This document shows, one piece after another, positions 1 through 64,000 of a DNA stretch of 64,000 nucleotides; within the stretch, counting starts at the first letter, position 1; each line of letters opens with the position of its first letter. A program made the position numbers and the translations under genes. The notes under the pieces were generated by a model. That model searched no databases, was not told the DNA's origin, and saw nothing but the letters and a program-made list of their open reading frames with translations. Origin of the DNA: Escherichia coli. Lineage in GTDB: Bacteria; Pseudomonadota; Gammaproteobacteria; Enterobacterales; Enterobacteriaceae. The stretch lies in the NCBI RefSeq assembly GCF_003991155.1, contig NZ_CP031293.1. One strand, 5' to 3'.

Positions 1-668
1 ACTGGAGCCGTATCACCGCACCAGTTGATGGTCGCGTTGGTCTCAAGCAGGTTGATGTTGGTAACCAAATCTCCAGTGGTGATACCACCGGGATTGTGGT
101 GATCACCCAGACGCATCCTATCGATTTGCTCTTTACCCTGCCGGAAAGCGATATCGCTACCGTAGTACAGGCGCAAAAAACCGGAAAACCGCTGGTTGTT
201 GAAGCCTGGGATCGCACCAACTCGAAGAAATTAAGTGAAGGCACGCTGTTAAGTCTCGATAACCAAATCGATGCCACTACCGGTACGATTAAAGTGAAAG
301 CACGCTTTAATAATCAGGATGATGCGCTGTTTCCCAATCAGTTTGTTAACGCGCGTATGTTAGTCGACACCGAACAAAACGCCGTGGTGATCCCCACCGC
401 CGCCCTGCAAATGGGCAATGAAGGCCATTTTGTCTGGGTGCTGAATAGCGAAAACAAGGTCAGCAAACATCTGGTGACGCCGGGCATTCAGGACAGTCAG
501 AAAGTGGTGATCCGCGCAGGTATTTCTGCGGGCGATCGCGTGGTGACGGATGGCATTGATCGCCTGACCGAAGGGGCGAAAGTGGAAGTGGTGGAAGCCC
601 AGAGCGCCACCACTTCGGAAGAGAAAGCCACCAGCCGCGAATACGCGAAAAAAGGAGCACGCTCCTGA
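1..668 (+). CDS. mdtA: MdtA, RND multidrug efflux membrane-fusion protein (C-terminal part; gene starts upstream of window; first full codon at nt 3)
   Basis: ORF open from the window edge. The C-terminal beta-barrel/MP-domain-like sequence is followed by mdtBCD-baeSR in the canonical order. The stop TGA overlaps the mdtB ATG (ATGA at 666-670). Confidence 0.9.
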
Positions 669-3600
669 TGCAGGTGTTACCCCCGAGCAGCACAGGCGGC
701 CCGTCGCGCCTGTTTATTATGCGTCCTGTCGCCACCACGCTGCTGATGGTGGCGATCTTACTCGCCGGGATTATCGGTTATCGAGCCCTGCCCGTTTCGG
801 CGCTGCCGGAAGTGGACTATCCGACCATTCAGGTGGTCACGCTTTATCCAGGTGCGAGCCCGGATGTCATGACCTCTGCCGTTACCGCGCCGCTCGAACG
901 CCAGTTCGGGCAGATGTCTGGCCTGAAACAGATGTCGTCGCAAAGTTCCGGCGGTGCGTCAGTTATCACTTTACAGTTCCAGCTAACATTACCGCTCGAT
1001 GTCGCCGAGCAGGAAGTGCAGGCCGCGATTAACGCTGCGACCAACTTGTTGCCGAGCGATCTGCCTAACCCGCCGGTTTACAGCAAAGTGAATCCGGCAG
1101 ATCCGCCGATCATGACGCTCGCCGTCACCTCAACCGCCATGCCGATGACCCAGGTGGAAGATATGGTGGAAACCCGCGTCGCGCAGAAAATCTCGCAGAT
1201 TTCCGGCGTCGGCCTGGTGACGCTTTCCGGCGGTCAGCGTCCGGCTGTTCGTGTCAAACTTAACGCTCAGGCGATTGCCGCCCTCGGCCTGACCAGCGAA
1301 ACCGTGCGCACCGCCATTACCGGCGCGAACGTTAACTCAGCGAAAGGTAGCCTCGACGGCCCTTCCCGCGCGGTCACGCTTTCCGCGAACGACCAGATGC
1401 AATCCGCCGAAGAGTATCGCCAGCTAATCATCGCCTACCAGAACGGCGCGCCGATTCGTCTGGGCGATGTCGCAACCGTAGAGCAAGGAGCAGAAAACAG
1501 CTGGCTCGGCGCGTGGGCGAACAAAGAACAGGCCATTGTGATGAATGTTCAGCGCCAGCCCGGTGCTAACATTATCTCCACCGCCGACAGCATCCGGCAG
1601 ATGCTGCCACAACTCACCGAGAGTTTGCCGAAATCGGTGAAGGTGACAGTACTTTCTGACCGTACCACCAATATTCGCGCATCCGTCGATGATACTCAGT
1701 TTGAATTAATGATGGCTATCGCGCTGGTAGTCATGATTATCTACCTGTTTTTGCGCAATATTCCGGCGACCATTATTCCTGGCGTCGCAGTGCCGCTGTC
1801 GTTAATCGGCACCTTCGCAGTCATGGTGTTTCTCGATTTTTCGATCAATAACCTGACGCTGATGGCATTAACTATCGCCACCGGATTCGTGGTCGATGAC
1901 GCCATCGTGGTGATCGAGAACATTTCGCGCTATATCGAAAAAGGCGAAAAACCGCTGGCGGCGGCGCTCAAGGGCGCGGGTGAAATCGGTTTTACCATTA
2001 TCTCGCTGACCTTCTCGCTGATTGCAGTGCTGATCCCGCTACTGTTTATGGGCGATATCGTCGGGCGACTGTTCCGCGAGTTTGCCATTACCCTGGCGGT
2101 AGCAATTTTGATCTCCGCCGTGGTGTCGCTGACTCTGACGCCGATGATGTGCGCGCGGATGCTCAGCCAGGAGTCGCTGCGTAAACAGAATCGCTTCTCC
2201 CGAGCCTCGGAGAAAATGTTCGACAGGATAATCGCCGCCTATGGTCGTGGACTGGCGAAAGTGCTGAATCATCCGTGGCTGACCTTAAGCGTGGCGCTCA
2301 GCACGCTGCTGCTTAGCGTGCTGTTGTGGGTGTTCATTCCGAAAGGTTTCTTCCCGGTACAGGACAACGGCATTATTCAGGGCACTTTGCAGGCACCGCA
2401 ATCCAGCTCCTTTACCAATATGGCCCAGCGGCAACGCCAGGTCGCGGATGTGATTTTGCAGGATCCGGCAGTGCAAAGTATGACCTCGTTTGTTGGCGTT
2501 GATGGCACTAACCCGTCGCTGAACAGTGCGCGTTTACAAATCAACCTCAAACCGTTGGATGAACGTGATGACCGGGTGCAAAAAGTCATCGCCCGTCTGC
2601 AAACGGCGGTCGATAAAGTGCCGGGCGTCGATCTCTTCCTGCAACCAACGCAGGATCTGACTATCGATACTCAGGTCAGCCGCACCCAGTACCAGTTTAC
2701 CTTGCAGGCCACATCGCTGGATGCGCTCAGCACCTGGGTGCCGCAACTCGTGGAAAAACTCCAGCAGTTGCCACAGCTTTCTGATGTCTCCAGTGACTGG
2801 CAGGACAAAGGGCTGGTGGCGTATGTCAATGTTGATCGCGACAGCGCCAGCCGTCTGGGGATCAGCATGGCGGACGTCGATAACGCCCTGTACAACGCGT
2901 TTGGTCAGCGACTGATTTCCACTATTTATACTCAGGCTAACCAGTATCGCGTGGTGCTGGAACACAACACTGAAAATACCCCAGGCCTCGCGGCGCTGGA
3001 TACTATCCGCCTGACCAGCAGCGACGGTGGCGTGGTGCCGCTAAGCTCAATTGCCAAAATTGAGCAGCGTTTTGCGCCGCTCTCCATCAACCATCTGAAT
3101 CAGTTCCCGGTAACGACTATCTCCTTTAACGTGCCGGATAACTATTCGCTGGGCGATGCGGTGCAGGCGATTATGGACACCGAAAAAACGCTGAATCTGC
3201 CGGTGGATATCACCACGCAGTTCCAGGGTAGCACCCTCGCCTTCCAGTCGGCATTGGGCAGCACTGTCTGGCTGATTGTCGCGGCGGTGGTGGCGATGTA
3301 TATCGTGCTCGGTATTCTGTATGAAAGTTTTATTCACCCGATCACCATTCTCTCGACGTTGCCAACGGCAGGTGTTGGCGCACTGCTGGCGCTAATGATT
3401 GCCGGAAGTGAGCTGGATGTGATCGCCATCATCGGCATTATTTTGCTGATCGGTATTGTGAAGAAAAACGCCATCATGATGATCGACTTCGCGCTGGCTG
3501 CTGAGCGCGAGCAAGGCATGTCGCCGCGCGAAGCTATTTACCAGGCTTGTCTGTTGCGTTTTCGTCCGATCCTGATGACCACTCTGGCGGCTCTGCTTGG

Positions 3601-3790
3601 CTCGCTGCCGCTGATGTTGAGTACCGGGGTCGGCGCGGAACTACGTCGTCCGTTAGGTATCGGCATGGTCGGCGGTCTGATAGTCAGCCAGGTGCTGACG
3701 CTGTTTACCACGCCGGTGATTTATTTGCTATTCGACCGCCTGGCATTGTGGACCAAAAGCCGCTTTGCCCGTCATGAAGAGGAGGCGTAA
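668..3790 (+). CDS. mdtB: MdtB, RND inner-membrane multidrug transporter subunit (1040 aa)
   Basis: Full-length 12-TM RND protein with AcrB-like motifs. Length and N-terminus ([27 protein letters not shown]) match MdtB as I recall it. Confidence 0.97.
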
Positions 3791-6700
3791 GTGAAGTTTT
3801 TTGCCCTCTTCATTTACCGCCCGGTGGCGACGATTTTACTGTCGGTCGCCATTACCCTGTGCGGCATACTGGGTTTCCGTATGCTGCCAGTCGCCTCGCT
3901 GCCGCAGGTCGATTTTCCGGTGATCATGGTCAGCGCCTCGCTGCCCGGTGCGTCACCAGAAACAATGGCGTCTTCCGTTGCCACGCCGCTGGAGCGCTCA
4001 CTTGGGCGCATTGCCGGAGTCAGCGAAATGACCTCCAGCAGTTCGCTCGGCAGCACGCGCATTATTTTGCAGTTTGATTTTGACCGGGATATCAACGGCG
4101 CAGCGCGCGATGTGCAGGCGGCGATCAACGCCGCGCAAAGTCTGCTACCCAGCGGGATGCCCAGCCGTCCGACCTATCGCAAAGCGAACCCATCGGATGC
4201 GCCAATTATGATCCTCACGCTGACATCCGATACTTATTCGCAGGGTGAACTGTACGATTTCGCCTCGACACAGCTGGCTCCGACAATTTCGCAAATCGAC
4301 GGTGTCGGTGATGTCGATGTCGGCGGCAGCTCACTGCCCGCCGTACGCGTCGGGCTGAATCCGCAGGCGCTGTTTAATCAGGGCGTCTCGCTGGACGACG
4401 TACGCACTGCCATCAGCAATGCCAACGTGCGTAAACCGCAGGGCGCACTGGAAGATGGCACCCACCGCTGGCAGATCCAGACCAATGACGAACTGAAAAC
4501 TGCCGCTGAATATCAGCCGCTAATTATTCATTACAACAACGGCGGAGCGGTTCGTCTGGGCGATGTGGCGACGGTGACCGACTCAGTACAGGATGTGCGC
4601 AACGCCGGGATGACCAACGCCAAACCGGCTATTTTGCTGATGATCCGCAAGCTGCCGGAAGCCAATATTATCCAGACGGTAGACAGCATCCGCGCCCGTC
4701 TGCCGGAATTACAATCCACCATCCCGGCAGCAATTGATCTGCAAATTGCCCAGGATCGCTCCCCTACTATCCGCGCGTCGCTGGAAGAGGTTGAGCAGAC
4801 GCTGATTATCTCGGTGGCGCTGGTGATTCTGGTGGTGTTTTTATTCCTGCGCTCGGGTCGCGCCACTATTATTCCCGCCGTTGCGGTGCCGGTTTCGCTG
4901 ATTGGTACGTTTGCGGCGATGTACCTGTGCGGATTCAGTCTCAATAACCTTTCGTTAATGGCACTCACCATCGCTACTGGTTTCGTGGTGGATGACGCCA
5001 TCGTGGTGCTGGAAAACATTGCCCGTCATCTGGAAGCGGGGATGAAACCGCTACAGGCCGCGCTACAAGGTACTCGCGAAGTCGGCTTTACGGTGCTGTC
5101 GATGAGTCTGTCACTGGTGGCGGTGTTCCTGCCGCTGCTGTTGATGGGCGGATTGCCGGGTCGCCTGTTACGCGAGTTTGCCGTGACGCTTTCTGTCGCC
5201 ATTGGTATTTCGTTGCTGGTTTCCCTGACGTTAACGCCGATGATGTGCGGCTGGATGCTGAAAGCCAGCAAGCCGCGCGAGCAAAAGCGACTGCGTGGTT
5301 TTGGTCGCATGTTGGTAGCCCTGCAACAAGGCTATGGCAAGTCGCTGAAATGGGTGCTCAATCATACCCGTCTGGTGGGCGTGGTGCTGCTTGGCACCAT
5401 TGCGCTGAATATCTGGCTGTATATCTCGATCCCGAAAACCTTCTTCCCGGAGCAGGACACAGGCGTACTGATGGGCGGGATACAGGCTGACCAGAGTATT
5501 TCGTTTCAGGCGATGCGCGGCAAGTTGCAGGACTTCATGAAAATTATCCGTGACGATCCGGCGGTGGATAATGTCACCGGCTTTACTGGCGGTTCACGGG
5601 TGAACAGTGGAATGATGTTTATCACGCTTAAACCACGCGGCGAGCGGAGCGAAACGGCCCAGCAAATTATCGACCGTCTGCGGGTAAAGCTGGCGAAAGA
5701 GCCGGGGGCGAATCTGTTCCTGATGGCGGTACAGGATATTCGCGTTGGCGGACGTCAGTCGAACGCCAGCTATCAGTACACGTTACTGTCCGACGACCTG
5801 GCGGCACTGCGCGAATGGGAGCCGAAAATTCGCAAAAAACTGGCGACGTTGCCGGAACTGGCGGACGTGAACTCCGACCAGCAGGATAACGGCGCGGAAA
5901 TGAATCTGGTTTACGACCGCGACACCATGGCACGGCTGGGAATCGACGTGCAGGCCGCCAACAGCCTGTTAAATAACGCCTTCGGTCAGCGGCAAATCTC
6001 GACCATTTACCAGCCGATGAACCAGTATAAAGTGGTGATGGAAGTGGATCCGCGCTATACCCAGGACATCAGTGCGCTGGAAAAAATGTTCGTTATCAAT
6101 AACGAAGGAAAAGCGATCCCGCTGTCGTATTTCGCTAAATGGCAACCGGCGAATGCCCCACTATCGGTGAATCATCAGGGATTATCGGCGGCCTCGACCA
6201 TCTCGTTCAACCTGCCGACCGGGAAATCGCTCTCGGACGCCAGTGCGGCGATCGATCGCGCAATGACCCAGCTTGGTGTGCCTTCGACGGTGCGCGGCAG
6301 TTTTGCCGGCACGGCGCAGGTGTTCCAGGAGACGATGAACTCGCAGGTGATCCTGATTATCGCCGCCATCGCCACGGTGTATATCGTGCTGGGTATCCTT
6401 TACGAGAGTTACGTACATCCGCTGACGATCCTCTCCACCCTGCCCTCGGCGGGCGTTGGTGCGCTGCTGGCGCTGGAGCTGTTTAATGCCCCGTTCAGCC
6501 TAATCGCCCTGATAGGAATCATGCTATTAATCGGCATCGTGAAGAAAAACGCCATTATGATGGTCGATTTTGCGCTCGAAGCCCAACGGCACGGTAACCT
6601 GACGCCGCAGGAAGCTATTTTCCAGGCCTGTCTGCTGCGTTTTCGCCCGATTATGATGACTACCCTGGCGGCGCTGTTTGGCGCGCTGCCGCTGGTGTTG

Positions 6701-6868
6701 TCGGGCGGTGACGGCTCGGAGCTGCGGCAACCCCTGGGGATCACCATTGTCGGCGGTCTGGTAATGAGCCAGCTTCTGACGCTGTATACCACGCCGGTGG
6801 TGTATCTCTTTTTCGACCGTCTGCGGCTGCGTTTTTCGCGTAAACCTAAACAAACGATAACCGAGTAA
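3791..6868 (+). CDS. mdtC: MdtC, RND inner-membrane multidrug transporter subunit (1025 aa, GTG start)
   Basis: Paralogous RND protein immediately after mdtB. GTG start at 3791, one nt after the mdtB stop. Confidence 0.97.
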
Positions 6869-8284
6869 ATGACAGATCTTCCCGACAGCACCCGCTGGCA
6901 ATTGTGGATTGTGGCTTTCGGCTTCTTTATGCAGTCGCTGGACACCACCATCGTAAACACTGCCCTTCCCTCAATGGCGCAAAGCCTCGGGGAAAGTCCG
7001 TTGCATATGCACATGGTCATTGTCTCTTATGTGCTGACCGTGGCGGTGATGCTGCCCGCCAGCGGCTGGCTGGCGGACAAAGTCGGCGTGCGCAATATTT
7101 TCTTTACCGCCATCGTGCTGTTTACTCTCGGTTCACTGTTTTGCGCACTTTCCGGCACGCTGAACGAACTGTTGCTGGCACGCGCGTTACAGGGCGTTGG
7201 CGGTGCGATGATGGTGCCGGTCGGCAGGTTGACGGTGATGAAAATCGTACCGCGCGAGCAATATATGGCGGCGATGACCTTTGTCACGTTACCCGGTCAG
7301 GTCGGGCCGCTGCTCGGTCCGGCACTCGGCGGCCTGCTGGTGGAGTACGCCTCCTGGCACTGGATCTTTTTGATCAACATTCCGGTGGGGATTATCGGTG
7401 CGATCGCCACACTGATGTTAATGCCGAACTACACCATGCAGACGCGGCGCTTTGATCTCTCCGGCTTTTTATTGCTGGCGGTTGGCATGGCGGTATTAAC
7501 CCTGGCGCTGGACGGCAGTAAAGGTACAGGTTTATCGCCGCTGGCGATTGCTGGCCTGGTCACAGTTGGTGTGGTGGCACTGGTGCTTTATCTGCTGCAC
7601 GCCAGAAATAACAACCGCGCTCTTTTCAGTCTGAAACTGTTCCGCACTCGTACCTTTTCACTGGGCCTGGCGGGGAGCTTTGCCGGACGTATCGGTAGCG
7701 GCATGTTGCCCTTTATGACGCCGGTTTTCCTGCAAATTGGCCTCGGTTTCTCGCCTTTTCATGCCGGACTGATGATGATCCCGATGGTGCTTGGCAGCAT
7801 GGGAATGAAGCGAATTGTGGTACAGGTGGTGAATCGCTTTGGTTATCGTCGGGTACTGGTAGCGACCACGCTGGGTCTGTCGCTGGTCACCATGTTGTTT
7901 ATGACCACCGCGCTGCTGGGCTGGTACTACGTTTTACCGTTCGTCCTGTTTTTACAAGGAATGGTCAACTCAACGCGTTTCTCCTCCATGAACACCCTGA
8001 CGCTGAAAGATCTCCCGGACAATCTGGCGAGCAGCGGAAACAGCCTGCTGTCGATGATTATGCAATTGTCGATGAGTATCGGCGTCACTATCGCCGGGCT
8101 GTTGCTGGGACTTTTTGGTTCACAGCATGTCAGCGTCGACAGCGGCACCACACAAACCGTCTTTATGTACACCTGGCTTAGCATGGCGTTTATCATCGCC
8201 CTTCCGGCGTTCATCTTTGCCAGAGTGCCGAACGATACGCATCAAAATGTCGCTATTTCGCGGCGAAAAAGGAGCGCGCAATGA
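6869..8284 (+). CDS. mdtD: MdtD, MFS transporter (471 aa)
   Basis: 14-TM MFS-like sequence in operon position after mdtC. Abuts the mdtC stop. Confidence 0.95.
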
Positions 8285-9684
8285 AGTTCTGGCGACCCGG
8301 TATTACCGGCAAACTGTTTCTGGCGATTTTCGCCACCTGCATTGTCTTGCTGATCAGTATGCACTGGGCGGTGCGTATCAGTTTTGAGCGTGGCTTTATT
8401 GATTACATCAAGCATGGTAATGAACAACGGCTGCAAATGCTCGGCGATGCGCTTGGTGAGCAGTACGCCCAGCACGGGAACTGGCGCTTCCTGCGTAATA
8501 ACGATCGCTTTGTATTTCAGATCCTACGTTCGCTGGAGCATGATAACAACGAAGATAAGCCCGGCCCCGGTATGCCGCCACACGGCTGGCGCACGCAATT
8601 CTGGGTGGTTGATCAAAACAACAAAGTGCTGGTTGGCCCGCGAGCACCGATTCCACCAGACGGCACACGGCGGCCCATTATGGTCAATGGGGCGGAAGTG
8701 GGTGCGGTGATCGCCTCCCCTGTTGAACGACTGACCCGCAATACCGATATCAATTTTGACAGACAACAGAGGCAAACCAGTTGGCTGATTGTCGCTTTAT
8801 CTACCTTGTTAGCGGCGCTGGCGACATTCCCACTGGCGCGCGGTTTGCTGGCTCCGGTCAAACGACTGGTGGACGGTACACACAAACTGGCAGCGGGCGA
8901 TTTCACTACTCGCGTAGCCCCCACCAGCGAAGATGAGTTGGGCAGACTGGCAGAGGATTTCAATCAACTCGCCAGCACACTGGAGAAAAACCAGCAGATG
9001 CGCCGCGATTTTATGGCCGATATCTCCCACGAGCTGCGCACGCCTTTAGCGGTACTGCGCGGCGAACTGGAAGCTATTCAGGATGGCGTGCGTAAATTCA
9101 CGCCGGAGACGGTGGCTTCTTTACAGGCAGAGGTCGGTACACTGACCAAACTGGTGGATGATCTTCATCAATTGTCGATGTCTGATGAAGGCGCTCTCGC
9201 CTATCAAAAAGCACCGGTAGATTTGATCCCACTGCTGGAAGTGGCGGGCGGCGCATTTCGCGAACGATTCGCCAGCCGTGGCCTGAAACTGCAATTTTCC
9301 CTGCCAGACAGTATTACCGTATTTGGCGATCGCGACCGTTTAATGCAGTTATTCAATAACTTACTGGAAAACAGCCTGCGCTACACTGATAGCGGCGGTA
9401 GCCTGAAAATCTCTGCCGAGCAGCACGACAAAACGGTGCGCCTGACCTTTGCCGACAGTGCACCGGGCGTTAGTGACGATCAACTGGAAAAATTGTTTGA
9501 GCGTTTTTATCGCACCGAAGGTTCCCGCAACCGTGCCAGCGGCGGTTCCGGCTTGGGGCTGGCGATTTGTCTTAACATTGTTGAAGCACATAATGGTCGC
9601 ATTGTTGCCGCTCATTCGCCTTTTGGCGGGGTAAGCATTACAGTAGAGTTACCGCTGGAACGGGATTTACAGAGAGAAGTATGA
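8281..9684 (+). CDS. baeS: BaeS envelope-stress sensor histidine kinase (467 aa)
   Basis: HAMP region, H-box (SHELRTPL) and N/G1/G2 ATPase boxes (GGSGLGLAI). 4-nt overlap with mdtD. Confidence 0.95.
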
Positions 9685-10403
9685 CCGAGTTACCAATCGA
9701 CGAAAACACGCCACGTATTTTGATCGTGGAAGATGAACCGAAGCTGGGGCAGTTGCTTATTGATTATCTGCGTGCTGCGAGCTATGCGCCGACGCTTATC
9801 AGCCACGGCGATCAGGTACTGCCATATGTGCGCCAGACACCACCGGATCTGATCCTGTTGGATCTGATGCTCCCTGGCACCGATGGCCTGACGTTGTGTC
9901 GGGAGATTCGTCGTTTTTCTGACATTCCGATCGTGATGGTGACAGCAAAAATCGAAGAGATCGACCGCCTGCTCGGGCTGGAGATTGGCGCAGATGATTA
10001 TATCTGTAAGCCGTACAGCCCACGGGAAGTGGTAGCGCGCGTCAAAACCATTTTGCGCCGTTGCAAACCGCAGCGCGAGTTGCAGCAACAGGATGCTGAA
10101 AGCCCGTTGATTATCGACGAAGGTCGTTTTCAGGCTTCATGGCGCGGAAAAATGCTTGACCTGACGCCTGCGGAATTTCGTCTGCTGAAAACGCTCTCTC
10201 ATGAACCAGGAAAAGTGTTCTCCCGCGAGCAATTGCTCAATCATCTTTATGACGACTACCGCGTAGTAACCGACCGCACCATCGACAGCCACATTAAAAA
10301 CCTGCGCCGCAAGCTGGAATCTCTCGACGCCGAACAGTCATTTATCCGCGCCGTTTACGGCGTCGGTTACCGCTGGGAAGCCGACGCCTGCCGCATCGTT
10401 TAA
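9681..10403 (+). CDS. baeR: BaeR OmpR-family response regulator (240 aa)
   Basis: Receiver domain (ILIVEDE..DLMLPG) plus a winged-helix OmpR C-terminus. 4-nt overlap with baeS. Confidence 0.95.
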
Positions 10404-10411
10404 TATTTTTA

Positions 10412-10447
10412 CCTGCCGGAGAAGGCATTCACGCCGCATCCGGCAAC
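10412..10447 (-). repeat. REP (repetitive extragenic palindrome) element
   Basis: The reverse complement reads TTGCCGGATGCGGCGTGAATGCCTTCTCCGGCAGG, which is the canonical GCCGGATG...CCGGC REP architecture. Confidence 0.6.
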
Positions 10448-10582
10448 ATTATCCCATGCATTGTCGGCTATCTGACATTATCTCTCCGCCCTGGCAAGCA
10501 CCTGAAAATCGCTCATACTTTAATCGGCAAACAGTCCTTTTAGATGCTGTTTTCGATACGCAATTTCAATCAAGGAGTCATT

Positions 10583-10915
10583 ATGGCTGGTTGGTTTGAA
10601 CTCAGTAAGAGCAGTGATAATCAGTTCCGGTTTGTGCTAAAAGCGGGCAATGGTGAGACTATCCTCACCAGCGAGCTGTATACCTCAAAAGCCTCTGCGG
10701 AAAAGGGCATCGCGTCGGTACGTAGCAACAGCCCGCAAGAAGAACGCTATGAGAAAAAAACGGCAAGCAACGGCAAATTCTATTTCAATCTGAAAGCCGC
10801 CAATCATCAAATTATCGGCTCCAGCCAGATGTACGCCACCGCGCAATCTCGTGAAACCGGAATTGCCTCCGTTAAAGCCAATGGCACAAGCCAGACGGTA
10901 AAAGACAATACGTAA
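10583..10915 (+). CDS. yegP: YegP, tandem DUF1508 small protein (110 aa)
   Basis: Start MAGWFELSKSSDNQFRFVLKAGNGE preceded by AAGGAG. Internal duplication (..FRFVLKAGNGE.. / ..FYFNLKAANHQ..). Confidence 0.85.
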   Translation: MAGWFELSKSSDNQFRFVLKAGNGETILTSELYTSKASAEKGIASVRSNSPQEERYEKKTASNGKFYFNLKAANHQIIGSSQMYATAQSRETGIASVKANGTSQTVKDNT

Positions 10916-11168
10916 TTACGATGCCGGGCGTGGGTTGTTGGCGTCCGGCTTTATATCAAAACAACTCTTAGTTATTGATAATTAAGATTAACCTCCGCCA
11001 TTAAAATAGTGGGCACTGACGAGCACTCGTTGTGCTTTCTTTGTTTACCATCCCATACTTATCTTCCTGAACATGTTCATATGCCAAAATATCTTCTAAT
11101 ACTTTCGTGACGCTATCCGGTTTATGAAATACACTGATGTAAGATTTTTACTTACAGGCGGGTGTAAA

Positions 11169-11420
11169 ATGGCCAGAACGATGACGGTTGATCTCGGCGA
11201 TGAGTTGCGTGAATTTATCGAGTCCTTAATTGAATCCGGCGACTATCGCACCCAAAGCGAAGTGATCCGTGAGTCGCTGCGCTTACTTCGAGAAAAGCAA
11301 GCAGAGTCTCGCCTGCAAGCGTTACGTGACATGCTCGCTGAAGGGTTGAGTAGTGGTGAAGCTCAGCCGTGGGAAAAGGACGCGTTTTTACGGAAGGTGA
11401 AAGCAGGGATAAGGAAATAA
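11169..11420 (+). CDS. ParD-family (RHH) type II antitoxin (83 aa)
   Basis: MARTMTVDLGDELREFIESLIESGDYRTQSEVIRESLRLLREKQ is the typical ParD/COG3609 N-terminus. Stop lies 1 nt before the toxin start. Confidence 0.8.
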   Translation: MARTMTVDLGDELREFIESLIESGDYRTQSEVIRESLRLLREKQAESRLQALRDMLAEGLSSGEAQPWEKDAFLRKVKAGIRK

Positions 11421-11421
11421 T

Positions 11422-11718
11422 GTGCGTACTATAAAACTCATGCCAAAAGCCAATGAGGATTTAGAAGGCATCTGGTATTACAGCTATCACCATTTCGGCG
11501 AACCACAAGCCGACAGATATGTGGAACATCTTTCAGACGTTCTCCAGATTCTGAGTAACAATAATATAGGTACGCCCAGACCTGAATTAGGCGAAGGTAT
11601 TTTTGTTCTTCCTTTTGAACGCCACGTAATTTATTTCCTGCAATCGCCAGAGGAAATTATCGTCATTCGTATCCTTAACCAAAACCAGGACGCCTCCAGA
11701 CATTTACACTGGAGCTAA
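11422..11718 (+). CDS. ParE/RelE-superfamily type II toxin (98 aa, GTG start; ATG at 11440 is the alternative)
   Basis: ParE-like pattern (..A..DLEGIWYY.......A.RY...L......L......G.PR.EL..G......H.I.Y......I.I.RIL....D). Tightly coupled to the upstream ParD. Confidence 0.8.
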   Translation: MRTIKLMPKANEDLEGIWYYSYHHFGEPQADRYVEHLSDVLQILSNNNIGTPRPELGEGIFVLPFERHVIYFLQSPEEIIVIRILNQNQDASRHLHWS

Positions 11719-11820
11719 ACCCGCCGATTGCGCTACAATGCCCGCCCTTAAAGTGGGGGCACTCCCCTAACCGCTTCATCAGGTGAAGCGGATCTGACCT
11801 GTCATCAGAACGAGAGAATT

Positions 11821-13182
11821 ATGTTTAAACCGGAACTCCTTTCCCCGGCGGGAACGCTGAAAAATATGCGTTACGCTTTCGCTTATGGCGCAGATGCTGT
11901 TTATGCGGGCCAGCCGCGTTACTCCCTGCGTGTGCGCAACAACGAATTCAACCACGAAAATCTCCAGCTCGGCATCAATGAAGCCCACGCGCTGGGGAAA
12001 AAGTTTTATGTCGTGGTCAACATTGCACCGCACAACGCCAAGCTGAAAACCTTTATCCGTGACCTGAAACCGGTGGTGGAGATGGGGCCGGATGCGCTGA
12101 TTATGTCCGATCCAGGGCTGATTATGCTGGTGCGCGAGCACTTCCCTGAAATGCCGATCCACCTCTCGGTGCAGGCTAACGCCGTGAACTGGGCGACGGT
12201 GAAATTCTGGCAGCAAATGGGACTGACCCGCGTGATCCTCTCTCGCGAGCTGTCGCTGGAAGAGATTGAAGAGATCCGTAATCAGGTGCCGGATATGGAG
12301 ATCGAGATCTTCGTTCACGGTGCGCTGTGCATGGCCTACTCCGGTCGCTGCCTGCTCTCTGGCTATATCAACAAGCGCGACCCGAACCAGGGCACCTGCA
12401 CCAACGCCTGCCGCTGGGAGTACAACGTCCAGGAAGGGAAAGAAGATGACGTTGGCAACATCGTGCACAAGTACGAGCCGATTCCGGTGCAAAATGTTGA
12501 GCCGACGCTGGGCATCGGCGCGCCAACCGACAAAGTGTTTATGATCGAAGAAGCTCAGCGTCCGGGCGAGTATATGACTGCGTTTGAAGATGAGCACGGC
12601 ACTTACATCATGAACTCGAAAGATCTGCGCGCTATCGCCCACGTTGAACGCCTGACCAAAATGGGCGTGCATTCGCTGAAAATCGAAGGTCGTACAAAAT
12701 CTTTCTACTATTGCGCACGCACCGCGCAGGTTTACCGTAAAGCTATCGATGACGCAGCTGCGGGAAAACCATTCGATACCAGCCTGCTGGAAACTCTGGA
12801 AGGTCTGGCGCATCGTGGCTATACCGAAGGTTTCCTGCGTCGTCATACTCACGACGATTATCAGAACTACGAATACGGTTATTCAGTTTCTGACCGCCAG
12901 CAGTTTGTTGGTGAGTTTACCGGTGAGCGCAAGGGCGACCTCGCGGCGGTAGCGGTGAAAAATAAATTCTCCGTTGGCGACAGCCTTGAGCTGATGACGC
13001 CGCAAGGGAACATTAACTTTACCCTTGAGCATATGGAAAACGCCAAAGGCGAAGCAATGCCGGTCGCACCGGGCGATGGTTATACTGTGTGGATCCCGGT
13101 GCCGCAGGATCTTGAGCTAAATTACGCGCTGCTGATGCGTAATTTCTCCGGGGAAACCACGCGTAACCCCCACGGTAAGTGA
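11821..13182 (+). CDS. yegQ: YegQ (TrhP), U32-family peptidase-like protein (453 aa)
   Basis: Full-length U32 family sequence (MFKPELLSPAGTLKNMRYAFAYGADAVYAGQPRYSLR...). Confidence 0.9.
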   Translation: MFKPELLSPAGTLKNMRYAFAYGADAVYAGQPRYSLRVRNNEFNHENLQLGINEAHALGKKFYVVVNIAPHNAKLKTFIRDLKPVVEMGPDALIMSDPGLIMLVREHFPEMPIHLSVQANAVNWATVKFWQQMGLTRVILSRELSLEEIEEIRNQVPDMEIEIFVHGALCMAYSGRCLLSGYINKRDPNQGTCTNACRWEYNVQEGKEDDVGNIVHKYEPIPVQNVEPTLGIGAPTDKVFMIEEAQRPGEYMTAFEDEHGTYIMNSKDLRAIAHVERLTKMGVHSLKIEGRTKSFYYCARTAQVYRKAIDDAAAGKPFDTSLLETLEGLAHRGYTEGFLRRHTHDDYQNYEYGYSVSDRQQFVGEFTGERKGDLAAVAVKNKFSVGDSLELMTPQGNINFTLEHMENAKGEAMPVAPGDGYTVWIPVPQDLELNYALLMRNFSGETTRNPHGK

Positions 13183-13266
13183 TTAATTTCGATTATTTTT
13201 CCCGGATGGAAAATTCTTAGAAACCGATCACATACAGCTGCATTTATTAAGGTTATCATCCGTTTC

Positions 13267-13353
13267 GCTGAAAAACATAACCCATAAAATGCTAGCTGTA
13301 CCAGGAACCACCTCCTTAGCCTGTGTAATCTCCCTTACACGGGCTTATTTTTT
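13267..13353 (+). ncRNA. cyaR: CyaR (RyeE) Hfq-dependent sRNA
   Basis: GCTGAAAAACATAACCCATAAAATGCTAGCTGTACCAGGAACCACCTCCTTAGCCTGTGTAATCTCCCTTACACGGGCTTATTTTTT matches the CyaR sequence as I remember it, including the terminator hairpin and U-run. It has the expected position after yegQ. Confidence 0.85.
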
Positions 13354-13511
13354 ATGCATAAGCCCTATCTCTGGTAACCGTCTTCCATTGACCACATCGA
13401 TAGAATCTCCCTTCATAGCACGATGCCTTTCACTTATTGGCATCGTGCTCGCACAGGTTCCGGTTACGCACAGCCAGAACGCGCATGTTTGACGCTTACC
13501 AAAAAATATTC

Positions 13512-13829
13512 TCACTCTCCACATTTGAATGTCAGACGAGCGACGCCATGTAATCCTGCACCTTCTGTCTTCAATTTAACTATCTGCATTTTTTTGCCCT
13601 GTGTAACACAGAAATGAACTGCATCATTTTTTACTATATTTTCTGCACCAGATATTCTACCCCTGGCTAAAGAAGCTTCGGCTTCGGTGTAGTATTGGTT
13701 ATCGAGTTTACGCTGAATATTACTTTTATATGCAAGACCAAATTTACCGATACTTGTCTCATCATTATGTACAGCACACCCAGACATAAGAAAAACACTA
13801 ATTAATGATATAGCAGCTATCTTTTTCAT
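13512..13829 (-). CDS. yegR: YegR, small lipoprotein-like protein (105 aa)
   Basis: Start MKKIAAISLISVFLMSGC (lipobox) with GGGGAAGG RBS. The longer track ORF (to 13889) lacks an RBS. Confidence 0.75.
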   Translation of the reverse strand: MKKIAAISLISVFLMSGCAVHNDETSIGKFGLAYKSNIQRKLDNQYYTEAEASLARGRISGAENIVKNDAVHFCVTQGKKMQIVKLKTEGAGLHGVARLTFKCGE

Positions 13830-14244
13830 CTTACCTTCCCCCATTAAATACCAACGACACGCTCTGGTGTTTAAATATAATAATGGCATGATTATTATAA
13901 TTGAATAGGATTATAATAAATGTTCTGTACAACATTTCCTACATAAGTAGGAATTACATACACGGATGCCCTTCCGGGTAACCCCATGGGGGGGGGGTAA
14001 TATATTTTTAATAGTAGATTGAAGATGCCACTGTTTAGTTGAATATTAGGTATATGCTCTTTTTTGAAATTTATCGGTGGCTGCCGTTAATATTCGCTGT
14101 TCCCATTGCAAGCTCCTGGTGGTAACCACTGAATCCCCATACCTGAACTGACTTTTTATCCTCCGACTTTCATCCTGTTCTGACTCCACCTTTTCTTTTC
14201 TGCTCTACACTATCTACAGACCAATCATAAAGGCACATACGATC

Positions 14245-15144
14245 ATGGCAGAATTTCCCGCCAGCTTACTGATTCTTAATGGCAAAAGTACTGACAATCT
14301 ACCCTTGCGCGAAGCAATTATGCTGTTGCGTGAGGAAGGAATGACGATCCATGTGCGGGTCACCTGGGAGAAAGGCGATGCCGCACGATATGTAGAGGAG
14401 GCCCGGAAGTTGGGCGTCGCAACGGTGATTGCCGGTGGTGGCGATGGCACCATTAATGAAGTTTCTACGGCGTTGATTCAGTGTGAGGGGGATGACATAC
14501 CCGCGCTGGGAATTTTGCCATTAGGAACCGCCAATGATTTTGCCACCAGTGTAGGGATTCCTGAGGCACTGGATAAGGCGCTGAAACTGGCAATTGCCGG
14601 TAACGCCATTGCAATAGATATGGCGCAGGTCAACAAACAAACCTGTTTTATTAATATGGCGACAGGCGGATTTGGGACGCGTATTACCACAGAAACGCCG
14701 GAAAAATTAAAAGCCGCGCTGGGTGGCGTCTCTTACATCATTCATGGCTTAATGCGCATGGATACTCTGCAACCGGACCGTTGTGAAATCCGCGGTGAAA
14801 ACTTTCACTGGCAAGGTGACGCCCTGGTCATTGGTATTGGTAACGGGCGTCAGGCTGGTGGCGGTCAGCAATTGTGCCCGAACGCGTTAATTAACGATGG
14901 CTTGCTGCAACTGCGCATTTTTACCGGCGATGAAATTCTTCCGGCTCTCGTATCAACCTTAAAATCTGACGAAGATAACCCGAATATTATCGAAGGCGCT
15001 TCGTCGTGGTTTGATATACAAGCCCCACACGAAATCACTTTTAATCTTGATGGCGAACCGTTGAGCGGACAAAACTTTCATATTGAAATACTTCCGGCGG
15101 CGTTGCGTTGTCGATTACCACCGGATTGTCCATTATTGCGTTAA
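14245..15144 (+). CDS. yegS: YegS lipid kinase (DAGK catalytic-domain family, 299 aa)
   Basis: GGDGTINEV motif, and full-length similarity to YegS/BmrU lipid kinases. Confidence 0.9.
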
Positions 15145-15180
15145 TCAAACTATTCTCTCTTGAACCAGGGAAAATCCGTA

Positions 15181-15214
15181 ATGCCGGATGCGGTGTAAAC
15201 AACTTATCCGGCAT
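15181..15214 (+). repeat. REP element
   Basis: ATGCCGGATGCGGTGTAAACAACTTATCCGGCAT, an imperfect palindrome of REP type between convergent yegS and gatR. Confidence 0.55.
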
Positions 15215-15225
15215 ACAGAACAATA

Positions 15226-16005
15226 CTACACCGTAATTAATTTCACTCGTGTCTTCTGCAATGCCAGTTTATCCACCTCTGACACAGCATCGTCGGTAAT
15301 AATAATGTCAATTTTTTCGATTGGCAGTACCTGATTAAAACCGCGACGATTAAATTTCGATGAATCGAGAACGGCAATCACTTTATTTGCGGCTGTGACC
15401 ATCGCCCCGCTAATCGAATAGCCTTCATTAAAGGTCGTAATACCATTAACCGCATCAATACCATCAGCACCGACAAACATTAAATCGGCATTAATATCCT
15501 GCAATGAACGCTCAGCAATGGAGCCATGCATCGAGCGCGTTTTATGGCGGACCGTGCCACCGCAGACGACCAGAGTAATGTCTTTATTTTCGGAAAGGGC
15601 AAATGCTGCCGGGAGACTGTTGGTAATCACCGTGATATTTTTGGCGGTCATTAATCCTTCGGCGATAAGCATTGTCGTACTTCCGCTGTCGAGAATAACG
15701 GTCATCCCTTCGTGGATCATTTTGACTGCCGCCTGCGCTATTCTGTTTTTTGGCGCGCTGGCGAGCTGAAATCGCTCTTTAAACCCGACTTCCTGGGTCT
15801 CGGTTTCACTATTACCGGACATTATTTTCGCCGCACCGCCATGAAAGCGCGTAACCACGCCTTTTTGTTCGAGAAAGCGCAAATCGGCACGGATTGTCGC
15901 TTCCGAGGCAGCAAATACTCCCGCCAGATCCTGAACAAGCACGGTTCCCTGTTCATTCACTAATTGGATGATCTTATTCCTTCGCTCGAATGAATTCATC
16001 GTCAT
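15226..16005 (-). CDS. gatR: GatR, DeoR-family repressor of the galactitol operon (259 aa, uninterrupted)
   Basis: N-terminal DeoR HTH plus a C-terminal sugar-phosphate-binding domain. Adjacent to gatD. Confidence 0.9.
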   Translation of the reverse strand: MTMNSFERRNKIIQLVNEQGTVLVQDLAGVFAASEATIRADLRFLEQKGVVTRFHGGAAKIMSGNSETETQEVGFKERFQLASAPKNRIAQAAVKMIHEGMTVILDSGSTTMLIAEGLMTAKNITVITNSLPAAFALSENKDITLVVCGGTVRHKTRSMHGSIAERSLQDINADLMFVGADGIDAVNGITTFNEGYSISGAMVTAANKVIAVLDSSKFNRRGFNQVLPIEKIDIIITDDAVSEVDKLALQKTRVKLITV

Positions 16006-16104
16006 TTACCCATATTCAATTGTGGCTAGTGTAAACGAAGGGGGACCATTGGTGAATGATCTGTTTTGCACAATACCGGGCCAGCATCACGCTGGCCCGC
16101 GGTT

Positions 16105-17145
16105 TCAGGGAATGAGCAACACTTTGCCCGGCATAGCATTACGAGCGATGTCACGCACCGCCTGGGCGAAGCTTTCAAAGCTTCCACGGTGAGCGATTAA
16201 TGGCTCCAGGCTTAACTTACGTTCTGTCAGCAACCGACTCGCCGTTTCCCACTCCTGCCCCGGCCAAGGGCTGGAGTAGTTCATCCAACTGCCGATAACC
16301 GTCAGCTCTTTACGTAATATTTTGCCAAACGTTGTCGATGTTAAATGCAGATCCTGATGCAACGTGCCCACCAGCGTCAGCTGGGCATGAGGCCCGGCAA
16401 TCTCTACCGCCAGTTCGACGGTTTGCGGGACGCCAGCCGTCTCGAGGATAAGCTGATTAAAGCGCAGCTCGCGTAAAACGCCCTGCATTTGCGGCGCGCT
16501 CATTTCAAGGCTGTTAAATGTTTGCATCGCACCGAAAGATTTTGCCAGTGCCAGTTTTTCTGAGCTAATGTCGATTGCCGTCACACTCTTTGCTCCCAGC
16601 GCGACAGCGCACTGAATGGCCAGCAGGCCAATGGTTCCGGCACCAATAATAATAACGTTTTTATTCTCACATCCTTGCGCTAAATGGAACGCATGCAGGC
16701 CAACGGTAATCGGTTCAATAAAAGCGCCATCCTCAATAGGCATATCCGCAGGTAGTGCAAAGACATTGTTTCGCTTAACGACAATATATTCGGCAAATCC
16801 ACCATCACGCCGTGAGCCAATAAAATCATATTTTGCGCACTGGGAATAAAACCCTTTCAGACACTCTGGACAAGTAAAACAGGGTAATAACGGCACACAG
16901 GCAACCGCATCGCCGGGGTGTAAATCATCAACACCGGATCCCACCGCATCAATATAGCCGCTAAATTCATGGCCTAACGTTATTGGATAATAATGTGCAC
17001 CATTTTTAAATATCCTGGGTAAATCGGAACCACATAAGCCCGAGCTTGCAATTTTTACCCGCACCTCATCCTGATGTTTAATTTCAGGAATGACGCTTTC
17101 TGCAACGCGCACGATACCATCAGTATCATTCACCACTGATTTCAT
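16105..17145 (-). CDS. gatD: GatD galactitol-1-phosphate 5-dehydrogenase (346 aa)
   Basis: Zn-dependent MDR dehydrogenase motifs (GHEFSG, GAGTIG). Position in the gat operon. Confidence 0.95.
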   Translation of the reverse strand: MKSVVNDTDGIVRVAESVIPEIKHQDEVRVKIASSGLCGSDLPRIFKNGAHYYPITLGHEFSGYIDAVGSGVDDLHPGDAVACVPLLPCFTCPECLKGFYSQCAKYDFIGSRRDGGFAEYIVVKRNNVFALPADMPIEDGAFIEPITVGLHAFHLAQGCENKNVIIIGAGTIGLLAIQCAVALGAKSVTAIDISSEKLALAKSFGAMQTFNSLEMSAPQMQGVLRELRFNQLILETAGVPQTVELAVEIAGPHAQLTLVGTLHQDLHLTSTTFGKILRKELTVIGSWMNYSSPWPGQEWETASRLLTERKLSLEPLIAHRGSFESFAQAVRDIARNAMPGKVLLIP

Positions 17146-17192
17146 AAAAACTCCTGATTGTTAAGGGGGATTACCTCCCCCTCAGGTAAAAA

Positions 17193-18548
17193 TTATTCTG
17201 CGAGAACGGCTTTCTCTTGTTTAATAAAACCACGCGCTCTACGCCAGGTCATGAAAATACCGGTCAGATAAATTGCGCCGATAATAATGAAACCGGGAAT
17301 ATTTTGCGGGGAGAAAACCTGAATCAGTAACCAGGTAATGGGAGAACCGCCCTGATCCATTGAAGCCACCATACCCCCGGCTTTTAACGCGCCCGCATTA
17401 GCCGCCAGTTGGGTGTGCAAACCAATAGTTTGCGTAGCGATCCACAGGGTGATGCTCATAATGATGACACCCGAGATTAAGGTGCGGAACAGATTTCCAC
17501 GATGCACCGCGACCGCCATCGCCACAAAGAAGCCGATGGTGGCAAGGTCGCCAAACGGCAGCACCTGATTACCCGGCACACAAACAGCAATTAAAATGGT
17601 GAGCGGGATAAAAATCAGGCTTGCCGATACCACTGCCGTATGCCCCAGCAACAACGCCGGATCAAGGCCAATCAGGAACTCCTGACCGCCGAACTTCGCC
17701 TGTAAACGACTACGGGCCTGCTTAGCGATGGGCGTTAAACCATCCATGATAGGTTTAATCACCCGTGGCATCAGCAGCATAACTGCCGCCGTTTTTACCG
17801 CCAGCTGCAATACACCTTTGACATCGTAACCCGCAAGGATGCCGATAATCAGCCCCATCACAAAACCCACGGTGACCGGTTCGCCAAAAGGGCCAAATTT
17901 GCGCTGAATATCATCGGCGCTAAATTTAATTCGGTTAACGCCTGGGATTTTCTCGATGATAGCATCGACCAGCACCGCAATCGGCCCCATATACGCCGAC
18001 GTACCGTGCGGAATAGCAATGCCTTCCAGCTCAAAGAAATTTCGGGTATCGCGGGCAAACCAGTCGCCGAGCTTATAAACAAACGCCGCGTGAATTACCA
18101 CACCCGCCATCCCTATCATCCATGAACCGGTTGCCAGATGCAGCAACGCGCCGGTGAAGGTCATATGCCAGATATTCCAGATATCAACATTTACCACCCG
18201 CGTCATACGGGTCAGTAACATCGCCACGTTAACCAGAATCGCAATCGGAATCGCCACCAGCGCAATTTGCGACGCCCAGGTCATGGGTGAAGAGCCCGGC
18301 CAGCCGACATCGACCACATGCAGATTCAGGTCGAAATTTTCCGCCATCGCTTTCGCCGCCGGACCAATGGAATCCAGCATTAAGCCAATCACAAGGCCAA
18401 TGCCAACAAAGCCAATCCCGATATGCAGACCCGCTTTAAAGCAATCGCCTGCCTTCATGCCTAATATTTTAGAAAAAATAATGATGACAATCGGCAGCAT
18501 CACCGTAGGGCCGAGGTCGAGAATATAACGCATGACTTCTGAAAACAT
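17193..18548 (-). CDS. gatC: GatC PTS galactitol EIIC (451 aa)
   Basis: Polytopic membrane protein of the expected length, in operon order. Confidence 0.95.
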   Translation of the reverse strand: MFSEVMRYILDLGPTVMLPIVIIIFSKILGMKAGDCFKAGLHIGIGFVGIGLVIGLMLDSIGPAAKAMAENFDLNLHVVDVGWPGSSPMTWASQIALVAIPIAILVNVAMLLTRMTRVVNVDIWNIWHMTFTGALLHLATGSWMIGMAGVVIHAAFVYKLGDWFARDTRNFFELEGIAIPHGTSAYMGPIAVLVDAIIEKIPGVNRIKFSADDIQRKFGPFGEPVTVGFVMGLIIGILAGYDVKGVLQLAVKTAAVMLLMPRVIKPIMDGLTPIAKQARSRLQAKFGGQEFLIGLDPALLLGHTAVVSASLIFIPLTILIAVCVPGNQVLPFGDLATIGFFVAMAVAVHRGNLFRTLISGVIIMSITLWIATQTIGLHTQLAANAGALKAGGMVASMDQGGSPITWLLIQVFSPQNIPGFIIIGAIYLTGIFMTWRRARGFIKQEKAVLAE

Positions 18549-18551
18549 AGG

Positions 18552-18836
18552 TCACCCCTGTAAGATAGTCAGAATTTTATTTTGTAATGCTTCGATACCG
18601 ACACCAGAAACAAAAGGCATGCCGTGAACTAACGGAATATTGCCAAAACTACGATCTACCCTGGCAGTGGTGCATATCAAATGCACGCCATCCATATAGG
18701 TTTCTATTTCATTAACCCGACACTGGATTAATTCAACAGGAATATTATGACTCTGACACAACTCTTTAATTTCTTCCGCCGCCATCGTAGAGGTCGCAAC
18801 CGCACCTCCGCAAGCGACAATAATTTTGCGTTTCAT
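18552..18836 (-). CDS. gatB: GatB PTS galactitol EIIB (94 aa)
   Basis: [16 protein letters not shown] with the active-site Cys. Operon order. Confidence 0.95.
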
Positions 18837-18866
18837 AAATAGTCCTTTTTATTGTTACAGAGGGAT

Positions 18867-19319
18867 TTATTCGTCTGAATCTAAAACATACTTTGTGAAG
18901 TATTCCTTTAACTGGGTTTCAGGAAGAGTGATTAGTGTCTCGACGATATCGGGCTGTTGTAACTTGCCAAATAAACAGCGTAAAAGTTTCAATTGCTGCT
19001 GCGGATTTTCCACAATCAACGCAATAACCAACGATACCGCCACGTCGTTATCATCATCCGCTTGCTGAAAATGAACTTTATTTGTTGGCCTTAACAGATA
19101 AATGGCTGACGACTTAGCATGAATCGCCTCACAATGTGGTATTGCAATGGCGTGCTGCTCAAGCATTATCCCGGTAGGGAATTCTGCTTCTCTGGCAATT
19201 AATGCCTGTGGCCAGGTATCATGAACCACACCTTTCGCGAGCATCTCATTACCGATATGGGTTAAAACTTCGCTACGATCGACAAAAGAAATTCCGCTAC
19301 GAACAAACAGGTTAGTCAT
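18867..19319 (-). CDS. gatA: GatA PTS galactitol EIIA (150 aa)
   Basis: EIIA(Mtl/Fru)-type sequence with AIPH motif. Operon order. Confidence 0.95.
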   Translation of the reverse strand: MTNLFVRSGISFVDRSEVLTHIGNEMLAKGVVHDTWPQALIAREAEFPTGIMLEQHAIAIPHCEAIHAKSSAIYLLRPTNKVHFQQADDDNDVAVSLVIALIVENPQQQLKLLRCLFGKLQQPDIVETLITLPETQLKEYFTKYVLDSDE

Positions 19320-19328
19320 ATACCGTCC

Positions 19329-21528
<2,200 letters not shown>

Positions 21529-21701
21529 TTAAATGTCGAGATAACGATCACAAAAACGACAATTCGAAAATTAATCAGAATGACAGGCAAAAAAACGGCC
21601 TCCCGATAGGGAAGCCGTAGCAAAGTGCGCGTGTTTTTATGCCGGATGCGACGTAAACGCCTTTTCCGTTATACGGGGTAGTGCTGTTCGTATAAGGCGT
21701 A

Positions 21702-22754
21702 TCAGGCGATAGTAATTTTGCTATCGAGATAAACGTCCTGCACGGCGTTAATCAGTTTCACGCCGTCAGCCATCGATTTCTTGAACGCCTTACGTCCAAG
21801 AATCAGCCCCATTCCGCCAGCGCGTTTGTTGATAACCGCAGTACGCACTGCATCGCTGAGGTCAGTTTCACCGCCCGCAGCACCGCCGGAGTTTATCAAC
21901 CCAGCCCGGCCCATATAGCAGTTAGCTAACTGATAACGCACCAGATCAATCGGGTTTTCGCTGGTCAATTTGCTGTAAACACGATCGTCGGTATAACCGT
22001 AATTAATCGCTTTATAGCCGCCGTTATTTTCCGCCATTTTTTGTTTGACGATATCCGCACCTATGGTCGCCGCCAGATGGTTCGCCTGACCAGTCAGGTC
22101 GGCGGAAACATGGTAATCAACGCCATCTTTCTTAAAGGCGGAGTTACGCAAATAGGCCCACAGCACTGTCACCATGCCCAGCTCGTGCGCACGTTCAAAA
22201 GCCGCAGAAATTTCTTCAATCTGGCGACGTGACTCTTCCGAGCCAAAATAGATAGTCGCACCAACCGCCACCGCGCCCATATTGAACGCCTGCTCCACGC
22301 TGGCATACAGCGTTTGATCGTAGGTATTCGGGTAACTTAGCGTCTCGTTGTGATTAAGTTTGACGAGGAATGGAATGCGATGCGCGTAACGCCGCGATAC
22401 CGATGCCAGCACGCCGTAAGTTGACGCCACACAGTTACAGCCCGCTTCGATCGCCAGTTCAACAATGTTTTTCGGGTCAAAGTAGAGCGGGTTAGCGGCA
22501 AATGAAGCTCCGGCAGAGTGCTCAACGCCCTGGTCAACCGGCAGAATAGAAAGATATCCTGTGCCAGCCAGACGCCCGGTGTTGTACAACGTCTGCATAT
22601 TACGTAACACCGCTGGCGGGCGATTATTGTCAATCATCACGCGGTCTACGTAGTCATGTCCGGGGAGATAAAGCTGGTCAGAAGGAATAGTCATACAACG
22701 GTGCTGTAAAAGGTTGTCGGCGTCTTTGCCAAGCAACTGCGCAATATCTGTCAT
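21702..22754 (-). CDS. fbaB: FbaB class I fructose-bisphosphate aldolase (350 aa)
   Basis: [24 protein letters not shown] start (internal Met of the 374-aa track ORF). DhnA-type aldolase. Confidence 0.92.
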
Positions 22755-23010
22755 TACTATGCTCCCGTAAATTCCGATTGGATATCGGCTATGGATTGTC
22801 CTGGCCCGCCTTTTGCGGGCAATCATAATCCTGGTCGTTACGGGCGAGTTTTTCCATCTTTTGGATGTTTTTTCAGCGTTTTCTGTTGGCTCGATTCATC
22901 AGAAAAAATGTTACAGCGGTCAAGCTTTCACCGCAAAGGTATTTAAAAGGTATTATTAAGTGGTATTGTCATCGCGTACCTTACATTACCTGTCATGAAG
23001 GAATTAAAAG

Positions 23011-24288
23011 ATGAAAACAACAGCAAAGCTGTCGTTCATGATGTTTGTTGAATGGTTTATCTGGGGCGCGTGGTTTGTGCCATTGTGGTTGTGGTTAAGT
23101 AAAAGCGGTTTTAGTGCCGGAGAAATTGGCTGGTCGTATGCCTGTACCGCCATTGCGGCGATCCTGTCGCCGATTCTGGTTGGCTCCATCACTGACCGCT
23201 TTTTCTCGGCACAGAAAGTGCTGGCGGTATTGATGTTCGCTGGTGCGGTGCTGATGTATTTCGCCGCGCAACAGACCACTTTTGCCGGGTTCTTCCCGTT
23301 ACTGCTGGCCTACTCGCTAACCTATATGCCGACCATTGCGCTGACTAACAGTATCGCTTTTGCCAACGTGCCGGATGTGGAGCGTGATTTCCCGCGCATT
23401 CGTGTGATGGGGACTATCGGCTGGATTGCCTCTGGTCTGGCATGTGGATTCTTGCCGCAAATGCTGGGTTATGCCGATATCTCACCGACGAACATCCCGC
23501 TGCTGATTACTGCCGGAAGTTCTGCTCTGCTTGGTGTGTTTGCGTTTTTTCTGCCCGACACGCCACCAAAAAGCACCGGCAAAATGGATATTAAAGTCAT
23601 GCTCGGCCTGGATGCGCTGATCCTGCTGCGCGATAAGAACTTCCTCGTCTTTTTCTTCTGTTCATTCCTGTTTGCGATGCCACTGGCGTTCTATTACATC
23701 TTTGCCAACGGTTATCTGACCGAAGTTGGCATGAAAAACGCCACTGGCTGGATGACGCTCGGCCAGTTCTCTGAAATCTTCTTTATGCTGGCATTGCCGT
23801 TTTTCACTAAACGCTTTGGTATCAAAAAGGTATTGTTGCTTGGTCTGGTCACCGCTGCGATCCGCTATGGCTTCTTTATTTACGGTAGTGCGGATGAATA
23901 TTTCACCTACGCGTTACTGTTCCTCGGTATTTTGCTGCACGGCGTAAGTTACGATTTTTACTACGTTACCGCATACATCTATGTCGATAAAAAAGCCCCC
24001 GTGCATATGCGTACCGCCGCGCAGGGGCTGATCACGCTCTGCTGCCAGGGCTTCGGCAGTTTGCTCGGCTATCGTCTTGGCGGTGTGATGATGGAAAAGA
24101 TGTTCGCTTATCAGGAACCGGTAAACGGACTGACTTTCAACTGGGCCGGGATGTGGACTTTCGGCGCGGTGATGATTGCCATTATCGCCGTGCTGTTCAT
24201 GATTTTTTTCCGCGAATCCGACAACGAAATTACGGCTATCAAGGTCGATGATCGCGATATTGCGTTGACACAAGGGGAAGTTAAATGA
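23011..24288 (+). CDS. yegT: YegT MFS nucleoside-transporter-family protein (425 aa)
   Basis: 12-TM NHS-family (NupG/XapB-like) sequence. Confidence 0.9.
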   Translation: MKTTAKLSFMMFVEWFIWGAWFVPLWLWLSKSGFSAGEIGWSYACTAIAAILSPILVGSITDRFFSAQKVLAVLMFAGAVLMYFAAQQTTFAGFFPLLLAYSLTYMPTIALTNSIAFANVPDVERDFPRIRVMGTIGWIASGLACGFLPQMLGYADISPTNIPLLITAGSSALLGVFAFFLPDTPPKSTGKMDIKVMLGLDALILLRDKNFLVFFFCSFLFAMPLAFYYIFANGYLTEVGMKNATGWMTLGQFSEIFFMLALPFFTKRFGIKKVLLLGLVTAAIRYGFFIYGSADEYFTYALLFLGILLHGVSYDFYYVTAYIYVDKKAPVHMRTAAQGLITLCCQGFGSLLGYRLGGVMMEKMFAYQEPVNGLTFNWAGMWTFGAVMIAIIAVLFMIFFRESDNEITAIKVDDRDIALTQGEVK

Positions 24289-25289
24289 AAACAGAACGTA
24301 TTCTCGGTGCTCTTTATGGGCAGGCGTTAGGGGATGCGATGGGGATGCCCTCCGAGCTTTGGCCACGCAGCCGCGTTAAAGCACACTTTGGCTGGATTGA
24401 CCATTTTCTGCCTGGACCAAAGGAGAATAACGCAGCCTGTTATTTTAACCGCGCCGAATTCACCGACGATACCTCGATGGCGCTGTGTCTGGCGGATGCG
24501 TTACTGGAACGTGAAGGCGAGATCGATCCGGATCTGATTGGGCGTAATATTCTCGACTGGGCGCTGCGTTTCGACGCCTTTAACAAAAACGTACTAGGTC
24601 CGACCTCGAAGATTGCGCTTAACGCCATTCGCGACGGTAAACCCGTTGCTGAACTGGAAAATAACGGCGTGACCAACGGCGCAGCGATGCGCGTCTCGCC
24701 ATTAGGTTGTTTGCTTCCGGCGCGTGATGTTGATTCCTTTATTGATGATGTGGCGCTGGCCTCCAGCCCGACCCATAAATCCGATCTGGCAGTTGCAGGT
24801 GCGGTAGTCATCGCATGGGCGATTTCTCGTGCCATTGACGGAGAAAGCTGGTCAGCGATTGTTGATTCACTGCCTTCAATTGCGCGACATGCACAGCAAA
24901 AACGCATCACTACCTTCAGCGCCTCACTGGCAGCACGTCTGGAGATTGCGCTGAAAATTGTGCGCAATGCCGACGGCACCGAATCCGCCAGCGAACAGCT
25001 GTATCAGGTCGTTGGCGCAGGTACCAGCACTATTGAGTCCGTTCCGTGCGCCATTGCGCTGGTTGAACTGGCACAAACCGACCCGAATCGCTGCGCCGTC
25101 CTGTGCGCTAACCTTGGCGGCGACACAGACACCATAGGTGCTATGGCGACGGCAATTTGCGGCGCGTTGCATGGCGTTAACGCTATCGATCCTGCGTTAA
25201 AGGCGGAACTGGATGCGGTAAATCAGCTTGATTTCAACCGCTATGCCACAGCGCTGGCGAAGTATCGCCAACAACGGGAGGCGGTATGA
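24285..25289 (+). CDS. yegU: YegU ADP-ribosylglycohydrolase-family protein (334 aa)
   Basis: ARH family motifs (GALYGQALGDAMGMP; GGDTDTIGAM). 4-nt overlap with yegT. Confidence 0.9.
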   Translation: MKTERILGALYGQALGDAMGMPSELWPRSRVKAHFGWIDHFLPGPKENNAACYFNRAEFTDDTSMALCLADALLEREGEIDPDLIGRNILDWALRFDAFNKNVLGPTSKIALNAIRDGKPVAELENNGVTNGAAMRVSPLGCLLPARDVDSFIDDVALASSPTHKSDLAVAGAVVIAWAISRAIDGESWSAIVDSLPSIARHAQQKRITTFSASLAARLEIALKIVRNADGTESASEQLYQVVGAGTSTIESVPCAIALVELAQTDPNRCAVLCANLGGDTDTIGAMATAICGALHGVNAIDPALKAELDAVNQLDFNRYATALAKYRQQREAV

Positions 25290-26251
25290 GCAGCGCTCGA
25301 TTACACACGCTGCTGCCTGAATTAACCACGCGTCAGCCAGTGATGGTCGTCGGCGCGGCGGTCATTGATGTGATCGCCGACGCTTATGCCCTCCCCTGGC
25401 GTGGGTGCGATATCGAACTGAAACAGCAGAGCGTTAACGTTGGCGGCTGTGCACTGAATATTGCCGTGGCATTAAAGCGCCTCGGCATCGAAGCGGGTAA
25501 TGCCTTGCCGCTCGGTCAGGGGGTGTGGGCGGAGATTATTCGCAACCGGATGGCAAAAGAGGACTTAATCAGCCTGATCGATAACGCCGAAGGTGATAAC
25601 GGCTGGTGTCTGGCGCTGGTTGAGCCGGATGGCGAACGCACTTTTATGTCATTCAGCGGTGTGGAAAATCAGTGGAATCGCCAATGGCTGGCACGATTAA
25701 CCGTTGCGCCTGGCAGCCTGCTCTATTTTTCCGGTTATCAACTGGCCTCGCCCTGCGGCGAATTGTTAGTGGAATGGCTGGAAGAGCTGCAAGACGTGAC
25801 GCCATTTATCGATTTTGGCCCACGTATTGGCGATATCCCGGATGCATTACTGGCGCGGATCATGGCCTGTCGACCTTTAGTGTCACTCAATCGTCAAGAG
25901 GCTGAGATTGCCGCCGAACGTTTTGCTCTATCCGCAGAGATAACAACACTAGGCAAGCAATGGCAGGAGAAATTTGCCGCGCCGTTGATCGTTCGTCTCG
26001 ATAAAGAGGGCGCATGGTATTTCAGCAACGACGCTTCTGGCTGCATTCCGGCATTTCCAACGCAAGTTGTAGACACCATTGGGGCGGGCGACAGTCATGC
26101 CGGCGGCGTACTTGCCGGGCTGGCCTCTGGTCTGCCACTGGCGGATGCCGTATTACTGGGCAATGCAGTGGCGTCGTGGGTTGTCGGGCATCGGGGCGGT
26201 GATTGTGCGCCAACGCGCGAGGAACTACTCCTCGCACACAAAAACGTATAG
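25286..26251 (+). CDS. yegV: YegV PfkB-family sugar/nucleoside kinase (321 aa)
   Basis: PfkB signature (DTIGAGDSHAGG). 4-nt overlap with yegU. Confidence 0.9.
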   Translation: MSSARLHTLLPELTTRQPVMVVGAAVIDVIADAYALPWRGCDIELKQQSVNVGGCALNIAVALKRLGIEAGNALPLGQGVWAEIIRNRMAKEDLISLIDNAEGDNGWCLALVEPDGERTFMSFSGVENQWNRQWLARLTVAPGSLLYFSGYQLASPCGELLVEWLEELQDVTPFIDFGPRIGDIPDALLARIMACRPLVSLNRQEAEIAAERFALSAEITTLGKQWQEKFAAPLIVRLDKEGAWYFSNDASGCIPAFPTQVVDTIGAGDSHAGGVLAGLASGLPLADAVLLGNAVASWVVGHRGGDCAPTREELLLAHKNV

Positions 26252-26971
26252 ATCGCTGCGACAGTGGCTGATGCTGTACTCAATAGGCCGTTGCTGTTGG
26301 TCAAGCGCCACTTGCTTGATCACCAGCACCGGTATTTTGCTATCTAACTGAATATGTGACTGAAACTCGGCATCCGGCATCCGGGCGCTAACGCGGGAAC
26401 GCGTACGTTGTGGGTAAATGTGCTGGCTGCGGAAGTAGTCATAAAGAGAAATCCCGATGGCATCAACATCATGAATTAAATGTGCCGGAACCCACGATTC
26501 CTCAATCGATACCGCTTCTTCATCGACATAGCGAATACGCTTAAGCAAAAAGACATCACTTCCCGCTTCGACCGCCAGCTGCTGCGCAACTTCTTCGGGA
26601 CATTTCACGACACGCTTGTTAACCCATAGCGTATCGGGCTTTTTCCCGCGCAATACCACCTGCTGAGAAAAACCTCGCGCTTCTTTCAACGAGTATTCGA
26701 AGATGTTGTTGATCTGCGTACCGTAACCACGCGAACGCGTCACCACGCCCTCTTCTTCCAGCGCCTGCATCGCCTTGCGCACCGTAATGCGCGAAACGCC
26801 GGTTAACTGACTTAAATCACGCTCACCGGGCAAAATATTGCCATGCTCCAGCACCCCGCTGCGCACGGCATTTTTTACCGTTTCGGCAAACTTAATATAA
26901 AGCGGCGTGTTATCCGCCGCTAAAATACGTTCGTTCAGTTGGGCAATCAGCTGGGTATGCGCTTGTTCCAT
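26225..26971 (-). CDS. yegW: YegW GntR/HutC-family transcriptional regulator (248 aa)
   Basis: GntR wHTH (LPGERDLSQLTGVSRITVRKAMQALE) plus a UTRA domain. Its 3' end overlaps the yegV 3' end by 27 nt. Confidence 0.9.
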   Translation of the reverse strand: MEQAHTQLIAQLNERILAADNTPLYIKFAETVKNAVRSGVLEHGNILPGERDLSQLTGVSRITVRKAMQALEEEGVVTRSRGYGTQINNIFEYSLKEARGFSQQVVLRGKKPDTLWVNKRVVKCPEEVAQQLAVEAGSDVFLLKRIRYVDEEAVSIEESWVPAHLIHDVDAIGISLYDYFRSQHIYPQRTRSRVSARMPDAEFQSHIQLDSKIPVLVIKQVALDQQQRPIEYSISHCRSDLYVFVCEE

Positions 26972-27022
26972 TTGTCTTTTTCCTGCCGGGGAGTCTGGTG
27001 GGAGTATATCACTGCTTCTTAT

Positions 27023-27841
27023 TTAAGGCGTTTCTTTAATCCCATCAACGAATCCCTGCAACTCCTCCTCTGTGCCATTAAACACATTAAAATCCACCGG
27101 ACCATTAATGCCATCTACCTGCCCACGGTCGGAATGCTGCCAGAAGCGCCAGGCCATGCCGTCATTGTCCGGACGACGTTGATAGTAGTGAGCCACCCAC
27201 CACGGATATTCATTGAAATAGCCCGCCAGATTCGTGTGATAAAAAACGGCTCCTGAGTAAATAATCGGCTTTTTCCCCGTACTTTTTTCGACCATTTTTA
27301 GCCACTGACTTACCCGCTTGCGTAATTCTTTTGCCGATAATTTTCCCCGTTCTTCTACGTCCAGCACGGCAGGGAAATCGCCTTGTGAGAAATCCACCGT
27401 TTGCAGAAATAATCTCGCCTGAACTGAAGCGGATACCGACGGGGAAAAATAATGATACGCCCCGCGCAGCAGGCCATTTTCGCGGCTTAGTTGCCAGTTA
27501 CGCGAAAAATAGGGGTCCACCAGCTTTTCGCCTTCCGTCGCCTTAATAAAGGCAAATTGTAAGCGAATACCGTTATCGCGCATTTTTGCCACCCGCTGCC
27601 AGTCGATTCGCTCCTGCCAGCGTGAAACATCAATACCATGAATGGTGTAACTGGCAGGAATGCGAATAGCAAAAGATTTGACCGGGCGATAACCGTAGAA
27701 GTGGATGTAGTCTTTAATCTGAATTGCTGTCGAATAGAAAAAATTCACCGTCTGACGCGGATAAATTGCAACGATGGAAATTAGCCCAAGAGCGCATAAT
27801 AAAGCGGTGAATTTTTTTCGACTGGTGATTCTCAGCTGCAT
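27023..27841 (-). CDS. yegX: YegX glycoside hydrolase family 25 (lysozyme-like) protein (272 aa; track ORF extends to 27850)
   Basis: GH25 motifs (GIDVSRWQ..IDW; FAFIKATEG). N-terminal membrane anchor or signal. Confidence 0.85.
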   Translation of the reverse strand: MQLRITSRKKFTALLCALGLISIVAIYPRQTVNFFYSTAIQIKDYIHFYGYRPVKSFAIRIPASYTIHGIDVSRWQERIDWQRVAKMRDNGIRLQFAFIKATEGEKLVDPYFSRNWQLSRENGLLRGAYHYFSPSVSASVQARLFLQTVDFSQGDFPAVLDVEERGKLSAKELRKRVSQWLKMVEKSTGKKPIIYSGAVFYHTNLAGYFNEYPWWVAHYYQRRPDNDGMAWRFWQHSDRGQVDGINGPVDFNVFNGTEEELQGFVDGIKETP

Positions 27842-27905
27842 TGGTTTCATCCCTGAATGTCAGCGCCAAAGGCTGACAATAACCAAAGCAGCTATAGTAC
27901 GGTGC

Positions 27906-28706
27906 TCACCACCAGGCGTGGAAGTGGTGAACCGGACCAATACCGTGACCAACTTCCAGCGTGTCGGCCTGGGCTAACGCCGATGAAAGCCAGCTTTTTG
28001 CCTCCTGTACGGTGTCAGCCCAGTTTGTATGGCGCGGGCGCAGTGCAGCCAACGCCGCAGAGAGCGTACAACCAGTGCCGTGAGTGTTTTTGGTCATAAT
28101 GCGCGGTGCGGTAAACCGTTGTTCACCCTCGCGGGTAAACAGCCAGTCCGGGCTTTGCTCATCATCCAGATGACCACCTTTCATTAGCACTGCGCCACAG
28201 CCCATCGCCAACAGCGATCGCCCTTGTTCCAGCATTTCCTGTTCGGTGCGCGCGTGTGGCGCGTCGAGCAAGGCGGCTGCTTCGGGCAAGTTTGGCGTTA
28301 TTAATGAAACATGTGGCAATAATCGACTGCGTAGCGTGGCAACTGCCGAAGGTGAAAGCAGCGGGTCGCCGCTTTTTGCCAGCATAACGGTGTCGAGTAC
28401 CACGTTTTGGATCTGATAACGTTGCAACCGTTCTGCCACCGCTTCAACAATATCGGTTTCCGCCAACATACCGATTTTAGTGGTGTCGATTCGCACATCA
28501 CTGAACACCGAATCGAGCTGGGCGGCGACAAAATCAGGCTCAATGCGATACACCGACTGTACGCCACGGGTATTTTGCGCCACCAGTGCAGTAATCACTG
28601 AGCAACCATAAGCGCCAAGTGCCGAGAAGGTTTTAAGATCGGCCTGAATCCCCGCACCACCACTCGGATCAGTACCGGCAATCGTCAGAGCGTTAATTCG
28701 TTTCAT
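27906..28706 (-). CDS. thiD: ThiD hydroxymethylpyrimidine/phosphomethylpyrimidine kinase (266 aa)
   Basis: MKRINALTIAGTDPSGGAGIQADLKTFSALGAYG is the canonical ThiD N-terminus. Confidence 0.96.
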   Translation of the reverse strand: MKRINALTIAGTDPSGGAGIQADLKTFSALGAYGCSVITALVAQNTRGVQSVYRIEPDFVAAQLDSVFSDVRIDTTKIGMLAETDIVEAVAERLQRYQIQNVVLDTVMLAKSGDPLLSPSAVATLRSRLLPHVSLITPNLPEAAALLDAPHARTEQEMLEQGRSLLAMGCGAVLMKGGHLDDEQSPDWLFTREGEQRFTAPRIMTKNTHGTGCTLSAALAALRPRHTNWADTVQEAKSWLSSALAQADTLEVGHGIGPVHHFHAWW

Positions 28707-28729
28707 GCCTGCACCTCCTGCGTCAATTG

Positions 28730-29491
28730 TCAGAGCGCATCAAGGAAATGTGGAACAAAACTGCCTGGCCCCTCGCTTCTGGCAACTGCGCGTTCTCCGG
28801 CTTGTTTCATCCAGTGACAGGCAGATGCGATATTTTCCAGCGTATCGCCTGGTAGCGCACAACAGGCAGCGACAACCGCCGATAATGCACAGCCAGTTCC
28901 TACCACTTTGGTCATTAGCGGATCGCCACCGTGAATGCCAACGATACGATGTCCATCGGTAACATAATCCACCTCGCCAGTGACCACGACGATTGCGCCA
29001 GTTTCCCGTGCCAGTGTTTGTGCAGCAGGTATCGCGTTAGCTGCGGCATCAGTGGTATCCACTCCCCGTCCGCCATTAGCAACGCCAGCTAATGCCATGA
29101 TTTCCGAAGCATTACCACGTATGGCGGTTGGCTTATGAGACAGAAGTTCCAGACAAAAACGGCGGCGATAATCGAGTGCACCCACCGCTACTGGATCAAG
29201 CGTCCAGGGTGTTTGAGAGCGTTTTGCCTGTTCAACGGCGGCACGCATCGCCTGTGCGCGTGGCTGCGTCAGCGTGCCAACGTTAATCAGCAACGCACTG
29301 GCGATTGCCGCAAACTGACTGGCCTCTTCGGTTTCGATGACCATCGCTGGCGATGCACCGAGCGCCAGTAAGGTATTGGCAGTAAAGGTTTGCACCACAT
29401 CATTGGTCATACAGTGCACAAGGGGGGAATGTTTGTGAAAAAGATGTAACGCGTGCGCAGATTGCGCGGAACTCAGCAGGTCGACTTGCAT
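28730..29491 (-). CDS. thiM: ThiM hydroxyethylthiazole kinase (253 aa; ends at an in-frame TGA 27 nt before the thiD-overlapping stop)
   Basis: [39 protein letters not shown]... The riboswitch lies directly upstream. Confidence 0.93.
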
Positions 29492-29625
29492 AGTTTGCTC
29501 CTGCCATAACGTGAAGAAGCAATGACCTGGTGGTCCGTGACTTCCCTACGCTGGCATTATCCAGATCAGGTGATACGGGTATTTCTCAGCCTTCACGCAG
29601 AAGGGCACCCCGAGTCGTTTGGTTG
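29492..29625 (-). promoter_or_regulatory. thiM TPP (thi-box) riboswitch: aptamer plus SD-sequestering expression platform
   Basis: The minus strand reads ..AACCAAACGACUCGGGGUGCCCUUCUGCGUGAAGGCUGAGAAAUACCCGUAUCACCUGAUCUGGAUAAUGCCAGCGUAGGGAAGUCACGGACCACCAGGUCAUUGCUUCUUCACGUUAUGGCAGGAGCAAACUAUG. This is the well-studied E. coli thiM riboswitch sequence. Confidence 0.93.
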
Positions 29626-29837
29626 AATCTCTATATTTTGTGCCAGCTTAGGGGAAGTGGCTTGCAGATGCAAGCTCGCCTCCATTAATTGCTTCTTCTC
29701 TGTGTACCCCATTTTGTACCCCATATCAGAAATGAAAAAGAAACATTTAACATCTATCATTCAGATGATAAAAACTATTGATTATCTTAATTTGCTAATT
29801 TATATTATTTATCTAAATTTGATAGGTGAGATAAAAA

Positions 29838-30077
29838 ATGACAGAAACCCAGATCTACGAGAACATTAAGCAAGCCATTAGCAGCGCACCACGAAATAGC
29901 CAAACGATGGAAATGCACCTCCAGATGATCAAATATGCTGACCATCTGAAAAAGGTTACGGCAAAAGAGTTTTGTGAAGGTGTAGGACTTAAAGCCAGCT
30001 TTGGTACAGAGTTCAGCAAAATGAGAAATCTTACCGAGCGACTCAAAGCTGCTGGACTTGACACCACGAAGTTATAA
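29838..30077 (+). CDS. Hypothetical small protein (79 aa), island-borne
   Basis: ORF preceded by an AT-rich promoter-like region and GGTGAGATAAAAAATG. No family recognised. Confidence 0.5.
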   Translation: MTETQIYENIKQAISSAPRNSQTMEMHLQMIKYADHLKKVTAKEFCEGVGLKASFGTEFSKMRNLTERLKAAGLDTTKL

Positions 30078-30242
30078 AAAACAAATCATCAATATATTAT
30101 TTTTGTTTTCCAGACTTACTTGCATATGTTTCTACGAGCATAAAAAACAACAACCACCACATAGCTATTACCATAATAATGTTTTCCTTTTATATTAAAC
30201 AGAGAAATAGAATTAGAGCGTGGAATAGATGAATTCTATTTT

Positions 30243-30488
30243 CTATAACTTCTTGAGGTTGAATGTAGAAAAAGACAGCTCTTTCATTTCAATAACACCG
30301 AAATTTGATAGCTGTTTCAGCCAGAATTTTAAACCTGACTCAGAGCAACCTGCTCGATGTAACACATCGCTATATTTTAGCGGTGTTGGCTTTCCTTTAT
30401 AGAGGTAAACAAGCGTTTCGTAGGTGTGTTTTCCGGTGTCGTTACACTGAATGCGGTCTACTTGATTTTTTACTAAATATTGGATCAT
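30243..30488 (-). CDS. Hypothetical small protein, possible winged-helix DNA-binding protein (81 aa)
   Basis: ORF starts 12 nt downstream of the stop of the 239-aa gene, with an AGGAGGA RBS. wHTH-like segment (YSDVLHRAGCSESGLKFWLKQLSNFGVI). Confidence 0.5.
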   Translation of the reverse strand: MIQYLVKNQVDRIQCNDTGKHTYETLVYLYKGKPTPLKYSDVLHRAGCSESGLKFWLKQLSNFGVIEMKELSFSTFNLKKL

Positions 30489-30499
30489 AGTCCTCCTTA

Positions 30500-31219
30500 T
30501 TAAAATGGAATGTCAAAATCGTCCTCTTCTGTCTCAGGTATCGTGTATATATGTTCTCTTCCTGTAAATTCAGAAACCACTATTGAAATTAGCCTGTATG
30601 CCTCTATTTTATCGCCCTGCGTTTCAGCTAAAGCCCACTCAAGGGCTGCTTCTGTTGGCTGTCCATTCGGTTTGCAAATAGTGACACCGCCCCAAGGAAG
30701 CTCTGTTTTTTCCTGCTGAATAGAGCGTGTTGTTTCTAGTGTTTTTTTATCTTCCGTAGGGGGAAGCTGTTCAGGAACAGCTTTAACAGTAGATACTTGC
30801 TCTGTCTGTGGCTTTTCTGCATTTACAGAGGCTTTCGCTTCTCTTGGTGCTGTAATATGTGCATCTGTAAAGGGTAATGCTTTATAGAGTGATGTTTGAC
30901 CGTGGCGTGCCTCTACAGAAAGAACTCCCATATCAACAAACATATTTATAATATTGCGTACCTGACGATCACTAACCATTCCAATATTAGCTAATGTTTT
31001 TTGAGTAGCGTAACATTCTTGCCCTTGTTCATTGAATCCAGCTATATAGCTATAGATTTCAACGGCTGGCAGTGTAGCGGTGTATTCATTACCAGATGGT
31101 GAGTACCATTTTTTAAACATCTTCAACCATTGCTCAACAACTACATATTTTTGTTTACCATCTTTCTGATTTAGACATTTGGCTTTCGCTTCGGCAATTG
31201 TTTTGATATTTTTGATCAT
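30500..31219 (-). CDS. wHTH replication-initiator-like protein with a Pro/Glu/Lys/Thr-rich (likely disordered) linker and an SSB-tip-like C-terminus (239 aa)
   Basis: HTH segment ATQKTLANIGMVSDRQVRNIINMFVDMGVL, typical of phage/plasmid O/DnaD-like N-terminal wHTH proteins. The C-terminus is ...ETEEDDFDIPF. Confidence 0.6.
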   Translation of the reverse strand: MIKNIKTIAEAKAKCLNQKDGKQKYVVVEQWLKMFKKWYSPSGNEYTATLPAVEIYSYIAGFNEQGQECYATQKTLANIGMVSDRQVRNIINMFVDMGVLSVEARHGQTSLYKALPFTDAHITAPREAKASVNAEKPQTEQVSTVKAVPEQLPPTEDKKTLETTRSIQQEKTELPWGGVTICKPNGQPTEAALEWALAETQGDKIEAYRLISIVVSEFTGREHIYTIPETEEDDFDIPF

Positions 31220-31343
31220 TTAGTTCCTCCTTTGTAAGGACTGTAATTAGTAGTTCATTAACAAGTTTTGGAATTGATTTCCCTTCTGCCTTTGCGCGAT
31301 TTAACAACGCGTTATAAGTTGCAGAGTCAAAATTAATATTCAT
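31155..31343 (-). CDS. Ribbon-helix-helix (Arc/CopG-like) small protein (62 aa)
   Basis: MNINFDSATYNALLNRAKAEGKSIPKLVNELL is an RHH-like pattern. GGAGAGGAGAA RBS lies 7 nt upstream of ATG 31343. The 3' end overlaps the next gene by 65 nt, so the exact extent is uncertain. Confidence 0.5.
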   Translation of the reverse strand: MNINFDSATYNALLNRAKAEGKSIPKLVNELLITVLTKEELNDQKYQNNCRSESQMSKSERW

Positions 31344-31365
31344 TTGGTTTTCTCCTCTCCTGTTA

Positions 31366-31548
31366 TTATTCTTTCTCTGCTTCTGCCTTACGCAGTTCAT
31401 CAATAATCTTGAGTGCATCGTCAAAGCATTTTTCACGCTCTGGATAACCTCGACTCCTTGCCATATTACGATTCATTACTACTTGATGTCGTGTTAACTC
31501 ACCTTTTTTAAATGCCTCTACGACGTGTTCCGGTATAAACCATTTCAT
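31366..31548 (-). CDS. Hypothetical small protein (60 aa), first gene of the leftward island operon
   Basis: AAGGAG RBS 7 nt upstream. Candidate promoter TTGACA-N17-AATAAT on the minus strand at 31687-31659. Confidence 0.5.
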   Translation of the reverse strand: MKWFIPEHVVEAFKKGELTRHQVVMNRNMARSRGYPEREKCFDDALKIIDELRKAEAEKE

Positions 31549-33312
31549 AAAAAACTCCTTATTCAGTTAAAAGAAAAACACCTTGCAAGCCTGACGGCTT
31601 CAAAGTGCATTGATTTTGATTATTTAGAGAAGAATGTTTTTCTGTCCCTCTAGTACCTATTATTACATATAAATAAACATTTGTCAATATCTTTTCATAA
31701 AAAATCAGAACCTTTTCATGCACTTACATTTTTTCTTAGCGATTCGTGCTCTCCTGTGTAGTGCTATTCTTCATTACCAGCTAAAACGCTCTAAAACGCG
31801 TTCTAACGAAGTTTTGATAAAAGCAATACATTCTCTTATGTAATGGCTGTTTAGCTCGCCAGAGGCTTATTTAAGTGGCTTATTTTGTATTTGTTAGATG
31901 ATGATAGATATAAAACAGAGAGTTCTTAGATTAGTTACTTTATAAAACGCTCTGTAAAGCCCTGTAGTGAGTTTATATATGTAGGCAAAGCGGTTTCCAT
32001 TCTCTACCCTGCTTAATGCTGTTAGAGAAGCATTTAGACCCCTTATTTTTAATTACCTAAAGTATCCTCTATACATCTCTGTTATGAAACACCTCTGAAT
32101 CCTTCATAAAACACATTATGACGCAAAGAACACTTTTCTAAGGTGATTCCCTTCCTGAACTCTGTTTCTTGCGTCAGAGAGCTACACAGAGAGCTTATAA
32201 AGCTATTATTAATAATAAAGTAGATAAAGTAAGTAAGATAAGTAAGAAGATTAACTAAGATAGATAAGATTAATAAGATCAGAATTCTCTTTCGGTGTCG
32301 CCTCTGGCTTTTCCACCGAAAACAATTACACGACTACAGAATGTAGGAAGTGAAATTGTATTGAGGCTTAGTGAAATTACACGAGGAAAGCAGAGTGTAA
32401 TTGAGCTTTAGCCGCTCTCTCTTCGAGTAATTACACAACTACAGAGAATAACAGAGTTATTAAATGTAGGAGGGTAATTAAGAGTTAGAGAGAGTTAACA
32501 CGTAAGCAATCAGATGATTGGTTAGGTGATTACTCTTACTGCGCACAGCGCAATAGTATTCCTTCGTGGGCGTTACCGCCAACGATAGTTACACGAAGAA
32601 AGTAACGCTTTGCTTTCGGTGTGAGCGGAACGGGCCAGCCACAAAGCCCGAAAGGTAGCGGAGTAAGGCTGCTTGCCAGAGAGTGGAGCTAACGCCGGAA
32701 GGCAAAAGATCATATATATAGTATAAAGAATATTATTTAATTATAGTATTGGTGGAACTCATTACCTAAGGTAAACCGGAGACCACTTCCAACGGTTAGG
32801 CAACCACTTCCAATTGTGTTATTTCCCCTTTTACCCTAAGTAAATTTTAGCCTTTCGTTACATCCATTTATCACATAGCACTTACCCTGTGTAAATCATA
32901 GAATAATGCTCTCTATTCCCTGTGTAATTCCATACTAAAAAATTCAATGAAAAGTAGTTTAAAAGTGCAATGTTAGCTTTCTTCACTTTTACATCACTTT
33001 CGCTGCGCCTTGTGTAATGCGGCTTACAGAGCACTATCAGAAATTATTGATCAAAAATCAACCTATTATTTGTCGAACAAGTTTTCTTTAATGCAACAAA
33101 AATTATTTTTTCAAAATAAACACACAATTTAATAGCTTGCTAATTTTACCAAAATGTAACTACATGATTCTCATGCAAGAAGTGTAGTGATAAGGCAGGC
33201 TAAATCACCACACTAAAAAACTTCGAATTTCGTAGTGAAAAAAGTACTTTACACACCTAATCAACACGCCCAATAATCACTACACACAAATCAATACAGA
33301 AGAAAAAAGAAG
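31549..33312. other. 1.76-kb ORF-free, motif-dense region: candidate replication origin and/or structured ncRNA locus
   Basis: No ORF of 60 aa or more in any frame. ATTACAC/GTGTAAT heptamers occur in both orientations (32325, 32376, 32430 / 32395, 32922, 33012, and variant 32889). There is a C-poor TAAG-rich tract (32211-32280), a GC-richer hairpin-rich core (about 32520-32700) and a pure AT stretch (32711-32750). Confidence 0.5.
33182..33213. promoter_or_regulatory. Candidate recombinase binding (res-like) site: GTGTAGTGAT-N12-ATCACCACAC
   Basis: 10-bp inverted half-sites (1 mismatch) lie 100 bp upstream of the serine recombinase gene. Further half-site copies are at 33230 (+) and 33276 (-). 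Confidence 0.4.
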
Positions 33313-33864
33313 ATGGCTAATATTGGATACATTAGGGTATCGACTGTGCAACAAAACACAGACCGTCAATTAGCAGGAGTAACTCTTGATAAAGTCTTTG
33401 AAGATAAAGCGTCAGGCAAGAACACTCAGCGCCCACAGTTTGAGGCAATGATGAACTATGTGCGGGAGGGTGACGTGTTACACGTCCATAGTATTGATCG
33501 CCTTTGTCGTAATACAGCCGACCTTCTGGCAACTGTAGAGCAATTAACAAAGCGCGGCGTGTCTGTGCATTTCCATAAAGAAGACTTTAAGACAGGAAAG
33601 AACTCTCCCGCAGGGAATATGATGCTCACAGTTCTTGCAGCAGTGGCACAAATGGAACGTGAAATGATGCTTGAGCGTCAACGTGAAGGGATCGCCGCAG
33701 CCAAGGCCGCTGGACGTATAGCAAAACGTGGTAATGGAAAAGCAATTGATCGAGCGGGAATTGCTGCCGCTCTCGCGAATGGTGGCTCAATTCGGAGCGT
33801 AGCAAAAGATTTCAGTGTCAGCACGCAGACGGTGCAACGTATCAAGAAAGAGCAGGTGGCGTAA
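33313..33864 (+). CDS. Small serine recombinase (resolvase/invertase family, 183 aa)
   Basis: MANIGYIRVSTVQQNTDRQ catalytic-Ser motif, the D..HVHSIDRL.R motif, and a C-terminal HTH (SIRSVAKDFSVSTQTVQRI). Confidence 0.88.
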   Translation: MANIGYIRVSTVQQNTDRQLAGVTLDKVFEDKASGKNTQRPQFEAMMNYVREGDVLHVHSIDRLCRNTADLLATVEQLTKRGVSVHFHKEDFKTGKNSPAGNMMLTVLAAVAQMEREMMLERQREGIAAAKAAGRIAKRGNGKAIDRAGIAAALANGGSIRSVAKDFSVSTQTVQRIKKEQVA

Positions 33865-34030
33865 TGCCTCCTTGATATTTGACAGGGACGGTCGGCAAAA
33901 ATCGGGGCTTGCTGATCTCAGCGTTGAGCGGTTCTTGCAATGGTGCCTAGGTGCTCGCTTGTATTCCCCTTCGATAATCACCACTAAGCCACTTATTGCC
34001 TTGTGGAGTGGCCCGAAAATTACTGATATC

Positions 34031-34495
34031 TTATTGATTCAGTCGATCCCATTTAACCGCAGATACAATTCCCCAATTACCACTAGCATTAGGCCTACGC
34101 CACTTCGCGGTTTCCATTCCACGAAGGTATTCGAGAGCTTCATTGAACGAACTGAAACGTTTCTGGGCTGATTTTTCCCCTACTCTAAACGAACCATCGC
34201 GAGTACTTGCCAATCCTGGATGAAAACACGACCCATCTGCAGCATAAGGAACAAGTACCTCCTGATCATCAGGTTTCCTTGAATCAGAAGCCAGTAACTG
34301 CCAAGGCTCAATACGCAAAGCGTCAGCCAGAACCTCAATTGCATCAAGAGATGCATTAGAGCAACCACGCTCAATTCGACTCATATAACTACGTGCAAAA
34401 CCACACCGATCTGCAAAGGCCTCTTGGCTTAAGCCAATAGCTATACGGAACTCTTTTACTCGTTGTCCAAAAAGGTATCTCAGATTCTTTCGCAT
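34031..34495 (-). CDS. XRE-family HTH regulator with an uncharacterised C-terminal domain (154 aa from MRKNL)
   Basis: HTH_3 pattern (LFGQRVKEFRIAIGLSQEAFADRCGFARSYMSRIERGCSNASLDAIEVLADAL), then about 85 aa with no recognised family. Confidence 0.75.
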   Translation of the reverse strand: MRKNLRYLFGQRVKEFRIAIGLSQEAFADRCGFARSYMSRIERGCSNASLDAIEVLADALRIEPWQLLASDSRKPDDQEVLVPYAADGSCFHPGLASTRDGSFRVGEKSAQKRFSSFNEALEYLRGMETAKWRRPNASGNWGIVSAVKWDRLNQ

Positions 34496-34605
34496 GGCAC
34501 AAAGATGCAATTTGACGCACCAATTAACCACGCACTAATCGTGACATTTTGAATCAATCATGTATTATTAGCATCACCATCCATTTGACACACCAAGGGA
34601 GACAA

Positions 34606-34953
34606 ATGAAAAAACTAGTATTTGCCGCTTTGTTAATTCCAGTGATGGGCCACGCCACAACCTTTTCCTGTAAAGCAATACAGGAAGGTCATATTGACTC
34701 GGGAAGTCAGAAAGTTTCTGTAGATTCAACTTTTGATATACAAGATAAAAAAATGACCATAAATCTTGGCGGTAAAACTTGGAGACTTGATTTGGTAGGT
34801 CAAAAAAGCATCGCAAAGATGTATGCTACACCTGACGGAGGGGTTGCAGCCACATACATTGACAATGGCAGTATACCGATATTTGTATTACGCCCTTCTA
34901 ATCCCGATGGGGAGATGGCTGTTTACACATTGAGTATGTGTTCTGAAGTATGA
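34606..34953 (+). CDS. Small secreted protein of unknown function (115 aa)
   Basis: Signal peptide MKKLVFAALLIPVMGHA/TT, AAGGGAG RBS, and a terminator directly downstream. Confidence 0.6.
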   Translation: MKKLVFAALLIPVMGHATTFSCKAIQEGHIDSGSQKVSVDSTFDIQDKKMTINLGGKTWRLDLVGQKSIAKMYATPDGGVAATYIDNGSIPIFVLRPSNPDGEMAVYTLSMCSEV

Positions 34954-34959
34954 TTGATC

Positions 34960-34983
34960 GGCGTGATATTCACGCCGTTTTTG
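34960..34983 (+). terminator. Rho-independent terminator
   Basis: GGCGTGA-TAT-TCACGCC followed by GTTTTT. Confidence 0.7.
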
Positions 34984-35030
34984 GGGAAATTTGTATATTG
35001 AAAAATATAGAAATAGAACTTTTATCAAGC

Positions 35031-35756
35031 CTATTTATTAACAGGTAGTAATGTCAGATCGCCATAATGGGCTTGTCTATGGCAATTAGGACATAATGCA
35101 ATAGCATTTTCCACAGAGTCCTCCCCCCCCTTTGAAAGCCACTCAATATGATGAACTTCTAGAAATGGAGTACCATCTTCCTTTAGAAAAGGAGCATCTC
35201 GCTTACAATATTGACATTTTCCATTTGCACTCAAAAGAACTTCAGCAACTACATATGGGCTTCGTTTATAAACTCGTGTTGTTACTTCGATTAGTTCCGG
35301 GATTTTACTTTCTGTCGCTAAAATTTGCTTTCGTTCCACTGAAGATAATTTTGCAGCCGTCTCAACAGCTTCTTCGAAAACCGATTTTACTTGACGATAA
35401 CGCCACATCCCTTCTAAATCCTGGTATAATTCCCAAATACCGTGCACAGATGGTTGATAGATTTCAAAAATATTTCCACGCTTGAACAATCGGTCATACT
35501 TATGATGCCGATGAGTTACATCATCAGTTCGTCGGGCAGTTTTGTTGAAACTCCAGTAGCTCCGCTTACAATTAACTGTATTAGCAATTAAATTGAGCCA
35601 AGTATTATCTTTATAAGATGGAAATAGCTTTCTAAGATAATCATCTACCTGCTTAGCCGTTGCAGCCCCACCAAACTGATTAGCAATTATCTGTATGGTA
35701 ATAGCTCTTATCGGTTGATCGCCATACTTGTATTTTTTGCCTAAATTTTTAACCAT
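35031..35756 (-). CDS. HNH nuclease with a roughly 160-aa uncharacterised N-terminal domain (241 aa); candidate type IV-like restriction/defence nuclease
   Basis: C-terminal HNH: CQYC...FLEVHHIEWLSKGGEDSVENAIALCPNCHRQAH (McrA-like beta-beta-alpha-Me with CxxC...CxxC). The N-terminal region is not recognisable. Confidence 0.75.
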   Translation of the reverse strand: MVKNLGKKYKYGDQPIRAITIQIIANQFGGAATAKQVDDYLRKLFPSYKDNTWLNLIANTVNCKRSYWSFNKTARRTDDVTHRHHKYDRLFKRGNIFEIYQPSVHGIWELYQDLEGMWRYRQVKSVFEEAVETAAKLSSVERKQILATESKIPELIEVTTRVYKRSPYVVAEVLLSANGKCQYCKRDAPFLKEDGTPFLEVHHIEWLSKGGEDSVENAIALCPNCHRQAHYGDLTLLPVNK

Positions 35757-35884
35757 AGAAGACTCACTAAGCCTAAATTCATCTTAAGTTATTATTGTAA
35801 ATTAGTTGTGAAAATTTTTGATCTCAGACAATAAAAATCTACAAATTATTAGCTGGTTATACACTAAGAAGGATACACGAATAA

Positions 35885-37192
35885 CTAAGTCTCCCAACAA
35901 AGACCATCGATCACATAACAAACGGTGGAAAGTGGGAATGTGTGCAGATAACGCTGGGTAATCCCTACTCCACTCTTTTCATGACCTACCACCTGTTGCA
36001 GATGCGCCAAATTACTCACCCAACCAGCTAAACAAGTAGAAATCATAGTATGCCGGAAACTATGCACCAAGCGCCGCTGCCCATAATCATCAAGATAAGG
36101 AATATCAAGCTGATCACGAACATCTGAAAGAACTTTACCTATCTTTGACATATTTCGACCTGAGACTTCCGAAAAGATTTTCTCTTTCCATTGGCGGTTA
36201 ACAAAATCCAGAAACCCCCACTCAATCAGTTTGGGATGAATCACTACCTGTCTTGTAGCATTCTCAGTTTTACCCAGCCTTCTTTCCGCGATCAGAAGAT
36301 AGTGCCGCTGGCTATCTTCATCAAATTTGATCTGCGACTTCTCCAGTTTAGCAATCTCACCTCTTCTGGCTCCTGTGTACGCCAACAACAAAGTGATCCA
36401 CTTCTGCCATCCATCAGGCTGCTTTAGTGCCCATCCTACAAATTTTTTCATTTCTGCTGCACTGTATGCACCAAACCTAGCTTTGGATGGTGCCGCTACT
36501 ATTCCATCAGTCGGAGACTTAGATAGAATATCTTTGTTTTCAGTCAGAAATGTTTTGAATAACGATTTGTAGATTTTAAGGTGCTTATGTACAGCCTCAG
36601 CACCAACTAAATCCTCTGGCAGCACATCATCACATTCGATTAGTTGCTGAATAGTCATTGACCTATACGGTTGCACTACACGCTTTGGTAAGTTTTCGAC
36701 AGTTTCCATTACTCGCTTAATATCTTGTTTGGTGATTGCCGTTACGTCTGTTTCTTTTCCCAAGACAACAAGCAATACCTCCATATAACGCTCATTTGCC
36801 ATTGAGATCGATTTTGTCCAATTTCGACCTCTTTCCTCCTTGTACATAGCCCACGCATCAGCAAGTGTTAGCACCTTTTCCGGTTTGGCTGGTGGTTGAA
36901 GCTGCAAAACTTCTTTAGAAATATTGTTCAATTGCTGAGGGAGTGGCAACGGAATCATTACGTTACGTGACGAAGCGATCAAGTTTGAAACAAACTTATT
37001 AAATTGTGGCAACGGAGTAGCGAGTGATTTAACGAAAGGAATGTGCGGAGTAAGGCCAATCATCAACGCCGATGCTTCGCGATAACTGTCAGTAAAAAGT
37101 GATTTTTTGTATATCCGACCATCCGAAAGCCGGATTTGTAGATAGTAATTACCGTTTCGCTGAAATGTGTATGGGAGAGTTCTTGACCTCAT
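35885..37192 (-). CDS. Tyrosine recombinase / phage-type integrase (435 aa from MRSRTLPYTF)
   Basis: Catalytic region ...TGARRGEI...HSFRHT...GHEKSGVGITQRYLH (R-H-R-Y). AGGGGG RBS before ATG 37192. Adjacent to the right att repeat. Confidence 0.9.
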   Translation of the reverse strand: MRSRTLPYTFQRNGNYYLQIRLSDGRIYKKSLFTDSYREASALMIGLTPHIPFVKSLATPLPQFNKFVSNLIASSRNVMIPLPLPQQLNNISKEVLQLQPPAKPEKVLTLADAWAMYKEERGRNWTKSISMANERYMEVLLVVLGKETDVTAITKQDIKRVMETVENLPKRVVQPYRSMTIQQLIECDDVLPEDLVGAEAVHKHLKIYKSLFKTFLTENKDILSKSPTDGIVAAPSKARFGAYSAAEMKKFVGWALKQPDGWQKWITLLLAYTGARRGEIAKLEKSQIKFDEDSQRHYLLIAERRLGKTENATRQVVIHPKLIEWGFLDFVNRQWKEKIFSEVSGRNMSKIGKVLSDVRDQLDIPYLDDYGQRRLVHSFRHTMISTCLAGWVSNLAHLQQVVGHEKSGVGITQRYLHTFPLSTVCYVIDGLCWET

Positions 37193-37275
37193 AAACGCCC
37201 CCTTTTTGTACCTTAACAGCATGATTTATGGTCAAAAAGAGATACAACCACATAATTTTCAAGACTATTTTGGCC

Positions 37276-37357
37276 CCCTACGCTGGCATTATCCAGATCA
37301 GGTGATACGGGTATTTCTCAGCCTTCACGCAGAAGGGCACCCCGAGTCGTTTGGTTG
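37276..37357 (-). promoter_or_regulatory. Second (orphan) copy of the thiM TPP aptamer, on the native promoter side of the island
   Basis: 100% identical to 29544-29625. It lacks the ..AAGUCACGG.. continuation and the expression platform, and is followed 83 nt later by the integrase start codon. Confidence 0.85.
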
Positions 37358-37445
37358 CGATGATAAATCGCAAAGGAGGATGGTAATGTCCAGCGCACGC
37401 GTTGTAAACGAGGAAAAACGGCAGTTTTACAATCGCGTTAATAAA

Positions 37446-37718
37446 TTATTTGATATATGAATCCAGCACCTTCAGAACGACATCCAGATCTTCTTCACGT
37501 TTTAGCTCATCCCCCTGGTGAACGATGTGTTCCGTCAGATGACCTTTAATCACTTCCCGCATCAGACCGTTTACCGCGCCACGGATAGCAGCAATCTGTT
37601 GTAAAACTGCAGCGCATTCGTGCGGCTCGTCGAGCATTTTCTTGAGCGCCACGACCTGGCCCTGAATCTTACTGGCACGCGCTTTCAGTTTCTGTTTATC
37701 ACGGATGGTATGAGACAT
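37446..37718 (-). CDS. rcnR: RcnR Ni/Co-responsive repressor (CsoR/RcnR family, 90 aa)
   Basis: [48 protein letters not shown], canonical RcnR. Confidence 0.95.
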
Positions 37719-37765
37719 GGCAACACCTGGTTAACAAGAATATGAAAAATCATAGCACTATTAAT

Positions 37766-37800
37766 CTACTGGGGGGTAGTATCAGGTACTGGGGGGGAGT
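37766..37800. promoter_or_regulatory. RcnR operator: two TACT-G6/7-N-AGTA sites
   Basis: TACTGGGGGGTAGTA (37766-37780) and TACTGGGGGGGAGTA (37786-37800) in the rcnR-rcnA divergent intergenic region. They match the published G-tract operator architecture. Confidence 0.85.
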
Positions 37801-37838
37801 AGAATCAGATTGCCGAATTAATACTAAGAATTATTATC

Positions 37839-38648
<810 letters not shown>

Positions 38649-38866
38649 CTCAATCCTTTAGGCTTGCATGTTATCTTCAGCCCAGGATGATTCTTAAATC
38701 AGCTATTTCCGCTGACTCTCTGCTCGCTAAGGATGCTTTTAGGGCATCCTTTCATTTACACTTTTTACGAAATCATGGGATCACTAACAAAATATCGCTT
38801 GTCAGTTATATTGTATGGCAGGAAAGATATGCGACTGATATTACAGATCCCCAAAGTGGAGAGTTT

Positions 38867-39205
38867 ATGACCATTAAAAATAAGATGTTGCTGGGTGCGC
38901 TTTTGCTGGTTACCAGTGCCGCCTGGGCCGCACCAGCCACCGCGGGTTCGACCAATACCTCGGGAATTTCTAAGTATGAGTTAAGCAGTTTCATTGCTGA
39001 CTTTAAGCATTTCAAACCAGGTGACACCGTACCAGAAATGTACCGTACCGATGAGTACAACATTAAGCAGTGGCAGTTACGTAACCTGCCCGCGCCTGAT
39101 GCCGGGACGCACTGGACCTATATGGGTGGCGCGTACGTGTTGATCAGCGACACCGACGGTAAAATCATTAAAGCCTACGACGGTGAGATTTTTTATCATC
39201 GCTAA
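38867..39205 (+). CDS. rcnB: RcnB (YohN) periplasmic Ni/Co homeostasis protein (112 aa)
   Basis: MTIKNKMLLGALLLVTSAAWA signal peptide. Internal Met of the 172-aa track ORF, with a GTGGAGAG RBS. Confidence 0.88.
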   Translation: MTIKNKMLLGALLLVTSAAWAAPATAGSTNTSGISKYELSSFIADFKHFKPGDTVPEMYRTDEYNIKQWQLRNLPAPDAGTHWTYMGGAYVLISDTDGKIIKAYDGEIFYHR

Positions 39206-39230
39206 AAAAAGCCCCCTCGGAGAGAGGGGG
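39204..39230 (-). terminator. Rho-independent terminator of yehA (the hairpin may also stop rcnB)
   Basis: CCCCCTC-GGAGA-GAGGGGG hairpin. A run of 7 A on the plus strand gives a U-run on the minus strand. Confidence 0.7.
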
Positions 39231-39286
39231 AAATGCAAACACCTTGTTATTTTTTATTATTAGCCACTTGCTCGTCTTGCTTATTA

Positions 39287-40321
39287 TTAGTCGTATTTCA
39301 CATTGATTAATGCGGTTGCCTCCAGTGCGCCAGATTTAACTTTGTTTGTATCGTAAACGTAGTAACTGGCCGTTATCGGAATTGAAACCGTTGTATCTGT
39401 AAGTTTTGACTTTGCCGCAATTTCTTTTAAATTTGTATATCCTTTACTGCTGTTAGTGATATTTAAAAGTGTGACTGGCGTACCATTACTTTCAAGAATA
39501 AATCCTACGCCATTATCTTCCGCACCTTTCAGGATCGTGTTGCTGTTGGTTAACAAGTCAGAACTTGATAAATACACCTGCATTTTCCGTGATGTTTGAT
39601 TTTGTTGACCTAATAAGTTTTTACAACGCAGAACAATATCCCCTTTGTTACTATTTATTGTTGCTTTGTTACCTGTAGCTGGTAATTGTGAAACGGGAAT
39701 ACTCTCTAACGTAATTAATAAATCGTCCGGTTTGCAGGTTGTGGTTATCGGGTTGTATGACAATGTCAGATTAAAGGAATAGACACCTGCATTTTGTGCC
39801 AATGCATTTCTGTAGCTATTTACACATGCATCCCATGACTTGCCACCGAATAAACACAGTAAAAATTGTACTGCAGCACTCCCGCGTGTCGATGATGAAG
39901 CACTGGATAATGTCGCAACACCATTAATCATCACTGAACCGCCGCCCCCCGCAGAAACATTCACTTTTGCATTACTGGCCGCAGGTGTCACCGTTACCGA
40001 ATAACCACTGGTGAAACTGGTCTGAGTATTTGACAACGTGATGTTGTTTTTATTGGTCCATTCAAAATGTAAATTTAATTTAATGGTATCGTTATAAAGT
40101 CCAACAATAATATCCGACGGGCTCATAGGGGTGATAGTATTTGTACTCACGCATGACGAATCATTAAAATTATGCTCATATGTCGCCATTTGTGTTTGAG
40201 TAAGTGCAAAATCCCCCTGAACAACCAAATTGTGCTGAACAGATAACTCACTATAACATGCTGCATAGCTCACAGGCATAACCATCATTATTAATATAAA
40301 TAGCATTATGCGAATTTCCAT
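39287..40321 (-). CDS. yehA: YehA fimbrial adhesin-like tip protein (344 aa)
   Basis: Signal peptide, two-domain fimbrial-like protein. Last gene of yehDCBA. Confidence 0.85.
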   Translation of the reverse strand: MEIRIMLFILIMMVMPVSYAACYSELSVQHNLVVQGDFALTQTQMATYEHNFNDSSCVSTNTITPMSPSDIIVGLYNDTIKLNLHFEWTNKNNITLSNTQTSFTSGYSVTVTPAASNAKVNVSAGGGGSVMINGVATLSSASSSTRGSAAVQFLLCLFGGKSWDACVNSYRNALAQNAGVYSFNLTLSYNPITTTCKPDDLLITLESIPVSQLPATGNKATINSNKGDIVLRCKNLLGQQNQTSRKMQVYLSSSDLLTNSNTILKGAEDNGVGFILESNGTPVTLLNITNSSKGYTNLKEIAAKSKLTDTTVSIPITASYYVYDTNKVKSGALEATALINVKYD

Positions 40322-40336
40322 AGAACCACCTGACTA

Positions 40337-42817
40337 TTACTGGCAAATATAATTTTTACTTTCATCAATCTCTTTACCGAAGGTGATTGTGCATGAAAGC
40401 CCTTGTTGCTTATCAATTGCCACATTAACCGATGGCGGTACTTCATTGGTGCGAATAAATAACTGGCTTCCCTGGCCGACAACACCAATATTATGACCAT
40501 GGATATCATTGACTTCATAACCAAACGTTAATGGTTGCCCATCCGCTCTTAATGCTTTTATAAACCATGGCTTGCGCTGATCGGTATCAAAATTAACCAG
40601 TACAACCGCGCCGCGATAAGGGGCGGCAATTTTCCGGTTGCCACGTAATTCTGCTTCGCTATCGCTTTGTGACACATCCAACATCAGGTAATTTTCCCGA
40701 TAAGGTGTCATTCCGTCGTATACCACCACTCCATTACGGTTTGTTGTGCGATATTTTTGCCCATTGACATAAGCATCTTTAATTCCTGGCGCATTCATCA
40801 CAGCAAACGTTTCAGAAAGACGGTTTGCCAGATTAACGCCACCCGACCAGGCGACAATGCCCCCTGAAACACTGGCTCCAGCCTGTCGATAAGCACTCGA
40901 CTGACTATAACTGCCATTCACTGTCGCAACCGGCGCGTTCCAGGTTAAATTCGCCCCAGCTGTCGTTTCATTTCCCTGATACTGATAACTCAGGTTGACC
41001 CCATAGTTAAACTGATCCCGGCTTCCAACGGTTCCTGATAATCCCGTATTATTTGAGGCAACCCCCTGATCATCAAACGTCGTTGAGTTAGACATATATA
41101 TTTGCCGACGAGGCGTCGTAACGTCATCACCCCAATCAAAGGGAATCGATATAAAAATATTAAAACGTTTCTCTTCATGATGATTCTCGTCATAAGCCTG
41201 GCTTGCCGCGAGGGTATAGCTTATCCGTCGCAGGTTGTTGGAATAACTCAACTGATAATCCTTACTACTGCCGCTACGCCCCCAGTAATCTCGCCATAAC
41301 GTACTTAATGACACAGAACCCCAGCCTTCTGGCAATGACTGGCTCATATTAGCAGAAAAGCTATTTTTACGGCCAAAATCGTTCTGGTAATAATCGGCAA
41401 TGTCATAGATATCGTTTTCATCACGGCGATAATTATCTTTATTGTTTGCCCAAACGTGATCGTTAAATGTCCGGTAATCACGCGACGAATAACGCCAGGC
41501 TGCCAGACCAAAACGCGTCGACGTTTGGCTCACAAATTTGTTGTAGGCAATTTGATAACTTTGCCCGTCAAACACATCGCCGTTGTCTTGTTTACTATGC
41601 GACTTCGTGGCATCGACGGAAATGGCACCAATGCGTGTATTCCAGCCAGTCCCCAAAGTGAACGCGTAATAATTATTCGCGACCATCGATCCGCCATACA
41701 GCGTCAATAAGTTATTAAAACCATACTGATAACCCGCCTGAACAAAATCACTTTGTTTGCTCGCCCCTTCAATATGGCTACGACCTGCCGCAAAATCATA
41801 TTTCGACACGCCGGGTTGCAGCATATTCGGCACTGCTGCATAAGGCACCAGATAGGTGGTTACCGAACCGTCCGCCTCTTTCACGCTGACATCAAGATCT
41901 GCTCCACCACCGGCCAACTGCAAATCTGTAATCGCAAACGGGCCAGGAGGAACCTCTTTCTGATAAACCACAAAACCGTTCTGTTCAATAGTTACCAGCG
42001 CGTTACTCTGAGCAATCCCCTGCACCCGTGGCGTAAAATTCTGTTTCGAGTTAGGCAACATCTGCATATCACGAAACAACCGCACACCGCTGAAGCGAAC
42101 AGAATCAAAAATATCGCTTGATGTGTACATATCACCCACGCGAAGCGTGCCGAGAAGTTGGGCAAATCCACGTTCCAGATACAGGGTATTGCTTTTCCAC
42201 ACCCCTGGATTGCTATTTGTTTTACTGAAACTGGCATCAGAATGCAGTTGCCACCCCAGTAAGTTTAACCCGCTGTTAAAACGTACATATGTACTCTTGC
42301 TATTACCCGACGCTTTATAGTCGCTGTAATACTGACTCACATAATAAGAGGTATAAAACGCATTAATACCCCGCTCCCAGTTTTCCGGTGGAACATAGCC
42401 ACTTTCCAGTTCTTCCACCCACGCCTGCGGGACACTGAAATCGAGACGAAAAACTCCGATATCCCAGGTATAGCTCCCACCCTGAACAAGTTGCTCAAAT
42501 GTTAAACATTGCTTACCGCTGGCAAAGTTATCGGTATTAATGCCTAACCGCTTGATAATTTCCCTTGATAAACATGTTTCTTGCGGGTTGTCTTTAACAA
42601 TAATCTCATATTTCCCGCGCCATTGCTTATTGACATAAATATCGATGTCATACTGCCCCGGCAAGGGTTGATTATCATCAAGACGAATATTTGCAACCTG
42701 CTGGTCTTTCATTCCACCTATCATAAAATGGGTATCAAAGGTTTCTTCAGCTGCATAAGCTTCAATGCCGAGCAATAACGCTACGATTGCTGATGCAAGT
42801 GGGGTCATTCTCAACAT
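40337..42817 (-). CDS. yehB: YehB outer-membrane fimbrial usher (826 aa from MLRMTPL)
   Basis: PapC/FimD-family usher of the expected length and motifs. Confidence 0.92.
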   Translation of the reverse strand: MLRMTPLASAIVALLLGIEAYAAEETFDTHFMIGGMKDQQVANIRLDDNQPLPGQYDIDIYVNKQWRGKYEIIVKDNPQETCLSREIIKRLGINTDNFASGKQCLTFEQLVQGGSYTWDIGVFRLDFSVPQAWVEELESGYVPPENWERGINAFYTSYYVSQYYSDYKASGNSKSTYVRFNSGLNLLGWQLHSDASFSKTNSNPGVWKSNTLYLERGFAQLLGTLRVGDMYTSSDIFDSVRFSGVRLFRDMQMLPNSKQNFTPRVQGIAQSNALVTIEQNGFVVYQKEVPPGPFAITDLQLAGGGADLDVSVKEADGSVTTYLVPYAAVPNMLQPGVSKYDFAAGRSHIEGASKQSDFVQAGYQYGFNNLLTLYGGSMVANNYYAFTLGTGWNTRIGAISVDATKSHSKQDNGDVFDGQSYQIAYNKFVSQTSTRFGLAAWRYSSRDYRTFNDHVWANNKDNYRRDENDIYDIADYYQNDFGRKNSFSANMSQSLPEGWGSVSLSTLWRDYWGRSGSSKDYQLSYSNNLRRISYTLAASQAYDENHHEEKRFNIFISIPFDWGDDVTTPRRQIYMSNSTTFDDQGVASNNTGLSGTVGSRDQFNYGVNLSYQYQGNETTAGANLTWNAPVATVNGSYSQSSAYRQAGASVSGGIVAWSGGVNLANRLSETFAVMNAPGIKDAYVNGQKYRTTNRNGVVVYDGMTPYRENYLMLDVSQSDSEAELRGNRKIAAPYRGAVVLVNFDTDQRKPWFIKALRADGQPLTFGYEVNDIHGHNIGVVGQGSQLFIRTNEVPPSVNVAIDKQQGLSCTITFGKEIDESKNYICQ

Positions 42818-42832
42818 AGGCAGCTCCTGCAA

Positions 42833-43507
42833 TTAAATTTTGTCACTAATATAGTTGCCATGGTCATCGATAATGGTCAGATGCCAGTTATTCGCATTAT
42901 TACTTTTGACATTAATACTCTGACTTTCTAAGGGGGCAATCATAATAGTTTCATAATTGACTTTGACATTATTAGCTTTGACATCCGAAATCGTCACCCA
43001 ATTTGCTGAGTCATTTTTTATCACCAATCCATTGCCACTGCGATTTACCCGTAACTTTTTAAATGTCGCTTTATTTACCGGTGCAATACCCGCAGGCCGG
43101 TAAAACAATTTGATTCTGTTTTGCATTGCAAATTTCAGTGCATTCTTGCCCTCTTGCTCTGGACTATTTGGTGGAATATCCAGAACATTCAGATAAAAAA
43201 TGCTCTCTTTATTAGTGGGCAGTTTATTCGGCATAATTTTGATTTTTACTTGCTGCCCGGAATTTGCCCCTATTTTTGCCACTGGTGGCGTTAACATGAA
43301 AGGAACCTGAATTTTTTCTGGTGGTAACGACGTATCACCATCATCAATCCACGCCTGCAGCAGCGAAGAACGGTTTCCCTGATTCATCAACTGCACCATC
43401 ACTTCTTTATTTTCTGCCGGGTAAATAATACGCGTCCCGTAGATAACAATACCGGCATGTGCAGGAAGGACCATAGAAGAAATGAGTAAAGCAAATAATC
43501 CTTTCAT
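42833..43507 (-). CDS. yehC: YehC periplasmic fimbrial chaperone (224 aa)
   Basis: PapD-like chaperone (GIVIYGTRIIYP...). Abuts yehB. Confidence 0.92.
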   Translation of the reverse strand: MKGLFALLISSMVLPAHAGIVIYGTRIIYPAENKEVMVQLMNQGNRSSLLQAWIDDGDTSLPPEKIQVPFMLTPPVAKIGANSGQQVKIKIMPNKLPTNKESIFYLNVLDIPPNSPEQEGKNALKFAMQNRIKLFYRPAGIAPVNKATFKKLRVNRSGNGLVIKNDSANWVTISDVKANNVKVNYETIMIAPLESQSINVKSNNANNWHLTIIDDHGNYISDKI

Positions 43508-43587
43508 CTTAATGCCTCTTAAATTAAAAGGCCGCCATGGGGATAGCGGCCATGTTTATTACCTGGAGAAACTTGAAATTTTATTTA

Positions 43588-44130
43588 TTAATCCTGCGCC
43601 ACACGCATAACCAGAGAAGATAACACATCACCTGATTGCACTGAATTATCTGTCAGCTTCAGGTATTTTGCTTTAAACGGAATAGCATATTGACCTTCCG
43701 CTGTTTTATAACTCTCAATGTTAAAAGGTGCAGAAACATCCAGGACATCGCTGTTATCACCTAAATAGAGATAGTACCCCACGGTATCGTTGCTACTGGC
43801 TATCGCCTTATCGTTTCCGGTTATTTTATCGTTGGTAATCAACGAGAGTTTTACACCAGCAACTTCTTTCGGACAGCTAATTTTTAACATGCTGCTGGTT
43901 ACACCGACTGCATCATCATAGGTCGAGTATTTAGCTTTACCTTCAAAGACAGTGGTTGGTACAGTTGGCATATTAATACTTACTGAATCGCCACCCGCTT
44001 CGAATTTACACGGAGATTCTGCAATATTCCCTTTAATGGTTAATGTTCCGGTATCAACGTCTGCGGCAAATACCCCAGCGCTCATAAAAAAAGAAGAAAA
44101 GACAGCGGCAGCAATAATTGAACGTTTCAT
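43588..44130 (-). CDS. yehD: YehD major fimbrial subunit (180 aa)
   Basis: Type 1 pilin-like protein with a signal peptide and a conserved Cys pair. Confidence 0.9.
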   Translation of the reverse strand: MKRSIIAAAVFSSFFMSAGVFAADVDTGTLTIKGNIAESPCKFEAGGDSVSINMPTVPTTVFEGKAKYSTYDDAVGVTSSMLKISCPKEVAGVKLSLITNDKITGNDKAIASSNDTVGYYLYLGDNSDVLDVSAPFNIESYKTAEGQYAIPFKAKYLKLTDNSVQSGDVLSSLVMRVAQD

Positions 44131-44425
44131 AATATGTTCCTTAATAAAATTTATTTTTTGGTTGTTAAGAGTCTGTATCTCTTAGAAACAAATTTCTCAC
44201 ATCAAAAAAGTTGCCGCAATGTAAACATATTGTTTTATTGATTTAAAGCAAATTAACTATTGCAATATAAATACAACAAATACTTAAGCATATTAAATAT
44301 TTATCACATCTATTAATTAATGCAGATTTTTGTAAATGGTATTATTTATATCAATAAAAAAGCTAAAATCATTCACACGAATGATTTCAGCTTTCTAAAT
44401 CCGATTAAAAAACCAGGGTGGCAAA

Positions 44426-44707
44426 TTAATCGTAGCGATTTAACACGATTCGACGTTTGCTATCGCTACCTGCAACAACCACTTCTGTCGTTACACCTTT
44501 GACTGGCGAAGAAACCTGATGACGGGTATCAACATCATACGTTAACTGACCACAATGCTGTTGAGGTTGTCCATTAACCATAGCCATACTGCATGTTGGG
44601 GGACTGATCCTGCCATTAATCGTTAATGTGGCAGTCTGTGAAGAGAACGCGGGAGAAGCCATTCCATAGGCAAGAAAAATAATTCCTGACAGCCAGTACT
44701 TATTCAT
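44426..44707 (-). CDS. yehE: YehE small secreted protein (93 aa)
   Basis: Signal peptide MNKYWLSGIIFLAYGMASPAFS. Terminator hairpin (AAATCATTC..GAATGATTT plus U-run, minus strand) around 44355-44395. Confidence 0.8.
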   Translation of the reverse strand: MNKYWLSGIIFLAYGMASPAFSSQTATLTINGRISPPTCSMAMVNGQPQQHCGQLTYDVDTRHQVSSPVKGVTTEVVVAGSDSKRRIVLNRYD

Positions 44708-44969
44708 TGAACGTTATCCCTGTAGTAAAGGTTATGCCTGGATAGAATGAGTGCATAACAAACTATAGCTGTACATCCACTACACAGCCACGAAGGATGA
44801 TAATGAAGCATTGCCTGTACGATCAATCGACTTTATAGAGTTTCGGACGAAGGTCCGCAGAATATTTGCAGCATTAAATAAGTGTTCATTAATGCGGCAA
44901 AAACAAATACACCGCATCAATGTAACATCTCTGCGGTGTATGAAAAGCAACCAAAAAGGTTTATACGCG

Positions 44970-46079
44970 TTAGACCGCGCGGAAGGAAATCTCGCCAGGA
45001 ATGACTTCTCCCTGCCAATAAAGCTGGGCTGCAACGCGGTCAGCCAGCTGGCGGTAGATAGCGGTAAATTCGCTCTCCGGACGGCTGATAACCGTTGGCG
45101 TGCCTTTATCGAGATCTTCACGTAAGGAGATGTGTAACGGCATCTGCCCCAGCAACTGCGTGTGGTATTTCTCGGCCAGTTTCTCTGCACCACCGGTACC
45201 GAAAATCGGTTCATGGTGACCACAGTTACTGCAAATATGCACACTCATGTTCTCGACAATACCGAGCACCGGAACCTCGACTTTCTCGAACATCACAATG
45301 CCTTTTTTCGCATCGATCAACGCAATGTCCTGCGGGGTGGTGACCACTACCGCGCCAGTTACTGGAATGTTCTGTGCCAGTGTCAATTGAATGTCACCGG
45401 TGCCTGGCGGCATATCAAGCACCAGATAGTCGAGATCCGGCCACAAGGTTTCCTGCAACATTTGCATTAACGCCTTGCTCGCCATCGGACCACGCCACAC
45501 CATCGCATTGTCGTCAGTGACCAGATAACCAATTGAATTGGTTGCAAGGCCATGAGACATAATCGGTGCCATGTGGGTACCGTCCGGCGAAGTTGGACGC
45601 TGATTTTCTGCGCCCAGCATGGTGGGGATTGATGGGCCGTAGATATCGGCGTCCAGAATGCCGACTTTCGCCCCTTCCGCCGCCAGTGCCAGCGCCAGGT
45701 TTACCGCCGTGGAGGATTTACCCACGCCGCCTTTACCGGAGCTGACCGCAATGATGTTCTTCACGCCGTTAATTCCCGGCTGATTCTTCACGCGTTTTAA
45801 GGTGGCGATATTGTGCGACAGTTTCCAGTCGATAGCTTTCGCCCCGGTGATACGCAGCAGTTCGGCGCTACATTGCTCTTTTAACTCTTCGAACGCGCTA
45901 TGCCAGACGAATGGCATAACCAGTTCCACATGCAACGTGTCGTCCATCCAGGCGACATGGTGCAACGCTTTCAGCGTGGTGAGGTTATGCTTCAGGGTTG
46001 GGTGCTGAAAATTGGCCAGTGTCCCGGCGACCATTGCGCGCAAGGCTTCTGGTGATTTGGCCTGGGATTGTTCGTTCAT
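44970..46079 (-). CDS. mrp: Mrp/ApbC Fe-S cluster carrier ATPase (369 aa from MNEQSQAK)
   Basis: Deviant Walker A (SGKGGVGKSS) and CxxC (CSNCGHHE). Divergent from metG. Confidence 0.95.
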   Translation of the reverse strand: MNEQSQAKSPEALRAMVAGTLANFQHPTLKHNLTTLKALHHVAWMDDTLHVELVMPFVWHSAFEELKEQCSAELLRITGAKAIDWKLSHNIATLKRVKNQPGINGVKNIIAVSSGKGGVGKSSTAVNLALALAAEGAKVGILDADIYGPSIPTMLGAENQRPTSPDGTHMAPIMSHGLATNSIGYLVTDDNAMVWRGPMASKALMQMLQETLWPDLDYLVLDMPPGTGDIQLTLAQNIPVTGAVVVTTPQDIALIDAKKGIVMFEKVEVPVLGIVENMSVHICSNCGHHEPIFGTGGAEKLAEKYHTQLLGQMPLHISLREDLDKGTPTVISRPESEFTAIYRQLADRVAAQLYWQGEVIPGEISFRAV

Positions 46080-46210
46080 CCCGACTCCTTTTTTGTATAG
46101 ATAAACCATCAGCTGATAGTTTACCTGAAGAATATAGAGAAGTACTTACTTAACATTTTCCCATTTGGTACTATCTAACCCCTTTTCACTATTAAGAAGT
46201 AATGCCTACT

Positions 46211-48244
46211 ATGACTCAAGTCGCGAAGAAAATTCTGGTGACGTGCGCACTGCCGTACGCTAACGGCTCAATCCACCTCGGCCATATGCTGGAGCACATC
46301 CAGGCTGATGTCTGGGTCCGTTACCAGCGAATGCGCGGCCACGAGGTCAACTTCATCTGCGCCGACGATGCCCACGGCACACCGATCATGCTGAAAGCTC
46401 AGCAGCTCGGTATCACCCCGGAGCAGATGATTGGCGAAATGAGTCAGGAGCATCAGACTGATTTCGCAGGCTTTAACATCAGCTATGACAACTATCACTC
46501 GACGCACAGCGAAGAGAACCGCCAGTTGTCAGAACTTATCTACTCTCGCCTGAAAGAAAACGGTTTTATTAAAAACCGCACTATTTCTCAGCTGTACGAT
46601 CCGGAAAAAGGCATGTTCCTGCCGGACCGTTTTGTGAAAGGCACCTGCCCGAAATGTAAATCCCCGGATCAATACGGCGATAACTGCGAAGTCTGCGGCG
46701 CGACCTACAGCCCGACTGAATTGATCGAGCCGAAATCGGTGGTTTCTGGCGCTACGCCGGTAATGCGTGATTCTGAACACTTCTTCTTTGATCTGCCCTC
46801 TTTCAGCGAAATGTTGCAGGCATGGACCCGCAGCGGTGCGTTGCAGGAGCAGGTGGCAAATAAAATGCAGGAGTGGTTTGAATCCGGCCTGCAACAGTGG
46901 GATATCTCCCGCGACGCCCCTTATTTCGGTTTTGAAATTCCGAACGCGCCGGGCAAATATTTCTATGTCTGGCTGGACGCACCGATTGGCTATATGGGCT
47001 CTTTCAAGAATCTGTGTGATAAGCGCGGCGACAGCGTAAGCTTCGATGAATACTGGAAGAAAGATTCCACTGCCGAGCTGTATCACTTCATCGGTAAAGA
47101 TATCGTTTACTTCCACAGCCTGTTCTGGCCAGCAATGCTGGAAGGCAGCAACTTCCGCAAGCCGACCAACCTGTTTGTTCATGGCTATGTGACGGTGAAC
47201 GGCGCGAAGATGTCTAAGTCTCGCGGTACCTTTATTAAGGCCAGCACCTGGCTGAATCATTTTGACGCCGACAGCCTGCGTTACTACTACACTGCGAAAC
47301 TCTCTTCGCGCATTGATGATATCGATCTCAACCTGGAAGATTTCGTTCAGCGCGTGAATGCCGATATCGTTAACAAAGTGGTTAACCTGGCCTCCCGTAA
47401 TGCAGGCTTTATCAACAAACGTTTTGACGGCGTGCTGGCAAGCGAACTGGCTGACCCGCAGTTGTACAAAACCTTCACTGATGCCGCTGAAGTGATTGGT
47501 GAAGCGTGGGAAAGCCGCGAATTTGGTAAAGCAGTGCGCGAAATCATGGCGCTGGCTGATCTGGCTAACCGCTATGTCGATGAACAGGCTCCGTGGGTGG
47601 TGGCAAAACAGGAAGGCCGCGATGCCGACCTGCAGGCAATTTGCTCAATGGGCATAAACCTGTTCCGCGTGCTGATGACTTACCTGAAGCCGGTACTGCC
47701 GAAACTGACCGAGCGCGCAGAAGCATTCCTCAATACAGAACTGACCTGGGATGGTATCCAGCAACCGCTGCTGGGCCACAAAGTGAATCCGTTCAAAGCG
47801 CTGTATAACCGCATCGATATGAAGCAGGTTGAAGCACTGGTGGAAGCGTCTAAAGAAGAAGTGAAAGCAGCTGCCGCGCCAGTTACTGGCCCACTGGCAG
47901 ATGATCCGATTCAGGAAACCATCACCTTTGACGACTTCGCCAAAGTTGACCTGCGCGTGGCGCTGATCGAAAACGCAGAGTTTGTTGAAGGTTCTGACAA
48001 ACTGCTGCGCCTGACGCTGGATCTCGGCGGTGAAAAACGCAATGTCTTCTCCGGCATTCGTTCTGCTTACCCGGATCCGCAGGCACTGATTGGTCGTCAC
48101 ACCATTATGGTGGCTAACCTGGCACCACGTAAAATGCGCTTCGGTATCTCCGAAGGCATGGTGATGGCTGCCGGTCCTGGCGGGAAAGATATTTTCCTGC
48201 TAAGTCCGGATGCTGGTGCTAAACCGGGTCATCAGGTGAAATAA
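46211..48244 (+). CDS. metG: Methionyl-tRNA synthetase (677 aa from [10 protein letters not shown])
   Basis: HIGH (HLGH) and KMSKS motifs, Zn knuckle CPKC...CEVC, and a C-terminal EMAPII-like domain. Confidence 0.98.
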
Positions 48245-48254
48245 TCTCCTTTCA

Positions 48255-48283
48255 AGGCGCTGTATCGACAGCGCCTTTTCTTT
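48255..48283 (+). terminator. metG rho-independent terminator
   Basis: AGGCGCTGT-ATCG-ACAGCGCCT followed by TTTTCTTT. Confidence 0.8.
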
Positions 48284-48384
48284 ATAAATTCCTAAAGTTG
48301 TTTTCTTGCGATTTTGTCTCTCTCTAACCCGCATAAATACTGGTAGCATCTGCATTCAACTGGATAAAATTACAGGGATGCAGA

Positions 48385-51300
48385 ATGAGACACTTTATCT
48401 ATCAGGACAAAAAATCACATAAATTCTGGGCGGTGGAGCAGCAAGGCAACGAGTTACATATCAGTTGGGGCAAAGTCGGCACTAACGGGCAAAACCAGGT
48501 AAAAAGCTTTGCTGATGCTGCGGCAGCGGCAAAAGCGGAGCTTAAGCTGATCGCGGAGAAAACGAAAAAAGGCTATGTGGAAAATGCTTCAGCAAACGTG
48601 CATATCCCCCCCATCACCAAAGCCACTCCTGAAGTTAAAACTCCCCCTGTGAGTCAAAATAAACACCCATGGCTGGCTGATGATGCAGTCATTCCTGTCA
48701 CTGACGATATTAATCGATTTGCTTTTCCACATCGCTCTCGCCCCAGAGAGATCAATTATCTGCACAAAGATGGTCAAATATGGCAGCGCATTGCGAATAA
48801 CACCAGGGCATATGACCCCGACAATAATTACCGCTCTTATCCTGAAAACTGGCAGCAAGCGTTTGCCGAGTTACAAAGTCGAATTCTGGACAATCAACAA
48901 ACAGGGAGTGCGCAATCTGATGCGGCATTGCTCTGGAGTTTTTGGAACTCTTACTCTGCAGATGAACTGGTCGATGACTTAGTCATTCGCTGTGGTCTGG
49001 AAAGTGCCGTTGAAATCGCCCTTTTTGCTCTTCAACTCAAATATAAACCAGTAAAAGGCGCAGTCACCACCATCATTCCACCTGGTCACAAAGCAGAATC
49101 GCTACCGAGTTGGCATCAACGTCTATGTCATCATCTTTCACTCGCTTCAGAAGATGAGTGGCAACGCTGTGTGAATAAAGTGCTTACTGCTATTCCGACG
49201 CTATCCCCAGCACGGCAACCTTTTGCGGCGTTACTGCTCCCTGAACGCCCGGATATTGCCAATGCTATGGCTCTACGTTACGCAGACCAAAACGTTCCGG
49301 CGATGACCTGGTTAAGACTGGTAGTAACCGATGATGCCGCTCTGACTGCAGCAGAAAAATACGACTTCCCACCGTTATATCGTGATTTTCGCGCTTATCT
49401 GGCAATGTTGCTGGCAAATAATGGGGTGAGCGGTGTAAGCCGGATACTTACTGAGTTTGTGGAAGAGCATTCTGACAATCCCACTTATCTCTTCGAGCGC
49501 ATCAGCGAGACTGAAGATCTTGTCAAATGGTTATGGAAAACGAATCACCCGGATGCGATTCAAATTCTGATCCTCGGTGTAATTGGCAAGAAAAAGCACC
49601 TGGAATACTTAAGCAAAGCCTGTCAAAAACATCCCGCTGCGGCTATTGCCGCTTATGCAACTTTGCTGGCAATACATGAAGATGCACAGTGGCGCAACGC
49701 GCTTGTCAAACTGGTTACCGTCACGCCAGAGTTGGTATGTGACGTCATTCCCTGGGTTAATGCTAAAGCGGCAGGCATCTTATCTGAATGTCGTCCGCAG
49801 CCAGTAGCTGAAGAATGTGAATATGCCACTGTGGATATGTTGCCGGAGCTGTTTGTTTCGCCGCCCTGGATGACCAAAGAGAAAAAGAAAAATACGCCTG
49901 TGTTTGATCTTCCAGTGCTTCCAGTTCCTTCTGTTTCTGATGTCACTCCCGAGATTGCCAAAAGACTAACCCGTACTTACCTTGTCACCCGCTTCCAGCA
50001 AATAGCCCAACAGCAGGCGACAAAACAAACATTGTTTACCGACCTGCCGCCGATAAAAAAAGCAAGCTGGGAGAAACACTTAATACCGCTTACACCGGAG
50101 CAACAAATACTGTGGCATCTTGGTTTTGAAAAATGGCGGGAAAGCGGAGAAAAAATCTACGAAAAAATTCCGGCGCCACAAAGCGCCGTTGATGCCCTGC
50201 TACGCTTCGATTTTCCAGCACTCAATGCTGAATTTGTGCAATACCATAACAATGCATACAAAAGCTGGAATCTCATTGCCCTCTGTTACCTGCCTGGTCA
50301 ACAGGCCATTTCTTTTCTTAACCAGATAGTCAAAGAAGATAACTACTCTGATGAGGGAAATATTCTGGCAATTTTTGGTAGCGCCGCCATACCTGCATTT
50401 ATGACCTGCCTGCAACGTGATCCACGACGTCTGTGCTTCTTCCCCTTTTTCCTCGGTGTCAGTGACCTGGCCTTACCGATGGCGCAACAATTACAGAAAA
50501 AAATGTCTTATGACGATGCGCGAAACTGGCTGACTGATTACCCGCGCCATGCCGCCGCCGGACTGCTTCCTGTAGCACTGGGTAAACACTGCCAAAATCG
50601 GGAATATGCCCGCCAGGCGCTCCGCCTGCTGGTGAATTTAAACCAACGAGAAACGATTGAGGAAATCGCCCGGGGGTATAACCAACCAGATGTTTTAGCT
50701 GCGCTGGCAACATTGTTCGATAGCGACCCACTGGAAGAATATCCTGCAAAAATCGCCCCATTGCCCGGCTTTTATCAGTTCACCTTATGGCGCAGACCAC
50801 GGCTTAAAAGTAACAATCTGCCTCTGTCCGATGACGCTATGCGCCACCTGGGCACTATGTTGAGCTTCCCTCGCGACATTACCGCCTACGCTGGACTGGA
50901 TATCATTAGAGAAATCTTCACCCGGGAATCACTGGCTGACTTTGGCTGGGATCTCTACACGGCATGGATGGAATCTGGCGCGCCCGCAAAAGAAAACTGG
51001 GCATTTACCTCGCTGGGGATTTTAGGCAATAACGACACCGCGCGTAAACTAACCCCGCTTATCCGGGCCTGGCCGGGTGAATCCCAGCATAAACGCGCGG
51101 TTTCTGGGCTCGATGTGTTAGCCAGTATCGGTAGCGATATTGCGCTGATGCTGCTTAATGGCATTGCACAAAAAATTAAATTCAAAGCATTGCAGGAACA
51201 TGCCCGCGACAAAATCAATATGGTCGCCGAAAATCGCGGATTGACAATGGCCGAACTGGAAGACCGCCTGGCTCCAGATTTAGGGCTTGATATCAACGGC

Positions 51301-52185
51301 TCGCTGATACTTGATTTCGGCCCACGTCAATTCACCGTTGGTTTTGACGAAACCTTAAAACCTGTAGTGCGCGATGCAAACGGCAAGGTCCTGAAAGATT
51401 TACCCAAACCAAATCAGAGCGATGATAAAACACTGGCAACTGACGCCGTTAACCTCTTTAAACAATTGAAGAAAGATGTTCGTGCTATCGCCAGCCAGCA
51501 AATTACCCGTCTGGAACAGGCTATGTGCCAGCGCAGACGCTGGACGACAGAGCAGTTCCGCCTGTTCATGGTGGAGCACCCACTGGTACGTCACTTAACC
51601 CGACGACTGTTATGGGGGGTATATACTGAGGAAAACACGCTGATTGCCTGCTTCCGGGTCGCAGAAGACAGCACTTACAGCGATATGCAGGATGAGCTAT
51701 TCACGCTACCAGCAGGAAACATCGGTATTCCGCATATGCTGGAAATCCCCCCTGAATCTGCCGCTGCATTCAGGCAAATTTACGCTGATTACGAACTGCT
51801 CCCCCCCTTCCAACAGCTCGATCGTGGTAGTTATCGTCTTGCTGATAATGAACGGAATACCCACGAACTGACACGCTGGAGCGGACGCCTTTGCCAGGCA
51901 GGGCGCATTGTCGGGCTAGAGCGCCGAGGTTGGCAACGTCTGGAAGAAAGCGGCAGCGTCTATGCGATGCGCAAATCTACTCCTTATGGCGATCTCGAAC
52001 TTGAAACAGAACATTTTTCATTAATTTATGGCGAAACAGGTTATGGCGACCTGTTACCTGTTGAAAGCGTAAAAATCACCTCGCCAGATGATCGCTACGG
52101 TAAACAACCTTTACTTACTTTTTCCATGCTCGACGACATCACCGCCAGCGAGCTGATTAACGACATTGAATCATTGTTTGATTAA
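48385..52185 (+). CDS. WGR-domain plus DUF4132 large protein, paralog 1 (1266 aa; YehH/MolR family)
   Basis: N-terminal WGR (KFWAVEQQGNELHISWGKVGTNGQ..KGY). C-terminal block FGPRQFTV..HPLVRHLTRRLLWGVY..ADYELLPPFQQLDR is typical of DUF4132 as found in YehI/MolR. Confidence 0.85.
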   Translation: MRHFIYQDKKSHKFWAVEQQGNELHISWGKVGTNGQNQVKSFADAAAAAKAELKLIAEKTKKGYVENASANVHIPPITKATPEVKTPPVSQNKHPWLADDAVIPVTDDINRFAFPHRSRPREINYLHKDGQIWQRIANNTRAYDPDNNYRSYPENWQQAFAELQSRILDNQQTGSAQSDAALLWSFWNSYSADELVDDLVIRCGLESAVEIALFALQLKYKPVKGAVTTIIPPGHKAESLPSWHQRLCHHLSLASEDEWQRCVNKVLTAIPTLSPARQPFAALLLPERPDIANAMALRYADQNVPAMTWLRLVVTDDAALTAAEKYDFPPLYRDFRAYLAMLLANNGVSGVSRILTEFVEEHSDNPTYLFERISETEDLVKWLWKTNHPDAIQILILGVIGKKKHLEYLSKACQKHPAAAIAAYATLLAIHEDAQWRNALVKLVTVTPELVCDVIPWVNAKAAGILSECRPQPVAEECEYATVDMLPELFVSPPWMTKEKKKNTPVFDLPVLPVPSVSDVTPEIAKRLTRTYLVTRFQQIAQQQATKQTLFTDLPPIKKASWEKHLIPLTPEQQILWHLGFEKWRESGEKIYEKIPAPQSAVDALLRFDFPALNAEFVQYHNNAYKSWNLIALCYLPGQQAISFLNQIVKEDNYSDEGNILAIFGSAAIPAFMTCLQRDPRRLCFFPFFLGVSDLALPMAQQLQKKMSYDDARNWLTDYPRHAAAGLLPVALGKHCQNREYARQALRLLVNLNQRETIEEIARGYNQPDVLAALATLFDSDPLEEYPAKIAPLPGFYQFTLWRRPRLKSNNLPLSDDAMRHLGTMLSFPRDITAYAGLDIIREIFTRESLADFGWDLYTAWMESGAPAKENWAFTSLGILGNNDTARKLTPLIRAWPGESQHKRAVSGLDVLASIGSDIALMLLNGIAQKIKFKALQEHARDKINMVAENRGLTMAELEDRLAPDLGLDINGSLILDFGPRQFTVGFDETLKPVVRDANGKVLKDLPKPNQSDDKTLATDAVNLFKQLKKDVRAIASQQITRLEQAMCQRRRWTTEQFRLFMVEHPLVRHLTRRLLWGVYTEENTLIACFRVAEDSTYSDMQDELFTLPAGNIGIPHMLEIPPESAAAFRQIYADYELLPPFQQLDRGSYRLADNERNTHELTRWSGRLCQAGRIVGLERRGWQRLEESGSVYAMRKSTPYGDLELETEHFSLIYGETGYGDLLPVESVKITSPDDRYGKQPLLTFSMLDDITASELINDIESLFD

Positions 52186-52197
52186 AAGGATTTAGCA

Positions 52198-55100
52198 ATG
52201 AAAACCTATATTTATCAGGACGAAAAATCACATAAATTCTGGGCAGTGGAGCAACAGGGAAACGAGCTGCATATTAGTTGGGGCAAAGTCAGTACCAACG
52301 GGCAAAGCCAGGTAAAAAGCTTTGCTGATGCTGCGGCGGCGGAAAAAGCGGAACTGAGGCTGATTGCGGAGAAGATGAAGAAGGGGTATGTGGAGCAAGC
52401 GAAGGATAATTCTTTGCAACCTTCCCAAACGGTAACGGATTCTCTCAAGGTAGCGGCCTTATCCACCATTATTCAGGAACAACCCTTTTGCGTAGCAGAA
52501 GCCCGTGTGGCTGACAAAAATACAGATGATGTTTTACCGTGGCTGGCGAAAGATATTGCTGTCGTTTTTCCGCCCGAAGTTGTACACACCACGTTAAGCC
52601 ATCGCCGCTTTCCCGGAGTTCCTGTTCAGCAAGCAGACAACTTGACCCAGTTACGTCGCTTAGCCTGTAGCGTGTCGCAACGGGATAATAAAACAGCCAC
52701 ATTTGACTTCAGCGCCTGTTCTTTAGTATGGCAAAACACCGTCGCCCAGGCGATCAGTCAGATCGACTGCCTGAAAACAACACAGTTACCATCACCAGTA
52801 ATGGCTGTACTCACGGCACTTGAAATGAAATGCACAAGATATAAAGTGCGTGAGGATGTTATGGATCAGATCATTCAGGAAGGCGGTCTGGAATATGCTA
52901 CTGATGTAATAATACACCTTCAACAGATTGATATTGAATGGAATTATGCGAATAATATCATTATTATTCTGCCGTCTGGCATTGCACCTGATAACTTGCA
53001 GCAATATTCCAGTTTTGAATTACGCCTACGGAAACATTTATCACTGGCGGAAGAGTCTCTCTGGCAAAAATGTGCACAAAAACTTATTGCCGCAATTCCA
53101 CATATTCCAGAATGGCGGCAACCATTAATTGCTTTGTTATTACCCGAAAAACCAGAAATTGCACATGAAATTGCCCAGCGTCTACTGGGGAAAAAAAAAT
53201 TACCCTCGCTTGAGTGGCTAAAAATAGTGGCGACTGATGAGCACATTCTTGCCTCATTAGAAAAATATCACGAGCCATATGCCATTTTTGATGATTACTA
53301 TTGTGGTGCGATATGGTCAGCCACCGTATTACAGGAGCAAGGTGTTGCAGCCCTGCCCCGATTTGCTCCCTATGCCGCAAGTGACTACTGCGCCGATGTG
53401 TTGCGTCATATCAATCATCCGTTCGCATTAACACTGCTTATACGTGTAGCCGGGCATACTAAACGCTGTCACGATCGAATGACGAAAGCCTGCGCTGCGT
53501 TCCCACACGCAGCACTGGCAGCACTGGCGGAACTTCTAGTGCAAAAAGAAGAGAATAGTTGGCGCATTATGCTAATGACGATGCTTATCTCGCAACCAGC
53601 ACTGGCAGAACAGGTCATTCCCTGGCTTTCGACACCCGCAGCTGCAGTGCTGAAATCATGCCAGCAACAACTGACACAGCCATCAAACCATGCCAGCACC
53701 GATCTACTGCCGGCCATAGTAGTCTCCCCACCATGGCTTTCGAAAAAGAAAAAATCGTCGATTCCGGTGCTTGATTTAGCACCATTAGGCATTGAGCCAA
53801 TCAGTTATCTGACAGAAGAAATCAGTAATCAACTTTTGGCGAAATATATCTGGTATTCAAAACACATCACGGTTAGTCATGAAGAAAGTACTGCCAATCT
53901 GTTGGCAAGGATGGGTTTTCAACGACGGATCGCTGGTACATATATTAAAGCTCCCGAAGCGGTAGTTGAGGCATGGCTAAATGAAGATTATTCAACCTTA
54001 ATAAGTGAATTTAAGGTGTTTCATTCACCTACCGGGCATTATTGGCATTTGGGGATTTTGACAACATTGCCGCTGGAGAAAGCAATAAGAGCATGGAATG
54101 CCCTTACTCTATCTCCGCATACCGATACCGAATACGCCATGTTACATTTTGGACTCAAAGGATTACCTGGGTTAGTAAACTCACTTGCACGTTATCCACA
54201 GGAAGCCTTGCCCATAACGAATTACTTCGCAGCGAGTGAGCTGGCTCCTGCCGTCGCCCGCGCCTTCAACAAACTCAAAACCCTACGACAAGACGCCCGC
54301 ACCTGGCTGCTGAAATACCCGGAACACGCCATTACCGGCCTGCTACCTTCGGCGCTCGGCAAAGCCGGTGAAGCACAGGATAACGCCCGCGCTGCCTTGC
54401 GTATGCTTATCGAAAACGATCATCAGCCATTACTGCAAGAAATCGCCCGGCGTTATAACCAGCCGGAAGTAACAGATGCGGTGAACGCTATGCTTGCGCT
54501 CGATCCCTTAGATAATCACCCGACAAAAATCCCCACTCTTCCGGCCTTTTATCAGCCATCGATCTGGACCCGCCCGGTATTAAAAGCAAATGCCCAATCA
54601 CTGCCAGATAACGCCCTCCTCCACCTCGGTGAAATGCTCCGCTTCCCTCAGGAAGAGGCTCTGTATCCGGGATTATTGCAGGTGAAAGATGCCTGTACCG
54701 CCGACTCACTGGCTGAATTTGCCTGGGATCTGTTTACCGCCTGGCAGACCGCTGGCGCACCGTCGAAAGAAAGTTGGGCGTTCACTGCGTTAGGCGTTCT
54801 CGGTAACGATGACACCGCCCGCAAACTGACGCCATTAATCCGCGCCTGGCCTGGCGAATCTCAGCATAAACGTGCCACCGTTGGGTTGGATATTCTCGCT
54901 GCTATCGGCAGCGATATCGCCCTGATGCAGCTTAACGGCATCGCCCAGAAACTGAAATTCAAAGCATTACAGGAGCGAGCAAAAGAAAAAATTGCCGACA
55001 TTGCCGAAAGCCGCGAACTCACAGTGGCAGAACTTGAAGATCGGTTAGCACCGGATCTCGGTCTGGATGATAACGGTTCGCTGCTGCTGGATTTCGGGCC

Positions 55101-55992
55101 ACGGCAGTTCACCGTCAGCTTTGATGAAACCTTAAAACCGTTTGTGCGTGATGCTTCCGGCAGCCGCCTGAAAGACTTGCCTAAACCGAACAAAAGCGAT
55201 GATGAAACCCAAGCGAACGATGCAGTTAACCGCTACAAACTGTTGAAAAAAGATGCGCGTACCGTTGCCGCCCAGCAGGTAGCAAGGCTGGAATCCGCCA
55301 TGTGCCTACGCCGCCGCTGGTCGCCGGAAAACTTCCAGCTATTCCTGGTTGAGCATCCGCTGGTTCGCCACTTAACCCGCCGTCTGATTTGGGGCGTTTA
55401 TAGCACCGAAAACGAGCTACTGGCCTGTTTCCGGGTGGCAGAAGATAACAGCTACAGCACCGCTGACGATGATCTTTTCACCCTGCCGGAAGGCGATATC
55501 TCTATTGGTATTCCTCACGTTCTGGAAATATCACCGACGGATGCCGCCGCCTTTGGTCAGCTTTTTGCCGACTACGAACTTTTACCGCCGTTCCGTCAGC
55601 TCGACCGCAACAGTTATGCCCTGACTGAAGTCGAACGCAACGCCAGCGAACTAACCCGCTGGGCAGGCAGAAAATGCCCGAGCGGTCGGGTTATGGGGCT
55701 GTCGAATAAAGGCTGGGTGCGTGGTGAACCGCAGGACGGTGGCTGGATCGGCTGGATGATCAAACCTCTGGGCCGCTGGTCATTAATCATGGAAATCGAT
55801 GAAGGATTTGCAGTTGGTATGTCGCCAGCCGAACTCAGTGCCGAGCAACTCTTAAGCAAGCTGTGGCTATGGGAAGGCAAAGCAGAAAGCTATGGCTGGG
55901 GGAGTCATTCAACACAGGAAGCGCAGTTCTCCGCACTCGATGACATCACCGCCAGCGAGTTGATTAACGATATTGAAGCCCTGTTTGAATAA
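52198..55992 (+). CDS. WGR-domain plus DUF4132 large protein, paralog 2 (1264 aa; YehH/MolR family)
   Basis: Same architecture as paralog 1. Begins 12 nt after its stop. The N-terminal about 70 aa and the last about 20 aa are near-identical to paralog 1. Confidence 0.85.
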   Translation: MKTYIYQDEKSHKFWAVEQQGNELHISWGKVSTNGQSQVKSFADAAAAEKAELRLIAEKMKKGYVEQAKDNSLQPSQTVTDSLKVAALSTIIQEQPFCVAEARVADKNTDDVLPWLAKDIAVVFPPEVVHTTLSHRRFPGVPVQQADNLTQLRRLACSVSQRDNKTATFDFSACSLVWQNTVAQAISQIDCLKTTQLPSPVMAVLTALEMKCTRYKVREDVMDQIIQEGGLEYATDVIIHLQQIDIEWNYANNIIIILPSGIAPDNLQQYSSFELRLRKHLSLAEESLWQKCAQKLIAAIPHIPEWRQPLIALLLPEKPEIAHEIAQRLLGKKKLPSLEWLKIVATDEHILASLEKYHEPYAIFDDYYCGAIWSATVLQEQGVAALPRFAPYAASDYCADVLRHINHPFALTLLIRVAGHTKRCHDRMTKACAAFPHAALAALAELLVQKEENSWRIMLMTMLISQPALAEQVIPWLSTPAAAVLKSCQQQLTQPSNHASTDLLPAIVVSPPWLSKKKKSSIPVLDLAPLGIEPISYLTEEISNQLLAKYIWYSKHITVSHEESTANLLARMGFQRRIAGTYIKAPEAVVEAWLNEDYSTLISEFKVFHSPTGHYWHLGILTTLPLEKAIRAWNALTLSPHTDTEYAMLHFGLKGLPGLVNSLARYPQEALPITNYFAASELAPAVARAFNKLKTLRQDARTWLLKYPEHAITGLLPSALGKAGEAQDNARAALRMLIENDHQPLLQEIARRYNQPEVTDAVNAMLALDPLDNHPTKIPTLPAFYQPSIWTRPVLKANAQSLPDNALLHLGEMLRFPQEEALYPGLLQVKDACTADSLAEFAWDLFTAWQTAGAPSKESWAFTALGVLGNDDTARKLTPLIRAWPGESQHKRATVGLDILAAIGSDIALMQLNGIAQKLKFKALQERAKEKIADIAESRELTVAELEDRLAPDLGLDDNGSLLLDFGPRQFTVSFDETLKPFVRDASGSRLKDLPKPNKSDDETQANDAVNRYKLLKKDARTVAAQQVARLESAMCLRRRWSPENFQLFLVEHPLVRHLTRRLIWGVYSTENELLACFRVAEDNSYSTADDDLFTLPEGDISIGIPHVLEISPTDAAAFGQLFADYELLPPFRQLDRNSYALTEVERNASELTRWAGRKCPSGRVMGLSNKGWVRGEPQDGGWIGWMIKPLGRWSLIMEIDEGFAVGMSPAELSAEQLLSKLWLWEGKAESYGWGSHSTQEAQFSALDDITASELINDIEALFE

Positions 55993-56001
55993 GGAAAGAA
56001 C

Positions 56002-59000
56002 ATGGACAAGGAATTACCGTGGCTGGCGGATAACGCCCAACTGGAACTGAAATATAAAAAAGGCAAAACACCACTCAGCCATCGCAATTGGCCGGGAGAA
56101 CCGGTGCCTGTTATCACTGAAAGCCTCATCCAGACACTGGGTGATAAATTGCTACACATTGCTGAGAAGAAAAAAAACATTGTCTGGCGTTATGAAAATT
56201 TTTCACTGGAATGGCAGTCCGCCATCACGCAGGCCATCAACTTGATCGGCGAGCACAAACCCTCAGTTCCGGCCCGGACAATGGCGGCGCTAGCCTGTAT
56301 CGCGCAAAATGACAGCCAACAGTTGCTCGACGAAATCGTCCAACAAGAGGGACTGGAATATGCGACTGAGGTGGTGATTGCACGCCAGTTTATTGCACAG
56401 TGTTATGAGAGTGATCCTCTGCTAGTGACATTGCAGTATCAGAACGAGGATTATGGCTATGGTTATCGCTCAGAAACCTATAACGAATTCGATCTCCGAC
56501 TGCGTAAGCATCTCTCTCTGGCAGAGGAAAGCTGCTGGCAGCGTTGCGCCGACAAACTCATTGCCGCACTGCCAGGACTACCCCAAGTTCGCCGTCCTTT
56601 TATTGCGCTGATCCTCCCGGAAAAACCAGAAATCGCCAATGAGTTGGTAGGCCTTGAATGCCCGTGGACTCATTTTCATTCTAAGGAGTGGTTAAAAGTT
56701 GTTGCTACTGACCACAGGGCAGTGGGAAAACTCGAACGCTACTGGAGCCAGGATATATTTAGCGATCGCGAAGCCAGCTACATGTCGCATGAAAACCACT
56801 TCGGCTACGCGGCCTGCGCCGCCCTTTTGCGCGAACAAGGAATTGCAGCCGTTCCACGCCTCGCGATGTATGCCCATAAAGAAGATTGCGGCAGTCTGCT
56901 GGTACAAATTAACCATCCGCAGGTCATCCGTACCCTGCTGTTAGTTGCTGATAAAAATAAACCCAGCCTGCAACGTGTGGCTAAATACAGTAAAAACTTC
57001 CCCCATGCGACGCTTGCCGCACTGGCAGAGCTTCTGGCGTTAAAAGAACCGCCTGCACGCCCTGGTTATCCAATCATCGAAGACAAAAAGCTGCCTGCAC
57101 AGCAAAAAGCTCGAGATGAATACTGGCGTACGCTGTTACAAACGCTGATGGCATCGCAGCCACAACTGGCAGAAGAGGTGATGCCGTGGTTAAGTACTCA
57201 AGCCCAGGCAGTGCTGAATAGTTATTTATCGGCACCGCCCAAAACGGTTATTGATAGCACCGATAACATCCAAATGCCTGAAATCCTCGTTTCACCACCG
57301 TGGCGTAGTAAGAAAAAAATGACAGTTCCACGTCTTGATTTGGCACCGTTCGAATTAACGCCGCAAGTTTACTGGCAACCAGGCGAACGAGAGAGGCTTG
57401 CCGCCACTGAGTCTGCCCGTTATTTCAGCACGGAATCTCTTGCGGAACGCATGGAACAAAAAAGTGGACGAGTTGTATTACAGGAGCTGGGTTTTGGAGA
57501 TGATGTATGGCTGTTTTTGAATTATATACTCCCCGGAAAACTGGATGCTGCACGCAATTCACTCATTGTTCAGTGGCATTACTACCCAGGGCGGGTTGAA
57601 GAGATCATGAATGGCTGGAGCTCCCCGGAAGCTCAATTAGCAGAACAGGCGCTTCGCAACGGTCACGTAGAAGTGTTAATTAACATATGGGAAAATGACA
57701 GCTACTCACGCTATCGTCGGGAAAAGAGTATCTGGAACCTGTATTTATTGGCGCAGTTGCCGCGTGAGATGGCTTTGACTTTCTGGCTACGTATCAATGA
57801 GAAAAAGCATCTGTCTGCGGGTGAGGACTATTTTCTCAGTATCTTCGGATTGGATGCTCTACCAGGTCTGCTGTTGGCTTTTTCACATCGTCCAAAAGAA
57901 ACATTTCCATTAATTTTAAATTTCGGCGCAACAGAACTGGCCCTGCCCGTTGCCCGCGTCTGGCGACGTTTCGCGGCGCAGCGTGATCTGGCTCGCCAGT
58001 GGATTTTACATTGGCCGGAACATACAGCTACTGCACTTATCCCTCTTGTCTTCACCAAATCCAGCGATAATAGCGAAGCTGCATTACTTGCCCTGCGTTT
58101 ACTTTACGAACAGGGACATGGCGAATTACTGCAAACCGTGGCAAACCGCTGGCAGCATACAGATGTATGGCCTGCCCTGGAGCAATTACTTAAACAGGGT
58201 CCAATGGACATTTACCCGGCACGCATTCCCAAAGCCCCTGATTTCTGGCATCCGACAATGTGGTCCAGACCGAGACTTATCACGAATAATCAGCCTGTTA
58301 CCGATGATGCTCTGGAAATTATCGGCGACATGCTGCGCTTTACCCAGGGCGGACGTTTTTATTGCGGGCTGGAACAACTGAAAACGTTCTGCCAGCCACA
58401 AACGCTGGCAGCTTTTGCCTGGGATCTCTTCACCGCGTGGCAACAAGTTGGCGCCCCCGCAAAAGACAACTGGGCATTTCTGGCGTTAAGTCTCTTCGGT
58501 GACGAAAGCACGGCTCGGGATCTGACAACACAGATCCTCGCCTGGCCACAGGAAGGCAAATCTGCCCGTGCCGTCAGTGGCCTGAACATACTTACTCAGA
58601 TGAATAATGATATGGCGCTGATACAGCTGCATCATATATCGCAACGGGCGAAATCCCGCCCCTTACGTGATAACGCGGCGGAATTTCTTCAGGTGGTCGC
58701 AGAAAATCGTAGGCTAAGCCAGGAACAGTTAGCGGACAGATTAGTCCCAACACTGGGTCTTGATGATCCGCAGGCGTTGAGTTTTGATTTTGGTCCACGG
58801 CAATTTACCGTTCGCTTTGATGAAAACCTTAACCCGGTTATCTTTGATCAGCAAAACGTTCGCCAGAAAAGCGTTCCCCGGTTGCGCGCCGATGACGATC
58901 AACTGAAAGCGCCCGAGGCACTGGCCCGACTAAAAGGGCTAAAAAAAGATGCGACTCAGGTGAGCAAAAACCTGCTCCCGCGTCTTGAAACGGCCCTACG

Positions 59001-59634
59001 CACCACCCGACGCTGGTCGCTGGCAGATTTTCATACTCTGTTTGTTAATCATCCCTTTACCCGCCTGGTTACTCAGCGATTAATATGGGGCGTGTATCCG
59101 GCAAATGAACCGCGTCGTTTACTCAACGCCTTTCGTGTGGCCGCAGAGGGGGAGTTCTGCAATGCACAAGATGAGCCCATTGACCTGCCTGCGGATGCTT
59201 TGATTGGCATTGCCCACCCGTTAGAAATGACAGCAGAAATGCGCAGTGAATTTGCACAGCTTTTTGCCGATTACGAAATTATGCCGCCTTTTCGCCAGTT
59301 GACGAGGCGCACAGTGCTGCTCACGCCTGACGAGTCAGCCAGTAACAGCCTGACTCGCTGGGAAGGTAAATCCGCTACCGTTGGGCAACTTATGGGAATG
59401 CGATACAAAGGCTGGGAGTCAGGCTATGAGGACGCATTTGTCTATGACCTGGGCGAGTACCGGCTGGTCCTTAAGTTTTCATCCGGTTTTAACCACTACA
59501 ATGTTGATAGCAAAGCGCTAATGAGCTTCCGTTCTCTTCATGTATACCGTGACAATAAATCTGTCACTTTTGCCGAACTTGATGTGTTTGATTTGAGTGA
59601 AGCGTTAAGCGCACCCGACGTCATTTTCCATTAA
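56002..59634 (+). CDS. yehI: YehI, DUF4132 large protein lacking the WGR domain (1210 aa)
   Basis: Third paralog, starting at the LPWLA motif that follows WGR plus linker in paralogs 1 and 2. Its length equals K-12 YehI as I recall. Confidence 0.85.
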   Translation: MDKELPWLADNAQLELKYKKGKTPLSHRNWPGEPVPVITESLIQTLGDKLLHIAEKKKNIVWRYENFSLEWQSAITQAINLIGEHKPSVPARTMAALACIAQNDSQQLLDEIVQQEGLEYATEVVIARQFIAQCYESDPLLVTLQYQNEDYGYGYRSETYNEFDLRLRKHLSLAEESCWQRCADKLIAALPGLPQVRRPFIALILPEKPEIANELVGLECPWTHFHSKEWLKVVATDHRAVGKLERYWSQDIFSDREASYMSHENHFGYAACAALLREQGIAAVPRLAMYAHKEDCGSLLVQINHPQVIRTLLLVADKNKPSLQRVAKYSKNFPHATLAALAELLALKEPPARPGYPIIEDKKLPAQQKARDEYWRTLLQTLMASQPQLAEEVMPWLSTQAQAVLNSYLSAPPKTVIDSTDNIQMPEILVSPPWRSKKKMTVPRLDLAPFELTPQVYWQPGERERLAATESARYFSTESLAERMEQKSGRVVLQELGFGDDVWLFLNYILPGKLDAARNSLIVQWHYYPGRVEEIMNGWSSPEAQLAEQALRNGHVEVLINIWENDSYSRYRREKSIWNLYLLAQLPREMALTFWLRINEKKHLSAGEDYFLSIFGLDALPGLLLAFSHRPKETFPLILNFGATELALPVARVWRRFAAQRDLARQWILHWPEHTATALIPLVFTKSSDNSEAALLALRLLYEQGHGELLQTVANRWQHTDVWPALEQLLKQGPMDIYPARIPKAPDFWHPTMWSRPRLITNNQPVTDDALEIIGDMLRFTQGGRFYCGLEQLKTFCQPQTLAAFAWDLFTAWQQVGAPAKDNWAFLALSLFGDESTARDLTTQILAWPQEGKSARAVSGLNILTQMNNDMALIQLHHISQRAKSRPLRDNAAEFLQVVAENRRLSQEQLADRLVPTLGLDDPQALSFDFGPRQFTVRFDENLNPVIFDQQNVRQKSVPRLRADDDQLKAPEALARLKGLKKDATQVSKNLLPRLETALRTTRRWSLADFHTLFVNHPFTRLVTQRLIWGVYPANEPRRLLNAFRVAAEGEFCNAQDEPIDLPADALIGIAHPLEMTAEMRSEFAQLFADYEIMPPFRQLTRRTVLLTPDESASNSLTRWEGKSATVGQLMGMRYKGWESGYEDAFVYDLGEYRLVLKFSSGFNHYNVDSKALMSFRSLHVYRDNKSVTFAELDVFDLSEALSAPDVIFH

Positions 59635-59694
59635 ACCACAGCGGGCAGTGATGCGACTGCCCGTTATTAACACGACCTGCCACCGGGAAAAGCG

Positions 59695-60015
59695 ATGATC
59701 GTGCAAAAAGAGCTGGTCGCTATTTATGATTATGAAGTCCCTGTACCTGAAGATCCGTTTTCCTTCAGACTTGAGATCCATAAATGCTCTGAATTATTTA
59801 CAGGTTCCATCTACCGGCTGGAGCGATTCCGGCTACATCCAACATTTCATCAACGTGATCGAGAGGATATCGACCCGCTAATAAATGATGCGTTGATTTA
59901 TATAAGAGATGAGTTTATTGATGAGCGAAAATTACGGGGCGAATCACCAGAAATGGTAATAGCCATTTTTAATCGTGAACTACAGAATATATTCAACCAA
60001 GAAATAGAAAAATAG
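59695..60015 (+). CDS. yehK: YehK small protein of unknown function (106 aa)
   Basis: ORF in the conserved position after yehI. A weak hairpin (59642-59668) precedes it. Confidence 0.7.
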   Translation: MIVQKELVAIYDYEVPVPEDPFSFRLEIHKCSELFTGSIYRLERFRLHPTFHQRDREDIDPLINDALIYIRDEFIDERKLRGESPEMVIAIFNRELQNIFNQEIEK

Positions 60016-60068
60016 CTTTATTAAAGAGGGAGACGGTATTCCCCCTTAGATGCGTTTCAATTTGCCCG

Positions 60069-60158
60069 TTACTTCAACAAATCAATCAACCGTAACAGAG
60101 CCACTAATAACTCCAGTACGGCAATGAGCACAGTTAACTTTTGTGTCAGCGTGTCCAT
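60069..60158 (-). CDS. zorO: ZorO-type type I toxin, 29-aa hydrophobic peptide MDTLTQKLTVLIAVLELLVALLRLIDLLK
   Basis: Not in the ORF track because it is too short. AAGGAGAG SD lies 4 nt upstream of ATG 60158. The single-TM amphipathic peptide matches the ZorO toxin sequence as I recall it. A roughly 175-nt 5' UTR runs from a consensus promoter. Confidence 0.75.
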   Translation of the reverse strand: MDTLTQKLTVLIAVLELLVALLRLIDLLK

Positions 60159-60339
60159 CCGCTCTCCTTATTAAGGAGCGCAACACCAGCACCTTACCCT
60201 TACACTGCCTGTCGATACTGGTTTACGTATGTTGGACCACGATGTTGCACTCCGGATCAGGGCACTACCTGCGGCACCACCCGTCCGGTAGCCATGACTT
60301 GAAATGGGTTCGATCCGGCGCAACGTCCCAACAGTCAGG

Positions 60340-60390
60340 ATTATAAATCTCATTATCTTAATTGCAACGGGGTCCACCGATGGTTATAAT
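60340..60390. promoter_or_regulatory. Back-to-back sigma70 promoters sharing one palindromic -35 (TTGCAA, 60362-60367)
   Basis: Plus strand: TTGCAA-N17-TATAAT (60385-60390), driving the sRNA. Minus strand: TTGCAA-N16-TATAAT (60345-60340), driving the toxin mRNA. Confidence 0.7.
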
Positions 60391-60396
60391 TCGTTC

Positions 60397-60479
60397 GTTG
60401 GAACACGATGTTGCACAGGCTGCGGCGTTGGGCCTGAAAATAGTAAATAAAAGAACCTGCCTCACCAGCAGGTTTTTTT
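60397..60479 (+). ncRNA. orzO: Orz-type antitoxin sRNA (about 83 nt)
   Basis: Consensus promoter upstream. Terminator AACCTGC-CTCACCA-GCAGGTT plus T7 at 60454-60479. The 5' 20 nt (GTTGGAACACGATGTTGCAC) repeat the plus-strand sequence at 60231-60250 with 1 mismatch, so they are complementary to the toxin 5' UTR. Confidence 0.72.
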
Positions 60480-60590
60480 ATTTACTGTGATCTGCTTTCC
60501 AGATATTTTCCGCTCAAACAACTAATGCGCCAAACATTTATTGCGCGTAAAATATCGTTTATTTCATTAATACATTTCAGGGATGAATAT

Positions 60591-61679
60591 ATGTCACCGC
60601 AGAATAATCATCTGCAGCGTCCGCCTGCCGCTGTGTTATACGCCGATGAACTGGCAAAATTAAAACAAAATGATCACGCACCTTGCCCGCCCGGTTGGCA
60701 GTTAAGTTTGCCTGCGGCCCGTGCTTTTATCCTTGGCGACGAAGCGCAAAATATTAGCCGTAAAGTCGTGATCAGTCCCTCCGCTGTCGAACGCATGTTA
60801 GTCACTCTCGCTACCGGGCGCGGTTTGATGTTGGTGGGGGAACCTGGCACCGCAAAATCGCTCCTGTCTGAATTACTGGCAACCGCTATTAGCGGCGATG
60901 CCGGGTTAACCATCCAGGGCGGCGCATCTACCACCGAAGATCAAATCAAGTACGGCTGGAACTACGCTCTGCTTATCAATCATGGTCCATCAACGGAAGC
61001 GCTGGTCCCTGCCCCGCTTTACCAGGGAATGCGCGACGGCAAAATCGTCCGTTTTGAAGAAATAACGCGTACACCGCTGGAAGTGCAGGACTGTCTGTTA
61101 GGTATGCTTTCTGACAGGGTGATGACGGTGCCGGAACTCACCGGTGAAGCCAGTCAGCTCTATGCGCGGGAAGGCTTTAATATTATTGCCACTGCCAATA
61201 CCCGCGATCGCGGCGTCAATGAAATGAGTGCTGCGCTAAAGCGTCGTTTCGATTTTGAAACTGTCTTTCCGATTATGGATTTCGCTCAGGAGCTGGAGCT
61301 TGTCGCCAGTGCTTCGGCGCGTTTGCTGGCCCATAGCGGTATTCCGCATAAAGTGCCTGACGCGGTACTGGAGTTACTGGTCCGCACCTTCCGCGATCTG
61401 CGTGCCAACGGCGAAAAGAAAACGTCAATGGATACACTAACAGCGATTATGTCCACCGCTGAAGCCGTGAACGTGGCCCACGCTGTGGGCGTCCGCGCCT
61501 GGTTTTTAGCGAATCGCGCAGGTGAGCCAGCCGATCTGGTGGACTGTATTGCCGGAACCATCGTCAAAGATAACGAAGAAGATCGCGCTCGTCTGCGCCG
61601 TTACTTCGAACAGCGAGTCGCCACACATAAAGAAGCTCACTGGCAGGCTTATTATCAAGCCCGCCACCGCCTGCCGTGA
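60591..61679 (+). CDS. yehL: YehL, MoxR-like AAA+ ATPase (362 aa from MSPQNN)
   Basis: Walker A GEPGTAKS, Walker B-like VRFEEITR, and sensor/arginine-finger regions typical of the MoxR/RavA clade. Confidence 0.9.
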   Translation: MSPQNNHLQRPPAAVLYADELAKLKQNDHAPCPPGWQLSLPAARAFILGDEAQNISRKVVISPSAVERMLVTLATGRGLMLVGEPGTAKSLLSELLATAISGDAGLTIQGGASTTEDQIKYGWNYALLINHGPSTEALVPAPLYQGMRDGKIVRFEEITRTPLEVQDCLLGMLSDRVMTVPELTGEASQLYAREGFNIIATANTRDRGVNEMSAALKRRFDFETVFPIMDFAQELELVASASARLLAHSGIPHKVPDAVLELLVRTFRDLRANGEKKTSMDTLTAIMSTAEAVNVAHAVGVRAWFLANRAGEPADLVDCIAGTIVKDNEEDRARLRRYFEQRVATHKEAHWQAYYQARHRLP

Positions 61680-61689
61680 GGAAAGATGC

Positions 61690-63969
61690 ATGAGCGAGCC
61701 GTTAATTGTCGGCATCCGGCATCATAGCCCGGCCTGCGCCCGGCTGGTGAAATCGTTAATCGAAAGCCAGCGGCCACGATACGTGTTGATTGAAGGCCCG
61801 GCTGATTTTAATGACCGGGTAGACGAACTGTTTTTAGCCCACCAGCTTCCGGTAGCTATTTACAGTTATTGCCAGTATCAGGACGGTACGGCCCCCGGGC
61901 GCGGTGCCTGGACGCCATTTGCTGAATTTTCACCGGAGTGGCAGGCGCTACAAGCCGCACGTCGTATTCAGGCACAAACTTACTTCATCGATTTACCTTG
62001 CTGGGCGCAGAGTGAAGAAGATGACGATTCGCCTGATACGCAAGAGGAAAGCCAGACCTTGCTGCTGCGTGCCACCCGCATGGATAACAGCGACACCCTG
62101 TGGGATCACTTGTTCGAAGATGAAAGCCAGCAAACTGCATTACCCTCTGCGCTGGCGCACTATTTTGCACAACTGCGGGGCGATTCCCCCGGAGATGCTC
62201 TCAATCGTCAGCGCGAAGCCTTTATGGCCCGCTGGATTGCATGGGCGATGCAGCAAAACAATGGCGACGTGTTAGTCGTCTGCGGCGGCTGGCATGCTCC
62301 GGCACTGGCAAAGATGTGGCGCGAATACACGCAGGAAATTAACACGCCGGAATTGCCCTCGCTGGCAGATGTCGTTACAGGTTGTTATCTCACCCCCTAC
62401 AGTGAAAAGCGCCTTGATGTGCTGGCAGGATACCTTTCCGGTATGCCTGCCCCGGTCTGGCAAAACTGGTGCTGGCGGTGGGGCTTGCAGCAGGCAGGTG
62501 AACAACTGCTGAAAACGGTTCTTACCCGTTTGCGCCAGCACCACTTGCCTGCTTCAACAGCGGATATGGCTGCCGCTCATCTGCATGCGATGGCACTGGC
62601 ACAGTTGCGCGGTCATACACTACCGTTACGCACTGACTGGCTGGATGCCATAGCAGGCTCGCTGATTAAAGAAGCCCTGAATGCGCCGTTGCCGTGGAGC
62701 TATCGCGGCGTTATTCATCCCGATACCGATCCGATTCTGCTAACGTTGATAGACACATTAGCGGGTGACGGATTCGGTAAACTTGCCCCTTCTACGCCAC
62801 AACCGCCTCTGCCAAAAGATGTCACCTGCGAACTGGAACGTACCGCAATCTCTCTTCCGGCGGAGCTTACCTTAAATCGCTTTAACCCCAATGGACTAGC
62901 GCAAAGTCAGGTGTTACATCGGCTGGCAATACTGGAGATCCCAGGGATTGTACGCCAGCAGGGAAGCACACTGACACTTGCAGGCAACGGTGAAGAACGC
63001 TGGAAATTAACCCGCCCGCTTAGCCAGCATGCGGCATTGATTGAGGCCGCCTGCTTTGGTGCAACACTCCAGGAAGCCGCACGCCATAAATTAGAAGCCG
63101 ATATGCTGGACGCGGGTGGAATCGGCAGTATCACCACATGTCTTAGCCAGGCGGCGTTAGCGGGTCTGGCGTCCTTCAGTCAGCAATTACTGGAACAACT
63201 CACATTATTAATCGCCCAAGAAAATCAGTTTGCCGAAATGGGCCAGGCGCTGGAAGTGCTTTACGCCTTGTGGCAGCTCGATGAAATCAGCGGTATGCAA
63301 GGCGCGCAGATATTACAAACGACGTTATGCGCGGCTATCGATCGCACGCTGTGGCTGTGTGAATCTAACGGCAGACCGGATGAAAAGGAGTTTCACGCTC
63401 ACCTGCATAGCTGGCAAGCGCTTTGCCATATCCTGCGCGATCTACATAGCGGCGTTAATTTACCCGGCGTTTCTCTTTCTGCGGCGGTAGCCTTACTGGA
63501 GCGACGCAGTCAGGCGATTCATGCCCCGGCGCTGGATCGCGGCGCGGCTCTTGGCGCACTAATGCGTCTGGAACATCCCAACGCCAGTGCCGAAGCGGCG
63601 CTGACGATGCTGGCGCAGTTATCCCCGGCACAATCCGGCGAGGCGCTGCACGGTTTGCTGGCGCTGGCCCGCCATCAACTGGCCTGTCAGCTGGCATTTA
63701 TCGCCGGTTTCAGTAGTCATTTAAATCAACTGAGTGACGACGATTTTATTAACGCCCTGCCCGATTTACGCGCGGCGATGGCCTGGCTACCACCACGAGA
63801 ACGCGGGACGCTGGCGCATCAGGTGCTTGAGCATTACCAGCTCGCACAGCTTCCCATTTCAGCGCTGCAAATGCCGTTGCATTGTCCACCGCAAGCCATT
63901 GCACATCATCAACAACTCGAACAGCAGGCACTGGCATCGCTGCAACACTGGGGAGTTTTCCATGTCTGA
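61690..63969 (+). CDS. yehM: YehM, large protein of unknown function (759 aa from MSEPLIVGIRHHSPA)
   Basis: Conserved partner of yehL. The start lies 8 nt after the yehL stop, and the track ORF start at 61522 is inside yehL. Confidence 0.88.
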   Translation: MSEPLIVGIRHHSPACARLVKSLIESQRPRYVLIEGPADFNDRVDELFLAHQLPVAIYSYCQYQDGTAPGRGAWTPFAEFSPEWQALQAARRIQAQTYFIDLPCWAQSEEDDDSPDTQEESQTLLLRATRMDNSDTLWDHLFEDESQQTALPSALAHYFAQLRGDSPGDALNRQREAFMARWIAWAMQQNNGDVLVVCGGWHAPALAKMWREYTQEINTPELPSLADVVTGCYLTPYSEKRLDVLAGYLSGMPAPVWQNWCWRWGLQQAGEQLLKTVLTRLRQHHLPASTADMAAAHLHAMALAQLRGHTLPLRTDWLDAIAGSLIKEALNAPLPWSYRGVIHPDTDPILLTLIDTLAGDGFGKLAPSTPQPPLPKDVTCELERTAISLPAELTLNRFNPNGLAQSQVLHRLAILEIPGIVRQQGSTLTLAGNGEERWKLTRPLSQHAALIEAACFGATLQEAARHKLEADMLDAGGIGSITTCLSQAALAGLASFSQQLLEQLTLLIAQENQFAEMGQALEVLYALWQLDEISGMQGAQILQTTLCAAIDRTLWLCESNGRPDEKEFHAHLHSWQALCHILRDLHSGVNLPGVSLSAAVALLERRSQAIHAPALDRGAALGALMRLEHPNASAEAALTMLAQLSPAQSGEALHGLLALARHQLACQLAFIAGFSSHLNQLSDDDFINALPDLRAAMAWLPPRERGTLAHQVLEHYQLAQLPISALQMPLHCPPQAIAHHQQLEQQALASLQHWGVFHV

Positions 63970-64000
63970 ACTGAACGATCTTCTGACCACCTGTGAGCTA
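63962..64000 (+). CDS. yehP: YehP (VWA-domain protein), first 13 codons only
   Basis: ATG 63962 overlaps the yehM stop (ATGTCTGA). MSELNDLLTT matches the YehP N-terminus as I recall. The VWA domain itself lies outside the window. Confidence 0.6.
   Translation, partial: MSELNDLLTTCEL

Follow-up and report, generated by a model that had tools for sequence, protein, structure and literature searches.

Organisation of the locus

The window is a 64,000-nucleotide stretch of Escherichia coli DNA (contig NZ_CP031293.1), and the features described here lie on its minus strand unless stated otherwise. thiM (28703..29491), the gene under the target riboswitch, is followed downstream by thiD (27906-28706), both taken from the annotation of an identical locus. 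Translation and alignment show a premature stop in thiM at codon 254 (window base 28730). A repeat search finds a direct repeat of 82 nt, 100% identical between its copies at 29544-29625 and 37276-37357, with a spacing of 7732; a perfect repeat of 82 bp cannot be a chance match. On the minus strand, both copies exceed the gathering score of 54.3 bits for the Rfam TPP family, RF00059. The thiM-proximal copy (29544..29625), which corresponds to aptamer nt 1-82 in the repeat search, the Rfam match and the K-12 alignment, has the higher score (29526-29622, 71.2 bits) and a complete P1. Together with the native bases 3' of it, it forms the complete thiM TPP riboswitch. The int-proximal copy (37276..37357) lies 3' of the native thiM promoter and 5' of int. 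Its match (37259-37354, 61.3 bits) has two of five P1 pairs non-canonical, and island sequence replaces its P1 3' strand.

The 7,650 bp between the copies (29626..37275) are missing from K-12, carry int in the same direction as thiM, and have a GC content of 0.33-0.45 versus about 0.53-0.55 in the flanks. In the alignment, K-12 consists of the left flank, the 82 bp and the right flank, with a single aptamer copy and without the insert. The insert has the bounds expected of a site-specific integrative island, with direct repeats that duplicate part of the target and a single-copy empty site. At least 80% of the region 29000-38000 is present in 80 of 5,426 complete E. coli genomes, and among the matches listed the top 30 records are identical to the window across all 9 kb. 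A count of aptamer places in 5,424 E. coli genomes gives 5,713 in total, with a median of 1 per genome and up to 3 in one genome.

Integrase gene and leader

The tyrosine integrase (35885..37192) has 435 amino acids from the annotated start, which lies 84 nt from the right repeat; the longest open reading frame starts at 37222. It matches Pfam PF00589 over residues 270-428 (29.4 bits, cutoff 27.1) and the phrog_1 integrase profile (95.1 bits). The reading frame is intact, and inspection of the translation, rather than formal alignment to solved enzymes, shows the motifs TGARRGE, HSFRHT, VVGHEK and QRYLH with the conserved Arg, His-x-x-Arg, His/Trp and Tyr residues. The integrase was not found in plasmid collections, none of 50,697 phage records matches it, and the single IMG/VR match adjoins another element.

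The native thiM promoter-like site (TTTACA-17-TACCAT, 37380..37408), found by promoter scan, has the sequence that K-12 has 5' of the aptamer. It now appears to face int through the int-proximal aptamer copy. The centroid fold of the int leader predicts a helix (37201..37241) in which the int ribosome-binding site (AAAAAGGG) pairs with an upstream U-tract. The predicted helix recurs in the consensus fold of 15 leaders and in relative L006. It stays a prediction because covariation is sparse, and shuffled sequence folds as well as the window leader (z = 0.31).

Cargo

Next to int is an HNH endonuclease (35031..35756) that resembles type IV methyl-directed restriction enzymes (Pfam HNH 48 bits, PADLOC mREase_IV 81.6 bits), followed by an XRE-type helix-turn-helix regulator (34031..34531; Pfam HTH_31/HTH_3, PADLOC control protein 59.5 bits). 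A serine DNA invertase/resolvase lies on the plus strand (33313..33864; Pfam Resolvase 133 bits, phrog_125 DNA invertase 208.6 bits). The HTH_36 protein (30500..31219; Pfam 25.1 bits) is weakly similar to phage replication initiators of the O-like and DnaD-like kinds (phrog_270/186/345, E 1e-5 to 4e-7). A small HTH_73 protein occupies the int-distal end on the plus strand (29838..30077; Pfam HTH_73 105.9 bits), and tblastn on L005, L008 and L015 finds it at 92-94% in islands of Enterobacter, Serratia and Atlantibacter. The cargo of relatives includes Hachiman (HamA 400 bits, HamB 981 bits), an Old-like ATPase, type II restriction-modification and an AbiU fragment. By these matches to known systems, in the window and in relatives, the cargo is predicted to be anti-phage defence. 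Pfam and phrog profiles identified no excisionase, conjugation or packaging genes in the window island, and no matches to AlpA, primase, terminase small subunit or capsid. From the gene set of PICI and phage satellites it has only the integrase and the weak replication-initiator-like match.

Arm-type sites and island ends

Just inside the int-distal end are two arm-type repeats (29703..29724), which read GGGGTACA on the minus strand. The 64-kb window contains exactly two instances of their plus-strand form, TGTACCCCAT, at 29703 and 29715. At the other end, TGTACC at 37207-37212 belongs to an arm-type-like site, AAGGTACA (37207..37214), 20 nt 5' of the int start codon and assigned by conservation in relatives. 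Most type A relatives keep GAGGTACA at -22, and GGGGTACA or GAGGTACA at +2. The general form in relatives is the 8-mer GrGGTACA. Counted from the start of the distal aptamer copy it stands at -112/-100/-88, and relative to the int ATG at -22/+2, and about 94 kb of sequence from island interiors contain it zero times; its analogue in type B islands is GGGACACA. Arm-type repeats that would bind the integrase thus flank the core at fixed positions at both ends. The window island is somewhat eroded compared with its relatives, having two distal arm repeats and not three, and, unlike theirs, its core-adjacent palindrome GGCCnAAAnTnGGCC is broken.

The int-distal arm also holds a weak candidate for an island-borne thiM-thiD promoter (TTGCAT-17-TAAGCT, 29645..29673). 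Its hexamers and 17-nt spacing are kept in type A ends, including the diverged L012, L013 and L028. The candidate scores under the threshold of the promoter scan, and promoter scans found no consensus promoter for thiM at the island end. The same arm repeats, on the plus strand and in inverted orientation, some of the 3' part of the thiM leader (TGCCAGCTTAGGGGAAGT ... ATTGCTTCTTC, 29641..29698). In local alignment the score of this partial copy is reached by 9 of 2000 shuffles for the window, and by 0 of 2000 in L006, L007, L015, L016, L031 and L011.

Integrase relatives at the same target

Relatives of the integrase were collected at 52 loci. At 29 of the 32 loci from Enterobacterales, int is preceded on its own strand by an aptamer copy that ends at nt 80-82; these loci span 19 genera, Escherichia included, and their integrases are relatives at 64-84% identity. 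The distance from aptamer to int is about 85 nt wherever the int start is intact. The second aptamer copy is 3.4-11.3 kb away and precedes thiM-thiD wherever the far end is within reach, as in 14 loci. Island sizes range from 3.4 to 13 kb, and the cargo between the copies varies. Enterobacter nematophilus has two islands in tandem, and some relatives are clearly decayed (e.g., L021, L044, L051, L052). Within E. coli, integrase relatives of several identity levels are found in 221 of 5,426 genomes, where the site is the same and the cargo differs. Homologous integrases of other taxa share this target and differ in cargo.

The first-pass annotation, made from the window alone, had described identical 82-bp copies around 7,650 bp of AT-rich DNA, with a tyrosine integrase next to the right repeat and arm-type-like repeats inside both ends. 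The repeat search and GC profile agree with the first of these claims, the reading frame at 35885-37222 with its PF00589 and phrog_1 matches bears out the second, and conservation at fixed positions in relatives, with none in interiors, strengthens the third. The identification of the repeat as the thiM TPP aptamer holds for both copies at the RF00059 gathering score. The annotation had expected K-12 to have one aptamer and no 7.65-kb insert, which is exactly what was found, and it had named two observations that would speak against it. Neither was made: K-12 has one aptamer and E. coli a median of 1, so island-free genomes do not carry two, and the homologous islands are bounded by the aptamer ending at nt 80-82 in 29/32 loci. 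These same loci answer its call for homologous integrases beside thiM leaders in other Enterobacterales, in 19 genera. Its inference of a site-specific element whose attB is the TPP aptamer is supported by the exact insert and the 29/32 linked loci.

Proposed crossover point and chimeric riboswitch

The two aptamer copies of one genome differ up to about nt 41 in L055, up to about nt 52-55 in L013, L023 and L052, and up to about nt 69 in L004. Identity with attB stops at nt 80 in type B and at nt 82 in type A islands. Because of these differences between copies within single genomes, the crossover is placed in aptamer nt 56-80 (CCTGATCTGGATAATGCCAGCGTAG). This putative region is the P4/P5 arm of the thi-box, at 29546..29570 in the thiM-proximal copy and 37278-37302 in its int-proximal counterpart. 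The recombination core would then be about 25 bp rather than the whole 82 bp.

E. coli EC20-72C-1 has a 100% native copy next to int, and a copy next to thiM whose 5' part is foreign (P3 = CCCCATCAATGATGGG). The island-derived part in L055 is the 5' part of the int-distal copy, and the copy differences in L013, L023 and L052 agree. Computation on these genomes shows that the aptamer 5' half is of island origin and is carried at the int-distal end. thiM therefore stands behind a chimeric riboswitch and is separated from its own promoter. As both window copies are identical, the window alone is silent on which half the island brought, and its island copy must have been homogenised to E. coli sequence. 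The thiM-proximal copy has P1 and its link to the expression platform, in a sequence identical to K-12. The int-proximal copy lacks the P1 closing helix linked to the expression platform, and relatives keep no 3' strand there. The geometry of tRNA-type att sites, with the island's 3' part of the target beside int, was not found. Two parts of the first-pass annotation change accordingly. The aptamer stands as the target, while the att extent of 82 bp shrinks to the probable core of about 25 bp (nt 56-80); the element does carry its own copy of the target as tRNA islands do, while the geometry is mirrored, with the 5' part at the int-distal end.

Proposed mechanism and alternatives

The clean insertion, the link between integrase family and aptamer, the variable cargo and the fixed arm repeats are direct computational observations. 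Very probably, the locus is a small integrative island with a specific target site, and belongs to a family in which the thiM TPP aptamer serves the tyrosine integrase as attB. The integrase would recombine the circular island with the chromosome inside the P4/P5 arm (nt 56-80) of the thi-box, with the arm-type sites (GrGGTACA) on either side of attP helping recombination. The island's own aptamer 5' part (P1 5' strand, P2 and P3) would come to sit at the int-distal end, so that thiM-thiD would be preceded by a complete chimeric riboswitch of island 5' part and host 3' part. The host promoter and host aptamer 5' part would be left reading into int. The cargo may act as anti-phage defence, in the window through the HNH enzyme resembling type IV restriction enzymes. 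Catalysis of the insertion by the integrase and the exact crossover position are read from sequence comparison and are probable. An island-borne thiM-thiD promoter, transcription of int from the thiM promoter and the mode of movement between cells are likewise inferred.

A repeat not made by the integrase, through transposon target-site duplication or homologous recombination of incoming aptamer-bearing DNA, is very hard to sustain. The perfect identity of 82 bp would suffice for RecA-mediated recombination, and the window island copy was evidently homogenised to host sequence. However, there is no transposase at the ends, 82 bp far exceeds known target duplications, and in 19 genera the identity block ends at nt 80 or 82, always beside a homologous integrase and arm repeats. 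It is possible, if less likely, that the island arrived by its integrase and is now a fixed, non-excising relic inherited vertically in the window lineage. The missing third distal arm repeat, the broken core-adjacent palindrome, the lack of an identified excisionase in the window island and the existence of decayed relatives (such as L021, L044, L051 and L052) favour a relic, and the identity of the top 30 among the matches listed over 9 kb suggests many clonal carriers. Against it, the integrase frame is intact with its catalytic motifs, both repeats are perfect, and E. coli has several distinct island lineages at this site, so the family is active now or was recently.

The very probable integrative island could also depend on a helper, as a phage satellite or mobilisable island whose integrase serves only insertion and excision, with helper particles or a pilus for transfer. 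This is rather unlikely. The small size (3.4-13 kb), the weak replication-initiator-like protein with small regulators, and integrase-only islands with defence genes are in line with it; Hochhauser et al. 2023 (PMC10121019) raise the possibility that islands of this kind are satellites not yet characterised, and a genuine PICI-type satellite uses the same aptamer. In contrast, no matches to terminase small subunit, capsid, AlpA or primase occur in the window island, whose integrase is unmatched in 50,697 phage records and has one IMG/VR match, beside another element. It is doubtful that the int-proximal aptamer is a working sensor, through which TPP status would control int, and hence excision, via the thiM promoter and aptamer. 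The same-strand spacing of about 85 nt in every intact relative, the 61.3 bits above the Rfam threshold, the native promoter-like site reading into int and the conserved predicted helix hiding the int ribosome-binding site are consistent with a sensor. However, attP geometry forces the aptamer-int arrangement anyway, the P1 3' strand is missing with no substitute conserved in relatives, the window leader gains nothing in folding over its shuffles (z = 0.31), the sparse covariation does not back a switch, and disruptive changes accumulate in int-proximal copies of decayed islands. Similarly improbable is the broader idea that integration wires the element into thiamine sensing, by TPP-responsive int and excision and/or by the conserved inverted leader copy altering how the riboswitch controls thiM-thiD.

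Comparison with known elements

tRNA and tmRNA islands: Islands and satellites with tyrosine integrases at tRNA and tmRNA genes are well described (Williams 2002, as cited in PMC10121019; Islander/TIGER, PMC7192596). Like these, thiM islands have the integrase gene adjoining one att copy, target a highly conserved structured-RNA sequence, form tandem arrays with varying cargo, and bring a replacement piece of the target, so that target function is kept. Unlike these, they target a cis-regulatory aptamer within a 5' untranslated region and not a stable RNA gene, and they replace the 5' part at the int-distal end, which cuts the downstream operon from its own promoter. With relatives at this target in at least 19 enteric genera, a riboswitch can act as a landing site as tRNA genes do, and metabolite-sensing aptamers join the conserved sequences used by mobile elements on chromosomes. 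Small 'integrase-only' defence islands gain a concrete mobility module and att site, and riboswitch regulation gains a natural test once its 5' half and promoter are swapped for foreign ones.

Catalogued islands: The TIGER supplement (Mageeney et al. 2020, PMC7192596) lists 'Eco824.15.TPP_RNA' and 'Kox2.11.TPP_RNA', which may belong to the thiM-integrase family or be PICI-type elements. The supplement of Hochhauser et al. 2023 (PMC10121019) lists an 'rcnR-thiM' island of 7,956 bp with 8 genes and RM_type_IV, as MGE type 'None' and outside the 41 hotspots; it agrees with the window island in size, gene number and defence call. In both catalogues these E. coli and Klebsiella islands, at a TPP riboswitch or in the rcnR-thiM interval, are list entries only; the main text of neither paper mentions a riboswitch. 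Islands at the thiM TPP site are thus already catalogued as bare entries, and no published description was found.

PICI-type satellite: A phage satellite of the PICI type (L094, L115, L120) resembles thiM islands in having the thiM TPP aptamer as attB and int on the same strand, directly 3' of the promoter-proximal copy. It carries AlpA-like excisionase, primase, head protease/capsid and terminase small subunit, all present in L120. Its integrase is unrelated to that of thiM islands (BLASTP E = 0.5), and its core is 13 bp, GAAATACCCGTAT, at aptamer nt 41-53. It leaves the aptamer 5' half unrestored, so the thiM riboswitch is destroyed. Two unrelated integrases therefore converge on one 100-nt aptamer, of which one repairs the switch and the other destroys it.

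dusA islands and phage phiEf11: The dusA-associated integrase islands (Farrugia et al. 2015, PMC4482086), like thiM islands, insert in the 5' end of their target, which is replaced by island-borne sequence, with putative promoters both before and after insertion. Unlike thiM islands, their target is a protein-coding gene and their integrase family is different; their excision was shown by PCR (PMC4482086), while that of thiM islands is predicted. Phage phiEf11 has its attachment site in ffs (4.5S RNA; PMC12540744). This is likewise a tyrosine-integrase element at a non-tRNA structured RNA, and it differs in its stable RNA gene target, Gram-positive host and nature as a full temperate phage.

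rnpB-adjacent integrases: The closest distant relatives of the thiM-island integrase, at 29-38% identity, lie next to rnpB in marine Gammaproteobacteria (L032-L054). The target there is the 3' end of a stable RNA gene, with the intact gene copy int-proximal, a classical geometry opposite to that of thiM islands. The integrase family appears to have shifted between structured-RNA targets, RNase P RNA and the TPP aptamer, and is a useful case for how integrases change target. At 17 of 20 loci, int is preceded on its own strand by a full RNase P RNA gene, which in many of them is within about 100 nt of the match; in L038 a second rnpB copy, a partial one, follows 3.2 kb 3' of int.

Repeat and empty site

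Repeat search of the window finds one direct repeat of 82 nt, 100% identical between 29544-29625 and 37276-37357. On the minus strand, each copy gives a hit to the Rfam TPP riboswitch model that exceeds the gathering score of 54.3 bits: the hit at 29526-29622 reaches 71.2 bits and has a complete P1 helix, and the hit at 37259-37354 reaches 61.3 bits, with two of five P1 pairs non-canonical. The GC content is about 0.53-0.55 in the flanks as against 0.33-0.45 between the repeats. Repeat search, Rfam and GC profile agree with the first-pass annotation, which had described two identical 82-bp copies around AT-rich DNA. To the left of the island lie thiM and thiD on the minus strand, and to the right rcnR (minus) and rcnA (plus). 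Alignment with K-12 MG1655 gives a single aptamer copy and no 7.65-kb insert, as had been expected. The K-12 thiM-rcnR spacer consists of the left flank of the window, the 82 bp and the right flank, with two point differences, one per flank. Separately, thiM of the window has a nonsense change at 28730 (codon 254, TGG to TGA), just ahead of the thiM-thiD overlap, with loss of the last nine residues; the change is missing from K-12 and from the otherwise identical carrier 2016C-3878.

Among complete E. coli genomes, an integrase relative occurs in 221 of 5,426, and all matches are chromosomal. Nucleotide identity is at least 99% in 67 genomes, 95-99% in 58, 80-90% in 16, and 60-80% in 80. Two such loci that were inspected, L055 (EC20-72C-1) and L056, have an island between rcnR and thiM with different cargo. 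The 100-nt aptamer is found at 5,713 places in 5,424 E. coli genomes, with a median of one and a maximum of three per genome; one of the 5,713 matches is on a record classed as a plasmid.

Attachment site in other genera

Searched against one genome of each bacterial species, the integrase finds 52 loci, of which 32 belong to Enterobacterales at 64-84% identity. In 29 of these 32, the integrase has a thiM-type aptamer copy upstream on its own strand. The copy ends at nt 80-82 of the aptamer (counted from its 5′ end) in every such locus, and its distance to the integrase gene, int, is about 85 nt wherever the start of int is intact. Where the other end lies inside the fetched flank, a second copy, continuing into the native P1 strand, is located 3.4 to 11.3 kb downstream, and thiM-thiD follows it in 14 loci. 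The hosts are Buttiauxella, Lelliottia, Enterobacter, Dryocola, Serratia, Silvania, Leclercia, Pseudenterobacter, Atlantibacter, Citrobacter, Klebsiella, Pantoea, Rahnella, Franconibacter, Erwinia, Winslowiella, Mangrovibacter, and Kosakonia. The neighbours upstream of the islands vary by genus, so it is the aptamer and not the gene neighbourhood that is recognised. The feature of the window is real, and its reading as an integrative element whose attB is the TPP aptamer is supported by the single copy in island-free K-12 and by the homologous islands bounded by the same repeat.

Tandem arrays and mosaics are common at the site. Enterobacter nematophilus has two tandem islands (L018 and L007) on the same contig, and the int-proximal copies of other loci are often preceded by the end motif of another island (L003, L005, L009, L013, L023, L026, and L031). 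The loci L011 and L021 are mosaics of a type A integrase junction and a type B distal end, types A and B being the islands whose identity with the native sequence stops at nt 82 and nt 80, respectively.

Other origins of the repeat are rejected. A chance repeat or a native duplication is at odds with the alignment to K-12 and with the census of E. coli genomes. A transposon would explain neither the ends, which are without a transposase, nor the identity boundary, which is fixed at aptamer nt 80 or 82. A tRNA or tmRNA gene as the true target is likewise dismissed, since Rfam finds none adjoining the island and ARAGORN finds none beside int in the distant loci.

Arm-type sites

The first-pass annotation had also proposed the short TGTACCCCAT repeats as arm-type sites, and comparison with relatives supports this. 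On the thiM strand these repeats read GGGGTACA. Type A relatives have GrGGTACA at -112, -100, and -88 relative to where the thiM-proximal aptamer copy begins, and again at -22 and +2 relative to the start codon of the integrase. The sites all have a single orientation, and the motif is absent from about 94 kb of island interiors. Type B islands have the analogous triplet GGGACACA. In relatives, the core is followed by the palindrome GGCCnAAAnTnGGCC, which co-varies from one relative to another. The island copy of the window may be somewhat eroded, since it has two distal arm repeats only, a weaker arm-type-like site AAGGTACA before int, and a broken palindrome.

Probable crossover and chimeric riboswitch

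The aptamer copies of the window are identical and thus uninformative on the position of the crossover and on which half is island-borne. In L055, all sequence from the promoter to the end of the aptamer is 100% native at the int-proximal copy. The thiM-proximal copy is foreign in its 5′ part (ATCTTCATGACTC..., with P3 as CCCCATCAATGATGGG) and native only past P3, which places the 5′ aptamer part at the int-distal end of the island. The riboswitch ahead of thiM in carriers is, as judged from sequence, a chimera. Differences between the copies of single genomes reach about nt 52-55 in the loci L013, L023, and L052, and about nt 69 in L004. Together with the end of native identity at nt 80 (type B) or nt 82 (type A), these limits suggest a crossover within nt 56-80, CCTGATCTGGATAATGCCAGCGTAG. 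No part of the thi-box is more conserved than this stretch, the P4/P5 arm. Type B islands have it as the left arm of an almost perfect inverted repeat, GGATAATGCCAG-CGTAGTC-CTGGCGATTATCC, which looks like a recombinase core. Neither L055 nor the copy differences of L013, L023, and L052 fit the classical geometry, with a crossover at the 5′ edge of the repeat, and it is rejected.

The target had been said to be regenerated by a copy that the island carries, just as in tRNA-targeting islands. A complete riboswitch does stand before thiM. The tRNA analogy does not hold as stated, because the geometry is the mirror image of tRNA-type sites: the island supplies the 5′ part, at its int-distal end, as seen in L055. 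In this it is like dusA islands, which swap out the 5′ end of their target (PMC4482086).

In both island types, a portion of the 3′ part of the thiM leader recurs in inverted orientation, in the stretch that separates the arm repeats from the aptamer copy. This inverted partial copy is found at 29641-29698 in the window and upstream of the thiM-proximal copy in L006, L007, L011, L015, L016, and L031. The type A form consists of inverted nt 69-86, a hairpin, and the expression platform, likewise inverted; in the type B form, nt 46-88 are inverted. The similarity exceeds that of all 2,000 shuffles in six loci and is reached by 9 of 2,000 in the window. The inverted segment stops at the inferred crossover region, which hints that it arose by recombination in inverted orientation. 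Strict co-variation with the host platform is rejected, being present in L007, partial in the window, and absent in L006 and L015.

Expression of thiM-thiD and int

The integrase gene is co-directional with thiM and starts 84 nt past the right-hand repeat. The sole consensus promoter on its strand near the junction is the native thiM promoter, TTTACA-17-TACCAT at 37408-37380. This promoter would now read through the right-hand aptamer copy into int, and the promoter of thiM-thiD appears displaced to the far side of the island. Full-length thiM and thiD stand beside the second copy in ten loci from at least 10 host species, which is consistent with continued expression. L044 has a ThiD match and ThiM only in part, and the sequence of L007 stops before thiD. 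At the island end, strict scans of the window, L006, and L016 give no consensus promoter from which thiM could be transcribed. Cargo transcripts are unlikely to continue into thiM, because L006 (15145-15166) and L016 (13325-13345) each have a terminator-like hairpin on the thiM strand immediately ahead of their distal arm repeats. A weak candidate promoter, TTGCAT-17-TAAGCT, is located at 29673-29645 on the minus strand of the window, and its hexamers and spacing are kept in type A ends, diverged ones included.

The int-proximal aptamer copy lies behind the host promoter without the 3′ strand of P1. Folding of the leaders predicts a helix in which the ribosome-binding site of int pairs with a U-tract upstream of it; this helix appears in the 15-leader consensus, in L006, and in the centroid fold of the window. 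A switch-like structure in this leader is rejected, as the helix shows little covariation and the leader of the window does not exceed shuffled sequence in stability (z = 0.31). Thiamine control of int would be possible but is unsupported.

Genes and cargo

The island of the window is 7,650 bp long. Its tyrosine integrase (35885-37192, minus) matches PF00589 at 29.4 bits and phrog_1 at 95 bits, and the catalytic motifs are seen in the translation. The other genes encode an HNH endonuclease with a PADLOC match to type IV methyl-directed restriction enzymes (81.6 bits), an XRE-type regulator, a serine DNA invertase, and a protein weakly similar to phage replication initiators, next to several small ORFs. 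Relatives carry Hachiman (HamA 400 bits, HamB 981 bits), an Old-like ATPase, a type II restriction-modification pair, an AbiU fragment, or the same HNH enzyme as the window. By their gene content, the island and its relatives are small integrase-plus-defence islands.

The AT-rich 1.7 kb at 31550-33300 is nearly ORF-free and adjoins the invertase gene; convincing coding similarity to it was not found in related islands. A patch at about 32537-32731 resembles island DNA of L007, L008, and L010 in several reading frames and is thus probably non-coding. An imperfect inverted repeat (30980-31002 and 33305-33327) overlaps the invertase start.

Mobility, distant relatives and a second element

Genes for conjugation, packaging, and excisionase were not found in the window island, and the integrase has no match among 50,697 phage records. 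The plasmid collection gives two matches only, distant and incomplete, at 37-42% identity; one is on a 4.8 Mb record that looks like a chromosome.

Distant integrase relatives (L032-L054, 29-38% identity) come from marine Gammaproteobacteria. A full-length RNase P RNA gene precedes int on the same strand in 17 of 20 loci, L035, L046, and L050 being without one, and the end of rnpB is within about 100 nt of the integrase match in many of them. In L033, rnpB is located at 9566-9915 and int from 10001, and in L038 a second rnpB copy, incomplete, follows int at a distance of 3.2 kb (13140-13342). These relatives look like an rnpB-targeting island family. The clade as a whole would thus target structured RNAs, with the enterobacterial branch having switched to a riboswitch.

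In E. coli, nt 41-53 of the thiM aptamer also serve as the insertion site of an unrelated PICI-type satellite, about 11 kb long. Its 406-aa integrase gives a BLASTP E of 0.5 against that of the window island, and it encodes an AlpA-like excisionase, primase, head protease/capsid, and terminase small subunit. Its 13-bp direct repeat is GAAATACCCGTAT, located in the E. coli locus L120 at 401-413 and 11501-11513, with int at 603-1823. The satellite is also present in L094 and L115, and one junction only is present in L090, L102, L109, L110, L116, L123, and L127. It does not rebuild the 5′ half of the aptamer, so half a riboswitch is left at thiM and the riboswitch is destroyed. The satellite is the probable reason why, in 75 E. 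coli genomes, even the best aptamer match falls short of 80% query coverage.

Previous records

No paper describing a riboswitch as an att site was found in the literature searched. Two tangential reports deal with glutamine riboswitches encoded by phages and with an oral metagenome in which a phage adjoins a TPP riboswitch. A TIGER supplementary table names 'Eco824.15.TPP_RNA' and 'Kox2.11.TPP_RNA' (PMC7192596). An E. coli defence-island survey table lists an 'rcnR-thiM' island of 7,956 bp with 8 genes and RM_type_IV, as MGE type 'None' and outside the 41 numbered hotspots (PMC10121019); this entry matches the window island. Since two supplementary tables list such islands and no describing paper was found, islands at the thiM TPP riboswitch are catalogued but undescribed. 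The window island is a site-specific island in a conserved RNA sequence, a kind already known. It is notable in that the integrase target is a riboswitch, that the island swaps the 5′ half to give what reads as a chimeric riboswitch, that two unrelated integrases converge on one aptamer, and that a sister clade of the integrase appears to target rnpB.

The TIGER list also has CyaR_RyeE as an island target name (Kox2.33.CyaR_RyeE_RNA). Rfam matches in the window include CyaR sRNA and OrzO-P antitoxin RNA, at 13265-13350 and 60404-60479. A 12-nt periodic repeat at 38186-38257 encodes the histidine-rich loop of RcnA and is ordinary.

Follow-up and report, generated by a model that had tools for sequence, protein, structure and literature searches.

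A RepA-like initiator candidate with an SSB-like C-terminal tip in a small Escherichia coli island

We analysed a 64,000-nt stretch of Escherichia coli DNA (NZ_CP031293.1; hereafter the window) and found that the gene at 30500-31219 encodes a RepA-like initiator candidate with an SSB-Ct-like C-terminus. In our judgement the chances are about even that this protein is a satellite initiator recruiting host or phage replisome proteins through mimicry of the SSB tip. Its N-terminal winged helix (RepA_N/DnaD-like fold) would bind tandem 22-23-bp iterons about 1.5 kb upstream, beside an AT-rich stretch, and a disordered linker of some 45 residues would, with the short acidic tail, display a free C-terminal ...DDFDIPF. 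This end would copy the SSB tip DFDDDIPF and dock in the SSB-tip pockets of replication proteins, the candidate partners being host PriA, PriC, DnaG primase and chi, and/or the helicase-primase or polymerase of a helper phage. Docking would bring helicase/primase to the origin on an element that encodes neither, without DnaA boxes. Iteron binding, the docking partners and docking-driven replication are the parts of this model that we infer.

The target gene (rep below) and the segments of its product, as placed by sequence, BLAST grouping of relatives and AlphaFold2 (AF2), are as follows.

30500..31219, minus strand: target gene, a 239-aa ORF encoding the RepA-like initiator candidate with the SSB-Ct-like C-terminus
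30845..31117, minus strand: winged-helix DNA-binding domain, residues about 35-125, AF2 pLDDT 87-94
30707..30835, minus strand: disordered Pro/Glu/Lys/Thr/Gln-rich linker, residues 129-171, pLDDT about 31-34, without secondary structure
30545..30694, minus strand: small class-A C-terminal domain, residues 176-225, from BLAST grouping
30503..30544, minus strand: disordered acidic tail TIPETEEDDFDIPF, pLDDT < 50 for residues 229-239
30503-30523, minus strand: SSB-Ct-like tip DDFDIPF, from the sequence

The ORF claimed for this interval by the sequence-only reading exists at its full 239 aa, but on the minus strand; the plus-strand translation of 30500-31219 is riddled with stops. The gene starts with an ATG at 31219, with AGGAGG six nt upstream, and its product ends in ...EHIYTIPETEEDDFDIPF-stop. 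An identical gene in E. coli chromosomes is annotated by RefSeq as a hypothetical protein (WP_000594464.1). HTH_36 (PF13730) is the sole Pfam match of the protein (residues 55-98, 25.1 bits with the cut-off at 25), which by this score is a marginal member of the family; phage homologues score higher (44-56 bits). NCBIfam gave two insignificant matches alone (E 0.12 and 0.15, far under the cut-offs), PADLOC gave no match to the protein, and a PDB sequence search returned wHTH matches, all insignificant. Using PHROGs, we obtained twelve weak matches over residues about 40-170 (3.6e-7 to 1e-3), the families hit being of the replication-initiation, O-like or DnaD-like kind in eleven cases and without known function in one.

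The AF2 model was built on an alignment of 23 homologues. Its confident winged helix, together with the Pfam HTH_36 match, bears out the N-terminal wHTH that had been proposed, and the linker at 129-171, with pLDDT about 33, agrees with the claim of a disordered Pro/Glu/Lys/Thr-rich segment. The SSB-tip-like C-terminus is likewise present, as ...EEDDFDIPF-stop, in a tail that the model leaves disordered. The three-part architecture described earlier holds for the wHTH, linker and tail, and had overlooked a two-helix domain at 190-219 (helices at 190-199 and 204-219, pLDDT 74-85 across 190-219). In the tail TIPETEEDDFDIPF, 6 of the 14 residues are acidic and none is basic (0/14); residues 1-128 are basic on balance (16 K+R vs 12 D+E).

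The published needs of SSB-Ct pockets are that the final Phe has its carboxylate free, that Pro precedes it and that acidic residues lie further upstream (PMC10164576), and the tip fits them. When SSB-Ct docks, the Phe enters a hydrophobic pocket, a basic lip takes the carboxylate and the Asp residues lie along a basic ridge; deletion of the Phe abolishes binding and a Pro-to-Ser change reduces it (PMC10164576). Among the SSB-Ct binders on record are DnaG, chi and PriA (PMC5872125, PMC3045619, PMC5531588). The window itself encodes no SSB partner.

The rep gene lies in an island of 7,732 bp (7.7 kb) bounded by a perfect 82-nt direct repeat. The repeat sits inside the thiM TPP riboswitch, and this riboswitch is present twice for that reason. 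The landmarks of the island, apart from the non-coding gap described further below, are the following.

29544..29625: left att, a copy of the 82-nt direct repeat (Rfam TPP at 29526-29622)
30243..30488, minus strand: 81-aa gene directly downstream of rep, no family match, kept in relatives
31155..31343, minus strand: unannotated ORF of 62 aa that has a GGAGAGGAG ribosome-binding site to itself and matches phrog_36888 at 1.8e-4
31366..31548, minus strand: first operon gene, 60 aa, no family match, upstream of rep in all relatives
31659..31687, minus strand: sigma-70-like promoter TTGACA-17-AATAAT (TG extended) upstream of the operon, consensus match 11/12
33313..33864, plus strand: serine invertase/resolvase (Pfam Resolvase 1.1e-38, phrog_125)
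35885..37222, minus strand: tyrosine integrase (Pfam Phage_integrase, phrog_1, RefSeq annotation)
37276..37357: right att, a copy of the 82-nt direct repeat with the duplicated TPP riboswitch (Rfam TPP at 37259-37354)

Except for the two TPP riboswitch copies, Rfam had no match in the island. At least 80% of a 4-kb query (29400-33400, from the thiM 3' end to the serine-recombinase start) is present in 76 of 5,426 complete E. coli genomes. Further island genes encode an XRE regulator, an HTH_73 product and an HNH protein that resembles type IV methyl-directed restriction enzymes (PADLOC mREase_IV, 1.9e-23). A small island protein of no assigned function has a hydrophobic N-terminus that is signal-peptide-like by eye.

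The minus-strand operon consists of the 60-aa gene, the unannotated 62-aa ORF, rep and the 81-aa gene. The 62-aa ORF, which looks ribbon-helix-helix-like by eye only, overlaps the rep start and is part of a cassette that varies with the N-terminal type of Rep; the block 30868-31394, which takes in this ORF, is non-homologous to the corresponding DNA of loci L009-L011. We detected no helicase, primase, loader or polymerase domain among the island ORFs (Pfam, PHROG, PADLOC) and no lambda P-type partner loader encoded nearby, and this island has no genes for hijacking or remodelling helper virions.

Relatives of rep sit in 11-13-kb E. coli and Serratia islands that share one module (serine recombinase, long gap, small genes and rep) and add Phage_cap_E capsid, tape-measure-like and Dit-like proteins and an integrase. 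The gene content of these larger relatives suggests that the island family consists of phage satellites. The island itself shows an integrase, att repeats, a small size and a putative replication module, all criteria for a satellite. A more distant relative, CP148565, comes from a finished assembly and is circular, 13.2 kb in size and free of an integrase; it has genes for capsid, baseplate and tape measure, and 23-bp iterons of its own. This circular relative, and the near-identity to a virulent-phage gene described below, are indirect evidence for helper-dependent induction, replication and packaging. The copy studied here may be defective, because its iterons are degenerate and structural genes are absent. 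We considered and rejected a plasmid role: PLSDB holds no close homologue except one mislabelled chromosome.

In every relative the serine invertase/resolvase borders the non-coding gap, which in this island is 1.7 kb long and holds a candidate origin.

32216..33019: other gap repeats, of the TAAGATAAG type (32216-32282) and AATTACACRA sites
32490..32704: GC-richer stretch with strong single-strand folding, no Rfam match
32705..32753: AT-rich stretch, a candidate unwinding element, adjoining the iterons; same arrangement in loci L002 and L006
32754..32811, minus strand: three degenerate N1-type iteron cores GGAAGTGGTTGCC, GGAAGTGGTCTCC and GGTAATGAGTTCC, spaced 21 and 24 bp

The folding of 32490-32704 has z = -3.97 as DNA (minus strand) and -4.30 as RNA (plus strand), with 0/200 shuffles as good. 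Four N-terminal types of Rep occur among the relatives, paired with different C-terminal classes in many combinations. N1-type relatives carry 3-5 head-to-tail repeats in the gap, spaced 22-23 bp and each with GGAAATGAGTTCC, and AT-rich DNA directly follows their tandem iterons. N2/N2b-type relatives have tandem 22-bp repeats with GGTAGGTCAyWGTGA instead. Arrays of GGAAATGAGTTCC were found in 11 of the 12 N1 loci, and tandem GGTAGGTCA arrays in all of the N2/N2b loci (11/11). This covariation is imperfect: three N2 loci hold both arrays, and the N1 elements hold one N2-type core. With these tandem iterons beside an AT-rich stretch and the initiator families among the PHROG matches, the name "island replication-like protein" that had been given from sequence appears well chosen.

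No DnaA box was detected in the gap. The AATTACACRA sites were rejected as iterons; eight of the ten matches in the window fall in the gap, but the sites occur regardless of the N-terminal type of Rep, and elements of the same N-type lack the rep-proximal triplet. We also rejected a lambda O-like origin lying within rep itself or within the variable cassette, as three loci hold no repeat arrays at either place.

The winged helix also connects the island to virulent phages.

30864..31124, minus strand: segment matching gp094 of the virulent phage muut (98.9% nucleotide identity over 261 nt, local blastn)

This segment encodes most of the winged helix, and muut is a Justusliebigvirus. By tblastn, related copies of the wHTH segment are found in inny, BI-EHEC and Mt1B1_P17 as well as in muut. 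At the level of sequence comparison, recent DNA exchange between the satellite family and virulent phages is shown. Non-coding DNA common to the island gap and muut amounts to chance-level matches at most. The gp094 protein is a chimera that comprises, from N- to C-terminus, an N3-type winged helix, the linker TVKAVPDQLPPTE, which is satellite linker sequence, an N1-type winged helix and a C-terminal domain. This last domain matches Pfam MUG113 (22.5 bits vs a cut-off of 22.3), T5orf172 weakly, and the "endonuclease" family phrog_681. Because the AF2 model of gp094 is poor (pLDDT < 50 for the C-terminal 114 residues, shallow alignment), the GIY-YIG-type assignment rests on MUG113, T5orf172 and phrog_681. 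The muut genome also contains five palindromes of the form GGGAAATGGTTTCCC, located between early promoters and ribosome-binding sites; they resemble the N1 iteron core, and about 0.14 matches would be expected by chance, as estimated from pattern degeneracy and genome length.

The search for a muut SSB through OB-domain similarity was dropped, as tblastn matched the tail alone, which led to gp037 (phrog_4477), an SSB-like protein of the muut phage group that is called SSB in several records. The C-termini of phrog_4477 proteins read ...EPPMDFDDDIPF (BI-EHEC), ...VDFDDDIPF (Klebsiella phage) and ...MDWDDDVPF (phiTE-type). In gp037 of muut itself, DFDDDIPF is followed by 15 extra residues, so the motif is internal and has no free carboxylate. 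Because muut-group phages encode SSB-like proteins with the host tip, this tip is readable in the cells that they infect, for proteins of the host and, very probably, for those of the phage too. The partner of the island protein may be the helper-phage replisome, instead of or beside that of the host, since the SSB-like proteins of the related phages bear the same tip.

Database searches brought in 88 cluster representatives as relatives of the target protein. Among these, 37 end in [IL]PF, 3 in another xPF, 1 in IPFF, 26 in EAF (one Serratia clade) and 4 in another terminal Phe, and 17 have no terminal Phe. The latter comprise nine fragments or truncations, three phage chimeras, P0009 with an alternative C-terminus and four distant proteins; most exceptions to [IL]PF are fragments, phage chimeras or members of the Serratia EAF clade. 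In 15 loci from viral collections, the tip is kept by every complete protein.

C-terminal classes were established by BLAST comparison of the last 54 residues with the final eight removed. Class A (the query, P0024, P0040, P0041 and P0052), class B (five members) and class C (two members) have no mutual BLAST similarity once the tip is removed, and there are smaller groups besides. The endings across classes are DDFDIPF, DEFDPIPF, EFEDLPF, EDFDIPF, FFDPIPF, EEFELPF and IYDS[IL]PF; at least three C-terminal classes share an aromatic-acidic-[IL]-P-F ending, as in SSB DFDDDIPF. Of the C-terminal features, the tail is the best conserved. Conservation of the D/E-rich ..IPF end in homologues was a check proposed in the sequence-only reading, and an acidic ...[IL]PF end is indeed kept, even across dissimilar C-terminal domains.

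The same conservation also fits a decoy, an explanation that we regard as unlikely, in which the tip titrates SSB-interacting proteins from host or phage SSB and the protein has a function in satellite interference or defence. The SSB-like protein on which the candidate helper phages depend has an identical tip, and the island bears defence-type cargo in its mREase_IV-like HNH protein. However, a soluble competitor needs no sequence-specific wHTH, long linker, iterons that track the N-type or AT-rich stretch, and a micromolar peptide would need very high expression against tetrameric SSB. As an example of SSB-Ct affinity, the KD for RecG is about 3 uM (PMC10164576).

Several features of the relatives count against an initiator that recruits the replisome through the tip, as do the imperfect iteron covariation and the possibly defective state of this copy. 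The Serratia relatives, found in similar islands, end in E[YH]Dxx-EAF, without Pro or Ile. Serratia SSB is expected to end in DDDIPF. A proposal that the EAF tips track the SSB tail of a helper phage finds no support in the phiTE-type SSB-like proteins, which end in DWDDDVPF, not EAF. DLDDIPF also occurs internally, with no free carboxylate, in P0024 and P0033, as the motif does in muut gp037, and more distant relatives such as CP148565, which has a larger C-terminal domain, are without any tip. P0015 ends in ISF, the same change as in ssb-113, and P0024 in IPFF; both variants should weaken canonical pocket binding, as far as can be predicted from the motif.

The acidic tails of SSB, T7 gp2.5 and T4 gp32 are reported to be DNA-mimic or autoinhibitory. 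In a similar manner, the tail of the island protein could be an intramolecular regulator that folds onto the basic DNA-binding surface of its own protein as a DNA mimic or autoinhibitor, the likeness to SSB-Ct being purely physicochemical. The charge distribution is as this would require, with an acidic tail free of basic residues and a net basic N-terminal part, and the Serratia clade retains an acidic-aromatic ...EAF end, not IPF. However, charge mimicry needs no invariant terminal Pro-Phe across unrelated C-terminal modules, and the AF2 model, which is low-confidence evidence on this point, contains no docked tail. We consider such a role quite unlikely as the explanation of the tip, although it could coexist with replisome recruitment.

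It is similarly quite improbable that the protein is a transcription regulator instead of an initiator and that its terminal motif contacts something else, for instance a protein of the helper phage or of the satellite. Against this stand the tandem head-to-tail 22-23-bp repeats beside AT-rich DNA, which are the classic layout of an iteron origin, the eleven of twelve PHROG matches to initiator-type families and a best structural match to a proven satellite initiator (see below), and the element offers no other candidate for a replication protein.

The tip itself is the one point in favour of reading the protein as a divergent but ordinary SSB, or its C-terminus as alike by chance, which is highly improbable and was refuted by our tests: an OB fold (PF00436-type ssDNA-binding domain), set in advance as the decisive feature for the earlier claim that the protein is not simply an SSB, was sought in it by Pfam, AF2 and structure comparison and none was found, and only one of the 138 window ORFs of at least 60 aa, the target gene, has a PF ending, so a chance origin of the tail is unlikely.

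Taking the satellite initiator with an SSB-tip mimic as the preferred reading, we put forward a broader scenario only tentatively and at less than even confidence. Large virulent myoviruses (phi92-, phAPEC8- and rV5-like) would have enterobacterial satellites with a minimal initiator, in which a winged helix that binds iterons is joined by a flexible linker to an SSB-tip mimic, and this mimic would plug into the host or phage replisome. An arms race in the style of ICP1 and PLE, with an Odn-like nuclease made from stolen initiator domains, would drive the shuffling of N-modules while the tip is preserved. If true, this scenario answers how helicase-less initiators such as PLE RepA recruit the replisome. 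How satellite and plasmid initiators without helicase or primase bring the replisome to their origin is an open question, and it is stated as such for PLE RepA (PMC7145576). A conserved copy of the SSB tip on an initiator offers a concrete hypothesis that can be addressed by a single residue change and, if true, makes the SSB-Ct pocket network an entry point for mobile elements besides its role in genome maintenance. In full-text literature searches of incomplete coverage, neither an SSB-Ct mimic carried by a protein other than SSB nor this satellite family, nor its Stephanstirmvirinae connection, turned up; the target would be the first case found of the SSB docking peptide on a double-stranded-DNA origin binder. 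The gp094 chimera suggests that an Odn-type anti-satellite weapon, known only from Vibrio phage ICP1, is also present in E. coli phages used in therapy collections.

Several known systems share parts of this design. With HTH_36, lambda O-like and DnaD-like initiators, the target protein shares the layout of wHTH, linker and C-terminal effector and weak PHROG matches; Phage_rep_O and DnaD_N have no Pfam match in it, and lambda O-like initiators have their origin inside the gene, whereas the target gene holds no repeat array. RK2 TrfA uses a clamp-binding motif, and T7 gp4 and gp2.5 share acidic Phe-terminal tails. The concept is the same in these proteins, a short linear motif that plugs into a pocket of another replisome component, but motifs and partners differ, and the target tip is without the Q-L-x-L-F clamp consensus.

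SSB-Ct (...DFDDDIPF) and the target protein have in common an acidic run, Ile-Pro-Phe with a free carboxylate, an upstream aromatic residue and a disordered linker. They differ in the carrier, an OB-fold tetramer in SSB and a predicted dsDNA-binding winged helix here, and the acidic run of the target (DDFDIPF) is one residue shorter than that of SSB; docking with SSB partners is what we propose for it. The SSB-like proteins of Stephanstirmvirinae and Vequintavirinae (gp037, phrog_4477) bear the same tip and belong to the phage group that swaps DNA with the element family, but at 292-409 aa they are otherwise unrelated to the target.

By structure, the winged helix is matched best by RepA, the initiator of the Vibrio cholerae PLE satellite (PDB 4RO3). 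RepA_N-type initiators also include the staphylococcal pSK41-type RepA. In the model, the N-terminal fold appears to be alike in the target and this RepA_N-type protein (RepA_N / DnaD-N; PMC7145576, PMC8263062). There is no sequence similarity between the two, and hosts and phage families differ. Pfam RepA_N (PF06970) was not matched by the target, whose sole Pfam match up to an E of 1 is HTH_36. The target has an SSB-like tip; PMC7145576 and PMC8263062 describe none for PLE RepA. By analogy, PLE RepA appears to be the functionally closest protein to the target, yet the target is no RepA_N member by sequence. The parallel may extend to the phage side. ICP1 Odn is a nuclease that copies the DNA-binding domain of PLE RepA and cuts the PLE origin, and it has been proposed as the force behind the swapping of RepA N-domains (PMC8263062). 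The predicted architecture of gp094, with a RepA-type DNA-binding domain and a nuclease-type domain, resembles that of Odn.

The replication module is common to a family of 11-13-kb islands in E. coli (loci L002-L011 and L016-L031) and Serratia (L032/L033), which also carry a Phage_cap_E capsid protein, a tape-measure-like protein and a Dit-like protein. Neither terminase nor portal was seen in this family, possibly a type of satellite of large myoviruses not described before. One relative (L036, CP148565), from a finished assembly, is a circular 13.2-kb element without an integrase.

The features considered in the window are:
29526-29622 and 37259-37354, copies of the TPP riboswitch
31155-31343 (-), unannotated ORF (62 aa) preceded by a ribosome-binding site of its own
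32216-32282 and 32324-33019, short TAAGATAAG-type repeats and eight AATTACACRA sites, in the non-coding gap between the rep operon and the serine recombinase
34031-34531 (-), XRE/'control protein'-like regulator, island cargo
35031-35756 (-), HNH protein, island cargo

The island is integrated inside the thiM TPP riboswitch, and an 82-nt perfect repeat regenerates a complete riboswitch copy at each end; thiM therefore retains a riboswitch, while the second copy is an orphan facing rcnR. The strain background of E. coli NZ_CP029747 has an insertion between yegP and yegQ, a ParD/ParE toxin-antitoxin pair (L001 1725-2319) about 18 kb upstream of thiM.

The 62-aa ORF overlaps the start of rep by 65 nt and, judged by eye, appears ribbon-helix-helix-like. 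Other elements replace it jointly with the Rep N-terminal domain, so a role as a type-specific regulator is possible. The TAAGATAAG-type repeats and AATTACACRA sites are kept in many relatives, independent of Rep type. Adjoining the iterons and AT-rich DNA is a GC-richer stretch (window 32490-32704) whose single-strand folding is far above that of shuffled sequences (z about -4, either strand). Rfam has no family matching it; a small RNA is one candidate role, and a signal for single-strand initiation or primosome assembly is another. As to cargo, the HNH protein matches PADLOC type IV methyl-directed restriction enzymes at 1.9e-23; it and the XRE regulator may be cargo directed against phages, carried by a minimal satellite-like element.

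Two relatives of the rep protein (P0024 and P0033) have, besides the terminal tip, an extra internal SSB-like motif (PDLDDIPFAWDEP) within the disordered linker. The host SSB tip is also present on SSB-like proteins of Stephanstirmvirinae and Vequintavirinae phages (EPPMDFDDDIPF, VDFDDDIPF and MDWDDDVPF). In those of the virulent phage muut and of phi92-type phages, DFDDDIPF is internal and followed by 15 residues (APIGLQYGRNFLHCF). The phage features are:
L014 22909-23856, SSB-like protein gp037 of muut; others in L034, L035, L037 and L038
muut 66.5-72.3 kb (L015/L012), five GGGAAATGGTTTCCC palindromes, all on a single strand
L012 11635-12633 (NC_052657 81258-82256), muut chimera gp094; matching island segment at window 30864-31124

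Each GGGAAATGGTTTCCC palindrome falls between an early sigma-70-like promoter and a ribosome-binding site. The palindromes, possibly operators or hairpins in the 5'-UTR, are similar to the iteron core of satellite elements with the query's N-terminal winged-helix type (N1).

Chimeras of the gp094 type, encoded by muut and its relatives inny, BI-EHEC and Mt1B1_P17, join two satellite-type winged helices and satellite linker sequence to a MUG113/T5orf172 (GIY-YIG-family) domain. Of the two winged helices in muut gp094, one shares 98.9% nucleotide identity with the island (window 30864-31124). The chimera looks like an E. coli counterpart of Odn, the ICP1 nuclease directed at the PLE satellite origin.

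Follow-up and report, generated by a model that had tools for sequence, protein, structure and literature searches.

A 1.76-kb ORF-free region as the probable cis-acting control and replication region of a satellite-like Escherichia coli island

What does a stretch of 1,764 bp without genes do in the middle of a small mobile island? Positions 31549-33312 of the window, by which we mean the whole 64,000-nt stretch of Escherichia coli contig NZ_CP031293.1 that was analysed, were confirmed to be empty of ORFs of at least 60 aa in all six frames and, as an earlier sequence-only reading of this DNA had claimed, they form its longest non-coding stretch, the next-longest gap measuring just 324 bp; they are also rich in repeats. 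The stretch is enclosed by a 7.7-kb island that carries integrase, Rep-like and resolvase genes and whose ends are a perfect 82-bp direct repeat duplicating the thiM TPP riboswitch; the insertion site of this small mobile island is the E. coli thiM riboswitch. Its recombinases are a tyrosine recombinase (the integrase) and a small serine recombinase, and the defence cargo that such islands carry is represented here by a type IV restriction-like HNH enzyme. From comparison of sequences across related islands and from the architecture of the region, we conclude with moderate confidence that the cis-acting functions of control and replication of this ~7.7-kb integrative, phage-satellite-like island reside in 31549-33312. 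The features to which the argument refers are as follows:

30500-31219, minus strand: gene of the 239-aa Rep-like initiator, with an N-terminal wHTH and a C-terminus reading ...EEDDFDIPF
31366-31548, minus strand: p60, first gene of the leftward operon, abutting the non-coding region
31549-31658: leader of the p60-RHH-Rep operon
31659-31687, minus strand: sigma-70-type promoter of that operon, TTGACA-17-AATAAT with an upstream TG, 11/12 match
31688-31897: upstream control block, conserved in all lineages, with direct repeats
31898-32210: spacer specific to lineage A, in which a single long hairpin lies (arms 32119-32132 and 32163-32176)
32211-32280, plus strand: C-poor TAAG/GATAAG tract
32288-32702, plus strand: module rich in hairpins, whose ends form a long-range inverted repeat (arms 32288-32308 and 32675-32702)
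32703-32752: AT-rich tract, 43/50 A/T; no other 50-mer of the region is richer in A/T
32753-32818, plus strand: three imperfect 23-bp iterons of the GGAAMYCAYTTCC type (GGAACTCATTACC, GGAGACCACTTCC, GCAACCACTTCC)
32848-33089, plus strand: right-hand block, conserved in all lineages whatever the Rep type
33090-33312, plus strand: segment ahead of the serine recombinase gene, with its promoter (TTTACA-18-AATAAT, 33248-33277) and leader
33313-33864, plus strand: small serine recombinase of the resolvase/invertase family, 183 aa (Pfam Resolvase, 1.1e-38; PHROG DNA invertase, 2.2e-61)

The plainest explanation of a long stretch without ORFs is that it is a decayed gene or genes, the case that the sequence-only reading had itself named as refuting its proposal. 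A related CDS-free region was found in ~13% of complete E. coli genomes (714 of 5,426), and at the same place the relatives hold 1.3-3.0 kb without any annotated CDS, none of them encoding a gene there; the absence of coding sequence is common to the family. Within 31549-33312 there are six ORFs of 40-54 aa, none of which matched Pfam or PHROG, and in almost all aligned homologues frameshifting indels disrupt five of the six. The sixth (31718-31843, plus strand) is free of frameshifting indels in most homologues, but in several (L006, L008, L005, L023) additional in-frame stops or frameshifts cut it short. The most conserved part of the region often has 1-nt indels. With neither protein similarity nor an intact gene in relatives, and no point found in its favour, we give decay of a gene next to no credence and rejected a pseudogene remnant.

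The left end of the region has the features of a control segment. Positions 31549-31897 (query positions 1-349) retain 76-95% identity in every lineage, and the following 850 bp are replaced. A TTGACA promoter occupies the equivalent place in L004 and L075, and L004 also has the same recombinase promoter as this island; the promoters of both flanking operons hold conserved positions. Two repeats reported for the left part are present with small corrections of coordinates: TAAAACGCTCT occurs twice, starting at 31782 and 31943, one base off from the claim, and GGCTTATTT occurs twice, the first copy at 31864 as claimed and the second at 31877 instead of 31879. The upstream control block, which also contains CCTGTGTA (31753), may serve as an operator. 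In the adjoining spacer, folding is more stable than expected on the minus strand (z about -3.5), and the C-poor tract that follows has the composition previously described, with 2 C in 70 nt and TAAG seven times; its length differs between relatives and it is indel-rich in alignments A4 and ncrA.

The operon that starts at this end encodes p60, the most conserved protein of the family, whose homologues are found only in Escherichia; its RHH-like product has 63 aa. A GTDB genome scan with the p60 alignment returned four loci, two in Escherichia and two on contigs labelled as Bacillota MAG, which we suspect to be contamination. An AF2 model of p60 is a three-helix bundle (pLDDT 89.6) that had no match among PDB folds at E < 1, and a PDB sequence-profile search found nothing. 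The Rep-like protein of the same operon matched Pfam HTH_36 (1.5e-5) and PHROG replication-initiation, O-like and DnaD-like families (4e-7 to 7e-4), weak matches that cover its N-terminal part only, with HTH_36 at its threshold. The C-terminal parts of Rep occur in varying combinations with the N-terminal types and finish in D(F/S)D(I/L)PF, which by sequence looks like an SSB tail.

At the other end, the right-hand block contains the 23-mer CGTTACATCCATTTATCACATAG (32855-32877), the words CCCTGTGTAAA (32885), CCCTGTGTAAT (32918) and CCTTGTGTAAT (33008), an IHF consensus, AATCAACCTATTA, at 33056-33068, and TGATCA. It is kept even in relatives that have no recombinase gene (L003, L005, L009). 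The segment 33089-33311 (query 1541-1763) is present only where the recombinase gene follows, and it travels with the gene. These distributions bear on the reading in which the region is an invertible or resolvable segment, with crossover at the long inverted repeat or at the opposed GTGTAAT words. The region does have a small invertase/resolvase-type serine recombinase beside it, and in lineages A and B some 370 bp are enclosed by inverted repeats of 21-25 bp. However, all 58 loci examined have the same orientation relative to p60, the three relatives without the recombinase gene keep both words and module, and the gene is linked to 33089-33312 only. Inversion by the serine recombinase is therefore largely refuted by the lack of any flip in 58 loci, and we regard an invertible segment as very improbable.

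The right-hand block, the module or both might instead be a packaging (pac/cos) or oriT-like site used by a helper phage or plasmid. Related elements are mostly ~12 kb, capsid-encoding, satellite-like and sited at thrW; they encode capsid-, Dit- and tape-measure-like proteins and no terminase among them, and because capsid-type genes are present without a terminase, these relatives must be packaged by a helper. The conservation of the right-hand block in every lineage, its IHF site and TGATCA, and the richness in hairpins that is typical of oriT and pac sites are all compatible with such a function. Against it, the whole region had no match in a phage collection (50,697 records) at E <= 1e-5, and the module and right-hand block gave only chance-level matches at E <= 10. 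One of these, 38 nt against the 3' end of T7 gene 10B (E = 2), was dismissed, an identical 15-mer inside the match occurring in just 3 of 34 lineage-A variants. Only two records of a plasmid collection matched, both from E. coli, namely a 4.9-Mb record and a 166-kb conjugative plasmid that matched the recombinase-linked segment alone. The island has no relaxase or TerS gene, and the mirror-image arrangement of words on the two sides of the AT tract, described below, is not what one unidirectional packaging site would lead one to expect. We judge a packaging or transfer site improbable.

The evidence for a replication origin comes from the centre of the region. What had been described as a pure A/T 40-mer at 32711-32750 is in fact 36/40 A/T (1 C, 3 G); it lies within the AT-rich tract 32703-32752, the putative DNA-unwinding element, and an equivalent tract is found between module and iterons in every lineage. 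The iterons 32753-32818 comprise three matches with at most one mismatch to the repeat type. At the same place relatives have 2-6 cleaner copies of their repeats, five of them clean in L031, and the repeats always directly adjoin the most AT-rich tract. Rep cluster 0 is paired with GGAAMYCAYTTCC in 12 of 13 distinct loci (among 44 distinct Rep/origin combinations), cluster 2 with TTCTGTKRGGGT in 10/10, cluster 3 with TTGATAGGGGTA in 7/7 and cluster 1 with ATGACCTACCCC in only 5/9, such that for clusters 0-3 together the N-terminal type of Rep and the repeat agree in 34 of 39 distinct loci, counts that represent non-independent events because the loci are related. The match holds with either version (A or B) of the left block, and several regions bear two iteron types. 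Across 44-58 loci, the N-terminal type of Rep co-varies with the repeats right of the AT tract and not with the ATTACAC words or the GC-rich core. Since these are the repeats with which the Rep N-terminal type co-varies, we place the origin at the AT-rich tract and the iterons 32753-32818. No DnaA box was detected in 31549-33312, either as TTATCCACA within one mismatch or as TTWTNCACA. Three degenerate iterons here, compared with five clean copies in L031, may indicate a weak or decaying origin.

This placement changes the role of the heptamers on which the earlier proposal was built. ATTACAC on the plus strand (32325, 32376, 32430), GTGTAAT (32395, 32922, 33012) and the variant at 32889, GTGTAAA, are all present where they had been reported, and the ORF-free region holds six of the nine heptamer copies of the window, with ~0.2 expected per 1.76 kb. 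The words were nevertheless interpreted as initiator iterons, and they remain unchanged across five or six initiator types; being identical with all of these, they cannot be initiator specificity sites. The sequence-only account of an origin stands as to the wHTH initiator-like gene, the AT-rich tract, the flanking repeats and the opposed words, but the repeats that track the initiator are those at 32753-32818 and not ATTACAC. Among 51 distinct regions, word copies left of the AT tract number 153 on the minus strand and 29 on the plus strand, and those right of it 21 on the minus strand and 327 on the plus strand. They cluster in the non-coding region only, and are absent from L075 (lineage D). 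YTGTGYAAT is a lineage-independent polar word, directed outwards from the origin to left and right. As to known sites, the word has TGTAAYK in common with the Ter core but is without GTTGTAAC, and a Tus/Ter site was rejected; TTGTGAGCGG equals the left half of lacO1, which we take to be coincidence.

We propose a layout that would run, from left to right, from the operon promoter, leader and control block through the spacer and TAAG tract to the 415-nt module and the AT tract, and from there through three 23-bp iterons, putatively specific for the island's own Rep, to the right-hand block with its words and IHF site and the recombinase promoter. Comparison among loci shows the N-terminal domain of Rep to recognise the iterons 32753-32818; bound Rep might open the adjoining AT-rich tract 32703-32752, while the conserved C-terminal part, with its SSB-tail look-alike, could recruit host replication proteins. 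The YTGTGYAAT words and the self-folding module would act as origin-accessory elements, shared by all lineages, whose partner is independent of Rep type; conjectural candidates for this partner are the conserved p60, a host factor, or single-strand structures of the priming or primosome type.

The origin model leaves ~1 kb (31898-32702) unexplained, and the earlier remark that a GC-rich hairpin core does not fit such a model holds for this whole interval. The core at 32520-32700 has 53.6% G+C against 35.5% regionwide, and the hairpins cited for it, CGTGGGCG-TTAC-CGCCAACG (32565) and GTTAC-N9-GTAAC (32588), are both there. It forms part of the 415-nt module together with the left-hand words (ATTACAC three times and GTGTAAT at 32395), and two motifs of the module, CTGCGCACAGCGCAA (32539) and TTCGGTGTGAGCGG (about 32614), are kept in other lineages. 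In four sequence-divergent lineages the module folds far better than shuffled sequence: here MFE is -156 kcal/mol (z -7.4) on the plus strand and -132.5 kcal/mol (z -5.9) on the minus strand, and counterparts in lineages B, C and D have z of -5 to -8.7, although z-scores do not separate an RNA from DNA-level inverted repeats where both strands fold well.

Might the module, read on the plus strand, represent a new class of large structured non-coding RNAs? Such an RNA would be compatible with the origin reading; it would be transcribed towards the origin and might be a regulator, a pre-primer or a partner of p60. The plus strand gives the more stable fold, by 23 kcal/mol (lineage A) and 36 kcal/mol (lineage D), the closing helix has four G.U pairs, and every one-sided change in it keeps the pair via G.U or U.A. 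Nowhere else in the locus is diversity so low (pi 0.00-0.02), and substitutions fall preferentially outside predicted pairs, with 14 of 282 paired positions varying as against 22 of 133 unpaired ones (odds ratio 0.26, p = 2.5e-4). The covariance models R1 and R2, our test of shared structure across lineages, gained 5-8 bits on lineage B over sequence-only models; 14 pairs are changed on both sides between A and B, in an alignment that was fitted to the structure and spans a single split. In lineage D, however, the structure model scored 38.1 bits against 41.4 for sequence only, lineage C gave no match, and within lineage A there are no two-sided compensatory changes; the outcome of these models being mixed, we do not count it as support. 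The minus strand folds equally well or better in lineages B and C, as would fit DNA-level inverted repeats, and relatives lose or duplicate whole hairpin units. The sequence-only reading had recognised no RNA family by eye; Rfam 15, searched for known families over the whole window at gathering thresholds, returned nothing, and at E <= 10 over 31000-34000 it gave chance matches only, none in the region. No sigma-70 promoter or intrinsic terminator was found bracketing 32288-32702 or its counterparts in three lineages. Antisense matches of the module within the island (five of 10-12 nt, about six expected) identify no target. p60 matches the NCBIfam model 'RNA-binding regulator' at 17 bits against a cut-off of 100, weakly and below threshold. 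Weighing these points, we regard a structured RNA as possible but doubtful. Somewhat less likely again, and speculative, is a combined scheme in which the module represents a new class, either of large structured RNAs or of structures formed by single-stranded DNA, in an undescribed Escherichia satellite family and, with p60, the outward words and the SSB-tail look-alike (which would bring host primosome proteins), starts or licenses DnaA-free replication.

The closest parallel to the control and replication region proposed here is in the PLE satellites of Vibrio, in which a modular RepA_N/origin was shown by experiment in a ~3-kb non-coding region beside a minus-strand gene cluster (PMC8263062, PMC7567579), and elsewhere in the element an abundant transcript arises between inverted repeats (PMC7567579, PMC8263062), a point that also speaks for a structured RNA. 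In both families a CDS-free region adjoins a minus-strand cluster, the origin of PLE lying in the distal quarter of its ~3 kb, and in both a conserved C-terminal part is combined with an N-terminal DNA-binding domain that swaps together with its iterons as one module. The two are nevertheless without detectable sequence relationship. The initiator is wHTH/HTH_36 and O-like here and RepA_N in PLE, the host here is Escherichia, a tyrosine integrase is combined with a small serine recombinase, and relatives encode their own capsid- and tail-like proteins; neither the polar YTGTGYAAT words nor the module closed by an inverted repeat has a described PLE counterpart. Full-text literature on the island family, on 'Rbp RNA-binding regulator' and on the conserved DNA motifs yielded nothing specific.

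Iteron-type theta origins of plasmids and lambdoid phages (lambda O/ori, pSC101, RK2 oriV) share with this region a wHTH initiator, repeats about two helical turns apart that abut an AT-rich tract, and an IHF site close by; in RK2 oriV the AT-rich tract is likewise accompanied by a G+C-rich segment. They differ in that DnaA boxes are absent here, the initiator gene lies 1.5 kb from the iterons and is transcribed away from them, and the origin is flanked by a 415-nt self-folding module and mirror-image word arrays. Satellite phage P4 is likewise an E. coli satellite with initiator-binding words in two separated clusters, and in its ori/crr and CI RNA system a small RNA processed from a leader pairs with two repeated targets, to which the two copies of CTTTCGGTGT (~32289 and ~32611) and CACCGAAA (32314), complementary to both, bear some likeness; an alpha primase-helicase, sequence similarity and an Rfam C4 or CI match are, however, all absent here. 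In ColE1, RNA II and ssi/PAS provide structured elements of several hundred nt that end where DNA synthesis or unwinding would begin. The module resembles the RNA II pre-primer and ssi/PAS as a large structured element beside an unwinding point, but ColE1 needs no Rep or iterons, and the module has neither an RNAI/RNAII family match nor a promoter.

If the preferred reading is right, the ORF-free region would define the replicon of a small-island family present in about an eighth of complete E. coli genomes, a family that takes in the long-known, uncharacterised thrW 'cryptic prophage' of Shiga-toxin-producing strains. Mirror-image word arrays and a self-folding module beside the unwinding tract are two features that fit no textbook origin. 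The initiator domain and its iterons are exchanged among lineages as a cassette; in PLE the force behind such swapping is attack on the satellite origin by phage nucleases, and cassette exchange in E. coli suggests a comparable phage-satellite arms race and supplies predicted binding sites.

The ORF-free stretch at 31549-33312 lies in an island of ~7.7 kb, which is inserted in E. coli chromosome carrying CyaR, OrzO-P and the thiMD genes and bounded by an 82-bp perfect direct repeat (29544-29625 and 37276-37357), each copy a TPP riboswitch. Both island ends score as TPP riboswitches against Rfam because integration in the thiM TPP riboswitch duplicated 82 bp exactly. The island is ordered as follows.

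First gene: HTH_73 protein
Leftward operon: 81-aa protein; 239-aa wHTH 'Rep-like' protein (Rep; 30500-31219, minus strand); 63-aa RHH-like protein; 60-aa p60 (31366-31548, minus strand)
After p60: ORF-free stretch, 1,764 bp
Next: serine recombinase, 183 aa
Downstream of the recombinase: XRE regulator (34031-34498, minus strand), then a 115-aa protein
After the 115-aa protein: HNH enzyme, type IV restriction-like (35031-35756, minus strand)
Last gene: tyrosine integrase, 445 aa

The HNH and XRE proteins are likely defence cargo, the former with a match to the type IV methyl-directed restriction enzyme of PADLOC (1.9e-23) and the latter to models of a restriction 'control protein' (5.7e-17). Strain PEC389 (locus L075) has another island at this site, one that encodes a TIR-domain protein and carries an inserted IS1.

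The stretch is five times as long as any other ORF-free gap in the window, and it is truly non-coding. Decay of a former gene, which the sequence-only reading had raised as the case against it, was rejected: no CDS is annotated at this place in relatives, Pfam and PHROG gave no match for the ORFs of 40-54 aa, and in almost all homologues frameshifting indels break five of these six short ORFs. The remaining one, at 31718-31843 on the plus strand, is in frame in most homologues, with extra stops or frameshifts in several. The repeats and other features named in that reading were all found with small corrections, in that two repeat coordinates were off by one or two bases and the 'pure A/T 40-mer' is 36/40 A/T. 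Comparison among lineages A-D, together with the features described below, gives the following parts.

31549-31897: common to all lineages
31898-32744: lineage-specific; the window carries version A
32288-32308 with 32675-32702: 21-bp closing helix of a hairpin-rich module
32703-32752: AT-rich, putative unwinding tract
32753-32818: three somewhat degenerate iterons
32855-32877: 23-mer kept in all lineages
32885-33089: kept in all lineages
33089-33312: present only where the recombinase gene follows

In versions B, C and D the sequence in place of 31898-32744 is mostly unalignable to A. The recombinase gene is absent altogether in three relatives, which retain the rest of the region. Inversion by this enzyme was rejected, since all 58 loci show one orientation and the enzyme is dispensable. 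Sequence comparison gave no sign of a mimic of a helper-phage cos or pac site, and this reading was rejected too.

Rep-like proteins were clustered on their first 120 residues, giving six types, and direct repeats were counted around the most AT-rich tract. In 12 of 13 distinct loci the Rep type of the window is accompanied by GGAAMYCAYTTCC units that recur every 23 bp; a second type occurs with TTCTGTKRGGGT repeats (10/10), a third with TTGATAGGGGTA repeats (7/7) and a fourth with ATGACCTACCCC repeats (5/9), and in every case the repeats abut the AT-rich tract. This pairing of Rep and repeat types is seen with left block version A or B alike; the left-block version goes instead with the left-arm genes, that is, with overall lineage. 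C-terminal parts of Rep are shuffled among N-terminal types. Some relatives hold two or three different iteron families within one non-coding region (L002, 10200-10900; L003, 10170-10800, with six copies of the ATGACCTACCCC type and four of the GGAA..TTCC type), which resemble remnants left by earlier swaps of the origin.

The stretch holds no DnaA box and one IHF consensus (33056-33068). The C-termini of the Rep-like proteins, ...DFDIPF or ...YDS(I/L)PF (30500-30526 in the window; homologues in L002-L005), resemble the end of E. coli SSB (DFDDDIPF), through which PriA, primase, chi and further partners are recruited. By this analogy, the tail may be a way of recruiting host replication proteins without DnaA boxes.

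In PLE, the phage satellites of Vibrio cholerae, experiments have shown that RepA_N and its origin, inside a ~3-kb non-coding region, form an exchangeable module (PMC8263062, PMC7567579). The stretch has the same Rep/origin arrangement, and PLE is its nearest counterpart in organisation. We favour, with some reserve, the reading that it comprises an iteron-type origin and control regions in a satellite-like island. The earlier proposal of an origin with iterons holds as regards origin-like character, but the initiator-specific repeats are those at 32753-32818 and not the ATTACAC words. These words, in mirror image, and the self-folding module are two features that known origins leave unexplained.

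The 64-kb window has nine GTGTAAT/ATTACAC copies, six of them inside the stretch. The word, with extended consensus ttcYYT-GTGYAAT-kc, is independent of Rep type, clusters in the non-coding region only, and occurs in versions A, B and C amid unrelated surrounding sequence. Across 51 distinct regions, 153 copies on the minus strand versus 29 on the plus strand lie left of the AT tract, and 327 plus versus 21 minus to its right, so that on either side of the origin the word points outwards in its 5'->3' direction. The strand that carries it would serve an outgoing fork as lagging-strand template. A candidate binder is p60, which is better conserved than any other protein of the family and is the only one conserved well enough to be obvious. 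It is predicted to be a three-helix bundle (AF2), a model with no informative fold match in the PDB, and 18 of 25 homologues match NCBIfam NF058537 'RNA-binding regulator' weakly and far below threshold (17 bits for p60 against a cut-off of 100).

The GC-rich core belongs to a larger unit, the 415-nt module at 32288-32702. Folded as single-stranded RNA, it reaches -156 kcal/mol on the plus strand (z -7.4) and -132.5 on the minus strand (z -5.9), with a second long-range helix and a series of hairpins besides the closing helix; several left-hand ATTACAC/GTGTAAT words form hairpin stems. Elsewhere in the stretch no unusual folding was found. All four versions fold far below shuffles (plus-strand z -5 to -8.7), and version B is closed by a 24-bp inverted repeat of unrelated sequence. 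Module diversity in lineage A is the lowest of the locus (pi 0.00-0.02 versus 0.28 at p60 third codon positions), an estimate pushed downwards by choosing version A. Within this lineage substitutions avoid predicted pairs (14/282 paired versus 22/133 unpaired sites variable, p = 2.5e-4), and the closing helix has changed at few places, where G.U pairs preserve it. Cross-version conservation is limited to two mutually complementary motifs, CTGCGCACAGCG and CG(U/G)UGUGAGCGG. The module is a real, conserved and strongly self-complementary accessory element beside the proposed origin.

It may act as RNA, but single-stranded DNA or several inverted repeats in duplex DNA could equally be the active form. 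A new structured RNA, as suggested earlier for the GC-rich core, or a new single-strand element would account for the folding and the spared pairs, yet we regard it as rather unlikely. Much speaks against a defined RNA: the module matches no Rfam family, no promoter or terminator was found at its borders in three lineages, relatives differ by gain and loss of hairpin units, and in versions B and C the minus strand folds equally well or better. Lineage A has no two-sided compensatory changes, and the 14 'compensatory' A/B pairs rest on one split and on an alignment fitted to the model. A structure-bearing covariance model scored higher than its sequence-only counterpart for B but not for D, and gave no hit in C.

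CTTTCGGTGT occurs twice (32289-32298 and 32611-32620, ~320 nt apart), and CACCGAAA (32314-32321), between the copies, is complementary to each, so alternative pairings are possible; these are reminiscent of seqA/seqB/seqC of P4. A cross-lineage motif, TTGTGAGCGG (GGTGTGAGCGG in the window, 32616-32625; about 9867-9876 in L004), is identical to the left half-site of lac operator O1, probably by coincidence. A 38-nt segment (32641-32678) matches T7 gene 10B at its 3' end, immediately before the T-phi terminator (33/38, E = 2); since the identical 15-mer is found in a few variants only, we attribute this match to chance.

The whole stretch occurs in 107, and part of it in 714, of 5,426 complete E. 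coli genomes, and a conserved DNA motif search of viral and metagenome collections gave 65 further loci. Homologues of p60 were restricted to Escherichia in a search of 5.8 billion proteins, and a GTDB species-genome scan with the p60 alignment gave four loci. Partial matches lie mostly in ~12-kb elements at tRNA-Thr (thrW), which encode the same p60-Rep operon; strain EH2252 (L003) has a truncated one. The elements also encode capsid-like (343 aa), tape-measure-like (613 aa) and Dit-like (225 aa) proteins (1082-5068 and 5668-6663 in L004; likewise L002, L003 and L005), have a second CDS-free gap of ~1 kb, and contain no terminase or portal gene. We found no published account of such elements in the literature; judged by their sequences, they appear to constitute an undescribed satellite-type family of E. 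coli.

Follow-up and report, generated by a model that had tools for sequence, protein, structure and literature searches.

A winged-helix-HNH protein of an Escherichia coli thiM-riboswitch island as a candidate modification-dependent restriction endonuclease

Sensor-HNH restriction enzymes and the HNH module at the locus

Several type IV enzymes combine a sensor domain with an HNH nuclease. EcoKMcrA, from the e14 prophage of E. coli K-12, recognizes 5mC and 5hmC through its NEco reader (PDB 6ghc; PMC6182155, PMC7145662), and VcaM4I and TspA15I belong to the EVE-HNH type, with a 5mC/5hmC-reading EVE domain in VcaM4I (PMC6765204, PMC11037411). The SBD-HNH enzyme ScoMcrA is phosphorothioate-dependent, and TagI and ScoA3IV are of the SRA-HNH type. 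A 2024 study described type IV enzymes that join a winged helix to an HNH (Helbrecht; PMC11037411), so this architecture itself is not new. Members of that set were found through DpnI-type winged-helix domains. Tested enzymes read Dam-modified G6mATC and were toxic in Dam+ E. coli, Dam being present in just 1.75% of the genomes that host the set (PMC11037411 supplement), and many of the haloarchaeal members that were tested had no in vitro activity (PMC11037411, Table 1). The McrA-like HNH of E. coli NILS69 acts as a classical, methylation-blocked enzyme (PMC12409345), so that McrA-likeness alone is no proof of modification dependence.

The window analysed here, a 64,000-nucleotide stretch of E. 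coli DNA, encodes a protein in which a winged-helix (DUF7669-like) domain is followed by a helical linker and then by a McrA-type HNH nuclease. The gene, its domains and its surroundings are as follows.

35031-35756, minus strand: HNH endonuclease coding sequence, 241 aa, complete, ATG start (ORF list and identical RefSeq CDS)
35382-35741, minus strand: putative N-terminal sensor domain, predicted winged helix, aa 6-125
35277-35381, minus strand: helical linker, aa 126-160, with model helices at 126-135 and 139-148
35061-35276, minus strand: HNH (beta-beta-alpha-metal) nuclease domain, aa 161-232
35757-35884, minus strand: AT-rich gap (26.6% GC) between integrase stop and HNH start, which may hold a promoter
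35885-37222, minus strand: tyrosine integrase of the island (Pfam PF00589), directly upstream on the same strand; RefSeq start 37192
37276-37357: attR, one copy of an 82-nt perfect direct repeat, within a TPP riboswitch aptamer (Rfam RF00059, 61.3 bits)
29544-29625: attL, the other 82-nt copy, within the thiM-proximal TPP riboswitch (RF00059, 71.2 bits)

The gene is undisrupted, and purifying selection on it is strong. RefSeq labels the identical coding sequence 'HNH endonuclease' (WP_000240373.1), and its AF2 model over the full protein has a pLDDT of 83.9. With a 77%-identical allele as reference, dN/dS was 0.11 for the N-domain and 0.015 for the HNH domain; these low values, together with 496 homologues of the 241-aa protein, rule out a chance ORF. 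The McrA-type motif that the earlier note placed at the C-terminus is present in full in the translation, as C181-x2-C184, H202-H203, N217, C222-x2-C225-H226 and H230. C181, C184, C222 and C225 make up the Cys4 zinc site, and none of the Cys4, HH, N and H positions varies among 33 homologues. The Pfam HNH model (PF01844) is matched by aa 181-230 (E 1.2e-12).

This module shares its HNH type, Cys4 zinc site and catalytic His/Asn with that of EcoKMcrA. A phmmer comparison aligned aa 141-232 with residues 176-268 of 6ghc (E 8.5e-23), indicating that the second half of the linker, from aa 141, is homologous to the helix preceding the HNH in EcoKMcrA. The PADLOC mREase_IV model also matches the protein (E 1.9e-23), and the three enzymes closest to the HNH module are all modification-dependent. 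By contrast, the NEco reader is not found in the window protein: the alignment stops at aa 141, positions 1-174 of the PADLOC McrA model are unmatched, and a fold search with the N-domain did not return 6ghc. As the N-terminal reader is unrelated to NEco, the specificity of EcoKMcrA is not transferable. Neither is there an SBD like that of ScoMcrA, since PDB 5zmm aligns to the HNH alone; NCBIfam NF045808 matches aa 157-236 only, with a score of 29 bits where the cut-off is 180. The SRA/PUA-type barrel of the SRA-HNH enzymes is likewise absent, the N-domain being predicted as an alpha/beta winged helix, and 6ghs matches the HNH part only. VcaM4I differs in both halves, having an HNH_2 and a PUA/EVE barrel where the window protein has a McrA-type HNH and a winged helix.

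The N-terminal domain and its DUF7669 relatives

The N-domain is confidently modelled by AF2 (pLDDT 93.6) as a winged helix. Predicted core elements comprise helices at 16-27, 34-44 and 52-58, a strand at 31-33 and a wing hairpin formed by strands 90-93 and 96-99. Added to these are a conserved insertion of about 30 aa (aa 59-89) and an extra hairpin (strands 108-112 and 118-122). Residues N62, D88 and G106 are invariant across the superfamily and V61, R65, R75, L90, Y100 and H105 nearly so; among them, N62, R65, R75, D88, Y100 and H105 constitute a conserved polar and aromatic cluster. The fold agrees with what had been guessed for the N-terminus from the architecture.

The first 160 or so residues had also been described as an unrecognised domain. 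This is correct for standard libraries, as Pfam, NCBIfam, PADLOC and PHROG models gave no match to aa 1-140 and the sole result of the library scans was a sub-threshold Forkhead match of 14 bits; the extent is not, because the globular part covers only about aa 6-125. No solved structure related to the N-domain came out of PDB sequence searches, whether run with the whole protein or with a profile of 56 domain sequences, and DpnI was not among the profile matches. The fold match is generic, with DpnI (4kyw) reached at a Foldseek E of 0.97 and a TM of 0.32. No specific similarity to any known modification reader was found, and NEco, SRA and SBD are absent from both fold and profile matches. The window protein shares with the published winged-helix-HNH set (224-283 aa) its size, an N-terminal winged helix and the lack of an adjacent methyltransferase (PMC11037411). 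Compared by fold and description, its winged helix has a weak fold match to the DpnI type through which that set was found, and differs by the conserved 30-aa insertion and the second hairpin.

The N-domain of the window protein does not match Pfam DUF7669 (PF24706, gathering threshold 23 bits) even at E<=10. Its 47%-identical relative P0122 scores 14.3 bits against the model and P0130 scores 25.3 bits. Searching 1.84 billion representative sequences yielded 58 relatives of the N-domain, and DUF7669 was matched in 26 of the 47 that were scanned. Moreover, phmmer matches down to E 1e-9 fall on proteins whose matched region is DUF7669, and hhalign of the N-domain family against DUF7669 gave 99.9% probability (E 7.6e-32, 123 columns). 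On this transitive and profile-profile homology, the N-domain is placed as a divergent branch of the DUF7669 superfamily. Conservation in the window family extends over a unit of about 120 aa, against 75 positions in the Pfam model. No papers were returned by literature searches on DUF7669 or on the RefSeq accessions.

We then considered what the relatives are fused to. HNH_2 is the partner in 23 proteins, HNH in 7 and a NucS_C PD-(D/E)xK nuclease in several. The HNH_2 type in question matches PDB 6yex, which we take to be the EVE-HNH type IV enzyme VcaM4I. In one McrB GTPase, with the order DUF7669-DUF8426-AAA_5-McrB_lid and McrC (PF10117) directly following, the N-terminal domain, which is the specificity module of McrB (PMC11090510), has given way to a homologue of the N-domain. 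The window protein itself has neither a GTPase nor a McrC partner and is a one-protein system. Distant relatives also sit where the EVE reader of 5mC/5hmC sits in VcaM4I (PMC6765204, PMC11037411). The slots filled by relatives of the N-domain are those of modification readers, and fusion of the same domain to three other restriction-type effectors, including McrB with McrC, speaks for a sensor role. Genes of the distant relatives either stand alone or have defence-like surroundings. When one of them, of PUA-like-winged-helix-HNH_2 layout, was compared with phages by tblastn, matches were obtained through the HNH_2 part only, and HHPV4/HhiV4I was not retrieved.

The thiM island and the distribution of the family

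A repeat search delimited an island of 7.7 kb, bounded by the two 82-nt repeats. Among 5,426 complete E. coli genomes, about 5,300 have an unoccupied att site, and 99 of the 5,426 (about 2%) carry the gene. The same chromosomal locus, adjacent to thiM, holds the EcoBLMcrX island of E. coli B, whose namesake represents a proven type IV family (PMC5487053). Identity of our gene with EcoBLMcrX was considered for this reason of position and rejected: McrX is a 143-aa BisI-family (DUF6998) enzyme, unrelated to the HNH and absent from the window. In a sister island the integrase-HNH order is kept, with amino acid identities of 77% for the HNH protein and 82% for the integrase, and the EcoBLMcrX family (DUF6998) and an AIPR Abi protein are represented there as well. 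Intact sister islands carry both mcrX and the 77%-identical winged-helix-HNH gene. Variable cargo begins just beyond the HNH gene when the two islands are compared. The earlier note had assigned the gene to the position of accessory or defence cargo; it does lie next to the integrase, but its place is fixed in the sister island and it is not freely variable cargo. The island of BL21(DE3) lost its integrase-HNH end through IS1 while the rest persists, which renders published B-strain genetics uninformative on the HNH gene. The window also has an HTH_73 gene with 93.7% identity to the gene that lies upstream of mcrX in BL21(DE3). An XRE/C-protein-like gene downstream (34031-34531) was considered as a controller and rejected as an obligatory partner, as a convergent gene separates it from the HNH gene and the sister island has no homologue.

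The gap upstream of the gene had been proposed to be an AT-rich promoter region of its own. Its AT-richness is evident, but a consensus sigma-70 scan of the 128 bp predicted no promoter on the strand of the HNH gene. A terminator search of the minus strand between integrase and HNH gene predicted none either, so the two genes may be co-transcribed.

Family members occur in E. coli, Klebsiella, Enterobacter, Salmonella, Serratia and Pantoea, and on IncX5 KPC-2 plasmids. In each of six settings unrelated to one another (the thiM island, a Klebsiella SRAP/umuDC/retron spot, Citrobacter, Pantoea, a 4.7-kb plasmid and IncX5 KPC plasmids), the family gene stands alone. No DNA methyltransferase is adjacent in any of the six, neither a methyltransferase nor a terminase is present among the ten scanned island ORFs, and no terminase, capsid, intron or intein context was found in any neighbourhood examined. 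The claimed lack of an adjacent methyltransferase, terminase or homing context thus extends from the window to the other family neighbourhoods. A tblastn search with the N-domain gave 0 matches in 50,697 phage records.

E. coli is Dam+, and a host with a 99.9%-identical island carries dcm and vsr. As the hosts are both Dam+ and Dcm+, the marks of these two methyltransferases are not the target. The published winged-helix-HNH set avoids Dam+ genomes, whereas the window family is native to Dam+/Dcm+ Enterobacterales and shows no such conflict with Dam; hence specificity is not transferable from the known enzymes of this architecture either.

Proposed function and competing explanations

The protein is probably a type IV-like (modification-dependent) restriction endonuclease that works as a single polypeptide, in effect an EcoKMcrA with a swapped N-terminal reader, and blocks phages or plasmids. 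This agrees with the sensor-plus-C-terminal-HNH reading suggested earlier, to which the winged-helix domain, the reader-slot fusions, the missing methyltransferase and the absence from phages lend computational support. The argument for modification dependence is that a nuclease acting alone, with no methyltransferase beside it, has to leave the DNA of its host uncut, as has been reasoned for other winged-helix fusions, in which a solitary nuclease must read a foreign mark (PMC11037411). From architecture and context we infer that the N-domain binds DNA, that activity depends on modification, what kind of mark is read, that the protein dimerises and that it acts against phages or plasmids. By analogy with EcoKMcrA (PMC6182155), the protein would form a dimer through its McrA-like HNH module. 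The winged-helix domains would then bind incoming double-stranded DNA bearing a mark absent from the host chromosome, that is, neither Dam G6mATC nor Dcm C5mCWGG, both of which are present in the hosts. Finally, the tethered HNH domains would cut near the bound site and thereby block establishment of the phage or plasmid.

We tentatively extend this reading to the domain at large, with appreciably less confidence: the 120-aa DUF7669-type winged helix with N62, R65, R75, D88, Y100 and H105 might constitute a previously unrecognised class of foreign-DNA reader, used in at least four chassis (McrA-HNH, VcaM4I-type HNH_2, NucS-type PD-(D/E)xK and McrBC). It would give Enterobacterales a specificity beyond those of McrA, McrBC, Mrr, GmrSD and McrX. 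Candidate targets on this reading may include hypermodified or non-Dam/non-Dcm marks (deazaguanines, Mom-type adenines, phosphorothioates, N4mC), or modification may be sensed in a structure-agnostic manner. An active enzyme would represent a further modification-dependent restriction family, after these five, in E. coli and its relatives, could affect the host range of phage therapy and the spread of plasmids, and could provide a reagent for mapping DNA modification. An orphan Pfam domain that recurs in several restriction chassis thereby gains a testable function, and type IV enzymes are seen to land repeatedly at the thiM-riboswitch att site. Because the winged-helix-HNH class is already published, the advance will stay incremental as long as no specificity is assigned.

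The most serious competitor to modification-dependent restriction, though a distinctly less probable one, is a defence nuclease that ignores modification, in which the winged helix recognises a phage-specific sequence, a structure or replication intermediate of DNA, or a protein of the phage and so licenses the HNH for abortive infection or direct sensing. Against it stand the positions taken by the domain in reader slots, at the N-terminus of McrB beside McrC and in the place of EVE before a VcaM4I-type HNH_2, and the three modification-dependent enzymes nearest to the HNH module. Nor does any conserved partner, antitoxin or regulator gene lie beside the family across its contexts.

An unlikely alternative to host defence is a core function in the thiM-riboswitch island family, in excision or transfer, in killing cells that lose the island, or in excluding competitors at the same att site. 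The integrase-HNH order preserved in two diverged islands, the similar divergence of the two genes (82% and 77%) where the cargo beyond differs, and the lack of a predicted terminator between them would all suit such a role. Against it, family members are also found where that integrase is lacking, in chromosomes of Klebsiella, Citrobacter and Pantoea and on unrelated plasmids, and the BL21(DE3) island persists after loss of both genes. A further point against it is one genome in which IS1 splits the gene and the surrounding locus is still present.

It is very improbable that we are dealing with a DNA-binding protein whose catalytic activity is silent or decaying, be it a domesticated regulator or an incipient pseudogene. 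Several database entries are shortened forms of 173-216 aa without the HNH part, in keeping with decay, but many of them are flagged 'partial' by their sources and may be contig-end fragments. The inactivity of many haloarchaeal winged-helix-HNH enzymes in vitro (PMC11037411, Table 1) points the same way as the shortened forms, whereas the invariance of all metal-binding and catalytic residues and the HNH dN/dS of 0.015 oppose it.

A phage-type HNH, whether it serves in packaging alongside a terminase or in homing, is scarcely credible: PHROG HNH families do match the C-terminal 60-100 aa, but the N-domain is missing from the phage records, phage or homing contexts are missing from the neighbourhoods, and the best PHROG match, the uncharacterised 280-aa family 15103, aligns to the McrA-like part alone.

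The wH-HNH gene and its nuclease module

The gene lies on the E. coli chromosome, in the gene run thiD-thiM ... rcnR-rcnA-yehABCD, and its open reading frame was recovered exactly as the earlier note had claimed:

35031-35756, minus strand: wH-HNH open reading frame, ATG start, 241 aa

An identical CDS is annotated in RefSeq as 'HNH endonuclease' (WP_000240373.1) in 99.9%-identical genomes. The HNH motif quoted previously is present in the translation (C181-x2-C184, H202-H203, N217, C222-x2-C225-H226 and H230), and none of these residues varies across 33 aligned homologues (60-84% identity); the catalytic apparatus is intact. Pfam returned HNH (PF01844) alone for the 241-aa protein, at aa 181-230 (E 1.2e-12). 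Residues 141-232 align with residues 176-268 of EcoKMcrA (PDB 6ghc) at E 8.5e-23, and a count on the alignment gives ~45% identity, indicating that homology begins in the helix preceding the HNH core, beyond the 70-aa finger.

The databases hold 496 homologues. In comparison with the 77%-identical allele, dN/dS is 0.11 in the N-terminal domain (N-domain) and 0.015 in the HNH domain; synonymous sites are almost saturated. Judged by these homologues and ratios, the gene is under purifying selection and is not a chance ORF. A McrA-like call is already in databases, since the IMG label of the homologue cluster is '5-methylcytosine-specific restriction protein A' and a homologue appears in one NCBI record as 'Predicted restriction endonuclease', though that call derives from the HNH part alone.

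The N-terminal winged helix and its partners

The unrecognised N-terminus indeed found no match for its first 140 residues in Pfam, NCBIfam, PADLOC or PHROGs, and the domain proved to be ~125 aa rather than the ~160 aa first estimated. When aa 1-137 were searched against 1.84 billion cluster representatives (E<=1e-3), 58 proteins matched, and a 56-sequence alignment from those matches was used to model the isolated domain (pLDDT 93.6, pTM 0.83). The predicted fold is a winged helix, as had been guessed. It comprises a helix (16-27), a strand (31-33), a second helix (34-44), the recognition helix (52-58), a conserved insertion of ~30 residues (aa 59-89), the wing hairpin (90-93/96-99), a short helix and a second hairpin (108-112/118-122). 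Foldseek gave no match to the N-domain at E<=0.001 (the DpnI winged helix came at E 0.97, TM 0.32), and the domain profile found nothing among all PDB sequences. As these searches gave no specific match, NEco (McrA), SRA (TagI) and SBD (ScoMcrA) were excluded as the reader.

DUF7669 (PF24706, a 75-position model) was matched by 26 of 47 distant relatives, within the stretch that aligns with the query; the window protein gave no match to it even at E<=10. The threshold is 23 bits; a relative of 47% identity reached 14.3 bits, one of 37% identity 25.3 bits. Profile-profile comparison of the enterobacterial N-domains with DUF7669-positive domains gave 99.9% probability (E 7.6e-32, 123 columns), which by profile similarity makes the N-domain a divergent branch of the DUF7669 superfamily, with a conserved unit of ~120 aa. 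Across the superfamily (56-sequence alignment) N62, D88 and G106 are invariant and V61, R65, R75, L90, Y100 and H105 at least 90% conserved, and the signature reads SVN..sR.....N..PRRTD.G..yD.LFk.G....YElYdP..HGvWEi. In the literature searched, no mention was found of DUF7669 or of the RefSeq accessions of the wH-HNH protein. The family of the proposed reader is uncharacterised; it falls beyond the reach of the Pfam model, and none of its structures has been solved.

Relatives of the N-domain show that it recombines with restriction effectors. Their partners are HNH_2 (23 proteins), HNH (7), a McrB-type AAA_5 GTPase (1), a resolvase (1) and NucS_C of the PD-(D/E)xK type (2, plus six found separately). 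The HNH_2 partner matches PDB 6yex, the EVE-HNH enzyme VcaM4I. The activity of VcaM4I depends on 5mC/5hmC (PMC6765204, PMC11037411). The GTPase fusion, P0143 (736 aa), is arranged as DUF7669-DUF8426-AAA_5-McrB_lid and is directly followed by a McrC gene (PF10117). DUF1156/DUF499 genes adjoin a tandem-DUF7669 protein, and some relatives are extended at the N-terminus by a further domain, which matches either DUF3427 (weakly) or PDC-S36. Housekeeping genes surround a solitary wH-NucS_C relative; a wH-HNH_2 relative lies near WYL, AAA and PD-(D/E)xK genes. The N-domain repeatedly takes exactly the slot of modification readers, and among the arguments for a sensor role this architectural one weighs most.

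Contexts outside the island, specificity and proposed mechanism

The family leads a solitary, mobile lifestyle. In Klebsiella (L006-L009) the HNH homologue has an SRAP (YedK-like) gene on one side and umuDC on the other, with a retron-type RT and an AAA_15/AAA_21 ATPase nearby; in Citrobacter it is solitary beside IS elements, and in Pantoea solitary amid housekeeping genes. Homologues on IncX5 KPC-2 and other plasmids account for 14 records. On the IncX5 conjugative plasmid NZ_OQ821038.1 the homologue (4635-5366, N-domain 77% identical) is 1 kb from ISKpn6/blaKPC-2, and a solitary one (154-873, N-domain 59% identical) is found on the 4.7-kb Pectobacterium plasmid NZ_KT351736.1, which also encodes a Fic protein. 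Restriction enzymes carried on plasmids could influence the entry of further elements into these hosts. No DNA methyltransferase is adjacent to the HNH family in any of these Klebsiella, Citrobacter, Pantoea and plasmid settings. As a McrA-like HNH protein of E. coli NILS69 is methylation-blocked and has adjacent methyltransferases (PMC12409345), HNH similarity by itself does not settle the type; what settles it for the present family is that a methyltransferase is consistently lacking.

Since E. coli is Dam+, and dcm and vsr are both intact in a host whose island is 99.9% identical, a solitary active nuclease cannot target C5mCWGG or G6mATC. The window protein shares its architecture with the published wH-HNH class, which combines a winged helix with HNH in stand-alone type IV enzymes (PMC11037411). 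Published winged-helix type IV enzymes were found via a DpnI-like winged helix; Dam+ E. coli does not tolerate them, and Dam is present in just 1.75% of the genomes that host them (PMC11037411), whereas the window family occurs in Dam+/Dcm+ hosts, where known winged-helix readers would be lethal.

On balance, we favour an EcoKMcrA-like enzyme with a swapped reader. Its HNH modules would dimerise, as in EcoKMcrA (PMC6182155); two DUF7669-type winged helices would bind a mark on incoming DNA that is absent from the host chromosome; and the HNH would cut near the bound site, probably with the Mn2+/Co2+-type cofactor preference of McrA-like enzymes (PMC11037411). It is unlikely that the protein senses a sequence, a structure or a phage protein independently of modification: the slots of the N-domain argue against it, even though the match to the fold is a generic one and non-classical sensing is exemplified by END nucleases (PMC12191111). 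We give still less weight to an island-core function, which would suit the conserved position next to the integrase, with no terminator predicted between the two genes, but not the occurrence of the family without that integrase or the persistence of islands without an HNH family gene. That the protein is inactive or decaying is very improbable in view of the invariant catalytic residues and the low dN/dS of the HNH domain, and a phage packaging or homing HNH can practically be dismissed, as the N-domain had no match in 50,697 phage records. For experiments the wH-HNH protein makes a good and inexpensive target, and it may prove useful as a reagent.

The thiM-riboswitch island

The island around the gene is 7.7 kb long, with 39.4% GC against 49% for the window, and is bounded by a repeat:

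29544-29625 and 37276-37357: 82-nt perfect direct repeat within the thiM TPP riboswitch (repeat search, Rfam)

Rfam RF00059 (TPP riboswitch) matched at both ends (71.2 and 61.3 bits), each a complete aptamer; the att aptamer regions span 29526-29625 and 37259-37357. The thiM-proximal copy retains the native expression platform, with island DNA on its promoter side. The distal copy (37259-37357) retains the native thiM promoter side; next come, on the same strand, the integrase and then the HNH gene, an arrangement under which expression of both might respond to thiamine pyrophosphate. The integrase starts at ATG 37222, or at 37192 with an AAGGGGG Shine-Dalgarno sequence. A hairpin is predicted over the Shine-Dalgarno region, and the leader folding energy is not unusual (z = 0). 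The intergenic region 35757-35884, put forward earlier as an AT-rich promoter region, is AT-rich (26.6% GC), but a scan of the gene's strand found no consensus promoter there.

The site is empty in ~5,300 of 5,426 complete E. coli genomes, and 80 carry at least 80% of the island. An HNH family member occurs in 99 genomes (1.8%), as the window allele in 68 and as alleles of 60-80% identity in 31; one copy among the 99 genomes is split by IS1. The sister island, found at the thiM site and one other site, retains the order integrase - (86-aa ORF) - HNH, with 82% (integrase) and 77% (HNH) protein identity to the window, while the remaining island differs. The gene, once described as cargo, is better seen as a conserved integrase-adjacent module of the island family.

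At its thiM end, the sister island has a 143-aa DUF6998 protein beside an HTH_73 gene. In BL21(DE3), HTH_73 and DUF6998 (143 aa, MSAREAY...) adjoin the thiM riboswitch, and the integrase-HNH end is lost at IS1. The window has the HTH_73 gene; mcrX (DUF6998, 143 aa) is absent from it, leaving the slot empty compared with E. coli B and the sister islands. Disruption of the ECD_02033-type HTH_73 gene upstream of EcoBLMcrX abolished rglA(B) restriction (PMC5487053). The BL21(DE3), sister-island and window comparisons indicate that the thiM locus is a known carrier of type IV enzymes, with a different candidate in the window island.

Other genes of the window island

29838-30242: HTH_73 gene, 79 aa, 93.7% identical to its BL21(DE3) counterpart (ECD_02033 type)
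33313-33864, plus strand: serine recombinase (resolvase/invertase type), 183 aa, beside an ORF-free stretch
34031-34531, minus strand: XRE/C-protein-like HTH protein, 166 aa; PADLOC 'Control_protein' (E 6.6e-17); ~85-aa C-terminal domain unmatched
34549-34953, plus strand: small protein (RefSeq form 115 aa), no family match; N-terminus MKKLVFAALLIPVMGHA... signal-peptide-like by eye

The HTH protein at 34031-34531 is probably not the HNH controller, since the sister island lacks a homologue of it and a convergent gene lies between. The 34549-34953 protein is 62-65% identical in sister islands, at a different position and orientation, and a terminator-like hairpin (34959-34977) separates its gene from the HNH stop codon. 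A lipoprotein-like gene is differently placed in window and sister islands, which hints at within-island rearrangement. The serine recombinase has 46% identity to its sister-island counterpart. Beside it, a 1.6-kb stretch (31724-33312, 36% GC) contains no ORF >54 aa; its repeats are weak, and Rfam gave nothing at E<=0.1. An origin, a non-coding RNA and decayed genes are possible explanations of this stretch, which E. coli islands at other chromosomal sites share with ~91% conservation. The variable segment of the sister island (L002-L005) also holds several small ORFs and encodes an AIPR (PF10592) protein of the abortive-infection type.
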